A stretch of DNA of 50,474 bases from Allosphingosinicella sp. (GTDB lineage Bacteria > Pseudomonadota > Alphaproteobacteria > Sphingomonadales > Sphingomonadaceae), in assembly GCA_036400035.1 (NCBI GenBank), contig DASWLY010000008.1:1-50474 (forward strand). The letters are read 5' to 3'. Of this stretch, positions 1 to 50,474 are shown one piece after another. Made by a program: the position numbers and the translations under genes. A model generated the notes under the pieces. It did not search any database and had not been told where the DNA came from. It saw only the letters and a list, made by a program, of their open reading frames with translations. Position 1 is the first letter of the stretch; every line of letters begins with the position of its first letter.

Positions 1-85
1 CCGGAAATAAGAGGATTCGGCGACTCGCCCGAGAAGTCTTCGGCGATACCGAAAGTTCCCGGACGATCTGCCACAACAATAGCAC

Positions 86-250
86 CTAGCAATAGACGCC
101 GTTATCTGCCCCCGAGCCCGCATAACGGTAGTTTCCCGGGAAACGATATTCCGTACAGCCGGCAAGGGCAATCCCGTCGCGCGCGTTCCATTTGGAAGCG
201 CTCTTCTCGGTTTTGTCAGCCAGCTTGAATGCAAAAGTCTTCTTTTCCAT
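86..250 (-). CDS. 54-aa small peptide, candidate RiPP/bacteriocin precursor (copy B)
   Basis: Not in the ORF track. Hand translation: MEKKTFAFKLADKTEKSASKWNARDGIALAGCTEYRFPGNYRYAGSGADNGVYC*. GGAGAG RBS precedes the ATG. 31/54 residues identical to the adjacent copy at 357-521. Confidence 0.85.
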   Translation of the reverse strand: MEKKTFAFKLADKTEKSASKWNARDGIALAGCTEYRFPGNYRYAGSGADNGVYC

Positions 251-356
251 CTTACTCTCCAGTCTCGGTAATTACGTCCGTGTTCGCGCGTAACCGGTCA
301 CAATGAGACCCGAGGAACCCCCGGCTGTCCGCCGAGGGCTCCAAGGTGATCTGCTG

Positions 357-521
357 TTAGCACCAGTCTCCGTGATCACCCAGCCTGAGCTTGTAGCGCA
401 AATCTCCGTCTCCGGTCACATCGGTGCATCCGGCGAGAGAAACGCCATCGCGCGTCCTCCATTTGGAGCCGCTATTCGCGGCCTTGTCGGCCAGCTTGAA
501 CGCAAAGGTCTTTTTTTCCAT
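357..521 (-). CDS. 54-aa small peptide, candidate RiPP/bacteriocin precursor (copy A)
   Basis: C-terminal part of track ORF 357..611. Start re-called at ATG 521 (AGGAGA RBS; aligns with copy B): MEKKTFAFKLADKAANSGSKWRTRDGVSLAGCTDVTGDGDLRYKLRLGDHGDWC*. Confidence 0.85.
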   Translation of the reverse strand: MEKKTFAFKLADKAANSGSKWRTRDGVSLAGCTDVTGDGDLRYKLRLGDHGDWC

Positions 522-543
522 ATCTGCTTCTCCTACGCTGTCG

Positions 544-572
544 ATTACATCCGATATGGATGTAATTACATC
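544..572. promoter_or_regulatory. Overlapping palindromes upstream of peptide A, possible operator
   Basis: ATTACATCC-gatat-GGATGTAAT (9-bp inverted repeat, 544-566) overlaps the perfect 14-bp palindrome GATGTAATTACATC (559-572). A related GTAATTACGTCCG sits upstream of peptide B (268-280). Confidence 0.4.
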
Positions 573-759
573 GGCGAGTCGGTGTTTCACCGGGACCAAG
601 GCTGACACCAATGCCCCGAAGCTTCAAGTCGATCTCCTTATTCTTCGCTCCGATTCGGTTATTGTGCCCGGCATTCGAGGTGAATGGCGGGCTGGCGGTT
701 GAGCGAGGGGCCCGAGGCCTTGGATCGGACTTCGTCCGCGTGCCCCGGCTCCGCCACGC

Positions 760-2580
760 GTGACCGGGCCGGCGTCCGTCCCCGGTTCGCCCGCCCGGTG
801 GGCTCTGACCCAGCTGCTGGCGCTGATGTGGCCGCGCGGCGAGGCGGGCGTGAAGGTGCGCGTCGTCGCCTCGGTCGCTCTGATCTTCGCGGCCAAGCTG
901 ATCGCGGTCGCGGCGCCCTTTCTCTACAAGCAGATCATCGATTCATTGTCGGGTCCCGCGCTCGCCGCGATCCCGATCGCCCTGATCCTCGCTTACGGTG
1001 TGGCCCAGGTCGGCGGGCAGCTCGTCGAGGCATTGCGCAGCCTCGTCTTCATCCGGGTGGCCCAGCGCGCGATACGGCTGACCGCGCTCCAGATGTTCAA
1101 CCACATCCACGCACTGTCGCTCCGAGTTCACCTCGACCGCCAGACCGGCGGCCTCGCCCGGGTGGTGGACCGCGGCGTCTCCGGAATCGAGTTTCTGCTC
1201 GAGCTCATGCTGTTCAACGTCGTTCCGACGCTTCTGGAGCTGGTGCTGGTATCGGCCATCCTGTCGAGCTTCTACCATGCGGGCTTCGCGGTCGCGGTGC
1301 TGGCCACGGTGCTCTGTTATGCCGGCGTGACGATCGCCGCGACGGGCCGGCAGATCCGCGCAAGGCGCCACCGCAACACGTGCGACGTGGCGGCGATCTC
1401 GATCGCGGTCGACAGCGTCCTCAACTACGAGACGGTGAAATATTTCAGCGCCGAGGCGAACGAAGCGCATCGCTACGAGCAGGCGAAGCGCGCCTACGAG
1501 GAGGCGGCGGTCCGCGCCGAGAGGGTCGAGGCGCTGTCCGCCGCCGCCCAGGCCGCGATCATCGCCGCCGGGATGATCGCGGTCATGGTCATGGCCGGCC
1601 GCGAGGTCGCCGCCGGTACGATGACGGTCGGGGACTTCGTGCTGGTCAACGCCTATCTGCTGCAGCTCTACGTGCCGCTTGGAATGCTCGCCTCCAGCTA
1701 CAGCGGAACTCGGCAATCGATCACCGACGTCGAGTCGCTGGTCCAGCTGCTTGAGGTGCAGCCGGAAGTGAAGGACGCGCCGGGCGCGCCGGCCCTGGCG
1801 GTGGCGCGCGGCCGGATTTCGTTCGACTCGGTCACTTTCGCCTACGATCCGCGCCGGCCGATCCTCGAGAGCGTGTCGTTCGACGTGCCGGCCGGGAAGA
1901 CGGTGGCGATCGTCGGCCAGAGCGGCGGCGGCAAGTCCACGCTCGCGCGCCTCCTGTTCCGCTTCTACGACGTCCAAGGCGGCGCCATCCGCATCGACGG
2001 CCAGGATCTGCGCGAGGTATCGCAGAAGAGCCTTCGGCAGGCCATCGGAATGGTGCCGCAGGACACGGTCCTGTTCAACGACACGATCGGCTACAATATC
2101 GGCTATGCCCGCCCGGGCGCGACCTCCCGGGAGGTCGAAGCCGCGGCGCGGGCCGCCAGCCTCCACGACTTCATCCTCACGCTTCCCGACGGGTACGAGA
2201 CGAGAGTCGGCGAGCGCGGGCTGAAGCTGTCGGGAGGCGAGAAGCAGCGCGTCGCCATCGCCCGCGTCGTCCTGAAAGATCCCTCGATCCTGGTCTTCGA
2301 CGAGGCGACCAGTGCCCTCGACAGCCAGACCGAACGGGAAATTCAGGAGAGCCTGCGCGCGATCTCCGCTGAACGCACGGTTCTCGTCATTGCCCACCGT
2401 CTCTCCACGATCGTCGATGCCGACGAGATATTGGTCCTCGCCGGTGGCGGCATCGCCGAGCGCGGCCGCCATGATGAGCTGCTTGCCGGTGGCGGCCTCT
2501 ATTCGGCGATGTGGCGGCGCCAGAGGCGCGCCGCCGCGCGCGAAGAACTCCAGAAGGATGCAACCCGGCATCGCCCGTAA
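760..2580 (+). CDS. Atm1/ABCB-family ABC transporter (fused permease and ATPase)
   Basis: N-terminal TM domain with Atm1-like HxLSLRxHLDRQTGGL and NYETVKYF motifs. Walker A GQSGGGKST, signature LSGGEKQR, Walker B LVFDEATSALD. GTG start uncertain. Confidence 0.9.
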   Translation: MTGPASVPGSPARWALTQLLALMWPRGEAGVKVRVVASVALIFAAKLIAVAAPFLYKQIIDSLSGPALAAIPIALILAYGVAQVGGQLVEALRSLVFIRVAQRAIRLTALQMFNHIHALSLRVHLDRQTGGLARVVDRGVSGIEFLLELMLFNVVPTLLELVLVSAILSSFYHAGFAVAVLATVLCYAGVTIAATGRQIRARRHRNTCDVAAISIAVDSVLNYETVKYFSAEANEAHRYEQAKRAYEEAAVRAERVEALSAAAQAAIIAAGMIAVMVMAGREVAAGTMTVGDFVLVNAYLLQLYVPLGMLASSYSGTRQSITDVESLVQLLEVQPEVKDAPGAPALAVARGRISFDSVTFAYDPRRPILESVSFDVPAGKTVAIVGQSGGGKSTLARLLFRFYDVQGGAIRIDGQDLREVSQKSLRQAIGMVPQDTVLFNDTIGYNIGYARPGATSREVEAAARAASLHDFILTLPDGYETRVGERGLKLSGGEKQRVAIARVVLKDPSILVFDEATSALDSQTEREIQESLRAISAERTVLVIAHRLSTIVDADEILVLAGGGIAERGRHDELLAGGGLYSAMWRRQRRAAAREELQKDATRHRP

Positions 2581-2649
2581 CAACGGATCGGAGCATACCG
2601 GAAAATCGGCCGTCGGGACGCCGAGATGGTTCGCATTCGATTTGCTCGA

Positions 2650-3360
2650 TCAATGCTCCACCGAAGCCAGCCTTGCCTTCGGCGCCTCGCGCAGCCGCGA
2701 CACGATCGCGGCGCGGCGGCGCACGTTGAGCTTCTCCAGAATGTTGTGGACATGGTTCTTGACCGTGGCCGGTCCGATGCGGAGGTCGATGGCGATCTCC
2801 TTGTTCGACAGCCCCTCGGCGATGAGCGCGGCCACGTCCCGCTCCCGCCGGGTCAGCGGCACGGCGATGTCCGACCTGGTGACGGCGAGCGAGGCGAGAC
2901 GGTCGCACATCATGGCGGCGACCCGCGGCGAGCAGGCCAGCTCGCCCCGAAGCGCCGCGAGCACCGCATCGATCAGAACCTCGATGGTGCCGTTGCGGTC
3001 GACGAAGGCGACCAGTCCGGCTTCGGCGCAGGCGATCACGTCGCCGCCTTCCTCGGAAATCCCGAAGCCGATCAGGCGGATGGTCGGGCAGGCGGCATGA
3101 AACCGGCGGGCCAGCTTCAATCCTGAGTCGGTGGACGCATCCACGAGCAAGGCGCAGGGAGACAGCCTCAGCGCGGCCGCGAAGGAATCGGTGCAGCTCG
3201 CCGCCGCCGCCACCTCGAGTCGACCGTCCCTCCGCAGGCTGGCCGCGAGTCCTTCGCGATAGAGAAGCACGTCGCTCACGACTAGGACTCGCGGAATCGC
3301 TCCCGCTCCGAGCACCGGCCCAAGCGCCGCCTGATCAGACCCAACCACGATCCCTCCCAT
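2650..3360 (-). CDS. LuxR/NarL-family response regulator (REC-like plus HTH), divergent from the eCIS operon
   Basis: C-terminal LTRRERDVAALIAEGLSNKEIAIDLRIGPATVKNHVHNILEKL is a LuxR HTH. N-terminal VLVVSDVLLYREGL is NarL REC-like. Start re-called at ATG 3360 after GAGGGG. Confidence 0.88.
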   Translation of the reverse strand: MGGIVVGSDQAALGPVLGAGAIPRVLVVSDVLLYREGLAASLRRDGRLEVAAAASCTDSFAAALRLSPCALLVDASTDSGLKLARRFHAACPTIRLIGFGISEEGGDVIACAEAGLVAFVDRNGTIEVLIDAVLAALRGELACSPRVAAMMCDRLASLAVTRSDIAVPLTRRERDVAALIAEGLSNKEIAIDLRIGPATVKNHVHNILEKLNVRRRAAIVSRLREAPKARLASVEH

Positions 3361-3583
3361 CGCCCCCTCAGGCGAGTGAACGGATTTGCGGGTGCAGCTC
3401 CCATGCCCGGCTCCACGTTCGAAGCCTCGGTTCAGGCGAAGAGCTCCAGCCGCTTCCACGAAGACAGATGTAAGCGGGCCAACCTGTATCAAGATTCTCG
3501 ATCCGCTGGAAATAATAATCGGACGCATTCGGAGCTGTTCCCGGCAAACCGGCTTTTCCGTCCCTGAACCGTACCGAATGGGG

Positions 3584-3687
3584 GGGACCGTTCGGTCCGG
3601 TCGGTTTTCCGAAAAAGCGTCGCCGCGCCGATACTTGCTTGAGGCCTCGGCCATTCCGCGTCGGTCCGGCGACGGCCGAACGGTCCC
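3584..3687. promoter_or_regulatory. 12-bp inverted repeat pair in the divergent luxR/eCIS promoter region
   Basis: GGGACCGTTCGG (3584-3595) and its exact reverse complement CCGAACGGTCCC (3676-3687). TCGGTCCGG is also directly repeated at 3592 and 3661. Confidence 0.35.
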
Positions 3688-3779
3688 GGATCGTCCAAAC
3701 CCGTTTTTTCCGCCGATCGGAGGATTTTCGGGGGCCTGCGGCCGGCGCACCATCCGGGCTTCACATTTGCGGGGATGTC

Positions 3780-4136
3780 GTGAGCCCGATTCGCATTCAG
3801 CTGGGACAGATGCCGTCGATGCTTAGCACGATCGTCGATGGCCTGCTTCTGAGCGAACCGGACATGGTCGTCGTCGGCCGCTCGCCGGACAGCGGCGATG
3901 CGCTCCTCGAGGCCCGCGACAACCGCGCCGATATATTGATCGCCCAGGCCCAATTCGGCGGCGGCGGCACCTGCCTCGACGCGATCCTCGCGGCCCCGCC
4001 CCTCGATATCCTGGCCATCTCCAGCGACGGCCTCACCGGCGCCCGCATCAGCCTTTCGCGCCACCCCGTCAATCTCGGCGCCGAGGGCGCAGCGAGTCTC
4101 GCCGAAGCGATTCGCGGCTTGGCGGCGGAAGGCTGA
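3780..4136 (+). CDS. Stand-alone degenerate receiver-like protein (118 aa), first gene of the eCIS operon
   Basis: GTG start. IRIQLGQMPSML...EPDMVVVG...ADILI resembles the NarL REC pattern but lacks the acidic pocket and any HTH. Stop overlaps the next start (TGATG). Confidence 0.6.
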   Translation: MSPIRIQLGQMPSMLSTIVDGLLLSEPDMVVVGRSPDSGDALLEARDNRADILIAQAQFGGGGTCLDAILAAPPLDILAISSDGLTGARISLSRHPVNLGAEGAASLAEAIRGLAAEG

Positions 4137-4723
4137 TGGCGCGGACCCAGGGCATCGCGGCGGTCAGCGCTACCCTGATGGGGCTGCTGCGCGACCGCTA
4201 TCCACGCGACGAATTCGGCCCCTCGCTCGCCTTCGAGCTCTACCAGGCGCGCAACTTCGATTCGCCGATGAAGGAGGGCATCGCCATCTGCCTGTGGCGG
4301 GTGGCGCCGAATACCGCCCGGCGCAATTTCGCCAGCCGGACCGACTCGCTCGGCCGCCGGTTCCGCGGCTCGCTGCCGCTCGACCTCTTCTATCTGATCG
4401 TGCCTTATGCCGAGCAGGCGGAGCGCCAGCAGAGGCTGCTCGGCTGGGCGATGCGGGCGATGCACGAACTGGGCACTCTCGCGCCCACCCAGCTCAACCA
4501 TTATCTCGCCGAGAGCGACGTCTTCGCCGAAGCGGAAAGCCTCGATGCCGTCGGCGACCCGCTCGGCGTGGGCGACTATCTCACTTTGTGGGACCGGCTG
4601 AAGCGGCTTCCCCCGGCGGCGACTTACGTGCTTCGGATGCTGCTGCTCGATTCCGAAATACCCATCGAGGAGCATCCGCTGGTCGAGGAGCGCAGCTTCG
4701 ACATGGGGGTGCTCACACGATGA
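4136..4723 (+). CDS. DUF4255/Pvc16 (Afp16-like) tail terminator/cap protein
   Basis: IAAVSATLMGLL N-terminus, ICLWRVAPN, LPLDLFYLI, QRLLGWAMRAMH and ATYVLR are typical DUF4255 motifs. Position at the head of the eCIS locus. Confidence 0.8.
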   Translation: MARTQGIAAVSATLMGLLRDRYPRDEFGPSLAFELYQARNFDSPMKEGIAICLWRVAPNTARRNFASRTDSLGRRFRGSLPLDLFYLIVPYAEQAERQQRLLGWAMRAMHELGTLAPTQLNHYLAESDVFAEAESLDAVGDPLGVGDYLTLWDRLKRLPPAATYVLRMLLLDSEIPIEEHPLVEERSFDMGVLTR

Positions 4724-5619
4724 GCATCGTCGCCGGCCCCGTCAGCGTCCTGGAGCGGATCACCCGCCCGGCGCCGTTCGGGATCATGTTCTGGGACTTC
4801 GCCAGGGGCGAGCCGATCCGCGACGGGCTGGAAGTGAGCCTCACCCTGCTCACCCGTCCGGCGCAGACGACATCGCTGATCCCCAACCGCAACGGCGTGT
4901 GGGTCGCGGCGCGACTTCCCGGACGGACCGACTCCGAGCTTGCCGCCGCCGCCGACTGGTCCACCTTGCGGCGACCCTACCGGATCGAGGTCGCCGACAC
5001 CGCGCGCCGCTTCCTGCCGCTCCGGCTCGAAGCCGAGCTTCCCACCGCAGGTCTCTACGAATGGCCCGCATGGGGCGATTTCCCGCAGGAGCCGCTACGG
5101 CCCCTTTCCGACGGCCTGTCGCCGCCGCACGTCAGCCCCGGCCGGATCCCCCTCTTCTCGGCGCCCGAGCGCACAGTGGCGGGGCCGCTGGCGGAGGTGC
5201 GCTGCGAGCTGCTCGACGCCGCCACCGGCCTTCCGGCCCCCTGGGCGCTGGTCACCGCGAGCCATGGCGGAATCGTCCGCGGCCTCGGCCTTGCCGACTC
5301 GATGGGCCGAGCTACGCTCTATTTCGCCTATCCCGAACGCGAGCGGCCCTCGCTCAGCTCGCCGCCCGCGATCACCGATTTCCGCTGGCCGCTGACCTTC
5401 GCGGCCTATTACGATCCGCCGGCCGGCCCGACCCCCGACGTGCCGGATCTCGCGGCGATCCTCGGCCAGCTCGACCATCCCTGCGACCTGCTCGATTCGA
5501 CCCTGTCGCCGCCGGAGCCGCTCGGTCCGCGGCTACTCAGCTTCGGCCGCGCGCTCGTGCTGCGGACCGCAAATACACCCGACGGACCGTCCTCCAGCCT
5601 GATCCTGGAGCGGCCATGA
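4720..5619 (+). CDS. eCIS-associated hypothetical protein (299 aa), Pro-rich with three SPP motifs
   Basis: ATGA overlap with the DUF4255 gene; C-terminal part of track ORF 4294..5619; lies between the cap and sheath genes. Confidence 0.7.
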   Translation: MSIVAGPVSVLERITRPAPFGIMFWDFARGEPIRDGLEVSLTLLTRPAQTTSLIPNRNGVWVAARLPGRTDSELAAAADWSTLRRPYRIEVADTARRFLPLRLEAELPTAGLYEWPAWGDFPQEPLRPLSDGLSPPHVSPGRIPLFSAPERTVAGPLAEVRCELLDAATGLPAPWALVTASHGGIVRGLGLADSMGRATLYFAYPERERPSLSSPPAITDFRWPLTFAAYYDPPAGPTPDVPDLAAILGQLDHPCDLLDSTLSPPEPLGPRLLSFGRALVLRTANTPDGPSSSLILERP

Positions 5620-5638
5620 GCGATCGAGGAGGAGCATC

Positions 5639-7525
5639 ATGCCCGAATATCTAGCCCCCGGCGTCTATGTGGAGGAGGTCTCCTTCCGCGCCAAGTCGAT
5701 CGAAGGCGTTTCGACGACCACCACCGGCTTCGTCGGCCCGGCCCGCTATGGCCCTCTCGACGTCGAACCCGAGATCATCACCAGCCTCGTCGAGTTCGAA
5801 CGCGTCTATGGCGGGAAGTCGCAGCTGGTCTACGACAGCGGAGCGGTCGACAATTACCTATGGAACGCGGCGCGCGCCTTCTTCGAGGAAGGCGGCAAGC
5901 GGCTCTACGTCAGCCGCATCTTCAACCCGCTCGGCGGCGATCCGCTGTCGGGAGTGGCGATGCCGGCGGATTCGCCGCCGGCCGCCCTGGATGTCCGCGC
6001 CCGGTTCCCGGGGGCGGCCGGCAACGGCCGGGTGACGATCACGCTGCAGCTCAGCCCGAACCGGCTGGCGCCGGTAAGCGACGGCGTCGCGCTGCGCGGC
6101 GCGACCGACCGCGACCTGGTTTATATCGAAGGTGCGGGCGCGGACGACTTCTATCTGGCACTGCGCGACGAGACCGCCAGGACCTGGCGCTTCTCCGCCA
6201 CCGGCGGCGACGTCACCGACCCCGCCAATCTCGAGCTCCAGGCCGATCTGGCCGGCGGCGGCGTGACCGTAAGGACGGTGACCGCCACCGTGACCTTCGA
6301 ACCCTCGGGCGGCGATCTGCCGACCTTCGTCGCCACCGAGCTCGCGCTCGATCCGCTGCACTCGACCGCCGGCACGCCCGATTCCCTGTTCGCCCATTTC
6401 GCGGCGGAGCCGGCCAGCCTGTCGCGCGCCCGGAGCATCCCGATCGTCATCGACGCCGTCGACGGGAATACCGGCCTCGACGTGCTCAACGCCATCGCCT
6501 CGGCCTACGTCGCCGATGCGGCGGCAAGCCCTCCCGACCCCGGCCTCGAGGACAGCCTCACCGCCGGCGACCTCACCCCCTCGCCGGCGGGGCGGCGCTC
6601 GATCGTCATCCTGCTCGGGAACGGGGATGACGGCGCCATCCCTCAAGCGACCGATTACGAGGGCGAGATCGATCCGCTCACGGACCGGGCGACCGGCCTG
6701 CGCGCCTTCGAAGCGCTCGAAGACATTTCCATCGTCGCGGCGCCGGGATCCACCCGGATCGACGATGCGCAAAGCCGCACGGTCATCGGCCTGCTGATCA
6801 GCCACGCCGAGCGGATGCGGTACCGGATCGCGGTGATCGACAGCGCCAAGGGCCAGACCATCGCCGAAGTGCGGGCGCTTCGGGCGCAGTATGACAGCAG
6901 CCACGCCGCTTTCTACTATCCCTGGGTCCGGATCATCGACCCGGTTACCCAGCAGGAGAATCATTATCCGCCGTCCGGCTTCGTCGCCGGCATCTATGCC
7001 CGCAACGACGTCGAGCGGGCGGTCTACAAGGCTCCGGCCAACGAGGTGGTCAACCTCGCCATCGGCTTCGAGACCTTGCTCAACAAGGCGCAGCAGGAGG
7101 TGCTCAATCCGGAAGGCGTGAATTGCTTCCGCTTCTTCGAGGGACGCGGAATGCGCCTGTGGGGCGCGCGCACCATGTCGAGCGACCCCGAATGGAAATA
7201 TGTCAATATCAGGCGCTACTTCGCCTATCTCGAACGGTCGATCGACAAGGGCACGCAATGGGCCGTGTTCGAGCCGAACGGCGAGCGCCTGTGGGCCAAC
7301 GTCCGCGGCACCGTCGCCGATTTCCTGTTCAACGAATGGCAGAACGGAGCGCTGCTCGGGGACAAGCCCGACAAGGCCTATTTCGTCAAATGCGACCGCT
7401 CGACCATGTCGCAGAACGATCTCGATAACGGCCGCCTGGTCTGCCTGGTCGGGGTCGCGGCGCTGAAGCCCGCCGAATTCGTCATCTTCCGCATCGGTCA
7501 GTGGACGGCCGACCGCAAGATCTGA
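5639..7525 (+). CDS. Contractile tail sheath protein (Afp2/3/4-like)
   Basis: MPEYLAPGVYVEE start. YYPW, PPSGFVAGIYARND, KAPANE, WGART, YVNIRR, WAVFEPN, KPAEFVIFRI. Strong GAGGAG RBS. Confidence 0.96.
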   Translation: MPEYLAPGVYVEEVSFRAKSIEGVSTTTTGFVGPARYGPLDVEPEIITSLVEFERVYGGKSQLVYDSGAVDNYLWNAARAFFEEGGKRLYVSRIFNPLGGDPLSGVAMPADSPPAALDVRARFPGAAGNGRVTITLQLSPNRLAPVSDGVALRGATDRDLVYIEGAGADDFYLALRDETARTWRFSATGGDVTDPANLELQADLAGGGVTVRTVTATVTFEPSGGDLPTFVATELALDPLHSTAGTPDSLFAHFAAEPASLSRARSIPIVIDAVDGNTGLDVLNAIASAYVADAAASPPDPGLEDSLTAGDLTPSPAGRRSIVILLGNGDDGAIPQATDYEGEIDPLTDRATGLRAFEALEDISIVAAPGSTRIDDAQSRTVIGLLISHAERMRYRIAVIDSAKGQTIAEVRALRAQYDSSHAAFYYPWVRIIDPVTQQENHYPPSGFVAGIYARNDVERAVYKAPANEVVNLAIGFETLLNKAQQEVLNPEGVNCFRFFEGRGMRLWGARTMSSDPEWKYVNIRRYFAYLERSIDKGTQWAVFEPNGERLWANVRGTVADFLFNEWQNGALLGDKPDKAYFVKCDRSTMSQNDLDNGRLVCLVGVAALKPAEFVIFRIGQWTADRKI

Positions 7526-7536
7526 GGAGCTGAATC

Positions 7537-7986
7537 ATGGCATTGGAGAGCGACCGCCCTTACGGGCAAATGAACTTCCTGGTCGATATCGGCGAGGGCA
7601 CTGACGGGCCGAAAGCCGGCTTCCAGGAGGTGTCGGGCCTCGGCATGGAGGTGAGCGTCGCGGAATATCGCAACGGCAATTCCCCGACGAACAACGTCAT
7701 CAAGGTCCAGGCGATCAGCAAGCAGACCGACGTCACGCTCAAGCGCGGCGTGATCGGATCGCTCAACCTCTACACATGGCTCGACGCGATCCGCAACGGC
7801 GACCGGAACGCCCGACGGACGGTCAGGATCATGCTGATGACCGAGGATCATTCGGCGCCGGTCTTCACCTGGCGGCTGCTCGAGGCGCGGCCCGCCAAAT
7901 ACACGACCGGTCCGTTCAGCGGCAAAGGGACCGACGTCGCCGTGGAGGAGCTGGTCCTCACCTACGAGCGGCTGGAGATGGAATAG
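7537..7986 (+). CDS. Tail tube protein, T4 gp19-like (Afp1/5)
   Basis: NFLVDI...AGFQEVSGL...EYRNG...VTLKRGV...VAVEELVLTYE. Confidence 0.94.
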   Translation: MALESDRPYGQMNFLVDIGEGTDGPKAGFQEVSGLGMEVSVAEYRNGNSPTNNVIKVQAISKQTDVTLKRGVIGSLNLYTWLDAIRNGDRNARRTVRIMLMTEDHSAPVFTWRLLEARPAKYTTGPFSGKGTDVAVEELVLTYERLEME

Positions 7987-7990
7987 GCGC

Positions 7991-10684
7991 ATGTTCGCGG
8001 GCCATCGCCTTCCCGGAGTCGAGTTCGAGACGGTCCTGCCGCCGGCGCCGGAGGCGTTGCCGCGGATGGATGTCGCCCTGTTCGTCGGCTTCGCCGAGAT
8101 GGGCCCGGTGCACCGGGCGGTGGAGATCAACGATGTCGCCGGCTATCGGCGCACGTTCGGCGGCGACCTCCCACTGGCGCGGGACCCGGAAAGCGGCGAA
8201 ATCCTGATGGCCGCCCTCCCCCCGACGGTGCGCGCCTTCTTCTCCAACGGCGGCCTGCGCTGCTGGGTGATCCGGGTCGCCCGAACGGAGGCGCTCGAGA
8301 CGCGCTGGCGCGGGGGGCCGGACCCGGCGGCGGCGGGCATCGCCTCGGCCGGCCGGTTCGTCCTTCCCGGGCTGCTCGCCCTCGCCGCGGACGGAACGTT
8401 GAGCCTCGCCCGGGCCCAGGCGCGCAGCCTCGGCTCCTGGTCCGACCGGCTCGCGGTAGAAGCGCGCGCCGAACGCGTGCCGTTCGCCCTCACGGACCTG
8501 GTGGCGACCCCCGGGCAGGCGACGTTCACCGCCACCCGTCCGCTCGGGGTCGGAGCGCTGATCGAGCTGACTGATTTCGGCGGCGTGGTTTGCGCCAGGG
8601 TGGAGCGGGTCGACGGATCGATGGCGGCCGCTACCTGCCTCGCTCGCTTCGCGCCGGTGGCCCGAGCCGGGGTGGAAGAGCCGGTCGGCGTCCATCTCCT
8701 GGGCGGATCGGACTCCCATGATGCGCAGTTCGATCCCGTCAAGGGGCTCCTGACCTTCGACTCGCGCCCGGTCGCGATCGCCCCGGGATGCTGGCTGACG
8801 GTGTCGAGAGCCGGCGGCGACATGATCTTCCTGACCGAAGCCATCGTCGGTGCGTCGGCGACGGGGCGCGGCTGGACGGTGACGGCGTCCCCGGAAGTGG
8901 CGAACGACGCCACAGCCGCGGAAGCGACGCTTGGCCTCCGGATCGACGACGGCCGCGGCGAGGTGCGGGCAACGACGGGCATCGGCCTTACGCCCGCCGC
9001 CGCGCGCAATTGGTGGACCCACCCGACCGACGACTCGCGTCCCCTTGGCGGCGACCCCCCCGTGATTCTGCTCGCGAGGACGGACGAGGAAGCGGAGCAA
9101 CCGGCTTCGGCCTGGCTGCCGCTGGGACTGAGCGGCGCCTTCTCCGGAGCGGTCAGGGCAGTGGACGAAGGCCGCACCGCGCTCGAGCGCGACGGCCTGT
9201 CGCGCTTCGACTCGGAGCTGTTCCTCGACCCGGAGCTGGCGGCCACCCGCGCCGGGCAGGTCGCCGCCGAGGCGGAGCGGATCCTCTATGTCGACGGCCG
9301 GCCGCTGCTCGGGCTCCACGGGGCCGTCGGAATCGCCGACGGCGCCGAGTTCAATCCGGTCAGCCTGGTCGCGGTTCCCGACGCAATCCAGCCGGGCTGG
9401 ACCGAACGCACTTACGAGACGCCGCCGCTGCCGACGGCCAGGGCGCCGGCCCCCGCTCACTGGTTCGACCATCGCGGTCCCTGCGCCGCTGTGCCCGAGC
9501 ATGGCAAGGATGCGGCCGCGCCCGCTTTCTCGCGCTTCCTCGATTGCGGCACCCGGCTGCTCGAGGCTCCGGCCTTCGACCCGATCGATTCGCCGCGGGC
9601 GCCGGGGCCGGTGCCGCTAAGCTGGTCCCCGGCCGGCCAGGGCTCGACCTACGTGATCGAGATGGCGGCGCTCCCCGATTTCCAGGGCGCGCAGACCCTC
9701 TACCGCGGCAGCGTCCCCGCTTATGCTTTCAACGCCCGGGCCGAGGGCTTCTATTATTTCCGGCTGCGCGCCGAGCTCGAAGGCGAGGTGAGCGCTCCCG
9801 CCGTCGCGGTCGTGGCGGTGCGCGGTTCGGCCTGGGACAGCCTCGCGCCCGCCGAATATTCGGCGGCGCCCTTGCTCTCGGTGCAGCGCGCCTTGATGCG
9901 GCTCGCGGCGGGCACTGGGGAGATGTTCGCGCTGCTGTCGCTGCCCCGCCATTACCACGCGCCCGAGGCGATCGAGCATGGCCGCCGGCTCGCGCTGTGG
10001 CGCCAGGGAGGCTTTGGCGAGCCCGACATGTTCGACACGAACGAGCGGCGCGTGCTCTCGTTCGGGGCGCTCCACCACCCCTGGATCCGGTTCCGCGACG
10101 GCCCTGCGCCGGGCCTCGCCTCGGCGCCTCCCGAAGGCGCGATCGCGGGCGTCCATGCCCGCCGGACGCTCGCCCGCGGCGCCTGGATCGCCGCCGCCAA
10201 CGAACCGCTGCGCGACATCGTCGCCCTCGCCCCGTCGATCGGCGACGGCGACTGGCCGGCGCTCGATGCCGGCCGGATCAACTTCCTGCGCCGCGACGCG
10301 CGCGGTTTCCTCCTGCTCGGTTCCGACACCCTTTCCGACGAGCCCGAATGGCGGCAGATCAACGTGCGACGGCTGATGAGCCTGCTCCGCCGGGTCGCCG
10401 TCCGCCGCGGCGCGCCCTACGTCTTCGAGCCGAACGGCGACGTGCTCCGCCGCGCCGTGGAGCGGGGCTTCACCCAGATGCTCGATTCGATGTTCCGTCA
10501 GGGTGCGTTCGTCGGGCGCACCGTGCAGGAAGCCTTCCGGGTCTCGGTCGATCCGACCGCGGCGGATCGCGACGGCGGCCGGCTGATCGTCGAGATCGGA
10601 GTCGCGCCCTCACAGCCGATGCGCTTCCTCACCGTCCGCCTGTTCCAATCCGGCGAGCGCTTCACGATCGCCGAGGAAGCCTGA
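7991..10684 (+). CDS. Second, enlarged sheath-family protein (897 aa)
   Basis: Sheath N-terminus (LPGVEFE...DVALFVGFAEMGP...AFFSNGG) and C-terminus (HHPW, PPEGAIAG, AANEPL, INVRRL, YVFEPN, GVAPSQPMRF) separated by large insertions. Confidence 0.85.
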   Translation: MFAGHRLPGVEFETVLPPAPEALPRMDVALFVGFAEMGPVHRAVEINDVAGYRRTFGGDLPLARDPESGEILMAALPPTVRAFFSNGGLRCWVIRVARTEALETRWRGGPDPAAAGIASAGRFVLPGLLALAADGTLSLARAQARSLGSWSDRLAVEARAERVPFALTDLVATPGQATFTATRPLGVGALIELTDFGGVVCARVERVDGSMAAATCLARFAPVARAGVEEPVGVHLLGGSDSHDAQFDPVKGLLTFDSRPVAIAPGCWLTVSRAGGDMIFLTEAIVGASATGRGWTVTASPEVANDATAAEATLGLRIDDGRGEVRATTGIGLTPAAARNWWTHPTDDSRPLGGDPPVILLARTDEEAEQPASAWLPLGLSGAFSGAVRAVDEGRTALERDGLSRFDSELFLDPELAATRAGQVAAEAERILYVDGRPLLGLHGAVGIADGAEFNPVSLVAVPDAIQPGWTERTYETPPLPTARAPAPAHWFDHRGPCAAVPEHGKDAAAPAFSRFLDCGTRLLEAPAFDPIDSPRAPGPVPLSWSPAGQGSTYVIEMAALPDFQGAQTLYRGSVPAYAFNARAEGFYYFRLRAELEGEVSAPAVAVVAVRGSAWDSLAPAEYSAAPLLSVQRALMRLAAGTGEMFALLSLPRHYHAPEAIEHGRRLALWRQGGFGEPDMFDTNERRVLSFGALHHPWIRFRDGPAPGLASAPPEGAIAGVHARRTLARGAWIAAANEPLRDIVALAPSIGDGDWPALDAGRINFLRRDARGFLLLGSDTLSDEPEWRQINVRRLMSLLRRVAVRRGAPYVFEPNGDVLRRAVERGFTQMLDSMFRQGAFVGRTVQEAFRVSVDPTAADRDGGRLIVEIGVAPSQPMRFLTVRLFQSGERFTIAEEA

Positions 10685-10686
10685 CC

Positions 10687-11142
10687 ATGACCGATTATCC
10701 GTTCACCACCTTCAATTTCTCGGTCGAGATCAACCGCGGCCAGAGCGGCGGTCCGCTCGCGGCGGCGGCGTTTTCCGAGTGCGACGGCCTCGAGATGACG
10801 ATGGACGTGAAGACCATCCGCGAAGGCGGCTCCAACGACCGGCCGATCCGGGTCAACGGCCCCGTCAATTATTCCAACCTGACTCTCAAGCGCGGAATGA
10901 CCGCCAATTTCGACCTTTGGACCTGGTTCCAGGATTCGATCGCCGACCCCCGGCTTCGGGCGGACGCCGAAGTCGTCATGCTCGCCGCCGACGGGACGAA
11001 GGAGCAGGCGCGCTTCCAGCTGTCGCGCTGCGTGCCGGTCAAGCTCAAGGTTCCGGCGCTGAGCGCCAAGGACGGCACCGTCGCGATCGAGGAGATGCAG
11101 ATCGCCTACGAGACCCTCAAGTTCGTCGCGGGGAAGAACTGA
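10687..11142 (+). CDS. Second tail tube protein, gp19-like (Afp5-like)
   Basis: C-terminal 151 aa of track ORF 8788..11142: YPFTTFNFSVEI...FSECDGLE...REGG...LTLKRGMT...VAIEEMQIAYE. Confidence 0.92.
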   Translation: MTDYPFTTFNFSVEINRGQSGGPLAAAAFSECDGLEMTMDVKTIREGGSNDRPIRVNGPVNYSNLTLKRGMTANFDLWTWFQDSIADPRLRADAEVVMLAADGTKEQARFQLSRCVPVKLKVPALSAKDGTVAIEEMQIAYETLKFVAGKN

Positions 11143-11936
11143 TGGCCGAGCTCGCCAAAGCCAGGCTCATCGAGCTGGAGCAGGACTTCAAGAAGGAGAA
11201 GGCCGGCGGACAGAATGTCGCGGTCCAGTTCAATCCCGATTCCCTCAAGGTCACCTTCGCCAACCAGATCGTCCAGCCGCAGGGGGGCGATCAGTCCGCC
11301 GGAAGCACGGGCCGCCAGTTCGTCGGCGCCGGCACGACCAAGCTCGCCCTCACCTTGTGGTTCGACGTGGCCGCGATGACCGACGACCCGGTCGACGACG
11401 TCCGGCGGCTGACCAGCAAGGTCATCTTCTTCATGACTCCGCAAAAGGACCAGACGGATCCGCAGAAGCTGGTCCCCCCCGGGGTCCGGTTCAGCTGGGG
11501 CACATTCCTGTTCGACGGCATGGTCGACGGACTCGAGGAAAGCCTCGAATTCTTCGCCGCCGACGGCAAGCCGCTTCGGGCCAGCATCAGCCTGACCCTG
11601 TCGCAGCAGAAGATCCTGGTCAGCGAGTTCAAGGGCGACGGCAAGGTGCCCTCGACGCCCGGGCACAAGCCGCTCACCTCCGCTAAGTCCGGCGACAGCC
11701 TCCAGTCCATGGCCGGCGACAAGGGCAAGGGCGGCGGCTGGCAGGGGATCGCCGCGGCCAACGGAATCGAAGATCCGCTCCGGCTCAAGCCGGGCCAGTT
11801 GATCAACCTCGATGCCTCCGCCGCGGTGGGCGGCGGTTTCGGCGTTTCGGCGGGCGCCACCCTGTCGACCGGCGGCGCCACGATCACCCCTCAGATCATC
11901 CTCCCGGGCGCCTCCGCCCGCTTCGGACTCAATTGA
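11142..11936 (+). CDS. CIS tube-initiator/LysM protein (Afp7-like)
   Basis: TGATG overlap. VQFNPDSL, PPGVRFSWG, EFFAADGKPLRASISL, then LysM-like GDSLQSMA...WQGIAAANGIEDPLRLKPGQLI. Confidence 0.9.
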   Translation: MAELAKARLIELEQDFKKEKAGGQNVAVQFNPDSLKVTFANQIVQPQGGDQSAGSTGRQFVGAGTTKLALTLWFDVAAMTDDPVDDVRRLTSKVIFFMTPQKDQTDPQKLVPPGVRFSWGTFLFDGMVDGLEESLEFFAADGKPLRASISLTLSQQKILVSEFKGDGKVPSTPGHKPLTSAKSGDSLQSMAGDKGKGGGWQGIAAANGIEDPLRLKPGQLINLDASAAVGGGFGVSAGATLSTGGATITPQIILPGASARFGLN

Positions 11937-11946
11937 AAGGAAGCTC

Positions 11947-12114
11947 ATGGCGGTCGTCATCAACGAGTTCGAAGCGGTCGCGGAACCTCCCCAGGCGAGA
12001 GGAAGCGACGGCGCGGCCGGCGCCAGCGAGGCGGCGAACAGGATCATGCCCAGGGACATTCGGCCGGCCCTGATCCTGCTCGCCGGGCGCCGCTCGCGCC
12101 TTCGGTCCCATTAG
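11947..12114 (+). CDS. Small eCIS protein (55 aa), possibly Afp6-like
   Basis: GAAAGGAAG RBS. MAVVINEFEAV N-terminus is like small eCIS baseplate-associated proteins. Fills the gap between coupled genes. Confidence 0.6.
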   Translation: MAVVINEFEAVAEPPQARGSDGAAGASEAANRIMPRDIRPALILLAGRRSRLRSH

Positions 12115-12126
12115 GAGCCGCCGCGC

Positions 12127-13197
12127 ATGCCGCCCACCTCGAACGTCGCGATCCTCCCCTCCCGCCCGGCGCGGCCGACTCTGGAGATCGGCGGCGAGCG
12201 CCGGACGACGCTCGAATCGGCGCTGCTGGCGATGGAGGTCGGCGCTTCGGTCGATTCGCTCGCTCACGCCGAGCTCAGCTTCGGCAATTGGGGCGGCGCG
12301 GAAACGTCCGGCTTTCAGCATTTCGACCGCAAGGTCCTCGATTTCGGCAAGCCGCTGGTCGTGAAGCTCGGCGACGAGATCGTGTTCGAGGGCCGGATCT
12401 CGTCGATCGTCGCCGACTTCCCCGACGGCGGCCCCCCCACAATCGGGGTGCTCGCCGAGGACCGGCTGCAGGACCTCCGGATGACTCGGCGCAGCCGAAG
12501 CTTCGTCGACAAGTCGCTGGCCGACATCGTCCGCCAGATCGCCGGCGAGCACGGCCTCGCCGCCGACGTCTCGCTGAGCGGTCCCGCGACCAAGCTCGTC
12601 GCCCAGGTCAACCAGAGCGATCTCGCCTTGCTGCTCGATCTCGCCCGGCGCGAGGACGCGCAGATCTGGGTCGAGGGCAAGATTCTGCGCGCCGCCGCCA
12701 CCCGCCCCACCGACAAGGTCGAGCTGCGCTGGGCCGGCAGCCTTCGCGAGTTTCACGTCGAGGCTGATCTCGCTCACCAGCGCACAGCTTTGGTGGCGAG
12801 CGGATGGGACGTCGGCGCCAAGGCCGCCGCCACCCATCGAGCGACCGCTACCGTCATCTCGGCGGAGGTCGGCAGCCTCGAGGGCGGCGCCACGATCCTG
12901 GCCGGGGCGTTGGCCGAGCGAGTCGACACGCTAGCCCACGGAGTGGCGCGCGATGCCCAGGAGGCGAAGGCGATCGCCGAAGCCGGCTTTCGCCAGATCG
13001 CCCGCCGCTTCGTGACCGGCCGGGGCCTCGCGGAGACTCGGCCGGGACTTCGGGTCGGGGCGACCCTGGCGCTCTCCGGCCTCGGCAAGCTGTTCGACGG
13101 CGATTACCGCGCGACCGGCGTCACCCACCTCTTCGACCTCAAGGAGGGCCAGCGCACCGCCTTCGAGTGCGAGCGGCCCGGGCTGGGGCGGCCATGA
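12127..13197 (+). CDS. Phage late control D/gp27-like baseplate hub (N-terminal half of Afp8/VgrG)
   Basis: FEGRI, AEDRLQDLRMTRRSRSF, QVNQSDL, GWD, LRVGATL..SGLGKLFDGDY..TGVTHLFD. Confidence 0.88.
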   Translation: MPPTSNVAILPSRPARPTLEIGGERRTTLESALLAMEVGASVDSLAHAELSFGNWGGAETSGFQHFDRKVLDFGKPLVVKLGDEIVFEGRISSIVADFPDGGPPTIGVLAEDRLQDLRMTRRSRSFVDKSLADIVRQIAGEHGLAADVSLSGPATKLVAQVNQSDLALLLDLARREDAQIWVEGKILRAAATRPTDKVELRWAGSLREFHVEADLAHQRTALVASGWDVGAKAAATHRATATVISAEVGSLEGGATILAGALAERVDTLAHGVARDAQEAKAIAEAGFRQIARRFVTGRGLAETRPGLRVGATLALSGLGKLFDGDYRATGVTHLFDLKEGQRTAFECERPGLGRP

Positions 13198-13922
13198 CCG
13201 GCCCGATCGATCTTGGACGGGCCGAAGCCCGCTTCCACGAGCGGCTCGCCGACGGCTGGGGCGGCCGGTGGTACGGAGTCGCCCCCGCGCTCGTGACCGA
13301 CATCAAGGATCCGGACGGCCAGGGGCGGGTGAAGGTGAAGCTGCCCTGGTCGCCCGACGGCGGCGGCGGCCAAGTCTATGAGGCGTGGGCCCGGATCGCG
13401 ACCCTTTTCGCGGGCGGCAGGCGCGGCAGCTGGTTCATCCCCGACGTCGACGACGAGGTGCTGGTCGCCTTCGAACATGGTGATCCGCGCCGTCCCTACG
13501 TGCTCGGCGGCCTCTGGAACGGCAGCGACAAGCCCCCCGAGAACATGGACGGCGGCGGCCGCAACCATAAGAAGGTAATCCGCTCGCGCAACGGAGTCAC
13601 CGTGACGCTTGACGACCAGGACGGGCAGGAGAGTCTGAAGCTCGAAACGCCCGGCGGCCAGAAGCTCACCCTGAAGGACGGGCCGGGGACCGTCACCATC
13701 GAGGATTCCAGCGGCAATTCGGTGAAGCTCGAGACTTCGGGCATCACCGTCACCGCCGCCGCCAAGGTCACGGTCAAGGCCAGTCAGGTCGCGATCTCGG
13801 CGGGGATGGTGACGGTCGACGCCGGCATGTCGAAATTCTCCGGAGTCGTGCAGGCCGACACGGTCATCACCAATTCGGTGGTCTCGGCGAGCTACACGCC
13901 GGGCGCGGGGAACATCTGGTGA
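13194..13922 (+). CDS. Baseplate assembly protein V/gp5-like spike
   Basis: ATGA overlap. OB-fold motifs DPDGQGRVKVKLPW, WARIA, GSWFIPDVDDEVLVAFEHGDPRRPYVLGGLWNG, followed by a beta-helix-like Val/Thr-rich tail. Confidence 0.92.
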   Translation: MTGPIDLGRAEARFHERLADGWGGRWYGVAPALVTDIKDPDGQGRVKVKLPWSPDGGGGQVYEAWARIATLFAGGRRGSWFIPDVDDEVLVAFEHGDPRRPYVLGGLWNGSDKPPENMDGGGRNHKKVIRSRNGVTVTLDDQDGQESLKLETPGGQKLTLKDGPGTVTIEDSSGNSVKLETSGITVTAAAKVTVKASQVAISAGMVTVDAGMSKFSGVVQADTVITNSVVSASYTPGAGNIW

Positions 13923-16015
13923 CGGCACTCGCCCACCCGCTGACCTGGGCCTCGCCCCGGCCGCTGTGGCGCGGCGCCGGCGCTCCGGGCCGCGCTCCCA
14001 CCATCCTTCGCTTCGCCAGCGACGATTTCATGGACCAGCTGCTGGCGGTCCTCGCGGTCGATCCGGGAAGGCTCGCCGACCATGTCGCGCGCTACGAGAC
14101 GTGGCGGACCCCCCAGGGGGCGACGGCGGAGTCGGACCTGGTGGACCGGGTCCCGCTGGCCGAGCCGCTGCGCAAACGGCGGCTGCTCACCCGCCTCGCC
14201 AAGGCGCCCAGCCCGGTCGCCGCTCCGCCGCCCGCGCCGACGCTGAAGCTCTACCAGGCCGGGCATCAGCGTTACTACATCGCCTGCGCGACCCTCGCCT
14301 GCGCCATTCCCGGCCTTCCCGACCGCAAGCTCGGCGGCAATCAGGAGCAGGTCGGCTTCGTGCTTCGGCGGCTGATGCCGGCGACGCGCAACGCCCCGGC
14401 CGGGGCACCGCTCTACGAATATGCCTTCATCAAGGACGCGACCGGGGCCCGCTGGCAGCGCGTGTCGGCGGACGACGAAGCCGTGCTCGCACCCGGCGAG
14501 GAGCGCCTGCCCACCTTCCCGCTCGGTCTCGAAGACGGCAACGGCGTCCGCCGCACCCTCTGGGGCGGCCTGATCCCGGTGGGACGGCGCGAGGAATATA
14601 TGAGCGCGTCGGTCACCCGCGAGCCCAAGCCGCTGGTCGAGGGGCAGCAGGCCGCCCTGGCGGGGTTGCAGCCAGCGCCCCGGCGCAATTCGAAACTCGC
14701 CCGAACGGTCGAGTTCCGGATCGACTTCGCCGAAGGCTGGAGAAACCTGATCCAGTCGGCGATGAAGGCGGCCGACGATATCGCCGCCGACACCGGCGAC
14801 GGCTTCACGGCCGCGAACCAGCAGCTGCAGATCCGCAATCGCAACCTGCAGTTTCAGTCGCAGAGCTGGCTGCTGCTTCTGGACTTCTGGGCGTTCCTCG
14901 TGCGGCACCTGGGCACGGTCGCGACGGCGGTGCAGAACAATTCTCCCGCCGGGCTGAGCGGCGGACGTCTGGACCTGTACAATTGGCTGTCCGCGCAGAT
15001 CGGCACTGCGGACCGAGACAAGCTGGCGAACGGCTTCAACGCCGCCGGCGTGGATTCGACCGGCCGCCCGGCCTACATGCGCAGCGTGGCGGAGGCGCTT
15101 CGCGGCGTTGCCGCGGCCGGAGTCGGCGCAAAGCTCGAAGCCGTCGAAACGGACTATAACGACCTGCCAGCAGAGCGCTCGCTTTGGCCGAGCTTCCACT
15201 ATCTGTTCGCCGGGATCTGGAGCGACGGCAACGGCGGCGGCATCGATGCCCAAGGCACGTTCCGCGCTCTCGGCAGCATCGCCGCGACGGCCCCGGGCGA
15301 CCCGGACGTTGCGGCGATGACGTCGCCGCTCGTCGCCCCGCCTTTGCCCGTCACGCCCGGCGCCACGCCGCCGCCGACCCCCTTCGATCTCAACCTGGTC
15401 GACCGGCTGACCGTCCTCGTCGCGCGCGCGCTCGAGGCCACCGACGAGGCCGACGCCCGGCCGCTGCCGTTCGCTCAGCAATTGGCGCAGTCGATGCAGG
15501 AGAGCCTCGGCGACACCGGCAAGTTCCGCCTGCGCTTCGTCCACCTCAACGAGGATTGCGGGCCCCTCCACCCGCCGACCTTTTCAGAGCCGAGCCAGCC
15601 GTTCGAGCTCGCCAGCTTCTTCGATTCGGACGCGCCGGCGCGTCCGGTACGGATCACCCTGCCGATGGACACCAGCCCGGCCGGCCTTCGCAAGCACGCC
15701 CGCGGCACCGCCTTCGTCCTTTCCAACATGCTGTGCGGCCAGGTGCAGCGGGCGAAGGGGCTCGGCTTCGTCGATCTCGTCCGGCAGGTGCTGCCCTGGC
15801 CCCTTCACAAGGACATCGACGTCGGCGGCGGCGGAGGCTGCAAGAACGGCAACGGGCTCGACATCGGAATGATATGCTCGCTGTCGATCCCGATCGTCAC
15901 CTTGTGCGCGCTGATCCTGATGCTGATCATCGTGTTCCTGCTCGATTTCATCTTCCGCTGGGTGCCCTGGCTGATCTTCTGCTTCCCGGTGCCCGGGCTG
16001 AAGGGCAAGAAATGA
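13919..16015 (+). CDS. Hypothetical 698-aa eCIS protein with C-terminal hydrophobic (TM) segment
   Basis: GTGA overlap with the spike and ATGA overlap with gp25. Ends ICSLSIPIVTLCALILMLIIVFLLDFIFRWVPWLIFCFPVPGLKGKK. Confidence 0.8.
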   Translation: MTALAHPLTWASPRPLWRGAGAPGRAPTILRFASDDFMDQLLAVLAVDPGRLADHVARYETWRTPQGATAESDLVDRVPLAEPLRKRRLLTRLAKAPSPVAAPPPAPTLKLYQAGHQRYYIACATLACAIPGLPDRKLGGNQEQVGFVLRRLMPATRNAPAGAPLYEYAFIKDATGARWQRVSADDEAVLAPGEERLPTFPLGLEDGNGVRRTLWGGLIPVGRREEYMSASVTREPKPLVEGQQAALAGLQPAPRRNSKLARTVEFRIDFAEGWRNLIQSAMKAADDIAADTGDGFTAANQQLQIRNRNLQFQSQSWLLLLDFWAFLVRHLGTVATAVQNNSPAGLSGGRLDLYNWLSAQIGTADRDKLANGFNAAGVDSTGRPAYMRSVAEALRGVAAAGVGAKLEAVETDYNDLPAERSLWPSFHYLFAGIWSDGNGGGIDAQGTFRALGSIAATAPGDPDVAAMTSPLVAPPLPVTPGATPPPTPFDLNLVDRLTVLVARALEATDEADARPLPFAQQLAQSMQESLGDTGKFRLRFVHLNEDCGPLHPPTFSEPSQPFELASFFDSDAPARPVRITLPMDTSPAGLRKHARGTAFVLSNMLCGQVQRAKGLGFVDLVRQVLPWPLHKDIDVGGGGGCKNGNGLDIGMICSLSIPIVTLCALILMLIIVFLLDFIFRWVPWLIFCFPVPGLKGKK

Positions 16016-16401
16016 ACCCGTTCGGCAAGAGCCTCGCCTTCCCGCCGCGGGTCGGATCGGACGGACGGATGCGCTGGTCCGAGGGCGAGACGAACATCCG
16101 GGAATCGATCCGGATCGTCCTCAGCACCGACAAGGAGGAGCGGATCGCGCTCCCCGATTTCGGCGCCGGGCTGATGCGGTTCCTGTTCGAACCGAACAAC
16201 ACCGCCACCCACGCCCGCATCTCGCACGCGATCGGCACCGCGCTGGCCCGCTGGGAGCCTCGAATCGCGGTGGAGGACATCGCCGTCGCCGCCCATCCGG
16301 ACGAGCGAACGAGCGCGATCGCCACCATCAGCTATCGGCTCGTGGCCACCGGAGCGCTCGAGCGGACCAGCGTCGCCGTCCCCATCGGCGCGGCAGGATA
16401 G
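16012..16401 (+). CDS. GPW/gp25 baseplate wedge protein (Afp9-like)
   Basis: NIRESIRIVLSTDKEERIALPDFGAGL..FLFEPN...ALARWEPRI; C-terminal 129 aa of track ORF 15184..16401. Confidence 0.93.
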   Translation: MNPFGKSLAFPPRVGSDGRMRWSEGETNIRESIRIVLSTDKEERIALPDFGAGLMRFLFEPNNTATHARISHAIGTALARWEPRIAVEDIAVAAHPDERTSAIATISYRLVATGALERTSVAVPIGAAG

Positions 16402-16413
16402 GGAGACCAAGAC

Positions 16414-18699
16414 ATGCCCCTCCCCGCCCCTCCGATCGACACCCGCACCTTCCAGCGGCTGGTCGACGACACCCTGGCGATGGCCCCCACCTGCACTCCG
16501 GAGTGGACCAATTACAACGCGTCCGATCCGGGGGTCACCCTCGTCCAGCTGTTCGCGTTCCTGACCGAGGCGATGATCTACCGGGCCAATCAGATCCCGG
16601 TCCGAAACCGCGCCAAGTTCCTCGACCTGCTCAACATCCCCCTGCGCACCGCCAGCGAGGCGGTCGGCCTCGCGACCATCGTCAACGAGCGCGGTCCGAT
16701 CGAGGCGACGACGCTGGCCGCCGATCTGGAGCTGCTCGCCGGCAAGGTGCCGTTCCGAACCCAGACTGGGCTGGACGTGCTTCCGGTCGAGACCCGGATG
16801 ATGGTCAAGCGCCCCGTGCTCGACCCCGACCCGGCGATGCTCGAATATTACAAACTGCTCTATGCCTCCTACCAGGCCGACTTCCCCGAGGCGCCGTCGC
16901 TCTACGAATCGATCCAGCTCGACCCGATCCGGGACCCGATCGACCTTGCCGGCACCACCGACCGATCGCTGTGGATCGCCCTCATCGCCCGCGCCGACGA
17001 CCGGGCGACCGGCGACGACCCGTGGGCAGCCGTGCGCGAGGCGCTCGGCGGCCGCACCCTTTCCCTCGGGCTGGCGCCGGACCTCGCCGTCGAGCAGCGT
17101 GTGCTGCTTCCCGGCGGCCGCCGCCAGGAACCGGCCGACCTTCTCGCCTTCGAGCTGCCCCAGGTCGGCGCCGACGGGCTGATCGGCTTCGATTCCGACG
17201 GCGCTCCGGCGCCGGCCTACCGGCGGCTCGAGGCCCGGATGGATTTCGATCCGCTCACCCAGGCGGGAGTCGTCCAGATCCCGCTTCCGGACGCGCAGAG
17301 CCTGCGCGGGTGGAGCAACCTCGATCCGCTCGAGGCCGGAGTCGGCGACCTTCCCCCCGCCATCGAGGACACCGCGGTCGGCGAGCGGATCGTCACCTGG
17401 CTCCGAGTCCGCGCCACCGGCGGGGCCCGAGTTCAGCTGCGCTGGGCCGGGATCAACGCCACTCCGATCCGCCAGATCGAGCAGGTCCTCGTCGAACCGC
17501 TCGCGTCCGGCGACGGCACTCCGGACCAGGTCCGCCGCCTCGCCAAGGCGCCGGTGCTCGAAGGGTCGATCGCGGTGACCAGCATCGACGACAAAGGCGA
17601 GGAACGGCAATGGCAGGCCATCGACGACCTCCTGGCAGCGGGGCCGGAGCTCGCCATTCCCGACACCCTCGACCCGCGGCCGACCGATGTCTTCCTGGCG
17701 GACCATGAGGCGGGGCTGCTCCGCTTCGGCGACGGCCTCGCCGGGCGCCGGCCGCCCGACGGCGTGCGTCTGCTCGCCACCTACCTCTATACCGAGGGCG
17801 CCGAAGGCAATGTCGGCCCCGGCGCGATCAAGGGCGGCCCGCTGCTGCCCGCCGGCTTCACCGCGACCAATCCGATAAGGACGTGGAGGGGCGCCGACTC
17901 CGAGAAGGTCGAGGACGGCGAGAAGCAGGTCCGCCGCTACCTTCAGCACCGCGACCGGCTGGTGACGGTCGGCGATTTCGAGACGATCGCGTGGCGAGCG
18001 CCGGGCATCTCGATCGGCCGGATCGATATCCTGCCCGCCTGGCACCCGATCCTGTCTCCGGCGGCCCCGGGCGCGGCGCCGGGGGTCGTCACCGTCCTCG
18101 CCATCCCCCGCTACGATCCCGCTCATCCGAACGCGCCTCGCGCCGACCGGGGTTTCCTCGACGCTTTGTGCAGCCATCTCGATCCTCGACGCCTGGTCAC
18201 CACCGAGCTGGTCGTGCGCGGCCCCATCTACAAAGGGATCTGGATCTCGGTGGGCATCGAGACGATCGCAGGCGCGTCCATCGCCGAGACCAGCGAGGCG
18301 GTTCGGCAGCGGCTGCGCGATGCCCTGACCCCTCTCGCCACCGCGGACTTCGCCGAGCAGCAGGGCCCACTCTACGGCCCGCCGCCCACGGCGGAGCAGC
18401 GCGGCTGGCCGCTGCGCACGCCGGTCCAGGCGCGGGTGCTGCTCGCCGAGGCCGCGCGAGTCCCAGGCGTGCGTTCGGTGGCTCCGGTCCTCCTCGCCGA
18501 AGGATCGGGCGCCGCGGTCGAGACGATTGCGATCGAAGGCATCGAGCTTCCCGAGATATTGGGCATTTCGGTGGTCGCCGGAGATCCGATCGAGCTGTCC
18601 AGCCTGCGCGGCGATTCCTCCCAAGCCGGGTCCACGGGATCGGGCGGGTCGGCCGGTCCGAAGCGCCTGCCGGTGCCGGTGGCGGCGGAGACCTGCTGA
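16414..18699 (+). CDS. Baseplate J-like protein (Afp11-like)
   Basis: MPLPAPPIDTRTFQRLV...PEWTNYNASDPGVTLVQLFA...YRANQIP; RFGDGLAGRRPP; GNVGPG; RDRLVTVGDFE; LDPRRLVTTEL. Confidence 0.93.
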   Translation: MPLPAPPIDTRTFQRLVDDTLAMAPTCTPEWTNYNASDPGVTLVQLFAFLTEAMIYRANQIPVRNRAKFLDLLNIPLRTASEAVGLATIVNERGPIEATTLAADLELLAGKVPFRTQTGLDVLPVETRMMVKRPVLDPDPAMLEYYKLLYASYQADFPEAPSLYESIQLDPIRDPIDLAGTTDRSLWIALIARADDRATGDDPWAAVREALGGRTLSLGLAPDLAVEQRVLLPGGRRQEPADLLAFELPQVGADGLIGFDSDGAPAPAYRRLEARMDFDPLTQAGVVQIPLPDAQSLRGWSNLDPLEAGVGDLPPAIEDTAVGERIVTWLRVRATGGARVQLRWAGINATPIRQIEQVLVEPLASGDGTPDQVRRLAKAPVLEGSIAVTSIDDKGEERQWQAIDDLLAAGPELAIPDTLDPRPTDVFLADHEAGLLRFGDGLAGRRPPDGVRLLATYLYTEGAEGNVGPGAIKGGPLLPAGFTATNPIRTWRGADSEKVEDGEKQVRRYLQHRDRLVTVGDFETIAWRAPGISIGRIDILPAWHPILSPAAPGAAPGVVTVLAIPRYDPAHPNAPRADRGFLDALCSHLDPRRLVTTELVVRGPIYKGIWISVGIETIAGASIAETSEAVRQRLRDALTPLATADFAEQQGPLYGPPPTAEQRGWPLRTPVQARVLLAEAARVPGVRSVAPVLLAEGSGAAVETIAIEGIELPEILGISVVAGDPIELSSLRGDSSQAGSTGSGGSAGPKRLPVPVAAETC

Positions 18700-21503
18700 T
18701 GCGGCCGGACGAATCCCGCTTCCACATGCTGCTCGGGCGCCGGGACTGGCAGACCTCCAGCCTCTCGCAGGGCGAGACGGAGACGCCGCTCGCGGATCTG
18801 TGGGAGCCGCAGGCGGGCGGCCCGCTGCTCGACCGTCCCTATTGGGACGAGCGGCGCTCCGCCCTCACCCTGCCCGAGGACACGAGCCTGCCGCCCGCCA
18901 CCAAGGGGGAAGGCACCTTGTCCCTCGCCACACGCCGCGCCGCGGCGGCCGACGCCAACGGCAATATCTACTGGATCGGCGACGATGCCCTCCGGCTCTA
19001 CGTCCGATCGGCCGGAAACGGGCGGTCGGGACCGTTCTGGCCGGATCCCAGAGCGGGGAAGCGCCCGCCCGACCTCTTCCTGCCGGCCGCGCCGCCGCCG
19101 CCCGCCGAGCGCCGCTACACGGCGCTTGCGGCGACCGCCGAGGGATGGCTGATCGCGGCCTTCGAGGAGCCCGGCGGCGGCGGCCTGTCGCAATTCGACC
19201 TGGTCGGCGGCGGCGCGCCCAGCGACCGCTACTGGCCTCAGGGCGCCGGCATCCGCGCGCTCGACCTGGCGGCGGGATGCTGCGGCGGCCTGTGGCTGCT
19301 CGACGGGGCGAAGCGCCTGTTCGAGCTCGACCGCGCGCTGGGCCTGGTCGGCCTCGCTCCGGGCGCTCCGGAGGCAGACCTGTTCCAGCCGCTCGGCGAG
19401 GCATCCCGCAGCCGGGCGGCCTCGAGACCGGCGCTCGGGCGCGACCTCTCCGAGATCGATGAAGCCATCGATCCGATCGCGCTCGAAGCTCTGCCGGGCG
19501 GAGTCGTCGCCCTGCTTTCGCGCCAGGGGGAATCGGGCAGGATATTCATCCTGCGTCCCGACGGCACCACGCTGACGATGCCCCTGCCCGACGGCTTCGT
19601 GCCGCACGACATGGCTCTGGGGGCCGCCACGCTTCGCGACGGTTCCAGCGGGTCGCGGCTGGCGGTCACCGGCGGCTCGGGCAACCAGGCGCTCTCCTTC
19701 GGCATAGCGGGCGAAGGCGCGACCTTGACCCTGGCCTCCCTGCCGGAGGCGTTTCCGCTCCGCCGCTACGGCGGGCGGGCGCTGGTGCCGGTGCTGGGGA
19801 TCCTGAATTACGACAGCGGCCCCAACCCGAACTGGATGCCGCTGGTCGAGCGGCCGCGGCTTCGCTTCGCCGAGACCGTCACCTTCGTCACCCGGGTGTT
19901 CGACGGAGTGATCCCGCAAACGGTCTGGGACCGGATCCGACTCGACGGCTGCATACCCCCGGGCACCGCGGTAAGGATCGAGGCGCGCGCCGCCGACGAG
20001 AAGGATACCGGGGCCGGGCTCAGCGGCGAATGGTTCGCTCAGCCCCCCCTGGTCCTCAACCCCAACGGAAGCGAGTTCGCGGGCTACGGCCCTAGCGCCG
20101 TCCCGGCCACTGACCTCGCCAAGGGCAAGGGAAGCTGGGAATTGCTGCTCCAGAGGATCCGGGGCCGCTTCGCGCAGCTGCGGATCACCCTGTCCGGCGA
20201 CGGCGGCGACAGCCCGCATCTGCGCGCCCTTCGGTTATGGTATCCGAGGCAGAGCTGGTCCGAGCGCTATCTCCCGGCCGTCTATCGAAGCGACCCGGAG
20301 CCCGCCGACTTCCTCGAGCGGTTCCTTGCCAACATGGAGGGGACGGTCACCGTCATCGAGCGGCGGATCGCCGACGCCCAGTTCCTGTTCGACCCGCGCA
20401 GCGCCCCCGTCGAGACCCTGGAGTGGCTGGCTTCCTGGTTCGACGTCGCCCTCGACCCCGCATGGGACGAGCAGCGCCGCCGCCTGTTCATCGCCCATGC
20501 GGTGACTTTCTTCGCCATGCGCGGGACCGTGCGCGGGGTCGAGACGGCGCTGGCCTTGGCCTTCGACGAATGCGTCGACGAGCGGCTGTTCACCGACCCG
20601 GAGCCCGAGGGTTCGGGGATCCGAATCGTCGAGAGCTTCCTGACCCGCCGGCCGGGAGTCCTGGCAGCGCCGGACGGAGCCCGCTTCTGGACTCCCGCCG
20701 AGGGGAATGCCGGCCTCGCCGACCGCCTCGCCCGAGCGCGCGGGCTCGCAAGCGCCTCGGCCGGCGATCGCGCCCTGCCGGTGCCGCTTTACGCTCCCGC
20801 CGGCGCCGATCCGGCGGTCTGGGCAGCGGAGATGGCCGCCGCATTGGGCTTCGTGCCGGAGGCGGCCGCCGGCGAGCGGCAAAGATGGCGGCAATATCAG
20901 CTGAGCCTCGGCCGCAGTGCGGCGGCGGCCGATCTTCCGCGCGGCGGAGTCGCCGGCGGCCAGCGCTCCCACTGGACGGGCTTCGCCGCGCTCGCGTCGC
21001 GGCAGCGCGGATTGTGGCAGCAATTTCTCCACGGCCGCTACGCCAGGCTCGCCGCCCTGAACTCGGCCCACGCCGCCGCCTGGACGAGCTTCGCCGAGGT
21101 GTCGCTTCCGGACCGCCTGCCGGCAACCCCGGCGGGGCAGGAGGACTGGCGAAGCTTCGAGGCCGACATCCTCCCGACCGACTCGGCCGCCCATCGCTTC
21201 AGCGTCCTGCTTCCGGTCGCGACGGTGGTGACGGACTCCGCCGCTCTGGCCAGGCAGGAAGCCCTCGCCCGCCGGATCGTGGAGCTGGAGAAGCCGGCGC
21301 ACACCGTCTTCGACGTCCGCTTCTACTTCGCCATGAACCGTATCGGCGAGGCGCGGCTGGGGCTGGACACGACGTTGGGACAGGGAAGCCGGGCACCCGA
21401 ATTGCTGCCGCCGGCGATCCTCGGCCGCGCCTATCTGGGCGAAAGCTTCGTCGGTCCGGAAGGTCCTTTCGACAGCGACGGTCGCAAGAGGCTGGCATGC
21501 TGA
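18699..21503 (+). CDS. Phage tail protein I-like baseplate protein (934 aa, Afp12-like role)
   Basis: TGATG overlap. Central YLPAVY...FLERFLANME...LEWLASWF...WDEQRRR...RGTVRG motif of the P2 tail-I family. AHRFSVLLP...EKPAHT near the C-terminus. Confidence 0.85.
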   Translation: MRPDESRFHMLLGRRDWQTSSLSQGETETPLADLWEPQAGGPLLDRPYWDERRSALTLPEDTSLPPATKGEGTLSLATRRAAAADANGNIYWIGDDALRLYVRSAGNGRSGPFWPDPRAGKRPPDLFLPAAPPPPAERRYTALAATAEGWLIAAFEEPGGGGLSQFDLVGGGAPSDRYWPQGAGIRALDLAAGCCGGLWLLDGAKRLFELDRALGLVGLAPGAPEADLFQPLGEASRSRAASRPALGRDLSEIDEAIDPIALEALPGGVVALLSRQGESGRIFILRPDGTTLTMPLPDGFVPHDMALGAATLRDGSSGSRLAVTGGSGNQALSFGIAGEGATLTLASLPEAFPLRRYGGRALVPVLGILNYDSGPNPNWMPLVERPRLRFAETVTFVTRVFDGVIPQTVWDRIRLDGCIPPGTAVRIEARAADEKDTGAGLSGEWFAQPPLVLNPNGSEFAGYGPSAVPATDLAKGKGSWELLLQRIRGRFAQLRITLSGDGGDSPHLRALRLWYPRQSWSERYLPAVYRSDPEPADFLERFLANMEGTVTVIERRIADAQFLFDPRSAPVETLEWLASWFDVALDPAWDEQRRRLFIAHAVTFFAMRGTVRGVETALALAFDECVDERLFTDPEPEGSGIRIVESFLTRRPGVLAAPDGARFWTPAEGNAGLADRLARARGLASASAGDRALPVPLYAPAGADPAVWAAEMAAALGFVPEAAAGERQRWRQYQLSLGRSAAAADLPRGGVAGGQRSHWTGFAALASRQRGLWQQFLHGRYARLAALNSAHAAAWTSFAEVSLPDRLPATPAGQEDWRSFEADILPTDSAAHRFSVLLPVATVVTDSAALARQEALARRIVELEKPAHTVFDVRFYFAMNRIGEARLGLDTTLGQGSRAPELLPPAILGRAYLGESFVGPEGPFDSDGRKRLAC

Positions 21504-21542
21504 CCCTCGCCCACACCGCCAAGTTCGACAAGGAGCCGCACA

Positions 21543-23309
21543 ATGGGATGCTGTAATCAGATTTCGACCGGCCTGGTCGCCGGCGCTCCCGACCCGTCGC
21601 TGCACGTCAACTTCGTCAAGGGGATGGTGCTCGGAGTCGACGATTACCGCCAGGAATTCGCCTATCTTTCCAACGGCTACCGCTGGGCGATACGCGAACT
21701 CATCGGCTACGGCACCGCGAGCGGCCTCGCCGTCGCGGTCGAGGAGGACGGCCCCGCCGGACCGCGGGTGCGGGTGTCTCCCGGCTCCGCGGTGCCGCCC
21801 TCCGGCAAGATGATCTGCGTCGGCTCGGCGCAATGCGGATCGATCAACGCCTGGCTCGCCAAGCCGGAGGTTGCCGCGGATCTGAGCCGCCGGCTGTCCG
21901 CCAACTCGCCGCCCGGCTCCGGCGCCATTGCGATCCATCTCACCCTTTGCTTCCGCGATTGCGAGACCCTGCCGGTGCCGGTGCCGGGCACGCCCTGCCG
22001 GACCGACGACGAGCTGATGGTGCCCTCGCGGATCGCCGACGATTATCATCTTTCGCTGAGCTTCGATCCGCCGCCCCAGGCGGAGGCGGATGCGATCGCC
22101 TTGCTTGCGGCTTGGATCGGCAGCGTCGAGCTTTCCGAGTCGGCTTCCCCGCCCGACGATGAGGAAGCCGCGTGGCCCTCGGCGGTCAGAGCCGCTCTGG
22201 CCTTCATCGACGGCGCCTTCCGGTCCGAACCCAGCCCGCCCGATGCCGGCGCTCCGGACGGCGGCCATGATTTCGCCGGGCTGCCCGGCAGTCCGCCCTG
22301 GGGCCTGCCGCCGCTGATCGTTTCCGAGGAGCGCTATGACGACTTCATCCGGGTGGCATTCAGGATCTGGGTGACCGAATTCAGGCCGAGCTTCATGGCG
22401 AGGCGCTGCGCCGCTCCGGCTGACGATGCCGACGATTGCCTGCTCCTCGCCACCCTCGACGTCGCGGTGCTGCGCGAGGGGGATTCGGAGGAGCGCGGCT
22501 GGCAGGTCGACCCCGCCGTGCAGATCCGGATCGACGAACGCCGCCGGCCGCTGATCGCCCCGCTCCATCTCGTCCAGACCGCGCTCGGAGTTGCCGACGA
22601 CGCCGATGCCGACCCGGACGCGGTGCTGCTGTCGCCTCCCGCCGGTCCGACGGGTCCGGAGGGACCCCAGGGTCCGCAGGGCCTGCCGGGGCCGCAGGGT
22701 TCGAAGGGGGACAAAGGCGATCCCGGCGTCCCGGGGGCAGCTGGCGCGGCCGGACCCAAGGGCGACAAGGGCGATGCCGGCGCTCCGGGGACCGCGGGTG
22801 CGCCCGGCGCCAAGGGCGACAAAGGCGATGCCGGCGCGACCGGGGCGACGGGCGCGCAAGGCGCTCCCGGCGCGAAGGGCGACAAAGGCGACCAGGGAGT
22901 ACCGGGACCGCCGGGCACCTTCGGGCCGTTCATCCTGCGGCCCATCTTCATCAACGCCGACTTCACCATTCCGGCGACGGCCGAGATCGACGTCGTCGTC
23001 GCCCAGCAGGGCGCCGGGACGATCATTCTCCCCGAGGCGGCGGCCGTTAAGCCGGGACGGATATTCGCCATTCGGGCGATGAGCGAGATCCGGGTGGTGT
23101 CGACCCCCAACAACACCGTCGAAGGCGCGAACACCCTCTCGCTGTCCCCGGGAGAGGCCGAGATGCTGATGTCGGACGGCAAGGCTCGATGGATCAGCAT
23201 CGCCGACCGCAGGCCGCCCGCGGTCGAGCCCATGATGGGCCGGACCGGGGCTGGACGCCTCGGCAGGGTGCTCGGCGGCATCGCCGGCGACGGCACCGTG
23301 CTACGTTGA
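21543..23309 (+). CDS. Collagen-like tail fibre protein (588 aa)
   Basis: N-terminal [18 protein letters not shown]...YGTASGLAV domain, 32 Gly-X-Y triplets and a beta-rich C-terminal domain. Five SPP motifs. Confidence 0.8.
22644..22931 (+). repeat. Collagen Gly-X-Y repeat (32 triplets; four KGDKGD units)
   Basis: [30 protein letters not shown]...[21 protein letters not shown] counted in the translation. Confidence 0.95.
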
Positions 23310-23319
23310 GGAGGCAGAC

Positions 23320-24570
23320 ATGGCGACAGATTTTCCGGCGCTCGATCAGCCGCTTCCCGACGGCGGCATCCGCACCGTCAATTTCTTCAACGGACGGCTG
23401 CTTACGGGAAGCGACATGGGCCGCGAGCAGGCGGCCCGGCGCGAGGCCGACGCCCGGATCGGCCTGGCTCTGGGCGACGGAGTCGCCGAGGGGCTGTACG
23501 TCGAGTTCGCGGGACGGATCGCGCCGAACAATCGACCCGCGGTGACCGTCACCGCGGGAATGGCGGTCAACCGGGAGGGGCGCACGCTCCTCCTCCCCCA
23601 CGAGGTGACGGTCGCCCTGTCGCGGAGCGCTCCGGCCGGACCGGAGGCTGTGGCGTGCCTGTTCGAGGACTGCACCGAGGCCGGCGCCGGGGAATATGTC
23701 GCGGGCCAAGGCCTCTATCTCCTCACCATCGCCCCCGCCTTCGTCAGCGAGGGGCGGGCGAAGACCAACGGCTTCGACGACCAGGGAGTCCGCTGCAACA
23801 CCGACGCGACCGTGGAAGCGGTGCAGTTCCGGACCATCGCGATCAGCCCGCAGCTTCTCGGCGGCGCCGCGTTCGGCACGAGCGATTTCCGCAACCGGGT
23901 CGCCTACCGCGCCTTCGGCAAAGGCGTCACCCGGGCCTGGGCCGCCGACCTGCTCGGATCGGAGCCGCGCCGGGACGATCTGCTCGAGGCGCTCGGCTCG
24001 CTGCTCCACGCGGAGGAGGTCCCGCTCGCCCTGCTCGCCTTCACCGGCAGCTTCGACCATCTGTTCACCGACAATTGGAGCGTTCGCCGGCCGGTCTGCC
24101 CGCGCGACCCGGACGCCGTCGTCGCCAATTTGGCCGAGCCGCGTCGGCCCGTCGTCGGACGGGCCATGTTCCGCCAGTTCCAGGAGCATGTCTCCACGCT
24201 CGCCGCGGCCAACGGCAAGCTGCCGTCAGTGACGGCGCGAAGCCATTTCAAATGGCTCCCGCCGGTGGGCATCCTGCCCTGGCTGACCGACGCCGAGGCC
24301 CGTGCCTTTTTCGCCGGGATGACCGTGCGCGGCCCGCTCCACATCGACGCCGCCAGCGCCGAGCCGCTGATCCGGGAGAGCTTCGACATGCCCGCCGTGG
24401 AGACGGCGTCGGCCGAAGCGGTCTGGCTCTACCGGATCGCCCAGAACCGGATGGATCCGGCCCGTCCGGCGCCGGTGATGCTCTTCGCGAGCGGCCACCT
24501 GCCCTGCCGCGCGGATGCCCGCTTCAACCTGAATTACTGGAACTACGCCAATTACGCGCTGATACCGTGA
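23320..24570 (+). CDS. eCIS fibre/baseplate-attachment-like hypothetical protein (416 aa)
   Basis: GAGGAGG RBS. N-terminal VNFFNGRLLTGSDMGREQ...DGVAEGLYV...VTVTAGMAV is paralogous to the N-terminus of the collagen fibre. Confidence 0.75.
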   Translation: MATDFPALDQPLPDGGIRTVNFFNGRLLTGSDMGREQAARREADARIGLALGDGVAEGLYVEFAGRIAPNNRPAVTVTAGMAVNREGRTLLLPHEVTVALSRSAPAGPEAVACLFEDCTEAGAGEYVAGQGLYLLTIAPAFVSEGRAKTNGFDDQGVRCNTDATVEAVQFRTIAISPQLLGGAAFGTSDFRNRVAYRAFGKGVTRAWAADLLGSEPRRDDLLEALGSLLHAEEVPLALLAFTGSFDHLFTDNWSVRRPVCPRDPDAVVANLAEPRRPVVGRAMFRQFQEHVSTLAAANGKLPSVTARSHFKWLPPVGILPWLTDAEARAFFAGMTVRGPLHIDAASAEPLIRESFDMPAVETASAEAVWLYRIAQNRMDPARPAPVMLFASGHLPCRADARFNLNYWNYANYALIP

Positions 24571-24583
24571 AGGGAGCCGGAAC

Positions 24584-25030
24584 ATGGTCGAGAAAAAGGG
24601 AATGGCCGCCCAACGATTGGGCAGGAAGGTCGTCGAACCGGAAGCCCTGGTGCAGCAGGGCCCCGAGTTCATTGGAAATCGGAAAGCCGAGGCCGTTCGA
24701 AATCCCGACGCCGAGTTCGTCGGAGGCCGGATGACCGAGGCGGATTCGAATCCCGACGTCGAGGCGGTCGGAGACAAAGGGGAGTTCGCTCCTGACACCA
24801 AGAGCCCGCCGATCGTAGCGAAGCCCGGCCGGCCCCGCTGGCCCCGTCGGCCCCGCCGGCCCGGGCGGCAGGAGCCGGCGCTCCGCCTGGTGCAGGCCGG
24901 TGACCTGATCACCGCCGATTTCATGAACGACCTGGTCCAGGCGGTCCAAGATCTGCAATCGCGAGTCGCCGACCTGGAGGCGGCGGACGACGACGATTCG
25001 TCCGACGACTTCAGCGCGAACGCGATCTAG
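24584..25030 (+). CDS. Hypothetical eCIS protein (148 aa)
   Basis: GGGAG RBS. C-terminal VQAGDLITADFMNDLVQAVQDLQSRVADLE (fibre-attachment-like motif plus coiled coil). Confidence 0.6.
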   Translation: MVEKKGMAAQRLGRKVVEPEALVQQGPEFIGNRKAEAVRNPDAEFVGGRMTEADSNPDVEAVGDKGEFAPDTKSPPIVAKPGRPRWPRRPRRPGRQEPALRLVQAGDLITADFMNDLVQAVQDLQSRVADLEAADDDDSSDDFSANAI

Positions 25031-26835
25031 TGGACGATTGGAGCGCCTCCGCGATCCGCACCGGCGCGACATTGTGGATCGGGCGCGCTCGCCTTCACAA
25101 TGCCGCTCCCGGGGACCGCGATCGCCTCGCGCTCGGGCTCGAAGCGGTCAGACCGGCGGCCATTGGAGTGCCCGACCGCGCCCTGCTGATCGTGCCCCGT
25201 CTCGTCGTTCGCAAACCGCTTCCCCGGCATGGCGACGCCGGACTTTTCGCCGGCGATGTCGCCGACGCCGTTCGGGTGGCGCTGCGGCGGGCGCGGCGGC
25301 CCGGCGAGCCCGCCTCGTCCAGCGACAGCTTCTTCTTCGCCGACGAGCTCGACGCGGCGGTTCGGATCATCGAGCAATGGCTGGCCGGAGCGCCGCCGGC
25401 CGAACGGGCATGGTGGCCGCACGTCACCGGCGGCGTCGCGCCGCCGGTGTGGTGGCGGCGGGCCATCCGTCCCGACGGCCGCCGCCTGCCCTCGGTCATA
25501 GCGAGGCTGGCACGGCGCGGTGTCGCCGAACTTTGGCTCGGACGGCTCGATCCCGGCGACATCCGCACCGGTCTGGGGGCGATCGCCGAGGCCTATGGGC
25601 TGACCTTGCCGCCCATCGCGGAGGCTCCGGCCCCGGCCCGGCAACGGCGTTCCTCGGACGCGGTTTCGGCGGACCTGGCGCCGGCGGCGGCGCTGGTCGA
25701 GGCGATCGCTCCGGAGGCGCGGCGAGCGGACCTTCCGCCCCCCGTCCGCCTCCTGCTTCTGGTCGGGCTGATCGCCGAGCGTCGGCCGGCGATGCTCGCG
25801 GTCCGCACGGCAAGGCTCGCTTTCGCCGCGGTGGCCGCCGGCACCCTTCCGGAGCCGGGGGAGAGGGCGCACCCGCCTCGGCCACGCGCGCGCTCTTCGA
25901 GCGCCTCCGTGCCGGATCGCCCGCTTCAGCGGGCCCGGACCCGCCGTACGGAGCCGGGCCCGTCCCCAGCGTCGCTTACGCCGACCCTTCCGGCGCCGTT
26001 GGAAGAAACCGCGACTCGCCGGCCCCAGGACCTGAAGCCGCCGGAATCCGCCGTTCGCGCTCCTGTGGAACGGCCCGCGCGCCCGGCCCCCGAGGCCTGG
26101 GACGAAGCACCCTGCCCTTCCGCCGAAATCGGGTCCGAATATGGCGGGCTGCTGTTCCTGCTCAGCGCCTTGCTCGCCCTTGGAATCTATGGCGATTTCA
26201 GCGAGCCTCGGCGGTCGCTTCCGGGCCTTTCGCCGTTCGGCTTGCTTCGGCTGCTCGGCCGCGCGTGGTTCGGAGCGCCGTTCGTCGCCGATCCTCTCCA
26301 TGGCCTGCTCGTGCGCCTGGCGGGAGGACGGCGTGCGGACCCGGCGCGGGACTTCGAGGCGCGCCCCTGGTCGGTGCCGCGGATATGGCTGCTGCCCTGG
26401 CCGGACTCGGGCCCGGCTCTCGTCGCACCTCGCGGGCGGCGGCCGATGCTCTGGCACCCCGCCGGCTTCCCGCTGGCGGAACTGGACGGCGGCGATCCGC
26501 CCTCCGCCGCCCGCGCCGCCCGGCAATTGGGCCTGAAGGGCCGGCCGGGTCCCTCCCGGCTTCCCGCCTTGCCGGTTGCGCCCCGAGCACGCTGGATCGC
26601 CTGCCTGCGCCTCTATCTCGAGGCCCGGGTCGGCAAGGGGCTGGGCTGTGCCGGAGGGATCGAGGCCGTGACCCTGCTGTGCCGCCGGCCCGCCCGCATC
26701 CGCGTCGACGGCGACAGGATCGAAGCCAGATTCGCCCTCGACGATCATCCGCTCGCCATCCGGCTGGCGGGCCTGGACCGCGATCCGGGCTGGATCCCGG
26801 CGGCGCGGTACGATTTCCGGCACTATTTCGAATGA
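25030..26835 (+). CDS. Putative tape-measure-like protein (Afp14-like, 601 aa)
   Basis: Directly upstream of the AAA ATPase. EYGGLLFLL recalls the AGLVLL motif of CIS tape measures. C-terminal IRLAGLDRDPGWIP. Low-complexity Pro/Arg linker. Confidence 0.55.
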   Translation: MDDWSASAIRTGATLWIGRARLHNAAPGDRDRLALGLEAVRPAAIGVPDRALLIVPRLVVRKPLPRHGDAGLFAGDVADAVRVALRRARRPGEPASSSDSFFFADELDAAVRIIEQWLAGAPPAERAWWPHVTGGVAPPVWWRRAIRPDGRRLPSVIARLARRGVAELWLGRLDPGDIRTGLGAIAEAYGLTLPPIAEAPAPARQRRSSDAVSADLAPAAALVEAIAPEARRADLPPPVRLLLLVGLIAERRPAMLAVRTARLAFAAVAAGTLPEPGERAHPPRPRARSSSASVPDRPLQRARTRRTEPGPSPASLTPTLPAPLEETATRRPQDLKPPESAVRAPVERPARPAPEAWDEAPCPSAEIGSEYGGLLFLLSALLALGIYGDFSEPRRSLPGLSPFGLLRLLGRAWFGAPFVADPLHGLLVRLAGGRRADPARDFEARPWSVPRIWLLPWPDSGPALVAPRGRRPMLWHPAGFPLAELDGGDPPSAARAARQLGLKGRPGPSRLPALPVAPRARWIACLRLYLEARVGKGLGCAGGIEAVTLLCRRPARIRVDGDRIEARFALDDHPLAIRLAGLDRDPGWIPAARYDFRHYFE

Positions 26836-28835
26836 ACCCGACGTCCCTCCTCGACCCATTCGAACGGACAGCGGCCAATCATTTGCGGCTCGCGCTGCTC
26901 GGGGTCGTGCTTCGGGTGGTCGAGGTCGCCGCCGACCCGGCCGCCCTGCTCGACGAGGCGCCCTTCCTCGTCGAGCATCTCGCGAACCTCCCTCAGCTTG
27001 CGGAGACGCTTCCCACCGCGGCGGAGTGGCAGGAGGCTCTGCGATCCTGGTGCCACGGCCACGACCATTTCCCGCTCGTGCGGCTGGAGGCGGCGGGGCT
27101 GGCAGGCCTCGACATCGACATCCTGCTCACGCTCGGCTTGGCGGAGGAGGACGGGCGCCTCGCCGCTCTGTTCGGCACGAGCTCGAAGCGGCTGACGCTC
27201 GGCGCGATCGACGCTCTGTGGCGCGGCGCCGAGGCGAGCGGCGAAAGCGTCAGGACGAGCCTGGCGAGGTTGTGCGACGTCGGCCTTGTCGTGCTGCTAA
27301 ACCCGGAGGACGTCCGACTCGACTGGCAATATTCGGTGGCGGCGGCGCTGTGGGACGCGCTTTGCGGGATCGCCCGGCCGCCGGCGGGAATGACCCTCAC
27401 CGTTGCCGCGGCGCTTCCCGAGCCCGGCGGTTTCGTGCCGCCGCGGCCCGATTTTCCAGGGCTGGAGACCCTTGCCGCACTGCTCGCCGGGCCGTCGCGG
27501 CCGATCGTCTGCCTTCGCGGTCCTAGCCATAACGGGCGGCATATGCTGGCCGGCTGCCTGCTGAAGATGCTCGGCCGGCCGCTGCTGACCATCGAGGAAG
27601 CTCTGGTCGGCGACGGCGCGTCATGGCGCCTCGCCGGCGCCCTCGCGATCGTCACCGGCGCGGGGCTGGCGGTGGAGGTGAGAGCCGGCGCGGGCGAGGA
27701 GCGAATCCTGCCGGCCTTGCCGCTGGCGGGCGTGCCGCTCATCGCCATCGCCGGCGTCTCGGGAGCCATTCGAAGCGCCGAACGGCGGCCGGTGGTCGCC
27801 GTCGGCGTGCCGATGCCCGCCCCGGCGGCCCGCGCCGAGCTGTGGCGCCGGACCGGGCTCGATTCCGGCGAAGGGAACATGGGGTGGCTGGCGGCGGAAT
27901 TCCGGCTGACCAGCGGCACGATCGTTCGAGCGGCGGAAGCGGCGGCGGGACAGGCGAAGCTCGCGAGCCGCGACCGGATCGGCCGCGGCGACGTGCAGGC
28001 GGCGATCCGAACCCTGCACGACGCCCGCCTGGAATCGGTCGCCAAAAGAATCGATCTCGGAGACGATACCACCTTCATCGCTCTGGACGAGCTCGCCCGG
28101 GAGGAGCTTTCGGCCCTTGGCGCGCGGTGCCGCCATCGCGAAAGCCTGGCCGGCGGCGGCGCCGGGAGCGGGCCCGGCGCGGGCGGCGTGCGCGGCCTCT
28201 TCGCCGGCCCCAGCGGCACCGGCAAGACGCTCGCCGCCCACTGGCTTGCCCACGGGCTCGGCAAGGACCTGTTCCGGATCGATCTCGCCGCGTCGGTCAG
28301 CAAATATATCGGCGAGACCGAGAAGAATCTCGACCGCGCCTTCGCCGCCGCCGAGGAGCTCGACTGCATCCTGCTGCTCGACGAGGGCGATGCGTTGATG
28401 ACCCGGCGCACCGACGTCGGCAGCTCGAACGATCGCTACGCCAATCTCGAGACCAACTTCCTGCTCCAGCGGATCGAATCCTACGAGGGGATATTGCTGG
28501 TCACCACCAACGCCCCGGACCGGATCGACGAGGCCTTCGCCCGCCGGATGGACGTCGTCGTCCACTTCCGCCTTCCGGACGAAGAGCTGCGTTACGAGAT
28601 ACTGGAGCGCCACCTTGGGCCGCATTCGGCGTCGGACGCGCTCATCCAGGAGATCGCCTGCCGATGCGCGCTGAGCGGAGGCCAGTTGCGCAACCTGGCG
28701 CTGCACGCGCGGCTTCTGGCGCTCGATGCCGGCGGGCCGCTCGGCGACGGACAGGTCCGGACCGCCTTGCTGCGCGAATATCGCAAGACCGATTCCCATT
28801 GCCCGCTTAAGCCGCATCTCGCCGCGGTGATGTGA
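26832..28835 (+). CDS. AAA+ ATPase (Afp15/Pvc15-like)
   Basis: ATGA overlap. Walker A GPSGTGKT, SKYIGETEKNL, Walker B LLLDEGD, DRYANLETNFLLQRIE. A degenerate first P-loop GPSHNGRH. Confidence 0.93.
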   Translation: MNPTSLLDPFERTAANHLRLALLGVVLRVVEVAADPAALLDEAPFLVEHLANLPQLAETLPTAAEWQEALRSWCHGHDHFPLVRLEAAGLAGLDIDILLTLGLAEEDGRLAALFGTSSKRLTLGAIDALWRGAEASGESVRTSLARLCDVGLVVLLNPEDVRLDWQYSVAAALWDALCGIARPPAGMTLTVAAALPEPGGFVPPRPDFPGLETLAALLAGPSRPIVCLRGPSHNGRHMLAGCLLKMLGRPLLTIEEALVGDGASWRLAGALAIVTGAGLAVEVRAGAGEERILPALPLAGVPLIAIAGVSGAIRSAERRPVVAVGVPMPAPAARAELWRRTGLDSGEGNMGWLAAEFRLTSGTIVRAAEAAAGQAKLASRDRIGRGDVQAAIRTLHDARLESVAKRIDLGDDTTFIALDELAREELSALGARCRHRESLAGGGAGSGPGAGGVRGLFAGPSGTGKTLAAHWLAHGLGKDLFRIDLAASVSKYIGETEKNLDRAFAAAEELDCILLLDEGDALMTRRTDVGSSNDRYANLETNFLLQRIESYEGILLVTTNAPDRIDEAFARRMDVVVHFRLPDEELRYEILERHLGPHSASDALIQEIACRCALSGGQLRNLALHARLLALDAGGPLGDGQVRTALLREYRKTDSHCPLKPHLAAVM

Positions 28836-28836
28836 G

Positions 28837-31800
28837 GTGGCGAGCCGGGCGCCCGCCGAAGCCGCCGCCGCGCCCGCCGAGGCTGAGGCCGCGCCGACCC
28901 CTTCGCGCCACCGGGAAAGCCTCCGGGTCCGCACCGCCCTCAAAGTGTCCTCGCCCAGCGATCCGGCCGAGCGGGAGGCCGAAGCGACCGCGAAGCGGGT
29001 GATGCGCATGCCGGCGCCGACGCGGCTCGGCCCGATCGTCGCCCGTGCGCCCCTGCAGCCGGCGCGGGCGCCGGCGATTTCGGTACCGCGTCCGCAGGCC
29101 CCGTCCGGGGCGGCGCCGCCGCCGCCCAAGGCGCGCCCGCCGGAGGAAACCAGCCCGGAGCTCGAGGCGGCGATCAAGAAGGAGAAAGGCGGCGGCCGGC
29201 CGCTTCCCGCCGACATCGCAAGCTTCATGGGGCCGCGCTTCAAGGCCGATTTCAGCGGCGTTCGGATCCACACCGGCGGACGGGCGGAGAATCTCACCAC
29301 CCGCCTCGGCGCCAGGGCCTTCGCCTTCGGCCGCGACATATTCTTCAACGCCGGGCAATTCCAGCCCGCCACGCCCGAAGGCATGGAGCTCATCGCCCAC
29401 GAGCTCACCCACACCATCCAGCAGCGCGAGGTCGTCCAGCGCGAGGTGGCGGACTTTGCGCCCGTGGAGGTCCGCGAGAGCAGCGCTCCCCAGGTCCAGC
29501 GCGGAATCGTCAGCGAGGCCCTCGACTGGATCGCCGACAAGGCCAATTACATACCGGGCTTCCGGCTGTTCACGGTCGTGATCGGCCTCAACCCCGTCAA
29601 CATGAGCAAGGTCGACCGGAGCGGCGCCAACATCCTGCGCGCCCTGATCGAGTTCATCCCCGGCGGCGGGCTGATCGTCGAGGCGCTGGAGAATCACGGA
29701 GTCTTCCAGAAGGGCGGCAAGTTCATCGAGGATCAGTTCCGCTCGCTCGGAATGGTCGGCGGCATGTTCCGCGACGCGCTGATGGAGTTCATCGACTCGC
29801 TCGGCTTCAGCGACATCTTCCGCCTCGGCAGCCTCTGGGGCCGGGCCAAGCGCATCTTCACCGAGCCGATCGACAAGCTCATCGAGTTCGGCAAGGGGCT
29901 GGTCTCCGGCGTCGCCGACATCGTCAAGGACGCGATCCTCAAGCCGCTCGGCCGGTTCGCGGCGTCGGTCGTTCCCAAATGGGACCTGCTGGTCGGAGTG
30001 TTCGGCAAGAACCCGATCTCTGGGGAGGGCACGTCCCCGGCCGCCGCGATCATGGGCTCCTTCATGGAGCTGATCGGCCAGGGCGAGATCTGGAAGAACA
30101 TCCAGCAGGGCAATGCGGTCGGTCAGGCGTGGAGCTGGTTCAAGGGCGCGATGGCGGGCGCGCTGGCGCTCGTCACCTCGATCCCCGGCCGGGTGATGGG
30201 CGTGATCCGCTCGCTCACCATCTTCGACATCGTCACCGTCGCCGGTGCCTTCAAGAAGGTCCTATCCGCTTTCGGGAGCTTCGCCGGGGATTTCATTCGC
30301 TGGGCGGGCGGGACCGTCCTCAAGCTGCTCGAGATCATCCTGTCCGTGGTGGCGCCGACGATGGTGCCCTATCTCAAGAAGGCGGGCTCGGCCTTCGGCA
30401 CGATCATCAAGGCGCCGGGCACCTTCATCGGGACGCTGGTGCGGGCCGGCAAGCTCGGTTTCGGACAGTTCAAGAAGAACATCCTCAAGCACCTCACCCA
30501 GGGCCTGATCAACTGGCTTCTGGGCTCGCTGGCCGGCCTGAACCTCTACCTGCCCAAGAGCTTCGAGCTGAAGGAGATCCTCAAGTTCGGGCTCTCGGTG
30601 GTCGGACTGACCTGGGCCAATCTGCGCGCCAAGCTGGTGGCGGCGACCAACGAGACGGTGGTCAAGACGCTCGAGACCGGCTTCGACCTCGTCGTCACGC
30701 TGGTTCGCGAAGGGCCGGCGGCCGCCTGGCAGCAGCTGCTCCAGTCGCTGTCGAACCTCAAGTCGATGGTGACCGACGCCATCATCGACTACGTCAGGCA
30801 GAAGGTGATCGAGTCCGCGATCGAGAAGCTGGTCTCGATGCTGACCCCGGCGGGCGCCTTCATCCAGGCGATCCTCGCCATCTACCGCACCATCACCTTC
30901 GTCGTGAACAAGCTGTCGGAGATCGGCCGGCTGGTCGCCGCCTTCATCGACAGCATCTCCGCGCTCGCCGGGGGAGTCGTCGCCACCGCCGCCAACCGCA
31001 TCGAATCGGTGCTCGCCACCGGCCTGTCCCTCGCCATCAGCTTCCTCGCCAACTTCGCCGGCCTCGGCAACGTCAGCAAGAAGGTGGTCGAGATCGTCAA
31101 CAAGATCCGCAAGCCGGTCGACAAGGCGCTGGACAAGGTCGTCACCTGGGTCGTCACCAAGGCGAAGCAGCTCGGCAAGATGCTGATAGGATCGAGCGGA
31201 AAGCCCGTCGCCCCGGCCAAGGGCGACAAGCCGACCGACGGCGAGCTCGGCAAGACCGTCACTTTCGCGGCCGTCGACGGCGGGCACCGCCTGTTCGTCG
31301 CCCCGTCCGGCGAGCTGATGCTGGCCAGCAAGCTGCAGAAGCTCTCCGCGCACCTGACGCAGTTCCGCAAGGACGCCAAGAACCTCGACGAGCCGGCCCA
31401 GTCCAAGGTGCTCGGCGCCATCGCGACCGCTCATCCGATTGCGAAGAGCATCGAGAAGGACGCCAAGGAGGCGAAGAAGACCAAGATCGGAACGGACGAT
31501 CGGGACAAGCTCGACAAGCAGATCGAGTCTGCCGAGGTGACTCTGCAGCCACTCCTCAAGACGATCCTCGACGAGCTAGGGGTCAAGGTCCCCGACAGGC
31601 TGGACCCGATGACCTTCAATTTCATCAAGGGCCCGACATGCGATCCCGGCGAGTATAAGCGCCAGCTCGACCGCCAGGCGAAGCAGATCAACGAATGGTC
31701 GGTCGAGATATGGCTGACCCGGCGAGCGCAGTTCACTGAGTTCAAGCGGGCCGCGCGCGCCCGGGGCAAAACGGGCAGGGACATCACCGGCCGTGATCCT

Positions 31801-32268
31801 AGATCGAAGAAGGCCCAGGACCAGGCGAAGGTCGCGGTGTTCGAGCTTATCGTCCAGCGGCTGATGCTGCCGCAGAACGCCACCGGCGGGGTCGCCGCCC
31901 TCATTGCCGCCGACAGCGGCGCGCAGAAGATCGTCGACAGGATATTCGGTAAATTCTCGGAATCTACGCGGCGCAGGGGCATGGCGGAGAGCACGGCGCG
32001 CGCTGCGGTGGAGCCCGAAAAGAAAGGCGTCTCCGCACTTCACGAGCCGGACCAGGTCGTCGGCGGCAAATACAACCAGATCGACGATGTCGGAAATTCC
32101 ACGGTCAACGAGGATATCGGCGCCAACTGGGGCGGGCGCAGTTTCCATGGACTGGCGCGGGCGCCCCTTGCCAAGAACATGGAAACGCAGGTCAAGAGCG
32201 AGATGCGCAAGCTGAAGATCAGCCGCGCTTTCTGGCGCAAGACCAAGATGAACGTCGTGCTGACCTAA
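28837..32268 (+). CDS. DUF4157 (eCIS core) protein with C-terminal Ntox15/Tde1-like DNase toxin domain (1143 aa)
   Basis: DUF4157: GGGRPLP...FKADFSGVRIHT...ARAFAFGRDIFF...LIAHELTHTIQQ. Long helical amphipathic middle. Tip: EYKRQL...GRD...AQ...SALHEPDQVVGG...GNSTVNEDIGANW, with HxxD at about H1069-D1072. Confidence 0.85.
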   Translation: MASRAPAEAAAAPAEAEAAPTPSRHRESLRVRTALKVSSPSDPAEREAEATAKRVMRMPAPTRLGPIVARAPLQPARAPAISVPRPQAPSGAAPPPPKARPPEETSPELEAAIKKEKGGGRPLPADIASFMGPRFKADFSGVRIHTGGRAENLTTRLGARAFAFGRDIFFNAGQFQPATPEGMELIAHELTHTIQQREVVQREVADFAPVEVRESSAPQVQRGIVSEALDWIADKANYIPGFRLFTVVIGLNPVNMSKVDRSGANILRALIEFIPGGGLIVEALENHGVFQKGGKFIEDQFRSLGMVGGMFRDALMEFIDSLGFSDIFRLGSLWGRAKRIFTEPIDKLIEFGKGLVSGVADIVKDAILKPLGRFAASVVPKWDLLVGVFGKNPISGEGTSPAAAIMGSFMELIGQGEIWKNIQQGNAVGQAWSWFKGAMAGALALVTSIPGRVMGVIRSLTIFDIVTVAGAFKKVLSAFGSFAGDFIRWAGGTVLKLLEIILSVVAPTMVPYLKKAGSAFGTIIKAPGTFIGTLVRAGKLGFGQFKKNILKHLTQGLINWLLGSLAGLNLYLPKSFELKEILKFGLSVVGLTWANLRAKLVAATNETVVKTLETGFDLVVTLVREGPAAAWQQLLQSLSNLKSMVTDAIIDYVRQKVIESAIEKLVSMLTPAGAFIQAILAIYRTITFVVNKLSEIGRLVAAFIDSISALAGGVVATAANRIESVLATGLSLAISFLANFAGLGNVSKKVVEIVNKIRKPVDKALDKVVTWVVTKAKQLGKMLIGSSGKPVAPAKGDKPTDGELGKTVTFAAVDGGHRLFVAPSGELMLASKLQKLSAHLTQFRKDAKNLDEPAQSKVLGAIATAHPIAKSIEKDAKEAKKTKIGTDDRDKLDKQIESAEVTLQPLLKTILDELGVKVPDRLDPMTFNFIKGPTCDPGEYKRQLDRQAKQINEWSVEIWLTRRAQFTEFKRAARARGKTGRDITGRDPRSKKAQDQAKVAVFELIVQRLMLPQNATGGVAALIAADSGAQKIVDRIFGKFSESTRRRGMAESTARAAVEPEKKGVSALHEPDQVVGGKYNQIDDVGNSTVNEDIGANWGGRSFHGLARAPLAKNMETQVKSEMRKLKISRAFWRKTKMNVVLT

Positions 32269-32281
32269 GGGAGACGTTGGA

Positions 32282-32875
32282 ATGGCAGCGAAGAAGGAGC
32301 CCGAGCGATCGGTAGCGGCGTTCCGCAAGGCCTGCGGTCCGGCGCAACCTTATCGGCCGTTCAAGCCAGCCGACGCCAAGCGCCTGGGCGAGCGGTTGCC
32401 CGCGGCCTTGCGGCTCCTCGCCGAGATGGACGGGTGGGCGAGCTATGCCGAACAAACGTTCTGGCTTTGCGACCCCGACGATTGGAGCGGCATAGCGGAC
32501 GACTGGATGGAGGACGCCCCCGGCGCTGAGGTGGTCATGCGCACCGGCTTCGGCGACCTGCTGGTTTGGGACGGCGCTTTCTTCTGGCTGGTCATGCCCC
32601 ACCAATCGTCGCGAATGCGGCTCACGGACAATGCCGAATGGCTGCTGCGCTCCAGCCTGCTCAACCCGGAATCCTACTTTCAAAAGGATCTGCCCGGAAT
32701 GATGGAACGGGCGCGCCGGGAGGCTGGGTCCCTGGAAGCGGATACCCTCTACACCTACGTCCCGGCGCTCGCGCTCGGCGGCGATGACAAGAGCTCGAAG
32801 ATCGAGACGGAGAAGGCACGGGAAGCCTTGTCGATCCTGGCGCAGCTCGCGCCGGTCGCCAAGCTTGGACTCTGA
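32282..32875 (+). CDS. GAD-like/DUF1851 (Tdi1-like) immunity protein
   Basis: LPAAL...DGW...FWLCDP...RTGFGDLLVW (GAD-like) and GSLEADTLYTYVPALALGG...LSILAQL (DUF1851). Lies 13 nt after the toxin stop with a GGGAG RBS. Confidence 0.85.
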   Translation: MAAKKEPERSVAAFRKACGPAQPYRPFKPADAKRLGERLPAALRLLAEMDGWASYAEQTFWLCDPDDWSGIADDWMEDAPGAEVVMRTGFGDLLVWDGAFFWLVMPHQSSRMRLTDNAEWLLRSSLLNPESYFQKDLPGMMERARREAGSLEADTLYTYVPALALGGDDKSSKIETEKAREALSILAQLAPVAKLGL

Positions 32876-32878
32876 GCC

Positions 32879-35233
32879 ATGACTCCCCGCGTCTCCGCGA
32901 TCATGCCGACCGCCGACCGACGGCGCTTCGTGCCCGGCGCGGTCTCCGCCTTCTTGGCTCAGGATCGGGAGGATGCCGAGCTGGTCATCCTCGACGACGG
33001 GGCCGATCCGGTCGCCGACCTCGTGCCCGACGATCCTCGAATCCGCTATTTCCGCGAGACGCGCGGGCGAACCCTCGGTGATAAGCGCAACCGGCTGTGC
33101 GAACTGGCGCGCGGCGAGATCCTGATCCACTGGGACGATGACGACTGGCACGCCCCGGACCGGATCGCCCGCCAAGTCGCGGCGATGGAGGCCCATCGGG
33201 CAGACATATGCGGGGTCGACAGGGTCATCTTCCTGTCGGACGACGGCGAGAGCGCCTGGGACTATGTCTATCGCGGGCGGCAGCGCTGGGTGTGCGGGGG
33301 AAGCCTGGCCTATCGTCGCGCCTTCTGGGAGCGCCACCCCTTCCCCGCCTTGCGCAGCGGCGAGGACACGCGCTGGGTGTTCAGCGCCGTCACCGCCGCG
33401 GTCCACGCGATGGACGCTCCCGACCTCTTCGTCGCCCGGGTCCATGCCGGCAATACCAGCCCCAAGCAGGTTCGGGGCGGCTACTACCACCCGCGCGACC
33501 CCGCGCCCGTGAGGGCGATAGTCGCCGGTTTCGAGCGGCCGGGGACGAGCTTGCCGGTGCGGCGACCGGCGCTTCCGAACATCCGTATCGGCATTCACCT
33601 CTGCTCCCGAGAGCAGGACCTGTCGGCGACGATCCGAGCGGTTCACGAAAACACGTCGCTTCCTTTCGATCTGGTGGTTCTCGACGATCTCGCCCCCGGC
33701 GAAGCGGGGGGTCCCACGTCGGGGGCGGCGGCATCGCCGAAGCTTCGCCACTGCCGGATACCGCCCCCCGGCGGCGTGCAGGCCTGTTTCAACCAGCTGG
33801 TCGGGCCGGAAGCCGATATCTATGTCTTGCTCGAAGGGGGAGCATTGCCCGCGCCTGGATGGCTCGACCTGCTCGTCGGCGCGCTCCAGGCGGATCCCGC
33901 CAACGGCCTCGCCGGACCTTCCACCAACTGGTGCTGGAACGAGCAGGGCGTCACTTCGAACCGCGGCGCGACGGCCGCCGATCTGAGGCGGCAGGCGACC
34001 GACCTGCTGCACCGGCACGGGCGCGGCTGGCGCTCGATGGCGCCGCTCTACTCGCTGTCGGACTTCTGTCTCGCGGTGCGCAAGGAAGTGGTCGCGGCGA
34101 TCGGCGCGGCCGATCCCGTCTACGGGCGCGGGCCGTGCTGGGAGATGGACTATGCGGCGCGAGCCGCCCGCGCCGGTTTTCATTCGGTCTGGTCGCAGGC
34201 GGCCTTCGTCCATCGGGCGCCGCCGCCCACCGAGCGCATGAAGACGGAGCAGCGCCTGTTCGAGGCCAACAAGCGCGCCTATCAGGATCGTTTCTGCGGC
34301 CGCCGGCTCCTGGCCGAAGGGCGCGGCGCGCCTTATCGGGATCATTGCCGGGGCGACGATTGCGCCAATTTCGCGCCTGCCGCGATCACCCTTTCGCTGC
34401 CGCTGCCCAGGCCGTTGGCGGAGGAGTGCCGGCTCGGCCCCGAAACGCCGCCGCTGATCACTTGCATCATGCCGACCCGGGGGCGGCCCGAATTCGTCGC
34501 TCAGGCGATCGCCTATTTCCAACGTCAGGAATATCCCGCCCGCGAGCTGGTGATCGTCCACAAGGACGATTCCGACTTGCCGGAGATCGCGGACGCCCCC
34601 GACATCCGTATCGTCCGGACCCGCCAGCGCAGCATCGGCGGCATGCGCAATGCGGCCGTCGAGGCGGCGCGCGGCGACATCATCGCCCATTGGGACGACG
34701 ACGACTGGCACGGCCCGCGGCGCCTGAGCCGTCAGGCCGCCCCCATCCTTCAGGGCATCGCCGACATGACAGGCCTGAACGACACGTTGTTCATGATCGT
34801 GCCGACGCGCGAATTCTGGTCCGTGTCGCCGAAGCTCTTCGCCAGGCTGTTCGTCGAGAATATCCACGGCGGCACCATGATGTTCCGGCGGGAGATCTGG
34901 CGGCGAAGCGGCCCCTATCCGCCCATCTCCCTTCGGGAGGACGCCGAGCTGTTGATTCGCGCCGTTCGCGGCGGGGCAAGGCTGTGCCGGCTTCGTGGCC
35001 GCGACGATTATGTCTACGTCCGCCACGGCCGCAATACGTGGAGCTTCGCCGAGGGAAGCTATCTGCAGCGGGAGGAATGGCTCAAGGTGGGCGAACCCGA
35101 GGTGCTGGCTCCGGACCTCGGCTTCTATTTCACCCACCGAAACGCACCGCAGGCGCTGACGGCAAGGCCGCGGACGGGGCTTCGGCCGCCGACCTTGTGC
35201 CGGCTACGCGGTGGCCGGCGGATCGCGAGCTGA
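32879..35233 (+). CDS. Tri-domain GT2 glycosyltransferase (784 aa)
   Basis: Domains 1 and 3 are duplicates (VSAIMPT/ITCIMPT...IHWDDDDWH/AHWDDDDWH...GED/RED). The middle GT2 domain has GLAGPSTN...FCLAVRKEV...EMDY. Starts 3 nt after the immunity gene. Confidence 0.88.
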   Translation: MTPRVSAIMPTADRRRFVPGAVSAFLAQDREDAELVILDDGADPVADLVPDDPRIRYFRETRGRTLGDKRNRLCELARGEILIHWDDDDWHAPDRIARQVAAMEAHRADICGVDRVIFLSDDGESAWDYVYRGRQRWVCGGSLAYRRAFWERHPFPALRSGEDTRWVFSAVTAAVHAMDAPDLFVARVHAGNTSPKQVRGGYYHPRDPAPVRAIVAGFERPGTSLPVRRPALPNIRIGIHLCSREQDLSATIRAVHENTSLPFDLVVLDDLAPGEAGGPTSGAAASPKLRHCRIPPPGGVQACFNQLVGPEADIYVLLEGGALPAPGWLDLLVGALQADPANGLAGPSTNWCWNEQGVTSNRGATAADLRRQATDLLHRHGRGWRSMAPLYSLSDFCLAVRKEVVAAIGAADPVYGRGPCWEMDYAARAARAGFHSVWSQAAFVHRAPPPTERMKTEQRLFEANKRAYQDRFCGRRLLAEGRGAPYRDHCRGDDCANFAPAAITLSLPLPRPLAEECRLGPETPPLITCIMPTRGRPEFVAQAIAYFQRQEYPARELVIVHKDDSDLPEIADAPDIRIVRTRQRSIGGMRNAAVEAARGDIIAHWDDDDWHGPRRLSRQAAPILQGIADMTGLNDTLFMIVPTREFWSVSPKLFARLFVENIHGGTMMFRREIWRRSGPYPPISLREDAELLIRAVRGGARLCRLRGRDDYVYVRHGRNTWSFAEGSYLQREEWLKVGEPEVLAPDLGFYFTHRNAPQALTARPRTGLRPPTLCRLRGGRRIAS

Positions 35234-35343
35234 GGCTTCGGGCGAGCCGGATCGGGGCGACAAGGCAAACCGAATTCCGAATTGGGCCGCGGCCGCCGCG
35301 GGGCGGGCTGGACAGCCCGGGCGCCGACCGGCAGGGAGCCGCG

Positions 35344-35943
35344 ATGGCGAGGCTCCTCTTCCCGCTCTCGATCGCCCTGCTCGGACTGGTCGTGCTCGCC
35401 GCCTTGCTGCTCGGCGGCCCGGAAACCCGGATCGACCCGGTCATATTGTCGGCGTTCGCCATCCCGGAGCTGGTGCCGGCGGCCCGCCTGCTCACGCATC
35501 TGGGCGACGTCGTGACGGCGCTCGCGGCCGCCGTCGCGGCAGCCGCCTGGCTGCTGTGGGGCGGCCACCGGCGCCGCGCCATCCTGCTCCTCGTCATCGT
35601 CGTTTCGGAGCGCCTGCTCGTCGAGGCCATGAAGATCGGGTTCGACCGCGCCCGCCCGGACGTGACCGGCCGCCACGTCGCCGTCCACAACATGGCCTTT
35701 CCGAGCGGCCATTCGGCCAATGCGATGGCCGCCTGGCTCGCCATCGCCTTGCTCGCGACCAGCCCTCGGCTTCGGATGCCGGCGGTCGCTCTGGCCCTGA
35801 CCATAGCTTTCGTCACCGGCATCTGCCGTCTCGTCCTCGGCGTGCATTGGCCGAGCGACGTCGTCGGGGGCTGGGCGTTCGGCCTTGCCTGGACTTTGCT
35901 GCTCGTCCGGATTTTCGGAACCGCTCCTCCGGCGCGGCATTGA
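35344..35943 (+). CDS. PAP2-family membrane phosphatase
   Basis: KIGFDRARP, FPSGHS, CRLVLGVHWPSDV motifs; C-terminal 199 aa of track ORF 33208..35943. Confidence 0.9.
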   Translation: MARLLFPLSIALLGLVVLAALLLGGPETRIDPVILSAFAIPELVPAARLLTHLGDVVTALAAAVAAAAWLLWGGHRRRAILLLVIVVSERLLVEAMKIGFDRARPDVTGRHVAVHNMAFPSGHSANAMAAWLAIALLATSPRLRMPAVALALTIAFVTGICRLVLGVHWPSDVVGGWAFGLAWTLLLVRIFGTAPPARH

Positions 35944-35965
35944 TCCCGTCGAAAAGGAGAAGCTC

Positions 35966-36211
35966 ATGACCGACCGCAACGACCGCGGCGCCGACCGCGC
36001 CGAGACCGCCCGCCGGACCGACGACAGCGACATCATCGACAAGATGGAGGACGCCCCCAGCTTCGGCGGCTCCGCCGGCGGCAACCTCCAGCGCGACATC
36101 GGCACCCGCGACGAACTGAAGGAGCAGGTCGGCGACGGCGACGGAGTCACGAGGGTCCGCGACAGCGACAAGCCGGAGCAGGCGAACCTGCCGAGGTTCA
36201 ACCCGAAGTGA
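35966..36211 (+). CDS. Small acidic hypothetical protein (81 aa)
   Basis: AAGGAG RBS and host-like codon usage: MTDRNDRGADRAETARRTDDSDIIDKMEDAPSFGGSAGGNLQRDIGTRDE... Confidence 0.7.
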   Translation: MTDRNDRGADRAETARRTDDSDIIDKMEDAPSFGGSAGGNLQRDIGTRDELKEQVGDGDGVTRVRDSDKPEQANLPRFNPK

Positions 36212-36218
36212 CGGCAAA

Positions 36219-36306
36219 GCCGTCATTGCGAGGAGCGTAGCGACGCGGCAATCCAGAGGGCCTTCGCGGCCGCTCTGGATTGCTTCGCTTCGCTCGCAAT
36301 CACGGC
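36219..36306. repeat. REP-like palindrome, family 1 (GTCATTGCGAG...CTCGCAAT), copy 1
   Basis: Nested inverted repeats between convergent genes. Near-identical copies at 45847 and 50012. Confidence 0.85.
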
Positions 36307-36900
36307 TCAGTCGCGGCGAAACACCAAAGTCAGGTTGTTCGCCGGCATCTCGGCCACGCGTTCCAGCCGAAGCCGGTTCTCCCTCGCCTCCGCTTCGACC
36401 GCCTCGATATCCCGAAGCCCCCACCGAGGATCGCGGCTCTTGAGCGACCGGTCGAAAGCCACGTTGCTTGGCGCCGTCGGCACGCCCGTCTGTCTGTAAG
36501 GACCGTAGAGGATCAACGGCGCGCCCGGCGGGAGCAGGCGCCCCGCCCCCCGCATCAGGCCCACGGTCGCGCTCCACGGGCTGATATGGACCATGTTGAC
36601 GCACAGGATCGCGTCCGCGGCGTCGGCAGGCCAGGAGTCCGCCGAAGCGTCAAGGCACAGCGGCTCGAGCAGGTTGGGCGGCCCCTCCGCCACCCGCCAC
36701 GCCTCGATCGACGCCAGCGCCTCGGGATCGGGATCGCTCGGCTGCCAGAGCAGGTTCGGGAACAGACTTGAAAAATAGGCGGCATGCTCCCCGGTGCCGC
36801 TGGCGATCTCCAGCAAGGTCCCGCGCTCCGGCAGCACCTCGCGCAGGACGGCGGCGATCGGCTCGCGGTTGCGCTCGGTGGCGGGTGCGCGGCGCCTCAT
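36307..36900 (-). CDS. DUF938-family SAM-dependent methyltransferase
   Basis: APATERNREPI, LEIASGTGEH, WQPSD, NMVHISPW, LYGPY, SNVAFD, MPANN. Confidence 0.92.
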   Translation of the reverse strand: MRRRAPATERNREPIAAVLREVLPERGTLLEIASGTGEHAAYFSSLFPNLLWQPSDPDPEALASIEAWRVAEGPPNLLEPLCLDASADSWPADAADAILCVNMVHISPWSATVGLMRGAGRLLPPGAPLILYGPYRQTGVPTAPSNVAFDRSLKSRDPRWGLRDIEAVEAEARENRLRLERVAEMPANNLTLVFRRD

Positions 36901-37529
36901 TCCTCCGCCGGTCCACCCGTCCAGTCATAGCGCCTCGAGAAGAGGCCGATCGTGATCGGAAGCGTCGAGTAGGCGAAAGCGGCGAAGAGGCCGAAGCGGG
37001 TGAGCGACAACAGGATCGAGAAGACGCCCGTGCCCGCCAGAATCAGCCAGATCACGACCTCGCCTTTCGCCTGGGCGCGCTCGCTTCGATCGAGGTCCGG
37101 GCTCCGCCGCGCCTCCGCGAACAGCCCTGCCAGGGTCAGCGACATCAGCACGAAGCCGCTTCCGTAGACGGCGAACAGGCCGGTGAGGTTGCCGCGAAAA
37201 CCGCCGCCCTGTCCGGTGAAGAAGATCGCGGTCGCCGCCGCCATGGCGCGCAGCGGCTGGATGTAGATCAGCACCAGGAAGACGAGCAGCAGGGTCAGGA
37301 ACATTGAGCGCCAATCGCCTTCGCCGCGCAGTCGGCGCCACCGGACATGGGCGAACCAGAACAGCACCACGATAGCGAAGCCGAAGGCGAAAGCGGGGAT
37401 GTCGCCCAGCGCGCCCACCAGCGTGTTGAAATCCGACGGCGCCCCGGCGCCGCCGATGACCAGCAGGCTAACCGCGAACGCGAAGGCCGCGTCGGTGAAA
37501 TTGTCGAGCCGCCCCGCCGACGTGGTCAT
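36897..37529 (-). CDS. TMEM175/DUF1211-family membrane protein (putative K+ channel)
   Basis: RLDNFTDAAFAFAVSLLVI (variant of RxxxFSD), FWFAH, about six hydrophobic segments. Confidence 0.8.
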   Translation of the reverse strand: MTTSAGRLDNFTDAAFAFAVSLLVIGGAGAPSDFNTLVGALGDIPAFAFGFAIVVLFWFAHVRWRRLRGEGDWRSMFLTLLLVFLVLIYIQPLRAMAAATAIFFTGQGGGFRGNLTGLFAVYGSGFVLMSLTLAGLFAEARRSPDLDRSERAQAKGEVVIWLILAGTGVFSILLSLTRFGLFAAFAYSTLPITIGLFSRRYDWTGGPAEE

Positions 37530-37538
37530 GGCCAGGGG

Positions 37539-37955
37539 TTAGGGCGGCCCGGATGCCAAAGCAAGCCAGAGGCAGGCTGCGGCGCCGAGGAGAAGCGCCA
37601 GGCCCGTCGTCAGGTTGCCGATGAAGCGGATCGCATTGGGATGCCTGTCCCGCATCATGCCAAAGGCCTGGAAGACCCGACCGAGGGTGAAGCCCGCGCC
37701 CAGCGCATGGAGCCAGGCCGGCGGCCCGCCCAGAAGCGCGATCGCGAGCAGCAGCAGCAGGACCAGAGGCGCATATTCGGCGAAATTGGCGTGAGCGCGT
37801 ATCGCCCGGGTCAGCATGGCGTCGCCCATGTCGCCCGGCTGGAGCTGCTTCTGGGCGCCGCGCCTCAGCCCGACGTTGAGCGCGAGGCCGAACATGAGCA
37901 GGGCGTTCAGCGCAGCATAGACTGCCCAGGTCGCGATGGCGCCCTGCTCCACCAT
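37539..37955 (-). CDS. MAPEG-family protein
   Basis: RAIRAHANFAEYAP motif, GR in the third helix, four hydrophobic segments. Confidence 0.9.
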   Translation of the reverse strand: MVEQGAIATWAVYAALNALLMFGLALNVGLRRGAQKQLQPGDMGDAMLTRAIRAHANFAEYAPLVLLLLLAIALLGGPPAWLHALGAGFTLGRVFQAFGMMRDRHPNAIRFIGNLTTGLALLLGAAACLWLALASGPP

Positions 37956-37956
37956 G

Positions 37957-39522
37957 CTACTCCGCCGCCTCCGCCTGGGGCGGCTCCTTCCAGACCAGGA
38001 CCGGCTTCCTCGCCGCCAGGGTTTCGTCCAGCCGCCGCCGCGGGGCGTGGACCGGCGCCGCCTTCAGGCTCTGGTCGCCCGCCTTGGCCCGCTCCGCCAC
38101 CGAGCGCAGAGCGCCGATGAACTGGTCGAGCGCCGCCTTCGATTCCGTCTCCGTCGGCTCGATCAGCATGGCCCCGTGGACGACCAGCGGGAAGTACATG
38201 GTCATCGGGTGGAAGCCTTCGTCGATCAGCCCCTTGGCGAGATCCAGGGTGGTGAGACCTCCGGCAAAGCCTTTGTCGCTGAACAGCGCCTCGTGCATGC
38301 ACGGGCCGCTATGGCCGAACGGCGCCTCGAGGACGTCGTCAAGGCGCCTGAGGATGTAATTGGCGTTGAGCACCGCGTCCTCCGACACCTGCCTCAGACC
38401 GTCGGCGCCGTGGCTCATCATGTAGGCGAGCGCCCGGGTGAACATGCCCATCTGGCCGTGGAAGGCGACCATCCGGCCGAAGCTGGAGCCGTGATGCTCA
38501 CCGGCATTCTCCTCCTCCACCAGAGCGAAATGATCGCCCTGCTTCTCGACGAACGGAAGCGGAGCGAACGGGGTGAGTGCCTCCGAGAAGACCACGGGGC
38601 CCGAGCCCGGCCCGCCGCCGCCGTGCGGAGTGGAGAAGGTCTTGTGGAGGTTGATGTGCATGGCGTCGATGCCGAGGTCGCCCGGCCTCACCCGGCCGAC
38701 GATGGCGTTGAAATTGGCGCCGTCGCAATAGACCAGCCCGCCCGCTTCGTGGACGGCCCGGCTGATCTCGGTCATCTCCGGTTCGAACAGCCCGCACGTA
38801 TTGGGGTTGGTGATCATCACCGCCGCCACGTCCGGCCCGAGCCGCGCCTTCAGAGCGTCGAAATCGACCCGGCCGCGTGTCGTGGCCGGGATGCTCTCGA
38901 CCCGGTAGCCGACAAAGGCCGCGGTCGCCGGATTGGTGCCGTGAGCGCTCTCCGGAACGAGGATGACCTCGCGCGCGTCCCCCCTCGCCTCCAGCGCGGC
39001 TCGGATGGCGAGTAGGCCGCAAAGCTCGCCGTGAGCGCCGGCCTTGGGGCTCATCGCGACGCTGTGCATTCCGGTCAGCGCGACCAGCCAGCCGCCGAGC
39101 CGGGCGATCAGCTCCAGAGCGCCTTGGACGGTGTCGACCGGCTGGAGCGGATGGATGTCGGCGAAGCCGGGCAGCCGCGCCATCTTCTCGCAAAGCCGCG
39201 GATTGTGCTTCATCGTGCACGAGCCGAGCGGGAACAGGCCGAGGTCGATGGCGTAATTCTGCCGGCTGAGCCGGGTGTAATGGCGCACGGCCTGGGGCTC
39301 GGAGAGGCCCGGAAGGCCGATCGGGCGATTGCGCTCGAGACCCCCGAGGCGGCCGGTGGAATCGCCGTCCGCCGGCTCGATGTCGACTCCGCAGCCATCC
39401 TCCTCGCCCAGCTCGAAGATCAGCGGTTCCTCGAGCATCAGCGCCCGGTTGCCGGTATAGGTGGGCGGGGCGCCTTCGGCGGCTTCGGGCCTCGTTGGGC
39501 GTCCTTCGCGGTTCATGCTCAT
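37957..39522 (-). CDS. gcvPB: Glycine dehydrogenase subunit 2
   Basis: [43 protein letters not shown] (PLP Lys). Start re-called at the ATGA overlap with gcvPA. Confidence 0.96.
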
Positions 39523-40877
39523 GCCAGCGCCTCCTCCAGCGCCTTTGCCAGCGCTTCCACATCCTCGACGGTGGACGTTTCCGTCACCGCAACCACCAGC
39601 CCCCGCTCCAGCGCCTCGACGCTCGGGTAGAGGCGCCCCAGCGACACTCCGCCGAGCACGCCTCTCTCGGCCAGGGTCCGAACCACCGGCCGCGCCTCCC
39701 TGGGCAGGCGCAAGGTGAATTCGTTGAAGAAGGCCGGGTTGACGATCTCGACCCCCGCCACCCGCGCCAGCCGCTCCGCGGCCGCCGACGCTCGGGCGTG
39801 ATTGACCTGCGCCAACCGCCGCAGCCCGGTCTCGCCGAGCAGGGTCATGTGGATCGAGAAAGCCAGCGCGCACAATCCGCTGTTGGTGCAGATGTTCGAG
39901 GTCGCCTTCTCGCGCCGGATATGCTGCTCGCGAGTCGAGAGGGTGAGAACGAAGCCGCGCTTGCCCTCCGCATCGACGGTCTCGCCCGCGAGCCGCCCCG
40001 GCATCTGCCGGACATATTTGTCGCGGGTCGCGAACAGCCCGACATAGGGGCCGCCGAAATTGAGACCTACTCCGATCGACTGCCCCTCGCCGACGACGAT
40101 GTCCGCGCCCATCTCGCCGGGCGAGCGGATCAGGCCGAGCGCGACCGGCTCGGTGACCACCGCGACCAGCAGGGCGCCCTTCTCATGCGCCCGCTCCGCC
40201 AATGCGGAAAGATCGCCGATGCGCCCGAGGATATCTGGATATTGAACGACAACGCAGCTCGTCTCGCCGTCGACGGCGTCGAGCAGAGCGTTCGTGTCCG
40301 GGTCCGGCCCCAGTTCGGGGAAACCCACCTCCAGCACGTCGCCGGTGAACCTCGCCATCGTCCTGGCGACCGACACGTACTGCGGGTGGAGCCCCGAGGA
40401 GAGGATCGCCTTGCCGCGCCGGGTGATCCGCCGGGCCATTCCGATCGCCTCCCAGCAGGCGGTCGAGCCGTCGTACATGGAGGCGTTGGCGACGTCGCAG
40501 CCGTAGAGGCGCGCCACCTGGGTCTGGAATTCGAACAGAGCCTGCAAAGTGCCCTGGGCGATCTCGGGCTGGTAGGGCGTGTAGCTGGTCAGGAACTCGC
40601 CCCGCTGGATGAGGTGGTCGACCGAGGCCGGGATGTGGTGCTTGTAGGCGCCGCAGCCCAGGAAGAAGGGGACGTCGCCGGCGACCAGGTTGCGGCGCGA
40701 CAAGGCGGCGAGCTCGCGCTCCACCGCCATTTCGCTGAGATGATCGGGAAGGTGGCCGATCTTCTCGGCGAGGCGAGCCGCCTCGGGCACGTCGACGAAC
40801 AATTCGTCGATCGACGAGGCGCCGACGACCCGGAGCATTTCCTGCCGATCGGAGTCGGCGAGGGGCAGATAGCGCAT
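39519..40877 (-). CDS. gcvPA: Glycine dehydrogenase subunit 1
   Basis: [44 protein letters not shown]. Confidence 0.96.
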
Positions 40878-40889
40878 TCGGTTACTCCA

Positions 40890-41681
40890 TCATTCGTCTG
40901 GCTTGCGCATTGTGAAGCGCAACCGGACATAATCGGCGACCCAGCTGCCGTCGGGCTGCTGGAGCTGCGGCTTCACCCGCGCCTCGACCGCCGCCGCGAC
41001 CTCGTCCCGGTCCGCGGGCGCGACGCCCGCGACGTCCAGCCAGCCGGCGCGGAAGGTCTTCACCCAGGCGGCGACGCCGCCGGGCGGGAGCGGCGTCGGC
41101 CGCGGGATCAGCCGGACCTGGATTCCGGTGAAGCCGGCGCAGGCATAGAGGCGGACGAACTCCTCGCAGGCGGGATACCATTGCGGGTCCTCGGCCGGCA
41201 GGACGTAGCCCCGGCCGCTCAGCTCCTCGCGCAGCCCCGAGCGAAGGGTCGCGATATTGCCGGCGCCGCCCATCTCGCCGACGAACCGGCCGCCGGGCTT
41301 CAGGATGGCGAACACGCCCGAAGCGACCGCGTCGGGATCCAGCATCCAGTGCAGGGCCGCATTCGAAAAGGCCGCGTCGAACTGGCCGAAGCGGGCCGCC
41401 TGCCCGCCAAGGTCGAGCGCCTGAGCGTCGGCGACGAAGGCGTCGACTCCGCGCGCCCGCGCCGCCTCCACCATTGCCTCCGAAGCGTCGAGGCCGATCA
41501 CCCGGGCACCGGATTCGACGATCTTCCGGGTCAGCGCTCCGTCGCCGCAGCCCAGGTCGACGATCAGCTCGCCCGGTTGCGGCGCCAGCAGCTCCAGCGC
41601 CGCCGCGCCGAGCGCCGGCACGAAAGCGGCGTTGGTCGCATAGTCGGTCGGGGACCATTGAGAGGAGGGGTTGAGGCTCAC
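40890..41681 (-). CDS. Class I SAM-dependent methyltransferase inside the gcv cluster
   Basis: [41 protein letters not shown] start overlaps the gcvH stop. Confidence 0.88.
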
Positions 41682-42049
41682 TGGCTGTCCGTGAAGGCTT
41701 TGTAGGCGTCCGTGTCCATCAGCCCCTCGAGCTGGGAGGGGTCCGACAGCCGAAGCCGGAAGAACCAGCCTTCGCCTTCCGGGTCGGAATTGACCAGCGA
41801 CGGATCGTCGCCGAGCGCCGCATTGGGCTCGGTGATCTCGCCGTCGACGGGCGCGTAGACGTCCGAGGCCGCCTTCACCGATTCGACCACCGCGGCCTCG
41901 CCGCCCTTCGTCACCTGCCGGCCCGCCTCGGGCAGTTCGACGAAGACGATGTCGCCGAGCTGGCCCTGGGCGAAATCGGTGATCCCGACCGTCGCCACGT
42001 CGCCTTCGACGGAGATCCACTCATGCTCCTGGGTGTAGTAGACGGTCAT
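41678..42049 (-). CDS. gcvH: Glycine cleavage system H protein
   Basis: [33 protein letters not shown] (lipoyl Lys), PEGEGW. Confidence 0.97.
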
Positions 42050-43161
42050 CAAGCGGCTCCCTTGCGTTGGTAGCGGTGGGGGACGAAGGGCATCGGCGCC
42101 ACCTTCGCCTGGAAGATCTTGCCGCGCTGGACGAAACGGACATCGCTCCCCGGCTCGGCCATGGCGGCGGGCACATAGGCCATGGCGATCGGCGCCTCGA
42201 GCATCGGCGAGAAGCCGCCGCTGGTCACCTTGCCGACCTCGTCGCCGTCGGCGTCGACCACCGCCGCGCCCTCGCGCACCGGCTGGCGGCCCTCGACGGC
42301 GAGCCCGACCCGGCGGCGCACCGGCCCCTGCTCGATCTCGCGGATGATCCGGTGCCAGCCGGCGAAGCCCCCTTCGGCGCGGCGGCGCTTGGAGATCGCG
42401 AAGCCCAGATCCGCCTCGATCGGCGTGGTATCGGTGTCGAGGTCGTGACCGTAGAGCGGCAGCCCGGCTTCGAGCCTGAGTGAATCGCGGGCGCCGAGGC
42501 CGATCGGCTTCACTTCCTCCTGCGCCGCCAGCAGCTCGGCCACCGAAGCCGCGCGCTCGGCGGGAAGCGAAATCTCGAAGCCGTCCTCGCCGGTATAGCC
42601 CGAGCGGCTGATCCAGACGGCGGCCCCGTCCAGAGCGAACGCGCCTCCGGTCATGAAGCCGAGCTGCTCGACTCCCGGCACGAGCCGGGCGAGGGCCTCG
42701 ACCGCCTTCGGGCCCTGGAGGGCGAGCAGGGCCTGCTCCTTCATATGGTCGAGAACGACTCCGCGCGGCAGCCGCTCCTTCAGATAGGCGATATCGCCCT
42801 CCTTGGTGGCGCCGTTCACCACGACGTAGAAATGGTCGCCCCGGCGGGTCGCCATCAGGTCGTCCACGATTCCGCCGTCGTCGTGGAGCAGAAGCGAGTA
42901 GCGGAGCCGCCCTTCCTTGAGGATGGCGAGGTCGGCCGGAAGCACCGACTCCAGCCCCTTCTCCGCCTCCGGCCAGGCGACGATGAGCTGGCCCATATGG
43001 CTGACGTCGAACAACCCGGCGGACGAGCGGGTCCAGCGATGCTCGGCGATGATCCCTTCATATTGGATCGGCATGGAATAGCCGGCGAAGGCGACCATCC
43101 GAGCGCCTTGCGCCCGGTGCCAGGCGTCGAGGGGGAGAGTGCGTTCAGGAAAGTCGCTCAT
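42049..43161 (-). CDS. gcvT: Glycine cleavage aminomethyltransferase T
   Basis: [41 protein letters not shown]. Confidence 0.97.
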
Positions 43162-43217
43162 CGGTCAGCCTCCAGGGCGCCGCTTCGACGCCCGGGATCG
43201 GACACCGTCGCAGGCAA

Positions 43218-43425
43218 GCCCCTCTGTCACTGAACCTGAGAGCTTTCGCGGCGCCACAAGGTTCCGCTTACCCCTTCGGTGGTCCGCCATAGCCCGAAGC
43301 GACGGAGGACGCTTTCCAGAGTGCCTTTGCGCGCGCGGTCCCTTGTGCCTGAGAGATTCCGGGCCGGTTGCTCCTTCGGCGGCATCGGGCCTTCCAGCCC
43401 TCCGCCCTCTCCCGCGCGCGCACCG
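43218..43425 (-). ncRNA. Tandem glycine riboswitch
   Basis: Minus strand reads GGAGAG...CCGAAGGAGCAA...AATCTCTCAGG (aptamer 1, P1 TGCGCGCGCGG/CCGCGCGCGCA), then CTCTGGAAAG...CCGAAGGGG...AAGCTCTCAGG...ACAGAGGGG (aptamer 2). Directly upstream of gcvT. Confidence 0.93.
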
Positions 43426-43494
43426 GTTTTGGGCCGGCGGCAAGGGCGCTGTGAACAGTCGAAGGCGCCAAGTCAACGCACTGTTTCGCCCCCG

Positions 43495-43581
43495 CCGTCA
43501 TCCCGGCGAAAGCCGGGATCTCGCGTCGGCAAAGCTCCGCGGCCAATTTCCACGAGCCCCCGGTTTTCGCCGGGGTGACGG
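43495..43581. repeat. REP-like palindrome, family 2 (GTCATCCCGGCGAAAGCCGGGATC...)
   Basis: CCGTCATCCCGGCGAAAGCCGGGATC ... CCCCGGTTTTCGCCGGGGTGACGG nested hairpins after the lipoprotein stop; may also act as a terminator. Confidence 0.75.
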
Positions 43582-43585
43582 GAGT

Positions 43586-44227
43586 TTAGCGAGTCGCGTT
43601 GTAGGCCAGTTGATCCTGGGTGAGCTGGAAGCCGACCAGCACCTCGAAGCTGGCGCGCCGGACCGCCTCGCGGACCGCCGGATCGGCCATGGGGTCGATC
43701 GCCGCCGACGGATCCCCGGGCTTGCGCCGGCGGGTGATCTGCTGGCGCACGTCCTCCGGCAGGGTCACCGCCGCCCGGGTGACCTGGCCCGTCGCCGAGC
43801 CCGACGTGGCGGCGCGAAGCTGGCCGTCGGCGAAGCTCAGCGCGACCCGGCCCACGCTCTTCGACTGGACCTGGTTGCCGCCCTGCACCGCGACCACGAA
43901 ATAGGGGACCACCACCTGGCGGGCGCCGCGTCCGTCGCGGCGCTGGGCCTGGACGTCGAACGTCACCCGGGTGACGATGTTGGCGCCGCTCTCGTCGCAG
44001 GTCGAGCGCAGGTTGGTGATGTTGGCGACGACGTCGATCGCGCTGGAATCGCGGCTCCCCTCCGGGTTGAACAAGGTGATGTCGCCGGTCGCCGCCGGGA
44101 TGGCCACCGCCGGGCAGGCGGAGCGGGTGGCGGTGATGCCGGTGTCGGTGATCTGGCCGTTCGGCGTGGAGCAGGCGACGAGGCCTAGGGGAATCAGCGC
44201 GGCGAGGGCCGCCTTGGACTTGAACAC
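43586..44227 (-). CDS. Conserved alphaproteobacterial lipoprotein, divergent from ispH
   Basis: GTG start after GAGG. Signal peptide with lipobox LVAC. CPxV...C...PYFV...FEVLVGFQLT..QLAYN. Confidence 0.75.
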   Translation of the reverse strand: MFKSKAALAALIPLGLVACSTPNGQITDTGITATRSACPAVAIPAATGDITLFNPEGSRDSSAIDVVANITNLRSTCDESGANIVTRVTFDVQAQRRDGRGARQVVVPYFVVAVQGGNQVQSKSVGRVALSFADGQLRAATSGSATGQVTRAAVTLPEDVRQQITRRRKPGDPSAAIDPMADPAVREAVRRASFEVLVGFQLTQDQLAYNATR

Positions 44228-44356
44228 AGGGTGGAAATCCTCACCTTTTGTCGGGACGGCGCGGATCATAGGAACCGGGCTTAGCCGAAGCAAGCCGTGA
44301 ACGGGCCTCGCCCCCGGTGGACGGAGCGGCCCGGTTCGTCGTAGGAGCCCTTGATC

Positions 44357-45304
44357 ATGGCCGCCAAGCCCCCCCTCACCCTTCTGATCGCCGCTCCGCG
44401 CGGCTTTTGCGCCGGAGTCGACCGGGCGATCCGGATCGTCGAGCTGGCGCTCGAACGCTACGGAGCGCCGGTCTACGTCCGGCACGAGATCGTCCACAAC
44501 AAATATGTCGTCGACAGCCTGAAGGCCAAGGGCGCGATCTTCGTTCCCGAGCTGGACGAGGTTCCCGACGGGGTGCCGGTGGTCTTTTCCGCCCACGGCG
44601 TGCCGAAGGCGGTGCCCGCCAAGGCGGCGGAGCGCGGGCTCGACTTCCTCGACGCCACCTGTCCCCTGGTTTCCAAGGTACACCGCCAGGCCGAGCGACT
44701 GGTCGAGAACGGCCGCCATATCCTCTTCATCGGCCATTCCGGCCATCCCGAGGTGATCGGCACGTTCGGCCAGGTGCCCGAAGGCCGGATGACCCTGATC
44801 GAGAGCGCCGCGGACGCCGAACGGATCGAGCCGGCGGAGCCCGACAGCCTCGCCTTTCTCACCCAGACCACCCTCTCCGTCGACGACACCGCCGAGATCG
44901 TCGCCGTTCTGGAGCGCCGCTTCCCCGGCATTCGCGGGCCCAAGGGCGAGGACATCTGCTACGCCACGTCGAACCGCCAGGCGGCGGTCAAGGACATCGC
45001 CCGGGCCTGCCAGGCGATGCTCGTGATCGGATCGCCCAAAAGCTCCAACTCGGTGCGCCTGGTCGAGGTCGCCGAGCGCGAGGGCACGCGCGCGCGGCTG
45101 ATCGGCCGGGCCGACGAGATCGAGCTCGACTGGCTGGCCGGGGTTTCGACCCTGGGGATCACCGCCGGCGCCTCGGCCCCCGAGACCCTGGTGCGCGAAG
45201 TGGTCGATTTCCTCGGCCGCCATTACGACGTGACCGAAGTCGAGGGCGAAGGCGTGGTGGAGCGCATGGTGTTCAAGCTGCCCCGCGGGCTCGAAGCCGC
45301 TTGA
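44357..45304 (+). CDS. ispH: 4-hydroxy-3-methylbut-2-enyl diphosphate reductase
   Basis: [47 protein letters not shown]. Confidence 0.97.
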
Positions 45305-45753
45305 CCCTGGTTCCGGTCGAGATCTTCACGGACGGCGCCTGCAAGGGCAATCCCGGCCCCGGCGGCTGGGGCGCCGTCATCCGTTCCGGCGCCCATGAGA
45401 AGGAGATTAGCGGCGGCGAGCCGCTGACCACCAACAACCGGATGGAGCTCCTCGCCGCGATCCGGGCTTTCGAGGCCCTGAAGCGCCCCTGCGAGGTAAC
45501 GCTCTGGACCGACAGCGTCTACGTCCGCGACGGCATCACCAAATGGATCCACGGCTGGCGCCGCAACGGCTGGAAGACGGCCGACCGCAAGCCGGTGAAG
45601 AACGCCGAGCTCTGGCAGGCGCTGCTCGACGCCGCGGCCCCGCACAAGGTCGACTGGCGCTGGGTGAAGGGCCATGCCGGTCACCCGGAGAACGAGCGGG
45701 CCGACAAGCTGGCCTGCGACGCGGCGATGCAGTTCGCGAAGCGGCGAGCGTGA
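45301..45753 (+). CDS. rnhA: Ribonuclease HI
   Basis: [45 protein letters not shown] start overlaps the ispH stop. Confidence 0.96.
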
Positions 45754-45846
45754 GCCCGCCGGTGGGTTGAGTGCCTCCGGCATTCGGTTTTCGGTTTTCG
45801 GTAAGACCGAACGCGGAACTTGAGCTGAGCACGATCGAATTTCTCG

Positions 45847-45937
45847 ATCCGTCATTGCGAGGAGCGAAGCGACGAAGCTATCCAGCGAGACCTCCGAGGC
45901 CACACTGGATTGCTTCGCTGCGCTCGCAATGACGGAT
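45847..45937. repeat. REP-like palindrome, family 1, copy 2
   Basis: ATCCGTCATTGCGAGGAGCGAAGCGACGAAGC...CTGGATTGCTTCGCTGCGCTCGCAATGACGGAT. Confidence 0.85.
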
Positions 45938-45998
45938 GAGCAATAACAAGCGATCATGGTCTAAAGGCACCAGGGCAGGCGGGTGCAGCCGCTTGAAA

Positions 45999-46135
45999 CC
46001 CTCTCCCGTTGTTACGGGAGAGGAGGGGCCCAAGCGAAGCTTGGGAGGTGAGGGTCTGTAGCACTGAGTCAGCTAGACCCTCACCTCCCACCGCTATGCG
46101 GTGGGCCCCTCCTCTCCCGCGGAAAGCGGGAGAGG
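45999..46135. repeat. REP-like palindrome, family 3 (CCCTCTCCC...GGGAGAGG)
   Basis: CCTCTCCCG-x-CGGGAGAGG hairpins at both ends and an internal TGGGAGGTGAGGGT/ACCCTCACCTCCCA inverted repeat. Confidence 0.75.
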
Positions 46136-46155
46136 AAAAGAGGCGCCCGCCTGAA

Positions 46156-46238
46156 TGTCATGCCGGGCTTGACCCGGCGTCCCGCTTCCTTCCGTAAAGC
46201 CGGGGAAGAAGATGCACCCCGGGTCAACCCCGGGGTGA
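46156..46238. repeat. REP-like palindrome, family 4 (GTCATGCCGGGCTTGACCCGGC...)
   Basis: TGTCATGCCGGGCTTGACCCGGC ... CCCCGGGTCAACCCCGGGGTGA nested hairpins. Confidence 0.7.
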
Positions 46239-46323
46239 GGTTGGCGCATGATGCTCCAGTCAGCTTCGCGCCCGCCGTGGATGGGCGGACCGAGGACTCC
46301 AGCCCCCCTTCGTCAGGAGGCGC

Positions 46324-46821
46324 TCACGAGGCCGCCGGGCAGCCCGGCTCGCGCTTGTTGCCCGCCGGTAGCACCCTGAGCCGGCGCTTGGCCCAGTAGC
46401 TGATATCCATCGAGATCCTCACGGGCGCGCCCTCGAGCACGTAGATCGCCTGATCGCCCTTGTCGCCCTCCCCGGTAAGGCAGGATCGCCAGCCCTGCCG
46501 TTCGAGGGCGGCGGTGACGGCGATCACGGCGCCCTGGTCCTTGTCGTGCCACAAGGTCAGCTGATCGAAGCCCCCGCCTCCGCCGCTTCCCACCAGATCG
46601 AGCGCGGCGTCATAGGGGCCCTGGCCCAGGAGCATCACGCCCCCTCGCCGGCAACGCATCTTGGCCCGGTCCTCGACGCATCCGCCGAACCCCGCCTTCC
46701 GCGCATCCGCCAGGCTGCCGCTTACCGGCAGGCCCTCGAACCACAGCGGCGGCGGCGGCGGACGAACGGGGCCGCCGCAGCCGGCAAGCAGGGCCAGGGC
46801 GAAGGCGAGCGCCATGCACAT
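46324..46821 (-). CDS. Hypothetical lipoprotein
   Basis: MCMALAFALALLAGC lipobox; C-terminal part of track ORF 46324..47733. Start uncertain. Confidence 0.6.
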   Translation of the reverse strand: MCMALAFALALLAGCGGPVRPPPPPLWFEGLPVSGSLADARKAGFGGCVEDRAKMRCRRGGVMLLGQGPYDAALDLVGSGGGGGFDQLTLWHDKDQGAVIAVTAALERQGWRSCLTGEGDKGDQAIYVLEGAPVRISMDISYWAKRRLRVLPAGNKREPGCPAAS

Positions 46822-46844
46822 GCCGCTCGCAGGGCGGGGCCTGC

Positions 46845-47720
46845 TCAACGGGTGGCGGTTCGAGCCCCGGCCGATGTGCTCACGGGCGTGGGAGGGCTGT
46901 AGGCCTTGGCCGCGGGCTCCGCCCCCAGCGCATCGTAGATCGCCCGGGCGGCGGTCGCGATGACGGCGGGCCGGTTCGAGCCGCCGCGTGCGAAGAAGGC
47001 GACCGCGATCCGGCGGCCGCCGGGCGTCGTCAGAAAGCCGACGTCGCCGGTATAGCCCGAAAGCGTGCCCGTCTTGTGCTCCACGGTCGCGCCGGGGGGA
47101 AGGATGCCGCGGATTCGGTTGGAGCCGGTCGCGCAACGCCGCATCATATCCCGAAGGAGGTAGCGGCTCTGGGATGTCAGCGCTCCCTCGGAGTCGATCA
47201 GCCGAAGCAGGCCGAGCATCGCGATCGGCGTGCTCGAATCGCGAATGTCGCGCAGATCCCTGCGGTCGCTGAGCAGCTGCGCGATCGTCCGGTCCACGCG
47301 GATGCCCTCGAGCCCGTGGCCGCGCAACCAGCCGTCGATCGCCCTTGGCCCTCCGAGCGTTCCCATCAGCAGATCGGTGGCGCGATTGTCGCTGCGCGTG
47401 ATCATCGCATCCATCAGCTTCAACGCGGATATGCCCGCGACGGGATCGTCGAGAGTCCGGCGGCCGGCGTCCACTTCCGCGAGATAGGCCGCCGCGACCG
47501 CGATCTTCATCGTGCTCGCCATGGGGAAGGCCTGCCGGCCGTTGAAGCTGATCGTCTCCCCGCTGGCGAGGTCGAGGGCGGCGATGCCGTACTCGCCGGG
47601 ATTCTCCGCCGCCATGGCCGCCAGCCGCTGCTCGAGCGAACGCAGGCGCGGACTGTCGTCCGCCCAGGCAGGCTGCGCAACGAAGACCAGCAGGGTCGCC
47701 AGCAAGCCAGTAAATCTCAT
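46845..47720 (-). CDS. Class A beta-lactamase-like serine hydrolase (no Glu166)
   Basis: Signal peptide, FPMASTMK (SxxK), SDN and HKTG present. Omega loop reads RVDRTIAQLL instead of RLDRxExxLN. Confidence 0.85.
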   Translation of the reverse strand: MRFTGLLATLLVFVAQPAWADDSPRLRSLEQRLAAMAAENPGEYGIAALDLASGETISFNGRQAFPMASTMKIAVAAAYLAEVDAGRRTLDDPVAGISALKLMDAMITRSDNRATDLLMGTLGGPRAIDGWLRGHGLEGIRVDRTIAQLLSDRRDLRDIRDSSTPIAMLGLLRLIDSEGALTSQSRYLLRDMMRRCATGSNRIRGILPPGATVEHKTGTLSGYTGDVGFLTTPGGRRIAVAFFARGGSNRPAVIATAARAIYDALGAEPAAKAYSPPTPVSTSAGARTATR

Positions 47721-47892
47721 CGGAGCTCCTCAACAGCCGCTGTCGTTCGCCCCGCCGGCCGGGGGTCCGGACGGTGCCGTAATCGGGGTGAGCATAACGT
47801 GGCCTGAATTGAAAACTATGGACCCACTTTGGTAAACGGGCGCGTTCGTCGCAGGTTTGGCTCCATACGGCGCTGCCCGGGAGCGAGAACGC

Positions 47893-49296
47893 TCACGCCG
47901 CCTTTGGATCCGGGCCGGAACCGGCTTTCCCAAAGGCCCCGATTTCATCGTGCGGGGGCGCGAAGCTCAGCCTGAACGCCGCTCCCCCTCGACCGGGCAC
48001 CAGCGCAACCTCGCCGCCATGCGCCCGCATTATCTCGCGCGTCAGGTGGAGCCCCAGGCCGCAGCCCTCGGCGCTCGAGCTGCCGCGCGAGAAGGGCTCG
48101 AACAGTCGGGGCTGCAAAGCCGCGGGCACGCCCGGCCCCTCGTCCGTCACCTCGATCGTCCGGTCCGCGCCGACCGCGACCCGTATCTGCCCGGCACCGC
48201 CGCCATGGGCGACCGAATTGCCGATCAGGTTGGTGACGGCGCGCGAGATCGCATGGGCATCGCCGGTCACCATCACCGGTTCATCCGGCGCCTCCAGCGA
48301 CAGGTCGTAGCCCGACTTGATCGCCGTCGGCGCGAGGTCGGCGACGACATCGCGGGCGATCGCCGCAAGGTCGGCGGGCGAGCGCTCCCGGCCGGACAAG
48401 GAGAGCCGCTCGATGTCCAGCATCTGAGAGACGAGGTGGACCAGGCGCCCGAGCCCCCGCCGAAGCTCCTGCCTGTCGGTTTCGTCCGCGAGCGCTTCCA
48501 CCCGCAGCGAGACCACCGCCAGCGGAGTGCGAAGCTCGTGCGCGGCGTCGGCGATGAAGCGCCTCTGCCGTCCAAGCTCGGAGGCGAGCCTGTCGAGCGC
48601 GGCATTGAACCCGCGCACGAGGGGCAGCAGCTCCCGAGGCGCCTTTTCCTCGTCGAGCCGCCGGGCCGGCTCCCGCGGAAGGATGGAGGCCGCTTCGGCG
48701 GCAAGCGGTCGCAAGGCGCGCGAGAGTATGGGCAGCGCGATCAGCATGGCCGCGAAGCCCACGACGGCGATCCAGAACAGGATCACCAGGACTCCTTCGC
48801 CCCAGGAGGCGCCCAGGGAGTCGCCGGATCCGAGCGTCTTCGGATCCACCCCGCCGACGGCGAGGAGGACGATGCCGGAGCCGACCCGGCGCCGCTCGAC
48901 GACGGCGTTGGCCAGCGGCCGCTCGACCCCCGGCACGTAGAAGCGGCCGGACTCCATGAAGAGCCCGTGCTGATCGAGGGCCCGGGCGACGGGCTGCGGC
49001 ACCGGGCCGAAGGAGAAACTTGAGTCGCCGCTCCGGCCGATGAGCCAGATCGCCGGGTTCCGCGAGGCCATGTCGGCGAAACCGCCGTCCCGCGCCAGGC
49101 GGAAGCCCGTTTCCGTCGGCACCAGATCTTCCGCGGCCCGCGAGAGAGCGATCTTAGGGCCTGTGTGGCTGTTGCGGTCGCGATCCGGATCGTCGGTGAC
49201 GACGATGATCGTCAGGAAGACCGCGATGGCCGCGATATAGACGGCCGTGAACGTCAGCACCGCGCGCAGCGCCAGCGAGGGAGTCCGCCTCAGCAT
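47893..49296 (-). CDS. Sensor histidine kinase (QseC-like)
   Basis: Two TM segments, FIADAAHELRTPL (H-box), NLIGNS, DEGPGV, FEPF, GLGLHL. Start re-called at ATG 49296, overlapping the regulator. Confidence 0.92.
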   Translation of the reverse strand: MLRRTPSLALRAVLTFTAVYIAAIAVFLTIIVVTDDPDRDRNSHTGPKIALSRAAEDLVPTETGFRLARDGGFADMASRNPAIWLIGRSGDSSFSFGPVPQPVARALDQHGLFMESGRFYVPGVERPLANAVVERRRVGSGIVLLAVGGVDPKTLGSGDSLGASWGEGVLVILFWIAVVGFAAMLIALPILSRALRPLAAEAASILPREPARRLDEEKAPRELLPLVRGFNAALDRLASELGRQRRFIADAAHELRTPLAVVSLRVEALADETDRQELRRGLGRLVHLVSQMLDIERLSLSGRERSPADLAAIARDVVADLAPTAIKSGYDLSLEAPDEPVMVTGDAHAISRAVTNLIGNSVAHGGGAGQIRVAVGADRTIEVTDEGPGVPAALQPRLFEPFSRGSSSAEGCGLGLHLTREIMRAHGGEVALVPGRGGAAFRLSFAPPHDEIGAFGKAGSGPDPKAA

Positions 49297-49976
49297 GGCT
49301 GAAGCATGTAGCCGACTCCGCGCACGGTCCTGAGCTCCACTCCGGAATCTTCCTCTTCGAGGCGGCGGCGAAGGCGCGAGACCAACGCTTCCAGCGCATT
49401 GGCCGACACCTCGACGTCGAGCCCGTAGAGCTCGGCTTCGAGATGCCCCCTCTGGACCACTCGGCCGGCGCGGCGGACGAGCAGCTCGAGCAGGGCGAGC
49501 TCCCGGCGCGGCATCGCGATCGCCCGCCCTGCCGATCGGACTTCGCGAGTGCCCGGATCCCAGGAGAGCCGGGCGACTTCGATCGGCGCCGGCCTGCTCC
49601 CCTGCCCCGGGCGCCGGCAGGCCGCCCGAAGCCGCGCGAGCAGCTCTTCCAGAGCGAAAGGCTTCACCAGATAATCGTCCGCTCCGGCGTCCAGCCCCTC
49701 CACCCGGTCGGCGAGATCGTCGCGGGCGGTGAGGAAAATGACCGAAGGCGGGGAAGCTCTCGACTTCGCCGCCGGGATGAGACCGATCCCGTCCCCGTCC
49801 GGAAGCCTCCGGTCGAGCAGGATCGCCCGGTAGGGGAACAGGATGACGGCCTCGAAGGCCTCGCCGAGCGAAGCGACGTGGTCGACCGGCCAATGGTCGC
49901 GCGCGAGGGCGCGGACGATCTCGCGCGCAAGGGCGGGATCGTCTTCGACGAGCAGGATTCGCGATCCGTCGGCCAT
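49290..49976 (-). CDS. OmpR-family response regulator
   Basis: ILLVEDD, LLDRRLPDGDG, GADDYLVKPF, winged helix ending TVRGVGY. Confidence 0.94.
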   Translation of the reverse strand: MADGSRILLVEDDPALAREIVRALARDHWPVDHVASLGEAFEAVILFPYRAILLDRRLPDGDGIGLIPAAKSRASPPSVIFLTARDDLADRVEGLDAGADDYLVKPFALEELLARLRAACRRPGQGSRPAPIEVARLSWDPGTREVRSAGRAIAMPRRELALLELLVRRAGRVVQRGHLEAELYGLDVEVSANALEALVSRLRRRLEEEDSGVELRTVRGVGYMLQPC

Positions 49977-50011
49977 TCGGGCTTCCTAGGGCATTATCGT
50001 CTTCGACCGAT

Positions 50012-50097
50012 CCGTCATTGCGAGGAGCGAAGCGACGAAGCAATCCAGTGGGCATCGGAGGCAGGTTTGGATTGCTTCGCTACGCTCGCAATGACGG
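50012..50097. repeat. REP-like palindrome, family 1, copy 3
   Basis: CCGTCATTGCGAGGAGCGAAGCGACGAAGCAATCC...GGATTGCTTCGCTACGCTCGCAATGACGG. Confidence 0.85.
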
Positions 50098-50208
50098 GGT
50101 GAATCGACCTGAGGCGCCATGGTCTAGGTCAGTGCGCTGACGCCAAGCTGACACGAAATCCCCGGGGAGGGCAGATTGTCGTCAGCCCCGAGCGATAGGC
50201 ATGTCGGC

Positions 50209-50474
50209 ATGATTCGCTTTCTCCTTTGGCTCGTGGCGGTCCTGGCCGTGCTTTTGCCGGCGCCGGCCGCTTTGGCCCAGGCGCCTCGGCAGAGACATGT
50301 CGCGACGCATTTCCTGGCCGAGACGGACCGGCCGGCGGCGGGGAGCATCGTCAGCCTTGCCATCCGGATGCGGCCGGAGCCCGGATGGCACGGCTATTGG
50401 AAAAATCCCGGCGACAGCGGCACCGAGCCCGGCGTCAAATGGACTCTGCCGGCCGGCGCGGTCGCGGGGCCCCT
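50209..50474 (+). CDS. DsbD-family thiol:disulfide interchange protein, 5' part (runs off the window)
   Basis: Hand translation MIRFLLWLVAVLAVLLPAPAALAQ...RPEPGWHGYWKNPGDSG: signal peptide plus the WHxYWxNPGDSG motif. Confidence 0.8.
   Translation, partial: MIRFLLWLVAVLAVLLPAPAALAQAPRQRHVATHFLAETDRPAAGSIVSLAIRMRPEPGWHGYWKNPGDSGTEPGVKWTLPAGAVAGP

What the first reader, a model, noticed from the sequence alone, without database searches (positions are those of the whole stretch)
28837..32875. eCIS-linked DUF4157-Ntox15 DNase toxin with cognate Tdi1-like immunity gene
Seen: DUF4157 with HELTH, a long helical middle and a tip with EYKRQL, GRD..AQ, ALHEPDQVVGG and VNEDIGANW, followed 13 nt later by a GAD-like/DUF1851 gene. 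Established: Ntox15 HxxD nucleases (Agrobacterium Tde1) with GAD-like/DUF1851 immunity are T6SS interbacterial effector/immunity pairs, whereas the best-studied eCIS (Afp, PVC, MAC) target eukaryotes. Inference: an eCIS carrying a T6SS-type DNase. Immunity implies toxicity to the producer or kin, consistent with an antibacterial or self-killing role.
Basis: partly seen in the sequence, partly recalled or inferred. Interest (0 to 1): 0.8.

Follow-up and report, generated by a model that had tools for sequence, protein, structure and literature searches.

The report
Swappable DNase cassette on injection particle
At the end of a bacterial phage-tail-like injection gene cluster sits an intact toxin gene whose interchangeable tip is a predicted DNA-cutting enzyme, followed by its likely antidote gene; it is a real and tidy example of an arrangement already catalogued, probably used against rival bacteria.

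Summary
Observation confirmed. 28837-32268 encodes 1143 aa: a low-complexity N-terminus, DUF4157 (HELTH), a helical trunk and an Ntox15 tip with H1069/D1072 in the Tde motif PD(X)3GG. 13 nt later, 32282-32875 encodes GAD-like + Tdi1_C with the Tdi motif PALALGG. Both follow the AAA ATPase of an eCIS locus; no T6SS sheath was found (genome 74% complete).

The gene is a polymorphic toxin. The trunk has at least 1,150 homologs, and 119 tips fall into 36 clusters. Ntox15 is scattered over the trunk tree (15 changes for 16 rows, no better than shuffled), and tip and downstream gene travel together from about residue 781.

It is not new in kind. Zhang 2012 lists Ntox15 with the PVC-metallopeptidase; Geller 2021 supplements list eCIS Ntox15 + GAD-like/DUF1851 pairs, including this trunk family.

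Best reading: eCIS cargo DNase with cognate immunity, likely antibacterial (0.55). Immunity does not prove a bacterial target: a DNase threatens its producer anyway, and 2 of 9 Ntox15 loci lack adjacent Tdi. The trunk has no structural match and is the open part. Interest 0.33.

The parts
28837..32268 (+). Polymorphic toxin gene, 1143 aa (P0001)
28837..29151 (+). Residues 1-105: Pro/Ala-rich, aromatic-free N-terminus; predicted disordered loading sequence (inferred by analogy to AlgoCIS cargo)
   Evidence: 80% P/A/E/S/Q/K/R/G, no aromatics; analogy
29200..29430 (+). DUF4157 / eCIS_core (PVC-metallopeptidase), HELTHTIQQ at residues 188-196
   Evidence: E 4.5e-29; HExxHxxQ in 119 of 121 family members
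29509..31176 (+). Conserved all-helical trunk, residues ~225-780, seven moderately hydrophobic segments; function not established
   Evidence: no significant fold match
31177..31596 (+). Linker, residues ~781-920; first part of the exchangeable cassette
   Evidence: identity switch at ~780 against P0003 and G032/G036 gene A
31597..32268 (+). Ntox15/Tde nuclease tip, H1069 (32041-32043) and D1072 (32050-32052) in HEPDQVVGG; pI about 10.3
32282..32875 (+). Tdi-family immunity gene (GAD-like + Tdi1_C/DUF1851), PALALGG at residues 161-167; pI about 5.0
26832..28835 (+). Afp15/Pvc15-like AAA ATPase, likely cargo loader, ends 1 nt before the toxin
   Evidence: role by analogy
4136..24570 (+). eCIS structural genes: Pvc16 (4136), sheaths (5639, 7991), tubes (7570, 10687), CIS_tube (11142), hub and spike (12127, 13194), gp25 (16012), baseplate (16414, 18699), CIS13-like fibre genes (21543 with collagen repeats, 23320)
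25030..26835 (+). Conserved gene between fibres and ATPase; sits where CIS_TMP sits in some related loci, but is not shown to be a tape measure
32879..35233 (+). GT2 glycosyltransferase starting 3 nt after the immunity gene; conserved neighbour of trunk genes, role unclear

Best explanation
The gene is an eCIS-locus polymorphic toxin with a constant DUF4157-helical trunk and an exchangeable Ntox15 tip plus Tdi gene; it is likely loaded into the injection particle and would degrade the DNA of competing bacteria, while the Tdi protein likely protects producer and kin. Shown here: domain content, intact catalytic and immunity motifs, tight linkage to the eCIS operon, and repeated exchange of tip plus downstream gene among trunks. 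Inferred: (1) co-expression with the eCIS; (2) the disordered N-terminus is recognised by the adjacent AAA ATPase and the unfolded protein is threaded into the tube, as for AlgoCIS Cgo1/Cgo2 (about 0.85 that it is cargo); (3) after injection the tip refolds as a Mg-dependent non-specific DNase like Tde (0.9), with the hydrophobic trunk helices possibly helping it cross the inner membrane (speculative, 0.3); (4) Tdi binds the tip, its PALALGG displacing the tip's PDQVVGG active-site helix (0.9 that it neutralises); (5) bacteria are the main target (0.6).
For: Pfam hits above cut-off. Profile hits to solved Ntox15 domains, E 1.6e-27, and DUF1851 immunity proteins, E 5.7e-15, including Atu4351 at E 4.8e-7. 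H1069, D1072, G1077, G1095, Q943 and Q947 are invariant in 25 of 25 tip rows (22 distinct); P(hydrophobic)4GG is in 21 of 23 Tdi rows; these are the motifs defined in PMC13556189. Trunk identity averages 52-82% per 25-aa window against 4-16% after residue 800, and 119 tips form 36 clusters. Ntox15 needs 15 changes for 16 rows on a 121-row trunk tree, shuffled mean 14.4. Trunks 98-99.8% identical carry tips of different clusters (7 pairs). Of 20 locus pairs sharing a downstream small-gene family, 19 share the tip family; permutation mean 0.93, maximum 8 in 10,000. Downstream families include SMI1/KNR4, DUF4241, HEAT and YbjN. No TssC was found in G000 or in 5 relatives that all have Pvc16, one of them 100% complete with the same cassette. 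DUF4157 proteins are lumen cargo in AlgoCIS.
Against: No experiment, expression data or complex model. A non-specific DNase endangers the producer whatever the target, so immunity does not identify the victim. Of 9 non-redundant Ntox15-tipped loci, 2 have no adjacent Tdi (L081, L117) and 1 has an unassigned 196-aa ORF (L052). At most 37 of 77 trunk loci have a small downstream ORF, and that count includes shadow frames. The tip has Arg962 where PMC13556189 reports a 100% conserved Asn-Arg pair in gut Tde, though 12 of 25 rows share this. Engineered AlgoCIS delivered Cre into E. coli only after being made 30% longer. The fibres give no target clue. The permutation test ignores relatedness.
Confidence: 0.55

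Rival explanations
1. Same cargo and DNase, but the particle is aimed at eukaryotes (protists, fungi, microfauna); Tdi only shields the producer's own DNA before loading.
For: The characterised Afp/PVC/MAC particles hit eukaryotes, and the MAC effector Pne1 is a nuclease (passages). Many trunk loci, including two with Ntox15, lack adjacent immunity, which Zhang 2012 read as activity against distant organisms. One fibre has collagen repeats.
Against: Near-identical trunks swap among dozens of tips together with tip-specific immunity families, the pattern of kin-level bacterial conflict. The tested Tde/Tdi pairs in the papers I read are interbacterial.
Confidence: 0.2
2. The CIS stays cell-bound and fires on contact like the haloarchaeal T6SS-mode CIS, so the pair works as a T6SS-like effector/immunity pair without particle release.
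For: Halogeometricum CIS secretes DUF4157 toxins with downstream immunity in contact-dependent killing (PMC11566945). No holin or endolysin hit appeared among the window ORFs scanned in Pfam (not every called gene was scanned). No canonical T6SS sheath was found.
Against: No membrane anchor was identified or tested. The locus has fibre genes and a Pvc15-like loader typical of released particles.
Confidence: 0.12
3. Self-directed role: the nuclease acts inside the producer for programmed lysis or eDNA release, like Streptomyces davawensis Tme, with the trunk as a tape-measure-related membrane element.
For: Tme has the same order: DUF4157, helical hydrophobic region, C-terminal nuclease. The window's positional tape-measure gene fails the CIS_TMP model. 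Two homologs give sub-threshold lambda tape-measure hits at E about 0.04.
Against: A dedicated inhibitor opposes self-action, and dozens of unrelated tips are hard to explain for a housekeeping task. Genuine CIS_TMP genes coexist with the trunk gene in 3 of 3 such loci scanned. The trunk has no PHROG hit and no fold match at E 0.001 or better.
Confidence: 0.08
4. The tip is catalytically decayed or not delivered; the cassette is a passenger.
For: Pfam Ntox15 covers only 59 residues; Asn-to-Arg at 962 and a long insert between the subdomains; a decayed cassette relic exists in L103.
Against: Both ORFs are intact with all core residues, the insert and Arg962 are shared by relatives at 41-59% identity, and the immunity gene is retained.
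Confidence: 0.05

Closest known systems
PVC-SS polymorphic toxins (PVC-metallopeptidase + variable tip), Zhang et al. 2012, PMC3482391
   Same: Constant N-terminal HExxHxxQ domain, variable C-terminal toxin; Ntox15 explicitly listed with PVC export and the PVC-metallopeptidase.
   Different: That table names Imm-SUKH as Ntox15 immunity and predicted RNase-type activity was later revised to DNase; in the passages read it does not describe this ~550-aa trunk.
eCIS Ntox15 genes in eCIStem, Geller et al. 2021, PMC8213781 supplements
   Same: Ntox15 enriched in eCIS (11 cases, odds ratio 100). Toxins of 1,070-1,124 aa are followed by GAD-like and/or DUF1851 genes in Lysobacter antibioticus (2 genomes), Thiothrix caldifontis and Caulobacter sp. 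Root655. Cluster 309 holds the Caulobacter gene and Ga0156789_110949; my L117 lies on that scaffold, is 1132 aa, and is 47% identical to P0001 over residues 35-794.
   Different: In what I read these genes are table rows, not tested toxins; cassette exchange within the trunk family is not analysed there.
Tde/Tdi pairs of Agrobacterium, Bacteroidales and Bacillota (PMC10470768, PMC13556189; PDB 8FZY, 8FZZ, 8G0K, 6ITW)
   Same: HxxD within PD(X)3GG, Tdi P(hydrophobic)4GG, basic tip and acidic immunity protein, adjacent genes.
   Different: Those are delivered by T6SS or lie by T7SS. This tip has Arg-Arg for Asn-Arg and about 48 extra residues between the two subdomains relative to 8FZZ_A. Linking the PDB codes to those papers is my recall; the call gives only molecule names.
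AlgoCIS cargo Cgo1/Cgo2 (PMC8894135; preprint 10.64898/2026.05.27.728243)
   Same: Disordered N-terminus, DUF4157, variable C-terminal part, similar size to Cgo2 (1,228 aa), AAA+ ATPase in the locus.
   Different: No immunity gene is mentioned in PMC8894135; sequence relationship of the trunks was not tested.
Streptomyces davawensis Tme; Micromonospora RS14790/RS14785; Halogeometricum CIS toxin-immunity pairs
   Same: CIS-linked DUF4157 or helical carriers with nuclease tips; the latter two have validated downstream immunity.
   Different: Intracellular or membrane-bound CIS in Gram-positive or archaeal hosts, and other nuclease folds.

Membership tests
Ntox15/Tde nuclease | Pfam PF15604 above curated cut-off | tested here: met
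   41.6 bits vs 22.5, partial coverage
Ntox15/Tde nuclease | HxxD within PD(X)3GG | tested here: met
   H1069-E-P-D1072-Q-V-V-G-G (definition)
Ntox15/Tde nuclease | Tandem Asn-Arg in helix 1-2 (100% in gut Tde set) | tested here: not met
   Arg962-Arg963; Asn in 13 and Arg in 12 of 25 rows. A sub-lineage trait, not a criterion of the Pfam family
Ntox15/Tde nuclease | Tde fold | tested here: inconclusive
   Single-sequence model pLDDT 45, not searched; sequence profile hits solved domains at E 1.6e-27
Ntox15/Tde nuclease | Mg-dependent DNase activity | not testable with these tools
   needs assay
Tdi immunity | GAD-like + Tdi1_C (DUF1851) domains | tested here: met
   E 3.8e-9 and 9.4e-11; PDB profile hits
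Tdi immunity | P(hydrophobic)4GG motif | tested here: met
   PALALGG 161-167
Tdi immunity | Binds and neutralises the adjacent tip | not tested
PVC-SS/eCIS polymorphic toxin | N-terminal DUF4157 with HExxHxxQ | tested here: met
PVC-SS/eCIS polymorphic toxin | Constant N-part, interchangeable C-terminal toxins | tested here: met
PVC-SS/eCIS polymorphic toxin | Encoded in an Afp/PVC-like locus (sheath, gp19 tube, gp25, Pvc16, AAA ATPase) | tested here: met
PVC-SS/eCIS polymorphic toxin | Loaded in released particles | not testable with these tools
   needs particle proteomics
T6SS effector | T6SS sheath genes in the genome; PAAR/VgrG/Hcp/Rhs carrier | tested here: not met
   No TssB or TssC in G000 (73.6% complete, so absence is not shown); no TssC in 5 relatives including a 100% complete one; no such domain in P0001
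CIS tape-measure protein or Tme-like effector (trunk) | CIS_TMP or phage tape-measure homology | tested here: inconclusive
   No Pfam, PHROG or fold match; only sub-threshold hits; not compared directly with Tme

The most novel reading that the evidence does not exclude
T6SS-lacking sphingomonad-type bacteria use a released eCIS as their kin-discriminating antibacterial weapon, and the uncharacterised helical trunk (especially residues ~490-775, shared by carriers with different N-termini) is a new translocation module that carries interchangeable nuclease/immunity cassettes into bacterial cytoplasm. This locus, and the cultured-quality relative G255, would then give a native Afp/PVC-type particle killing bacteria with a nuclease cargo and cognate immunity.
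Probability: 0.25. Interest if true: 0.65.

Novelty: new member of a known kind. Interest (0 to 1): 0.33.

Why it matters
Whether native Afp/PVC-type particles kill bacteria is still open in what I read: Geller 2021 showed toxicity on expression, a 2023 review says they 'probably' inject bacteria, and AlgoCIS needed engineering to reach E. coli cytoplasm. A Tde/Tdi pair has known chemistry, a known inactivating mutation and a built-in specificity control, so it is a convenient test case. The family-wide cassette shuffling also turns the trunk into a hook for finding unnamed toxin/immunity pairs: most of the 36 tip clusters have no Pfam match. The locus itself adds one more example to a published list.

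Tried and rejected
Complex prediction of tip with Tdi was not available, so there is no verdict on binding. The single-sequence tip model was unusable (pLDDT 45). The trunk model (residues 205-790, 117 rows, pLDDT 75, pTM 0.45) had no Foldseek match at E 0.001 or better in PDB or BFVD, and VIA best Z 8.0 (rmsd 4.0, 82 aligned) to generic helical hairpins, with only model residues 75-177 and 209-303 well tested; this does not show a new fold. The trunk profile had no PDB sequence hit; the Atlas gave only unnamed clusters at 0.90-0.91. NCBIfam TaeI on the immunity gene was rejected (50.5 bits vs cut-off 450). Calling 25030-26835 a tape measure failed: no CIS_TMP hit, hhalign 0.25%. No RNA holder was listed; small-share runs X2-X4 gave nothing usable. 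The distant search for the trunk was not run; the one job went to the tip. The AU test rejecting one Ntox15 clade (p 1e-5) used 22 rows picked after seeing the first tree, so I rely. The tip was found in 1 of 250 family genomes and the trunk N-half in 2 of 36 same-genus genomes (stricter first look, a floor). A simple deletion from the G032 gene order would give the opposite chimera, so it does not explain the window gene. The fifth DUF4157 hit on C241 (23.4 bits) is a 166-aa stand-alone gene. Earlier scan findings: none. Geller supplement files 13-15 were not searched, and files 6 and 12 were cut when stored; preprint supplements are closed and could describe this trunk.
Full report
OBSERVATION. 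Pfam gives eCIS_core 122-198 (E 4.5e-29) and Ntox15 1046-1104 (E 1.7e-10) for the 1143-aa protein, and GAD-like (E 3.8e-9) plus T6SS_Tdi1_C (E 9.4e-11) for the 197-aa protein. The tip alone matches solved Ntox15 domains (8FZZ_A E 5.9e-10). Profiles reach E 1.6e-27 for the tip and 5.7e-15 for the immunity protein. Unitigs of run X1, which may be the source sample, bridge both the trunk/cassette junction and the toxin-immunity gap.

CONTEXT. The window is contig C8 of a 2.6-Mb, 73.6% complete genome. The best trunk homologs that carry names are mostly Sphingomonas/Sphingomonadales, so a sphingomonad is inferred. An eCIS runs on the + strand from Pvc16 (4136) to the AAA ATPase (26832-28835). The toxin starts 1 nt later, the immunity gene 13 nt after that, and a glycosyltransferase 3 nt after that. 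TssB and TssC were not found in G000 (the control rang in E. coli). TssC was not found in 5 of 5 relatives that all have Pvc16, including 100% complete G255, which has the same trunk-Ntox15-Tdi arrangement after its ATPase.

ANATOMY. Residues 1-105 are 80% disorder-promoting with no aromatics. In AlgoCIS such an N-terminus is required for loading, DUF4157 is dispensable, and the AAA+ protein is required (preprint 10.64898/2026.05.27.728243, passages). The window gene and both G032 genes begin MASRAPA although one has an unrelated body, which fits a system-specific loading signal; the G036 gene begins differently. The trunk (225-780) models as helical hairpins (pLDDT 75, pTM 0.45) with seven 19-residue segments of hydropathy 1.5-1.74 and no significant structural match. 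The tip is basic and the immunity protein acidic. The tip has the Tde motif PD(X)3GG around H1069/D1072 and the immunity protein has the Tdi mimic motif PALALGG (definitions from PMC13556189 passages; counts). Against a perfect fit, the tip has Arg-Arg where gut Tde have Asn-Arg (Arg in 12 of 25 rows) and the longest spacing between subdomains in the set (110 residues; range 36-110).

IT IS A POLYMORPHIC TOXIN. The trunk search returned 1,150 proteins among the 7,996 candidates scored; I analysed the best 120. Mean identity to the window protein is 52-82% per window over 226-775 and 4-16% after 800. Two truncated rows were dropped; 119 tips (window included) form 36 clusters, Ntox15 being the largest with 16. 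One representative per cluster gave Endonuclea_NS_2, Ntox4, AHH, deaminase and BMT5-like tips, most with no Pfam match. On the trunk tree (FastTree, 121 rows) Ntox15 needs 15 changes, no fewer than shuffled labels (mean 14.4; 410 of 500 as low). Seven pairs with 98-99.8% identical trunks share only 16-40% after residue 800. The window gene itself switches allegiance near residue 780: P0003 is 73-100% identical before and 13-37% after, while the DUF4157-less gene A of G032 and G036 is 7-40% over 481-780 and mostly 43-63% after. Both gene A copies are followed by a Tdi gene.

IMMUNITY TRAVELS WITH THE TIP. Among 97 trunk hits in 95 loci, 84 had a full tip and 77 were non-redundant. Downstream lay a small ORF in 37 (an upper bound, shadow frames included), a glycosyltransferase or other enzyme in 10, the ATPase in 7, another trunk gene in 2, other or none in 16, and too little DNA in 5. 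Of 20 pairs sharing a small-gene family, 19 share the tip family (permutation mean 0.93, maximum 8 of 10,000; relatedness not corrected). Over 98 loci, 8 of 9 Tdi hits follow an Ntox15 tip; the ninth (L103) is a fragment fusing an Ntox15-like stretch to a Tdi C-terminus behind a different tip, which looks like a relic of a displaced cassette. Conversely, of 9 non-redundant complete Ntox15 loci 6 have Tdi, 1 has an unassigned 196-aa ORF and 2 have none. Immunity is thus tip-specific but not obligatory.

ORIGIN OF THE TIP. A search of 1.84 billion representatives gave 148 hits. Of the 17 at E 1e-10 or better, every one of 319 aa or more (11) carries the trunk's second half, the gene A body or the linker; the other 6 are short pieces. 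Among 38 hits scanned in Pfam, PAAR, LXG and VgrG carriers appear only at E 2.7e-5, 1.3e-4 and 8.2e-4. The tip is therefore an eCIS-resident branch of Ntox15, not a recent T6SS capture.

MECHANISM. Most likely the protein is loaded through its N-terminus by the ATPase, injected, and degrades target DNA, with Tdi splitting and inactivating the tip in producer and kin as described for Tde/Tdi (PMC10470768, first part of text and passages). Every functional step is inferred. The target is the weakest step. Kin-level cassette turnover favours bacteria (0.6), but a DNase needs an antidote in the producer regardless, the fibres are uninformative, and engineered AlgoCIS reached E. coli cytoplasm only when lengthened (section 9). 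Rivals are a eukaryotic target (0.2), a cell-bound contact-dependent CIS (0.12; PMC11566945 passages), a Tme-like self-directed role (0.08; PMC11126660 passages) and decay (0.05).

PRIOR ART. Zhang 2012 (PMC3482391; passages and section 13) lists Ntox15 with PVC export and the PVC-metallopeptidase, and proposes interbacterial use. The Geller preprint names a Lysobacter eCIS Ntox15 DNase (one passage). The published paper (PMC8213781; passages, section 11, supplement rows) validates an eCIS toxin-immunity pair, finds Ntox15 enriched 100-fold, and tabulates Ntox15 genes followed by GAD-like and/or DUF1851 in four genomes. My L117 is on the same scaffold and of the same length as one tabulated gene and is 47% identical to the window protein over the trunk. 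Other papers seen as passages: PMC11297309, PMC13277306, PMC8894135, PMC12923769, PMC10598620. The Agrobacterium Tde paper PMC4096383 was seen only as a listing. In the searched library I found no test of an eCIS Ntox15/Tdi pair and no description of this trunk; subscription papers and unseen supplements could hold either.

VERDICT. Real, correctly read, and a new member of a known kind. The added value is the documented cassette exchange and an uncharacterised, widespread trunk. Interest 0.33; the most novel reading has probability 0.25 and interest 0.65.

Noticed in passing
window 86-250 and 357-521 (-): Two near-duplicate 54-aa ORFs beginning MEKKTFAFKLADK beside an ABC exporter (760-2580); possible peptide precursors.
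   Followed up: no
window 2650-3360 (-) and 3819-4136 (+): A LuxR/GerE-like regulator (by sequence appearance) and a small receiver-like gene head the eCIS locus.
   Followed up: no
window 32879-35233; L027, L029, L032, L050, L054, L081 and others: A GT2 glycosyltransferase follows the toxin or immunity gene in many trunk loci, sometimes directly in place of an immunity gene (all 3 Ntox4-tipped loci lack a small ORF, one with too little DNA), although GT2 is depleted in eCIS overall (odds ratio 0.28). It might mask a surface receptor.
   Followed up: partly
L022:6716-9928 (-) (G032); L023:11390-14785 (G036): A second eCIS carrier without DUF4157 and with a different, apparently beta-rich body shares the cassette from residue ~781; no Pfam or PHROG hit apart from Ntox15.
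   Followed up: partly
L021 (G000:C10) 1850-5237: Three tandem DUF4157 genes of another type with no small ORF between them; the first has a GNAT domain and an HNH-like end.
   Followed up: partly
L103:4273-4533: Relic fusing an Ntox15-like stretch to a Tdi C-terminus behind a non-Ntox15 tip.
   Followed up: yes
window 25030-26835: Conserved gene at the tape-measure position that the CIS_TMP model misses; possibly a second tape-measure family.
   Followed up: partly
P0093: A trunk homolog whose tip is a BMT5-like rRNA methyltransferase domain (E 2e-25), an unusual toxin candidate.
   Followed up: no
L037, L099, L101, L110: YbjN-like genes follow one tip cluster in 4 non-redundant loci (Pfam hit in 2 of 3 scanned, one weak), suggesting YbjN-fold immunity.
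   Followed up: partly
window 13919-16015: 698-aa gene between spike and gp25 with a hydrophobic C-terminus and no Pfam, NCBIfam or PHROG hit; could bear on membrane anchoring.
   Followed up: no
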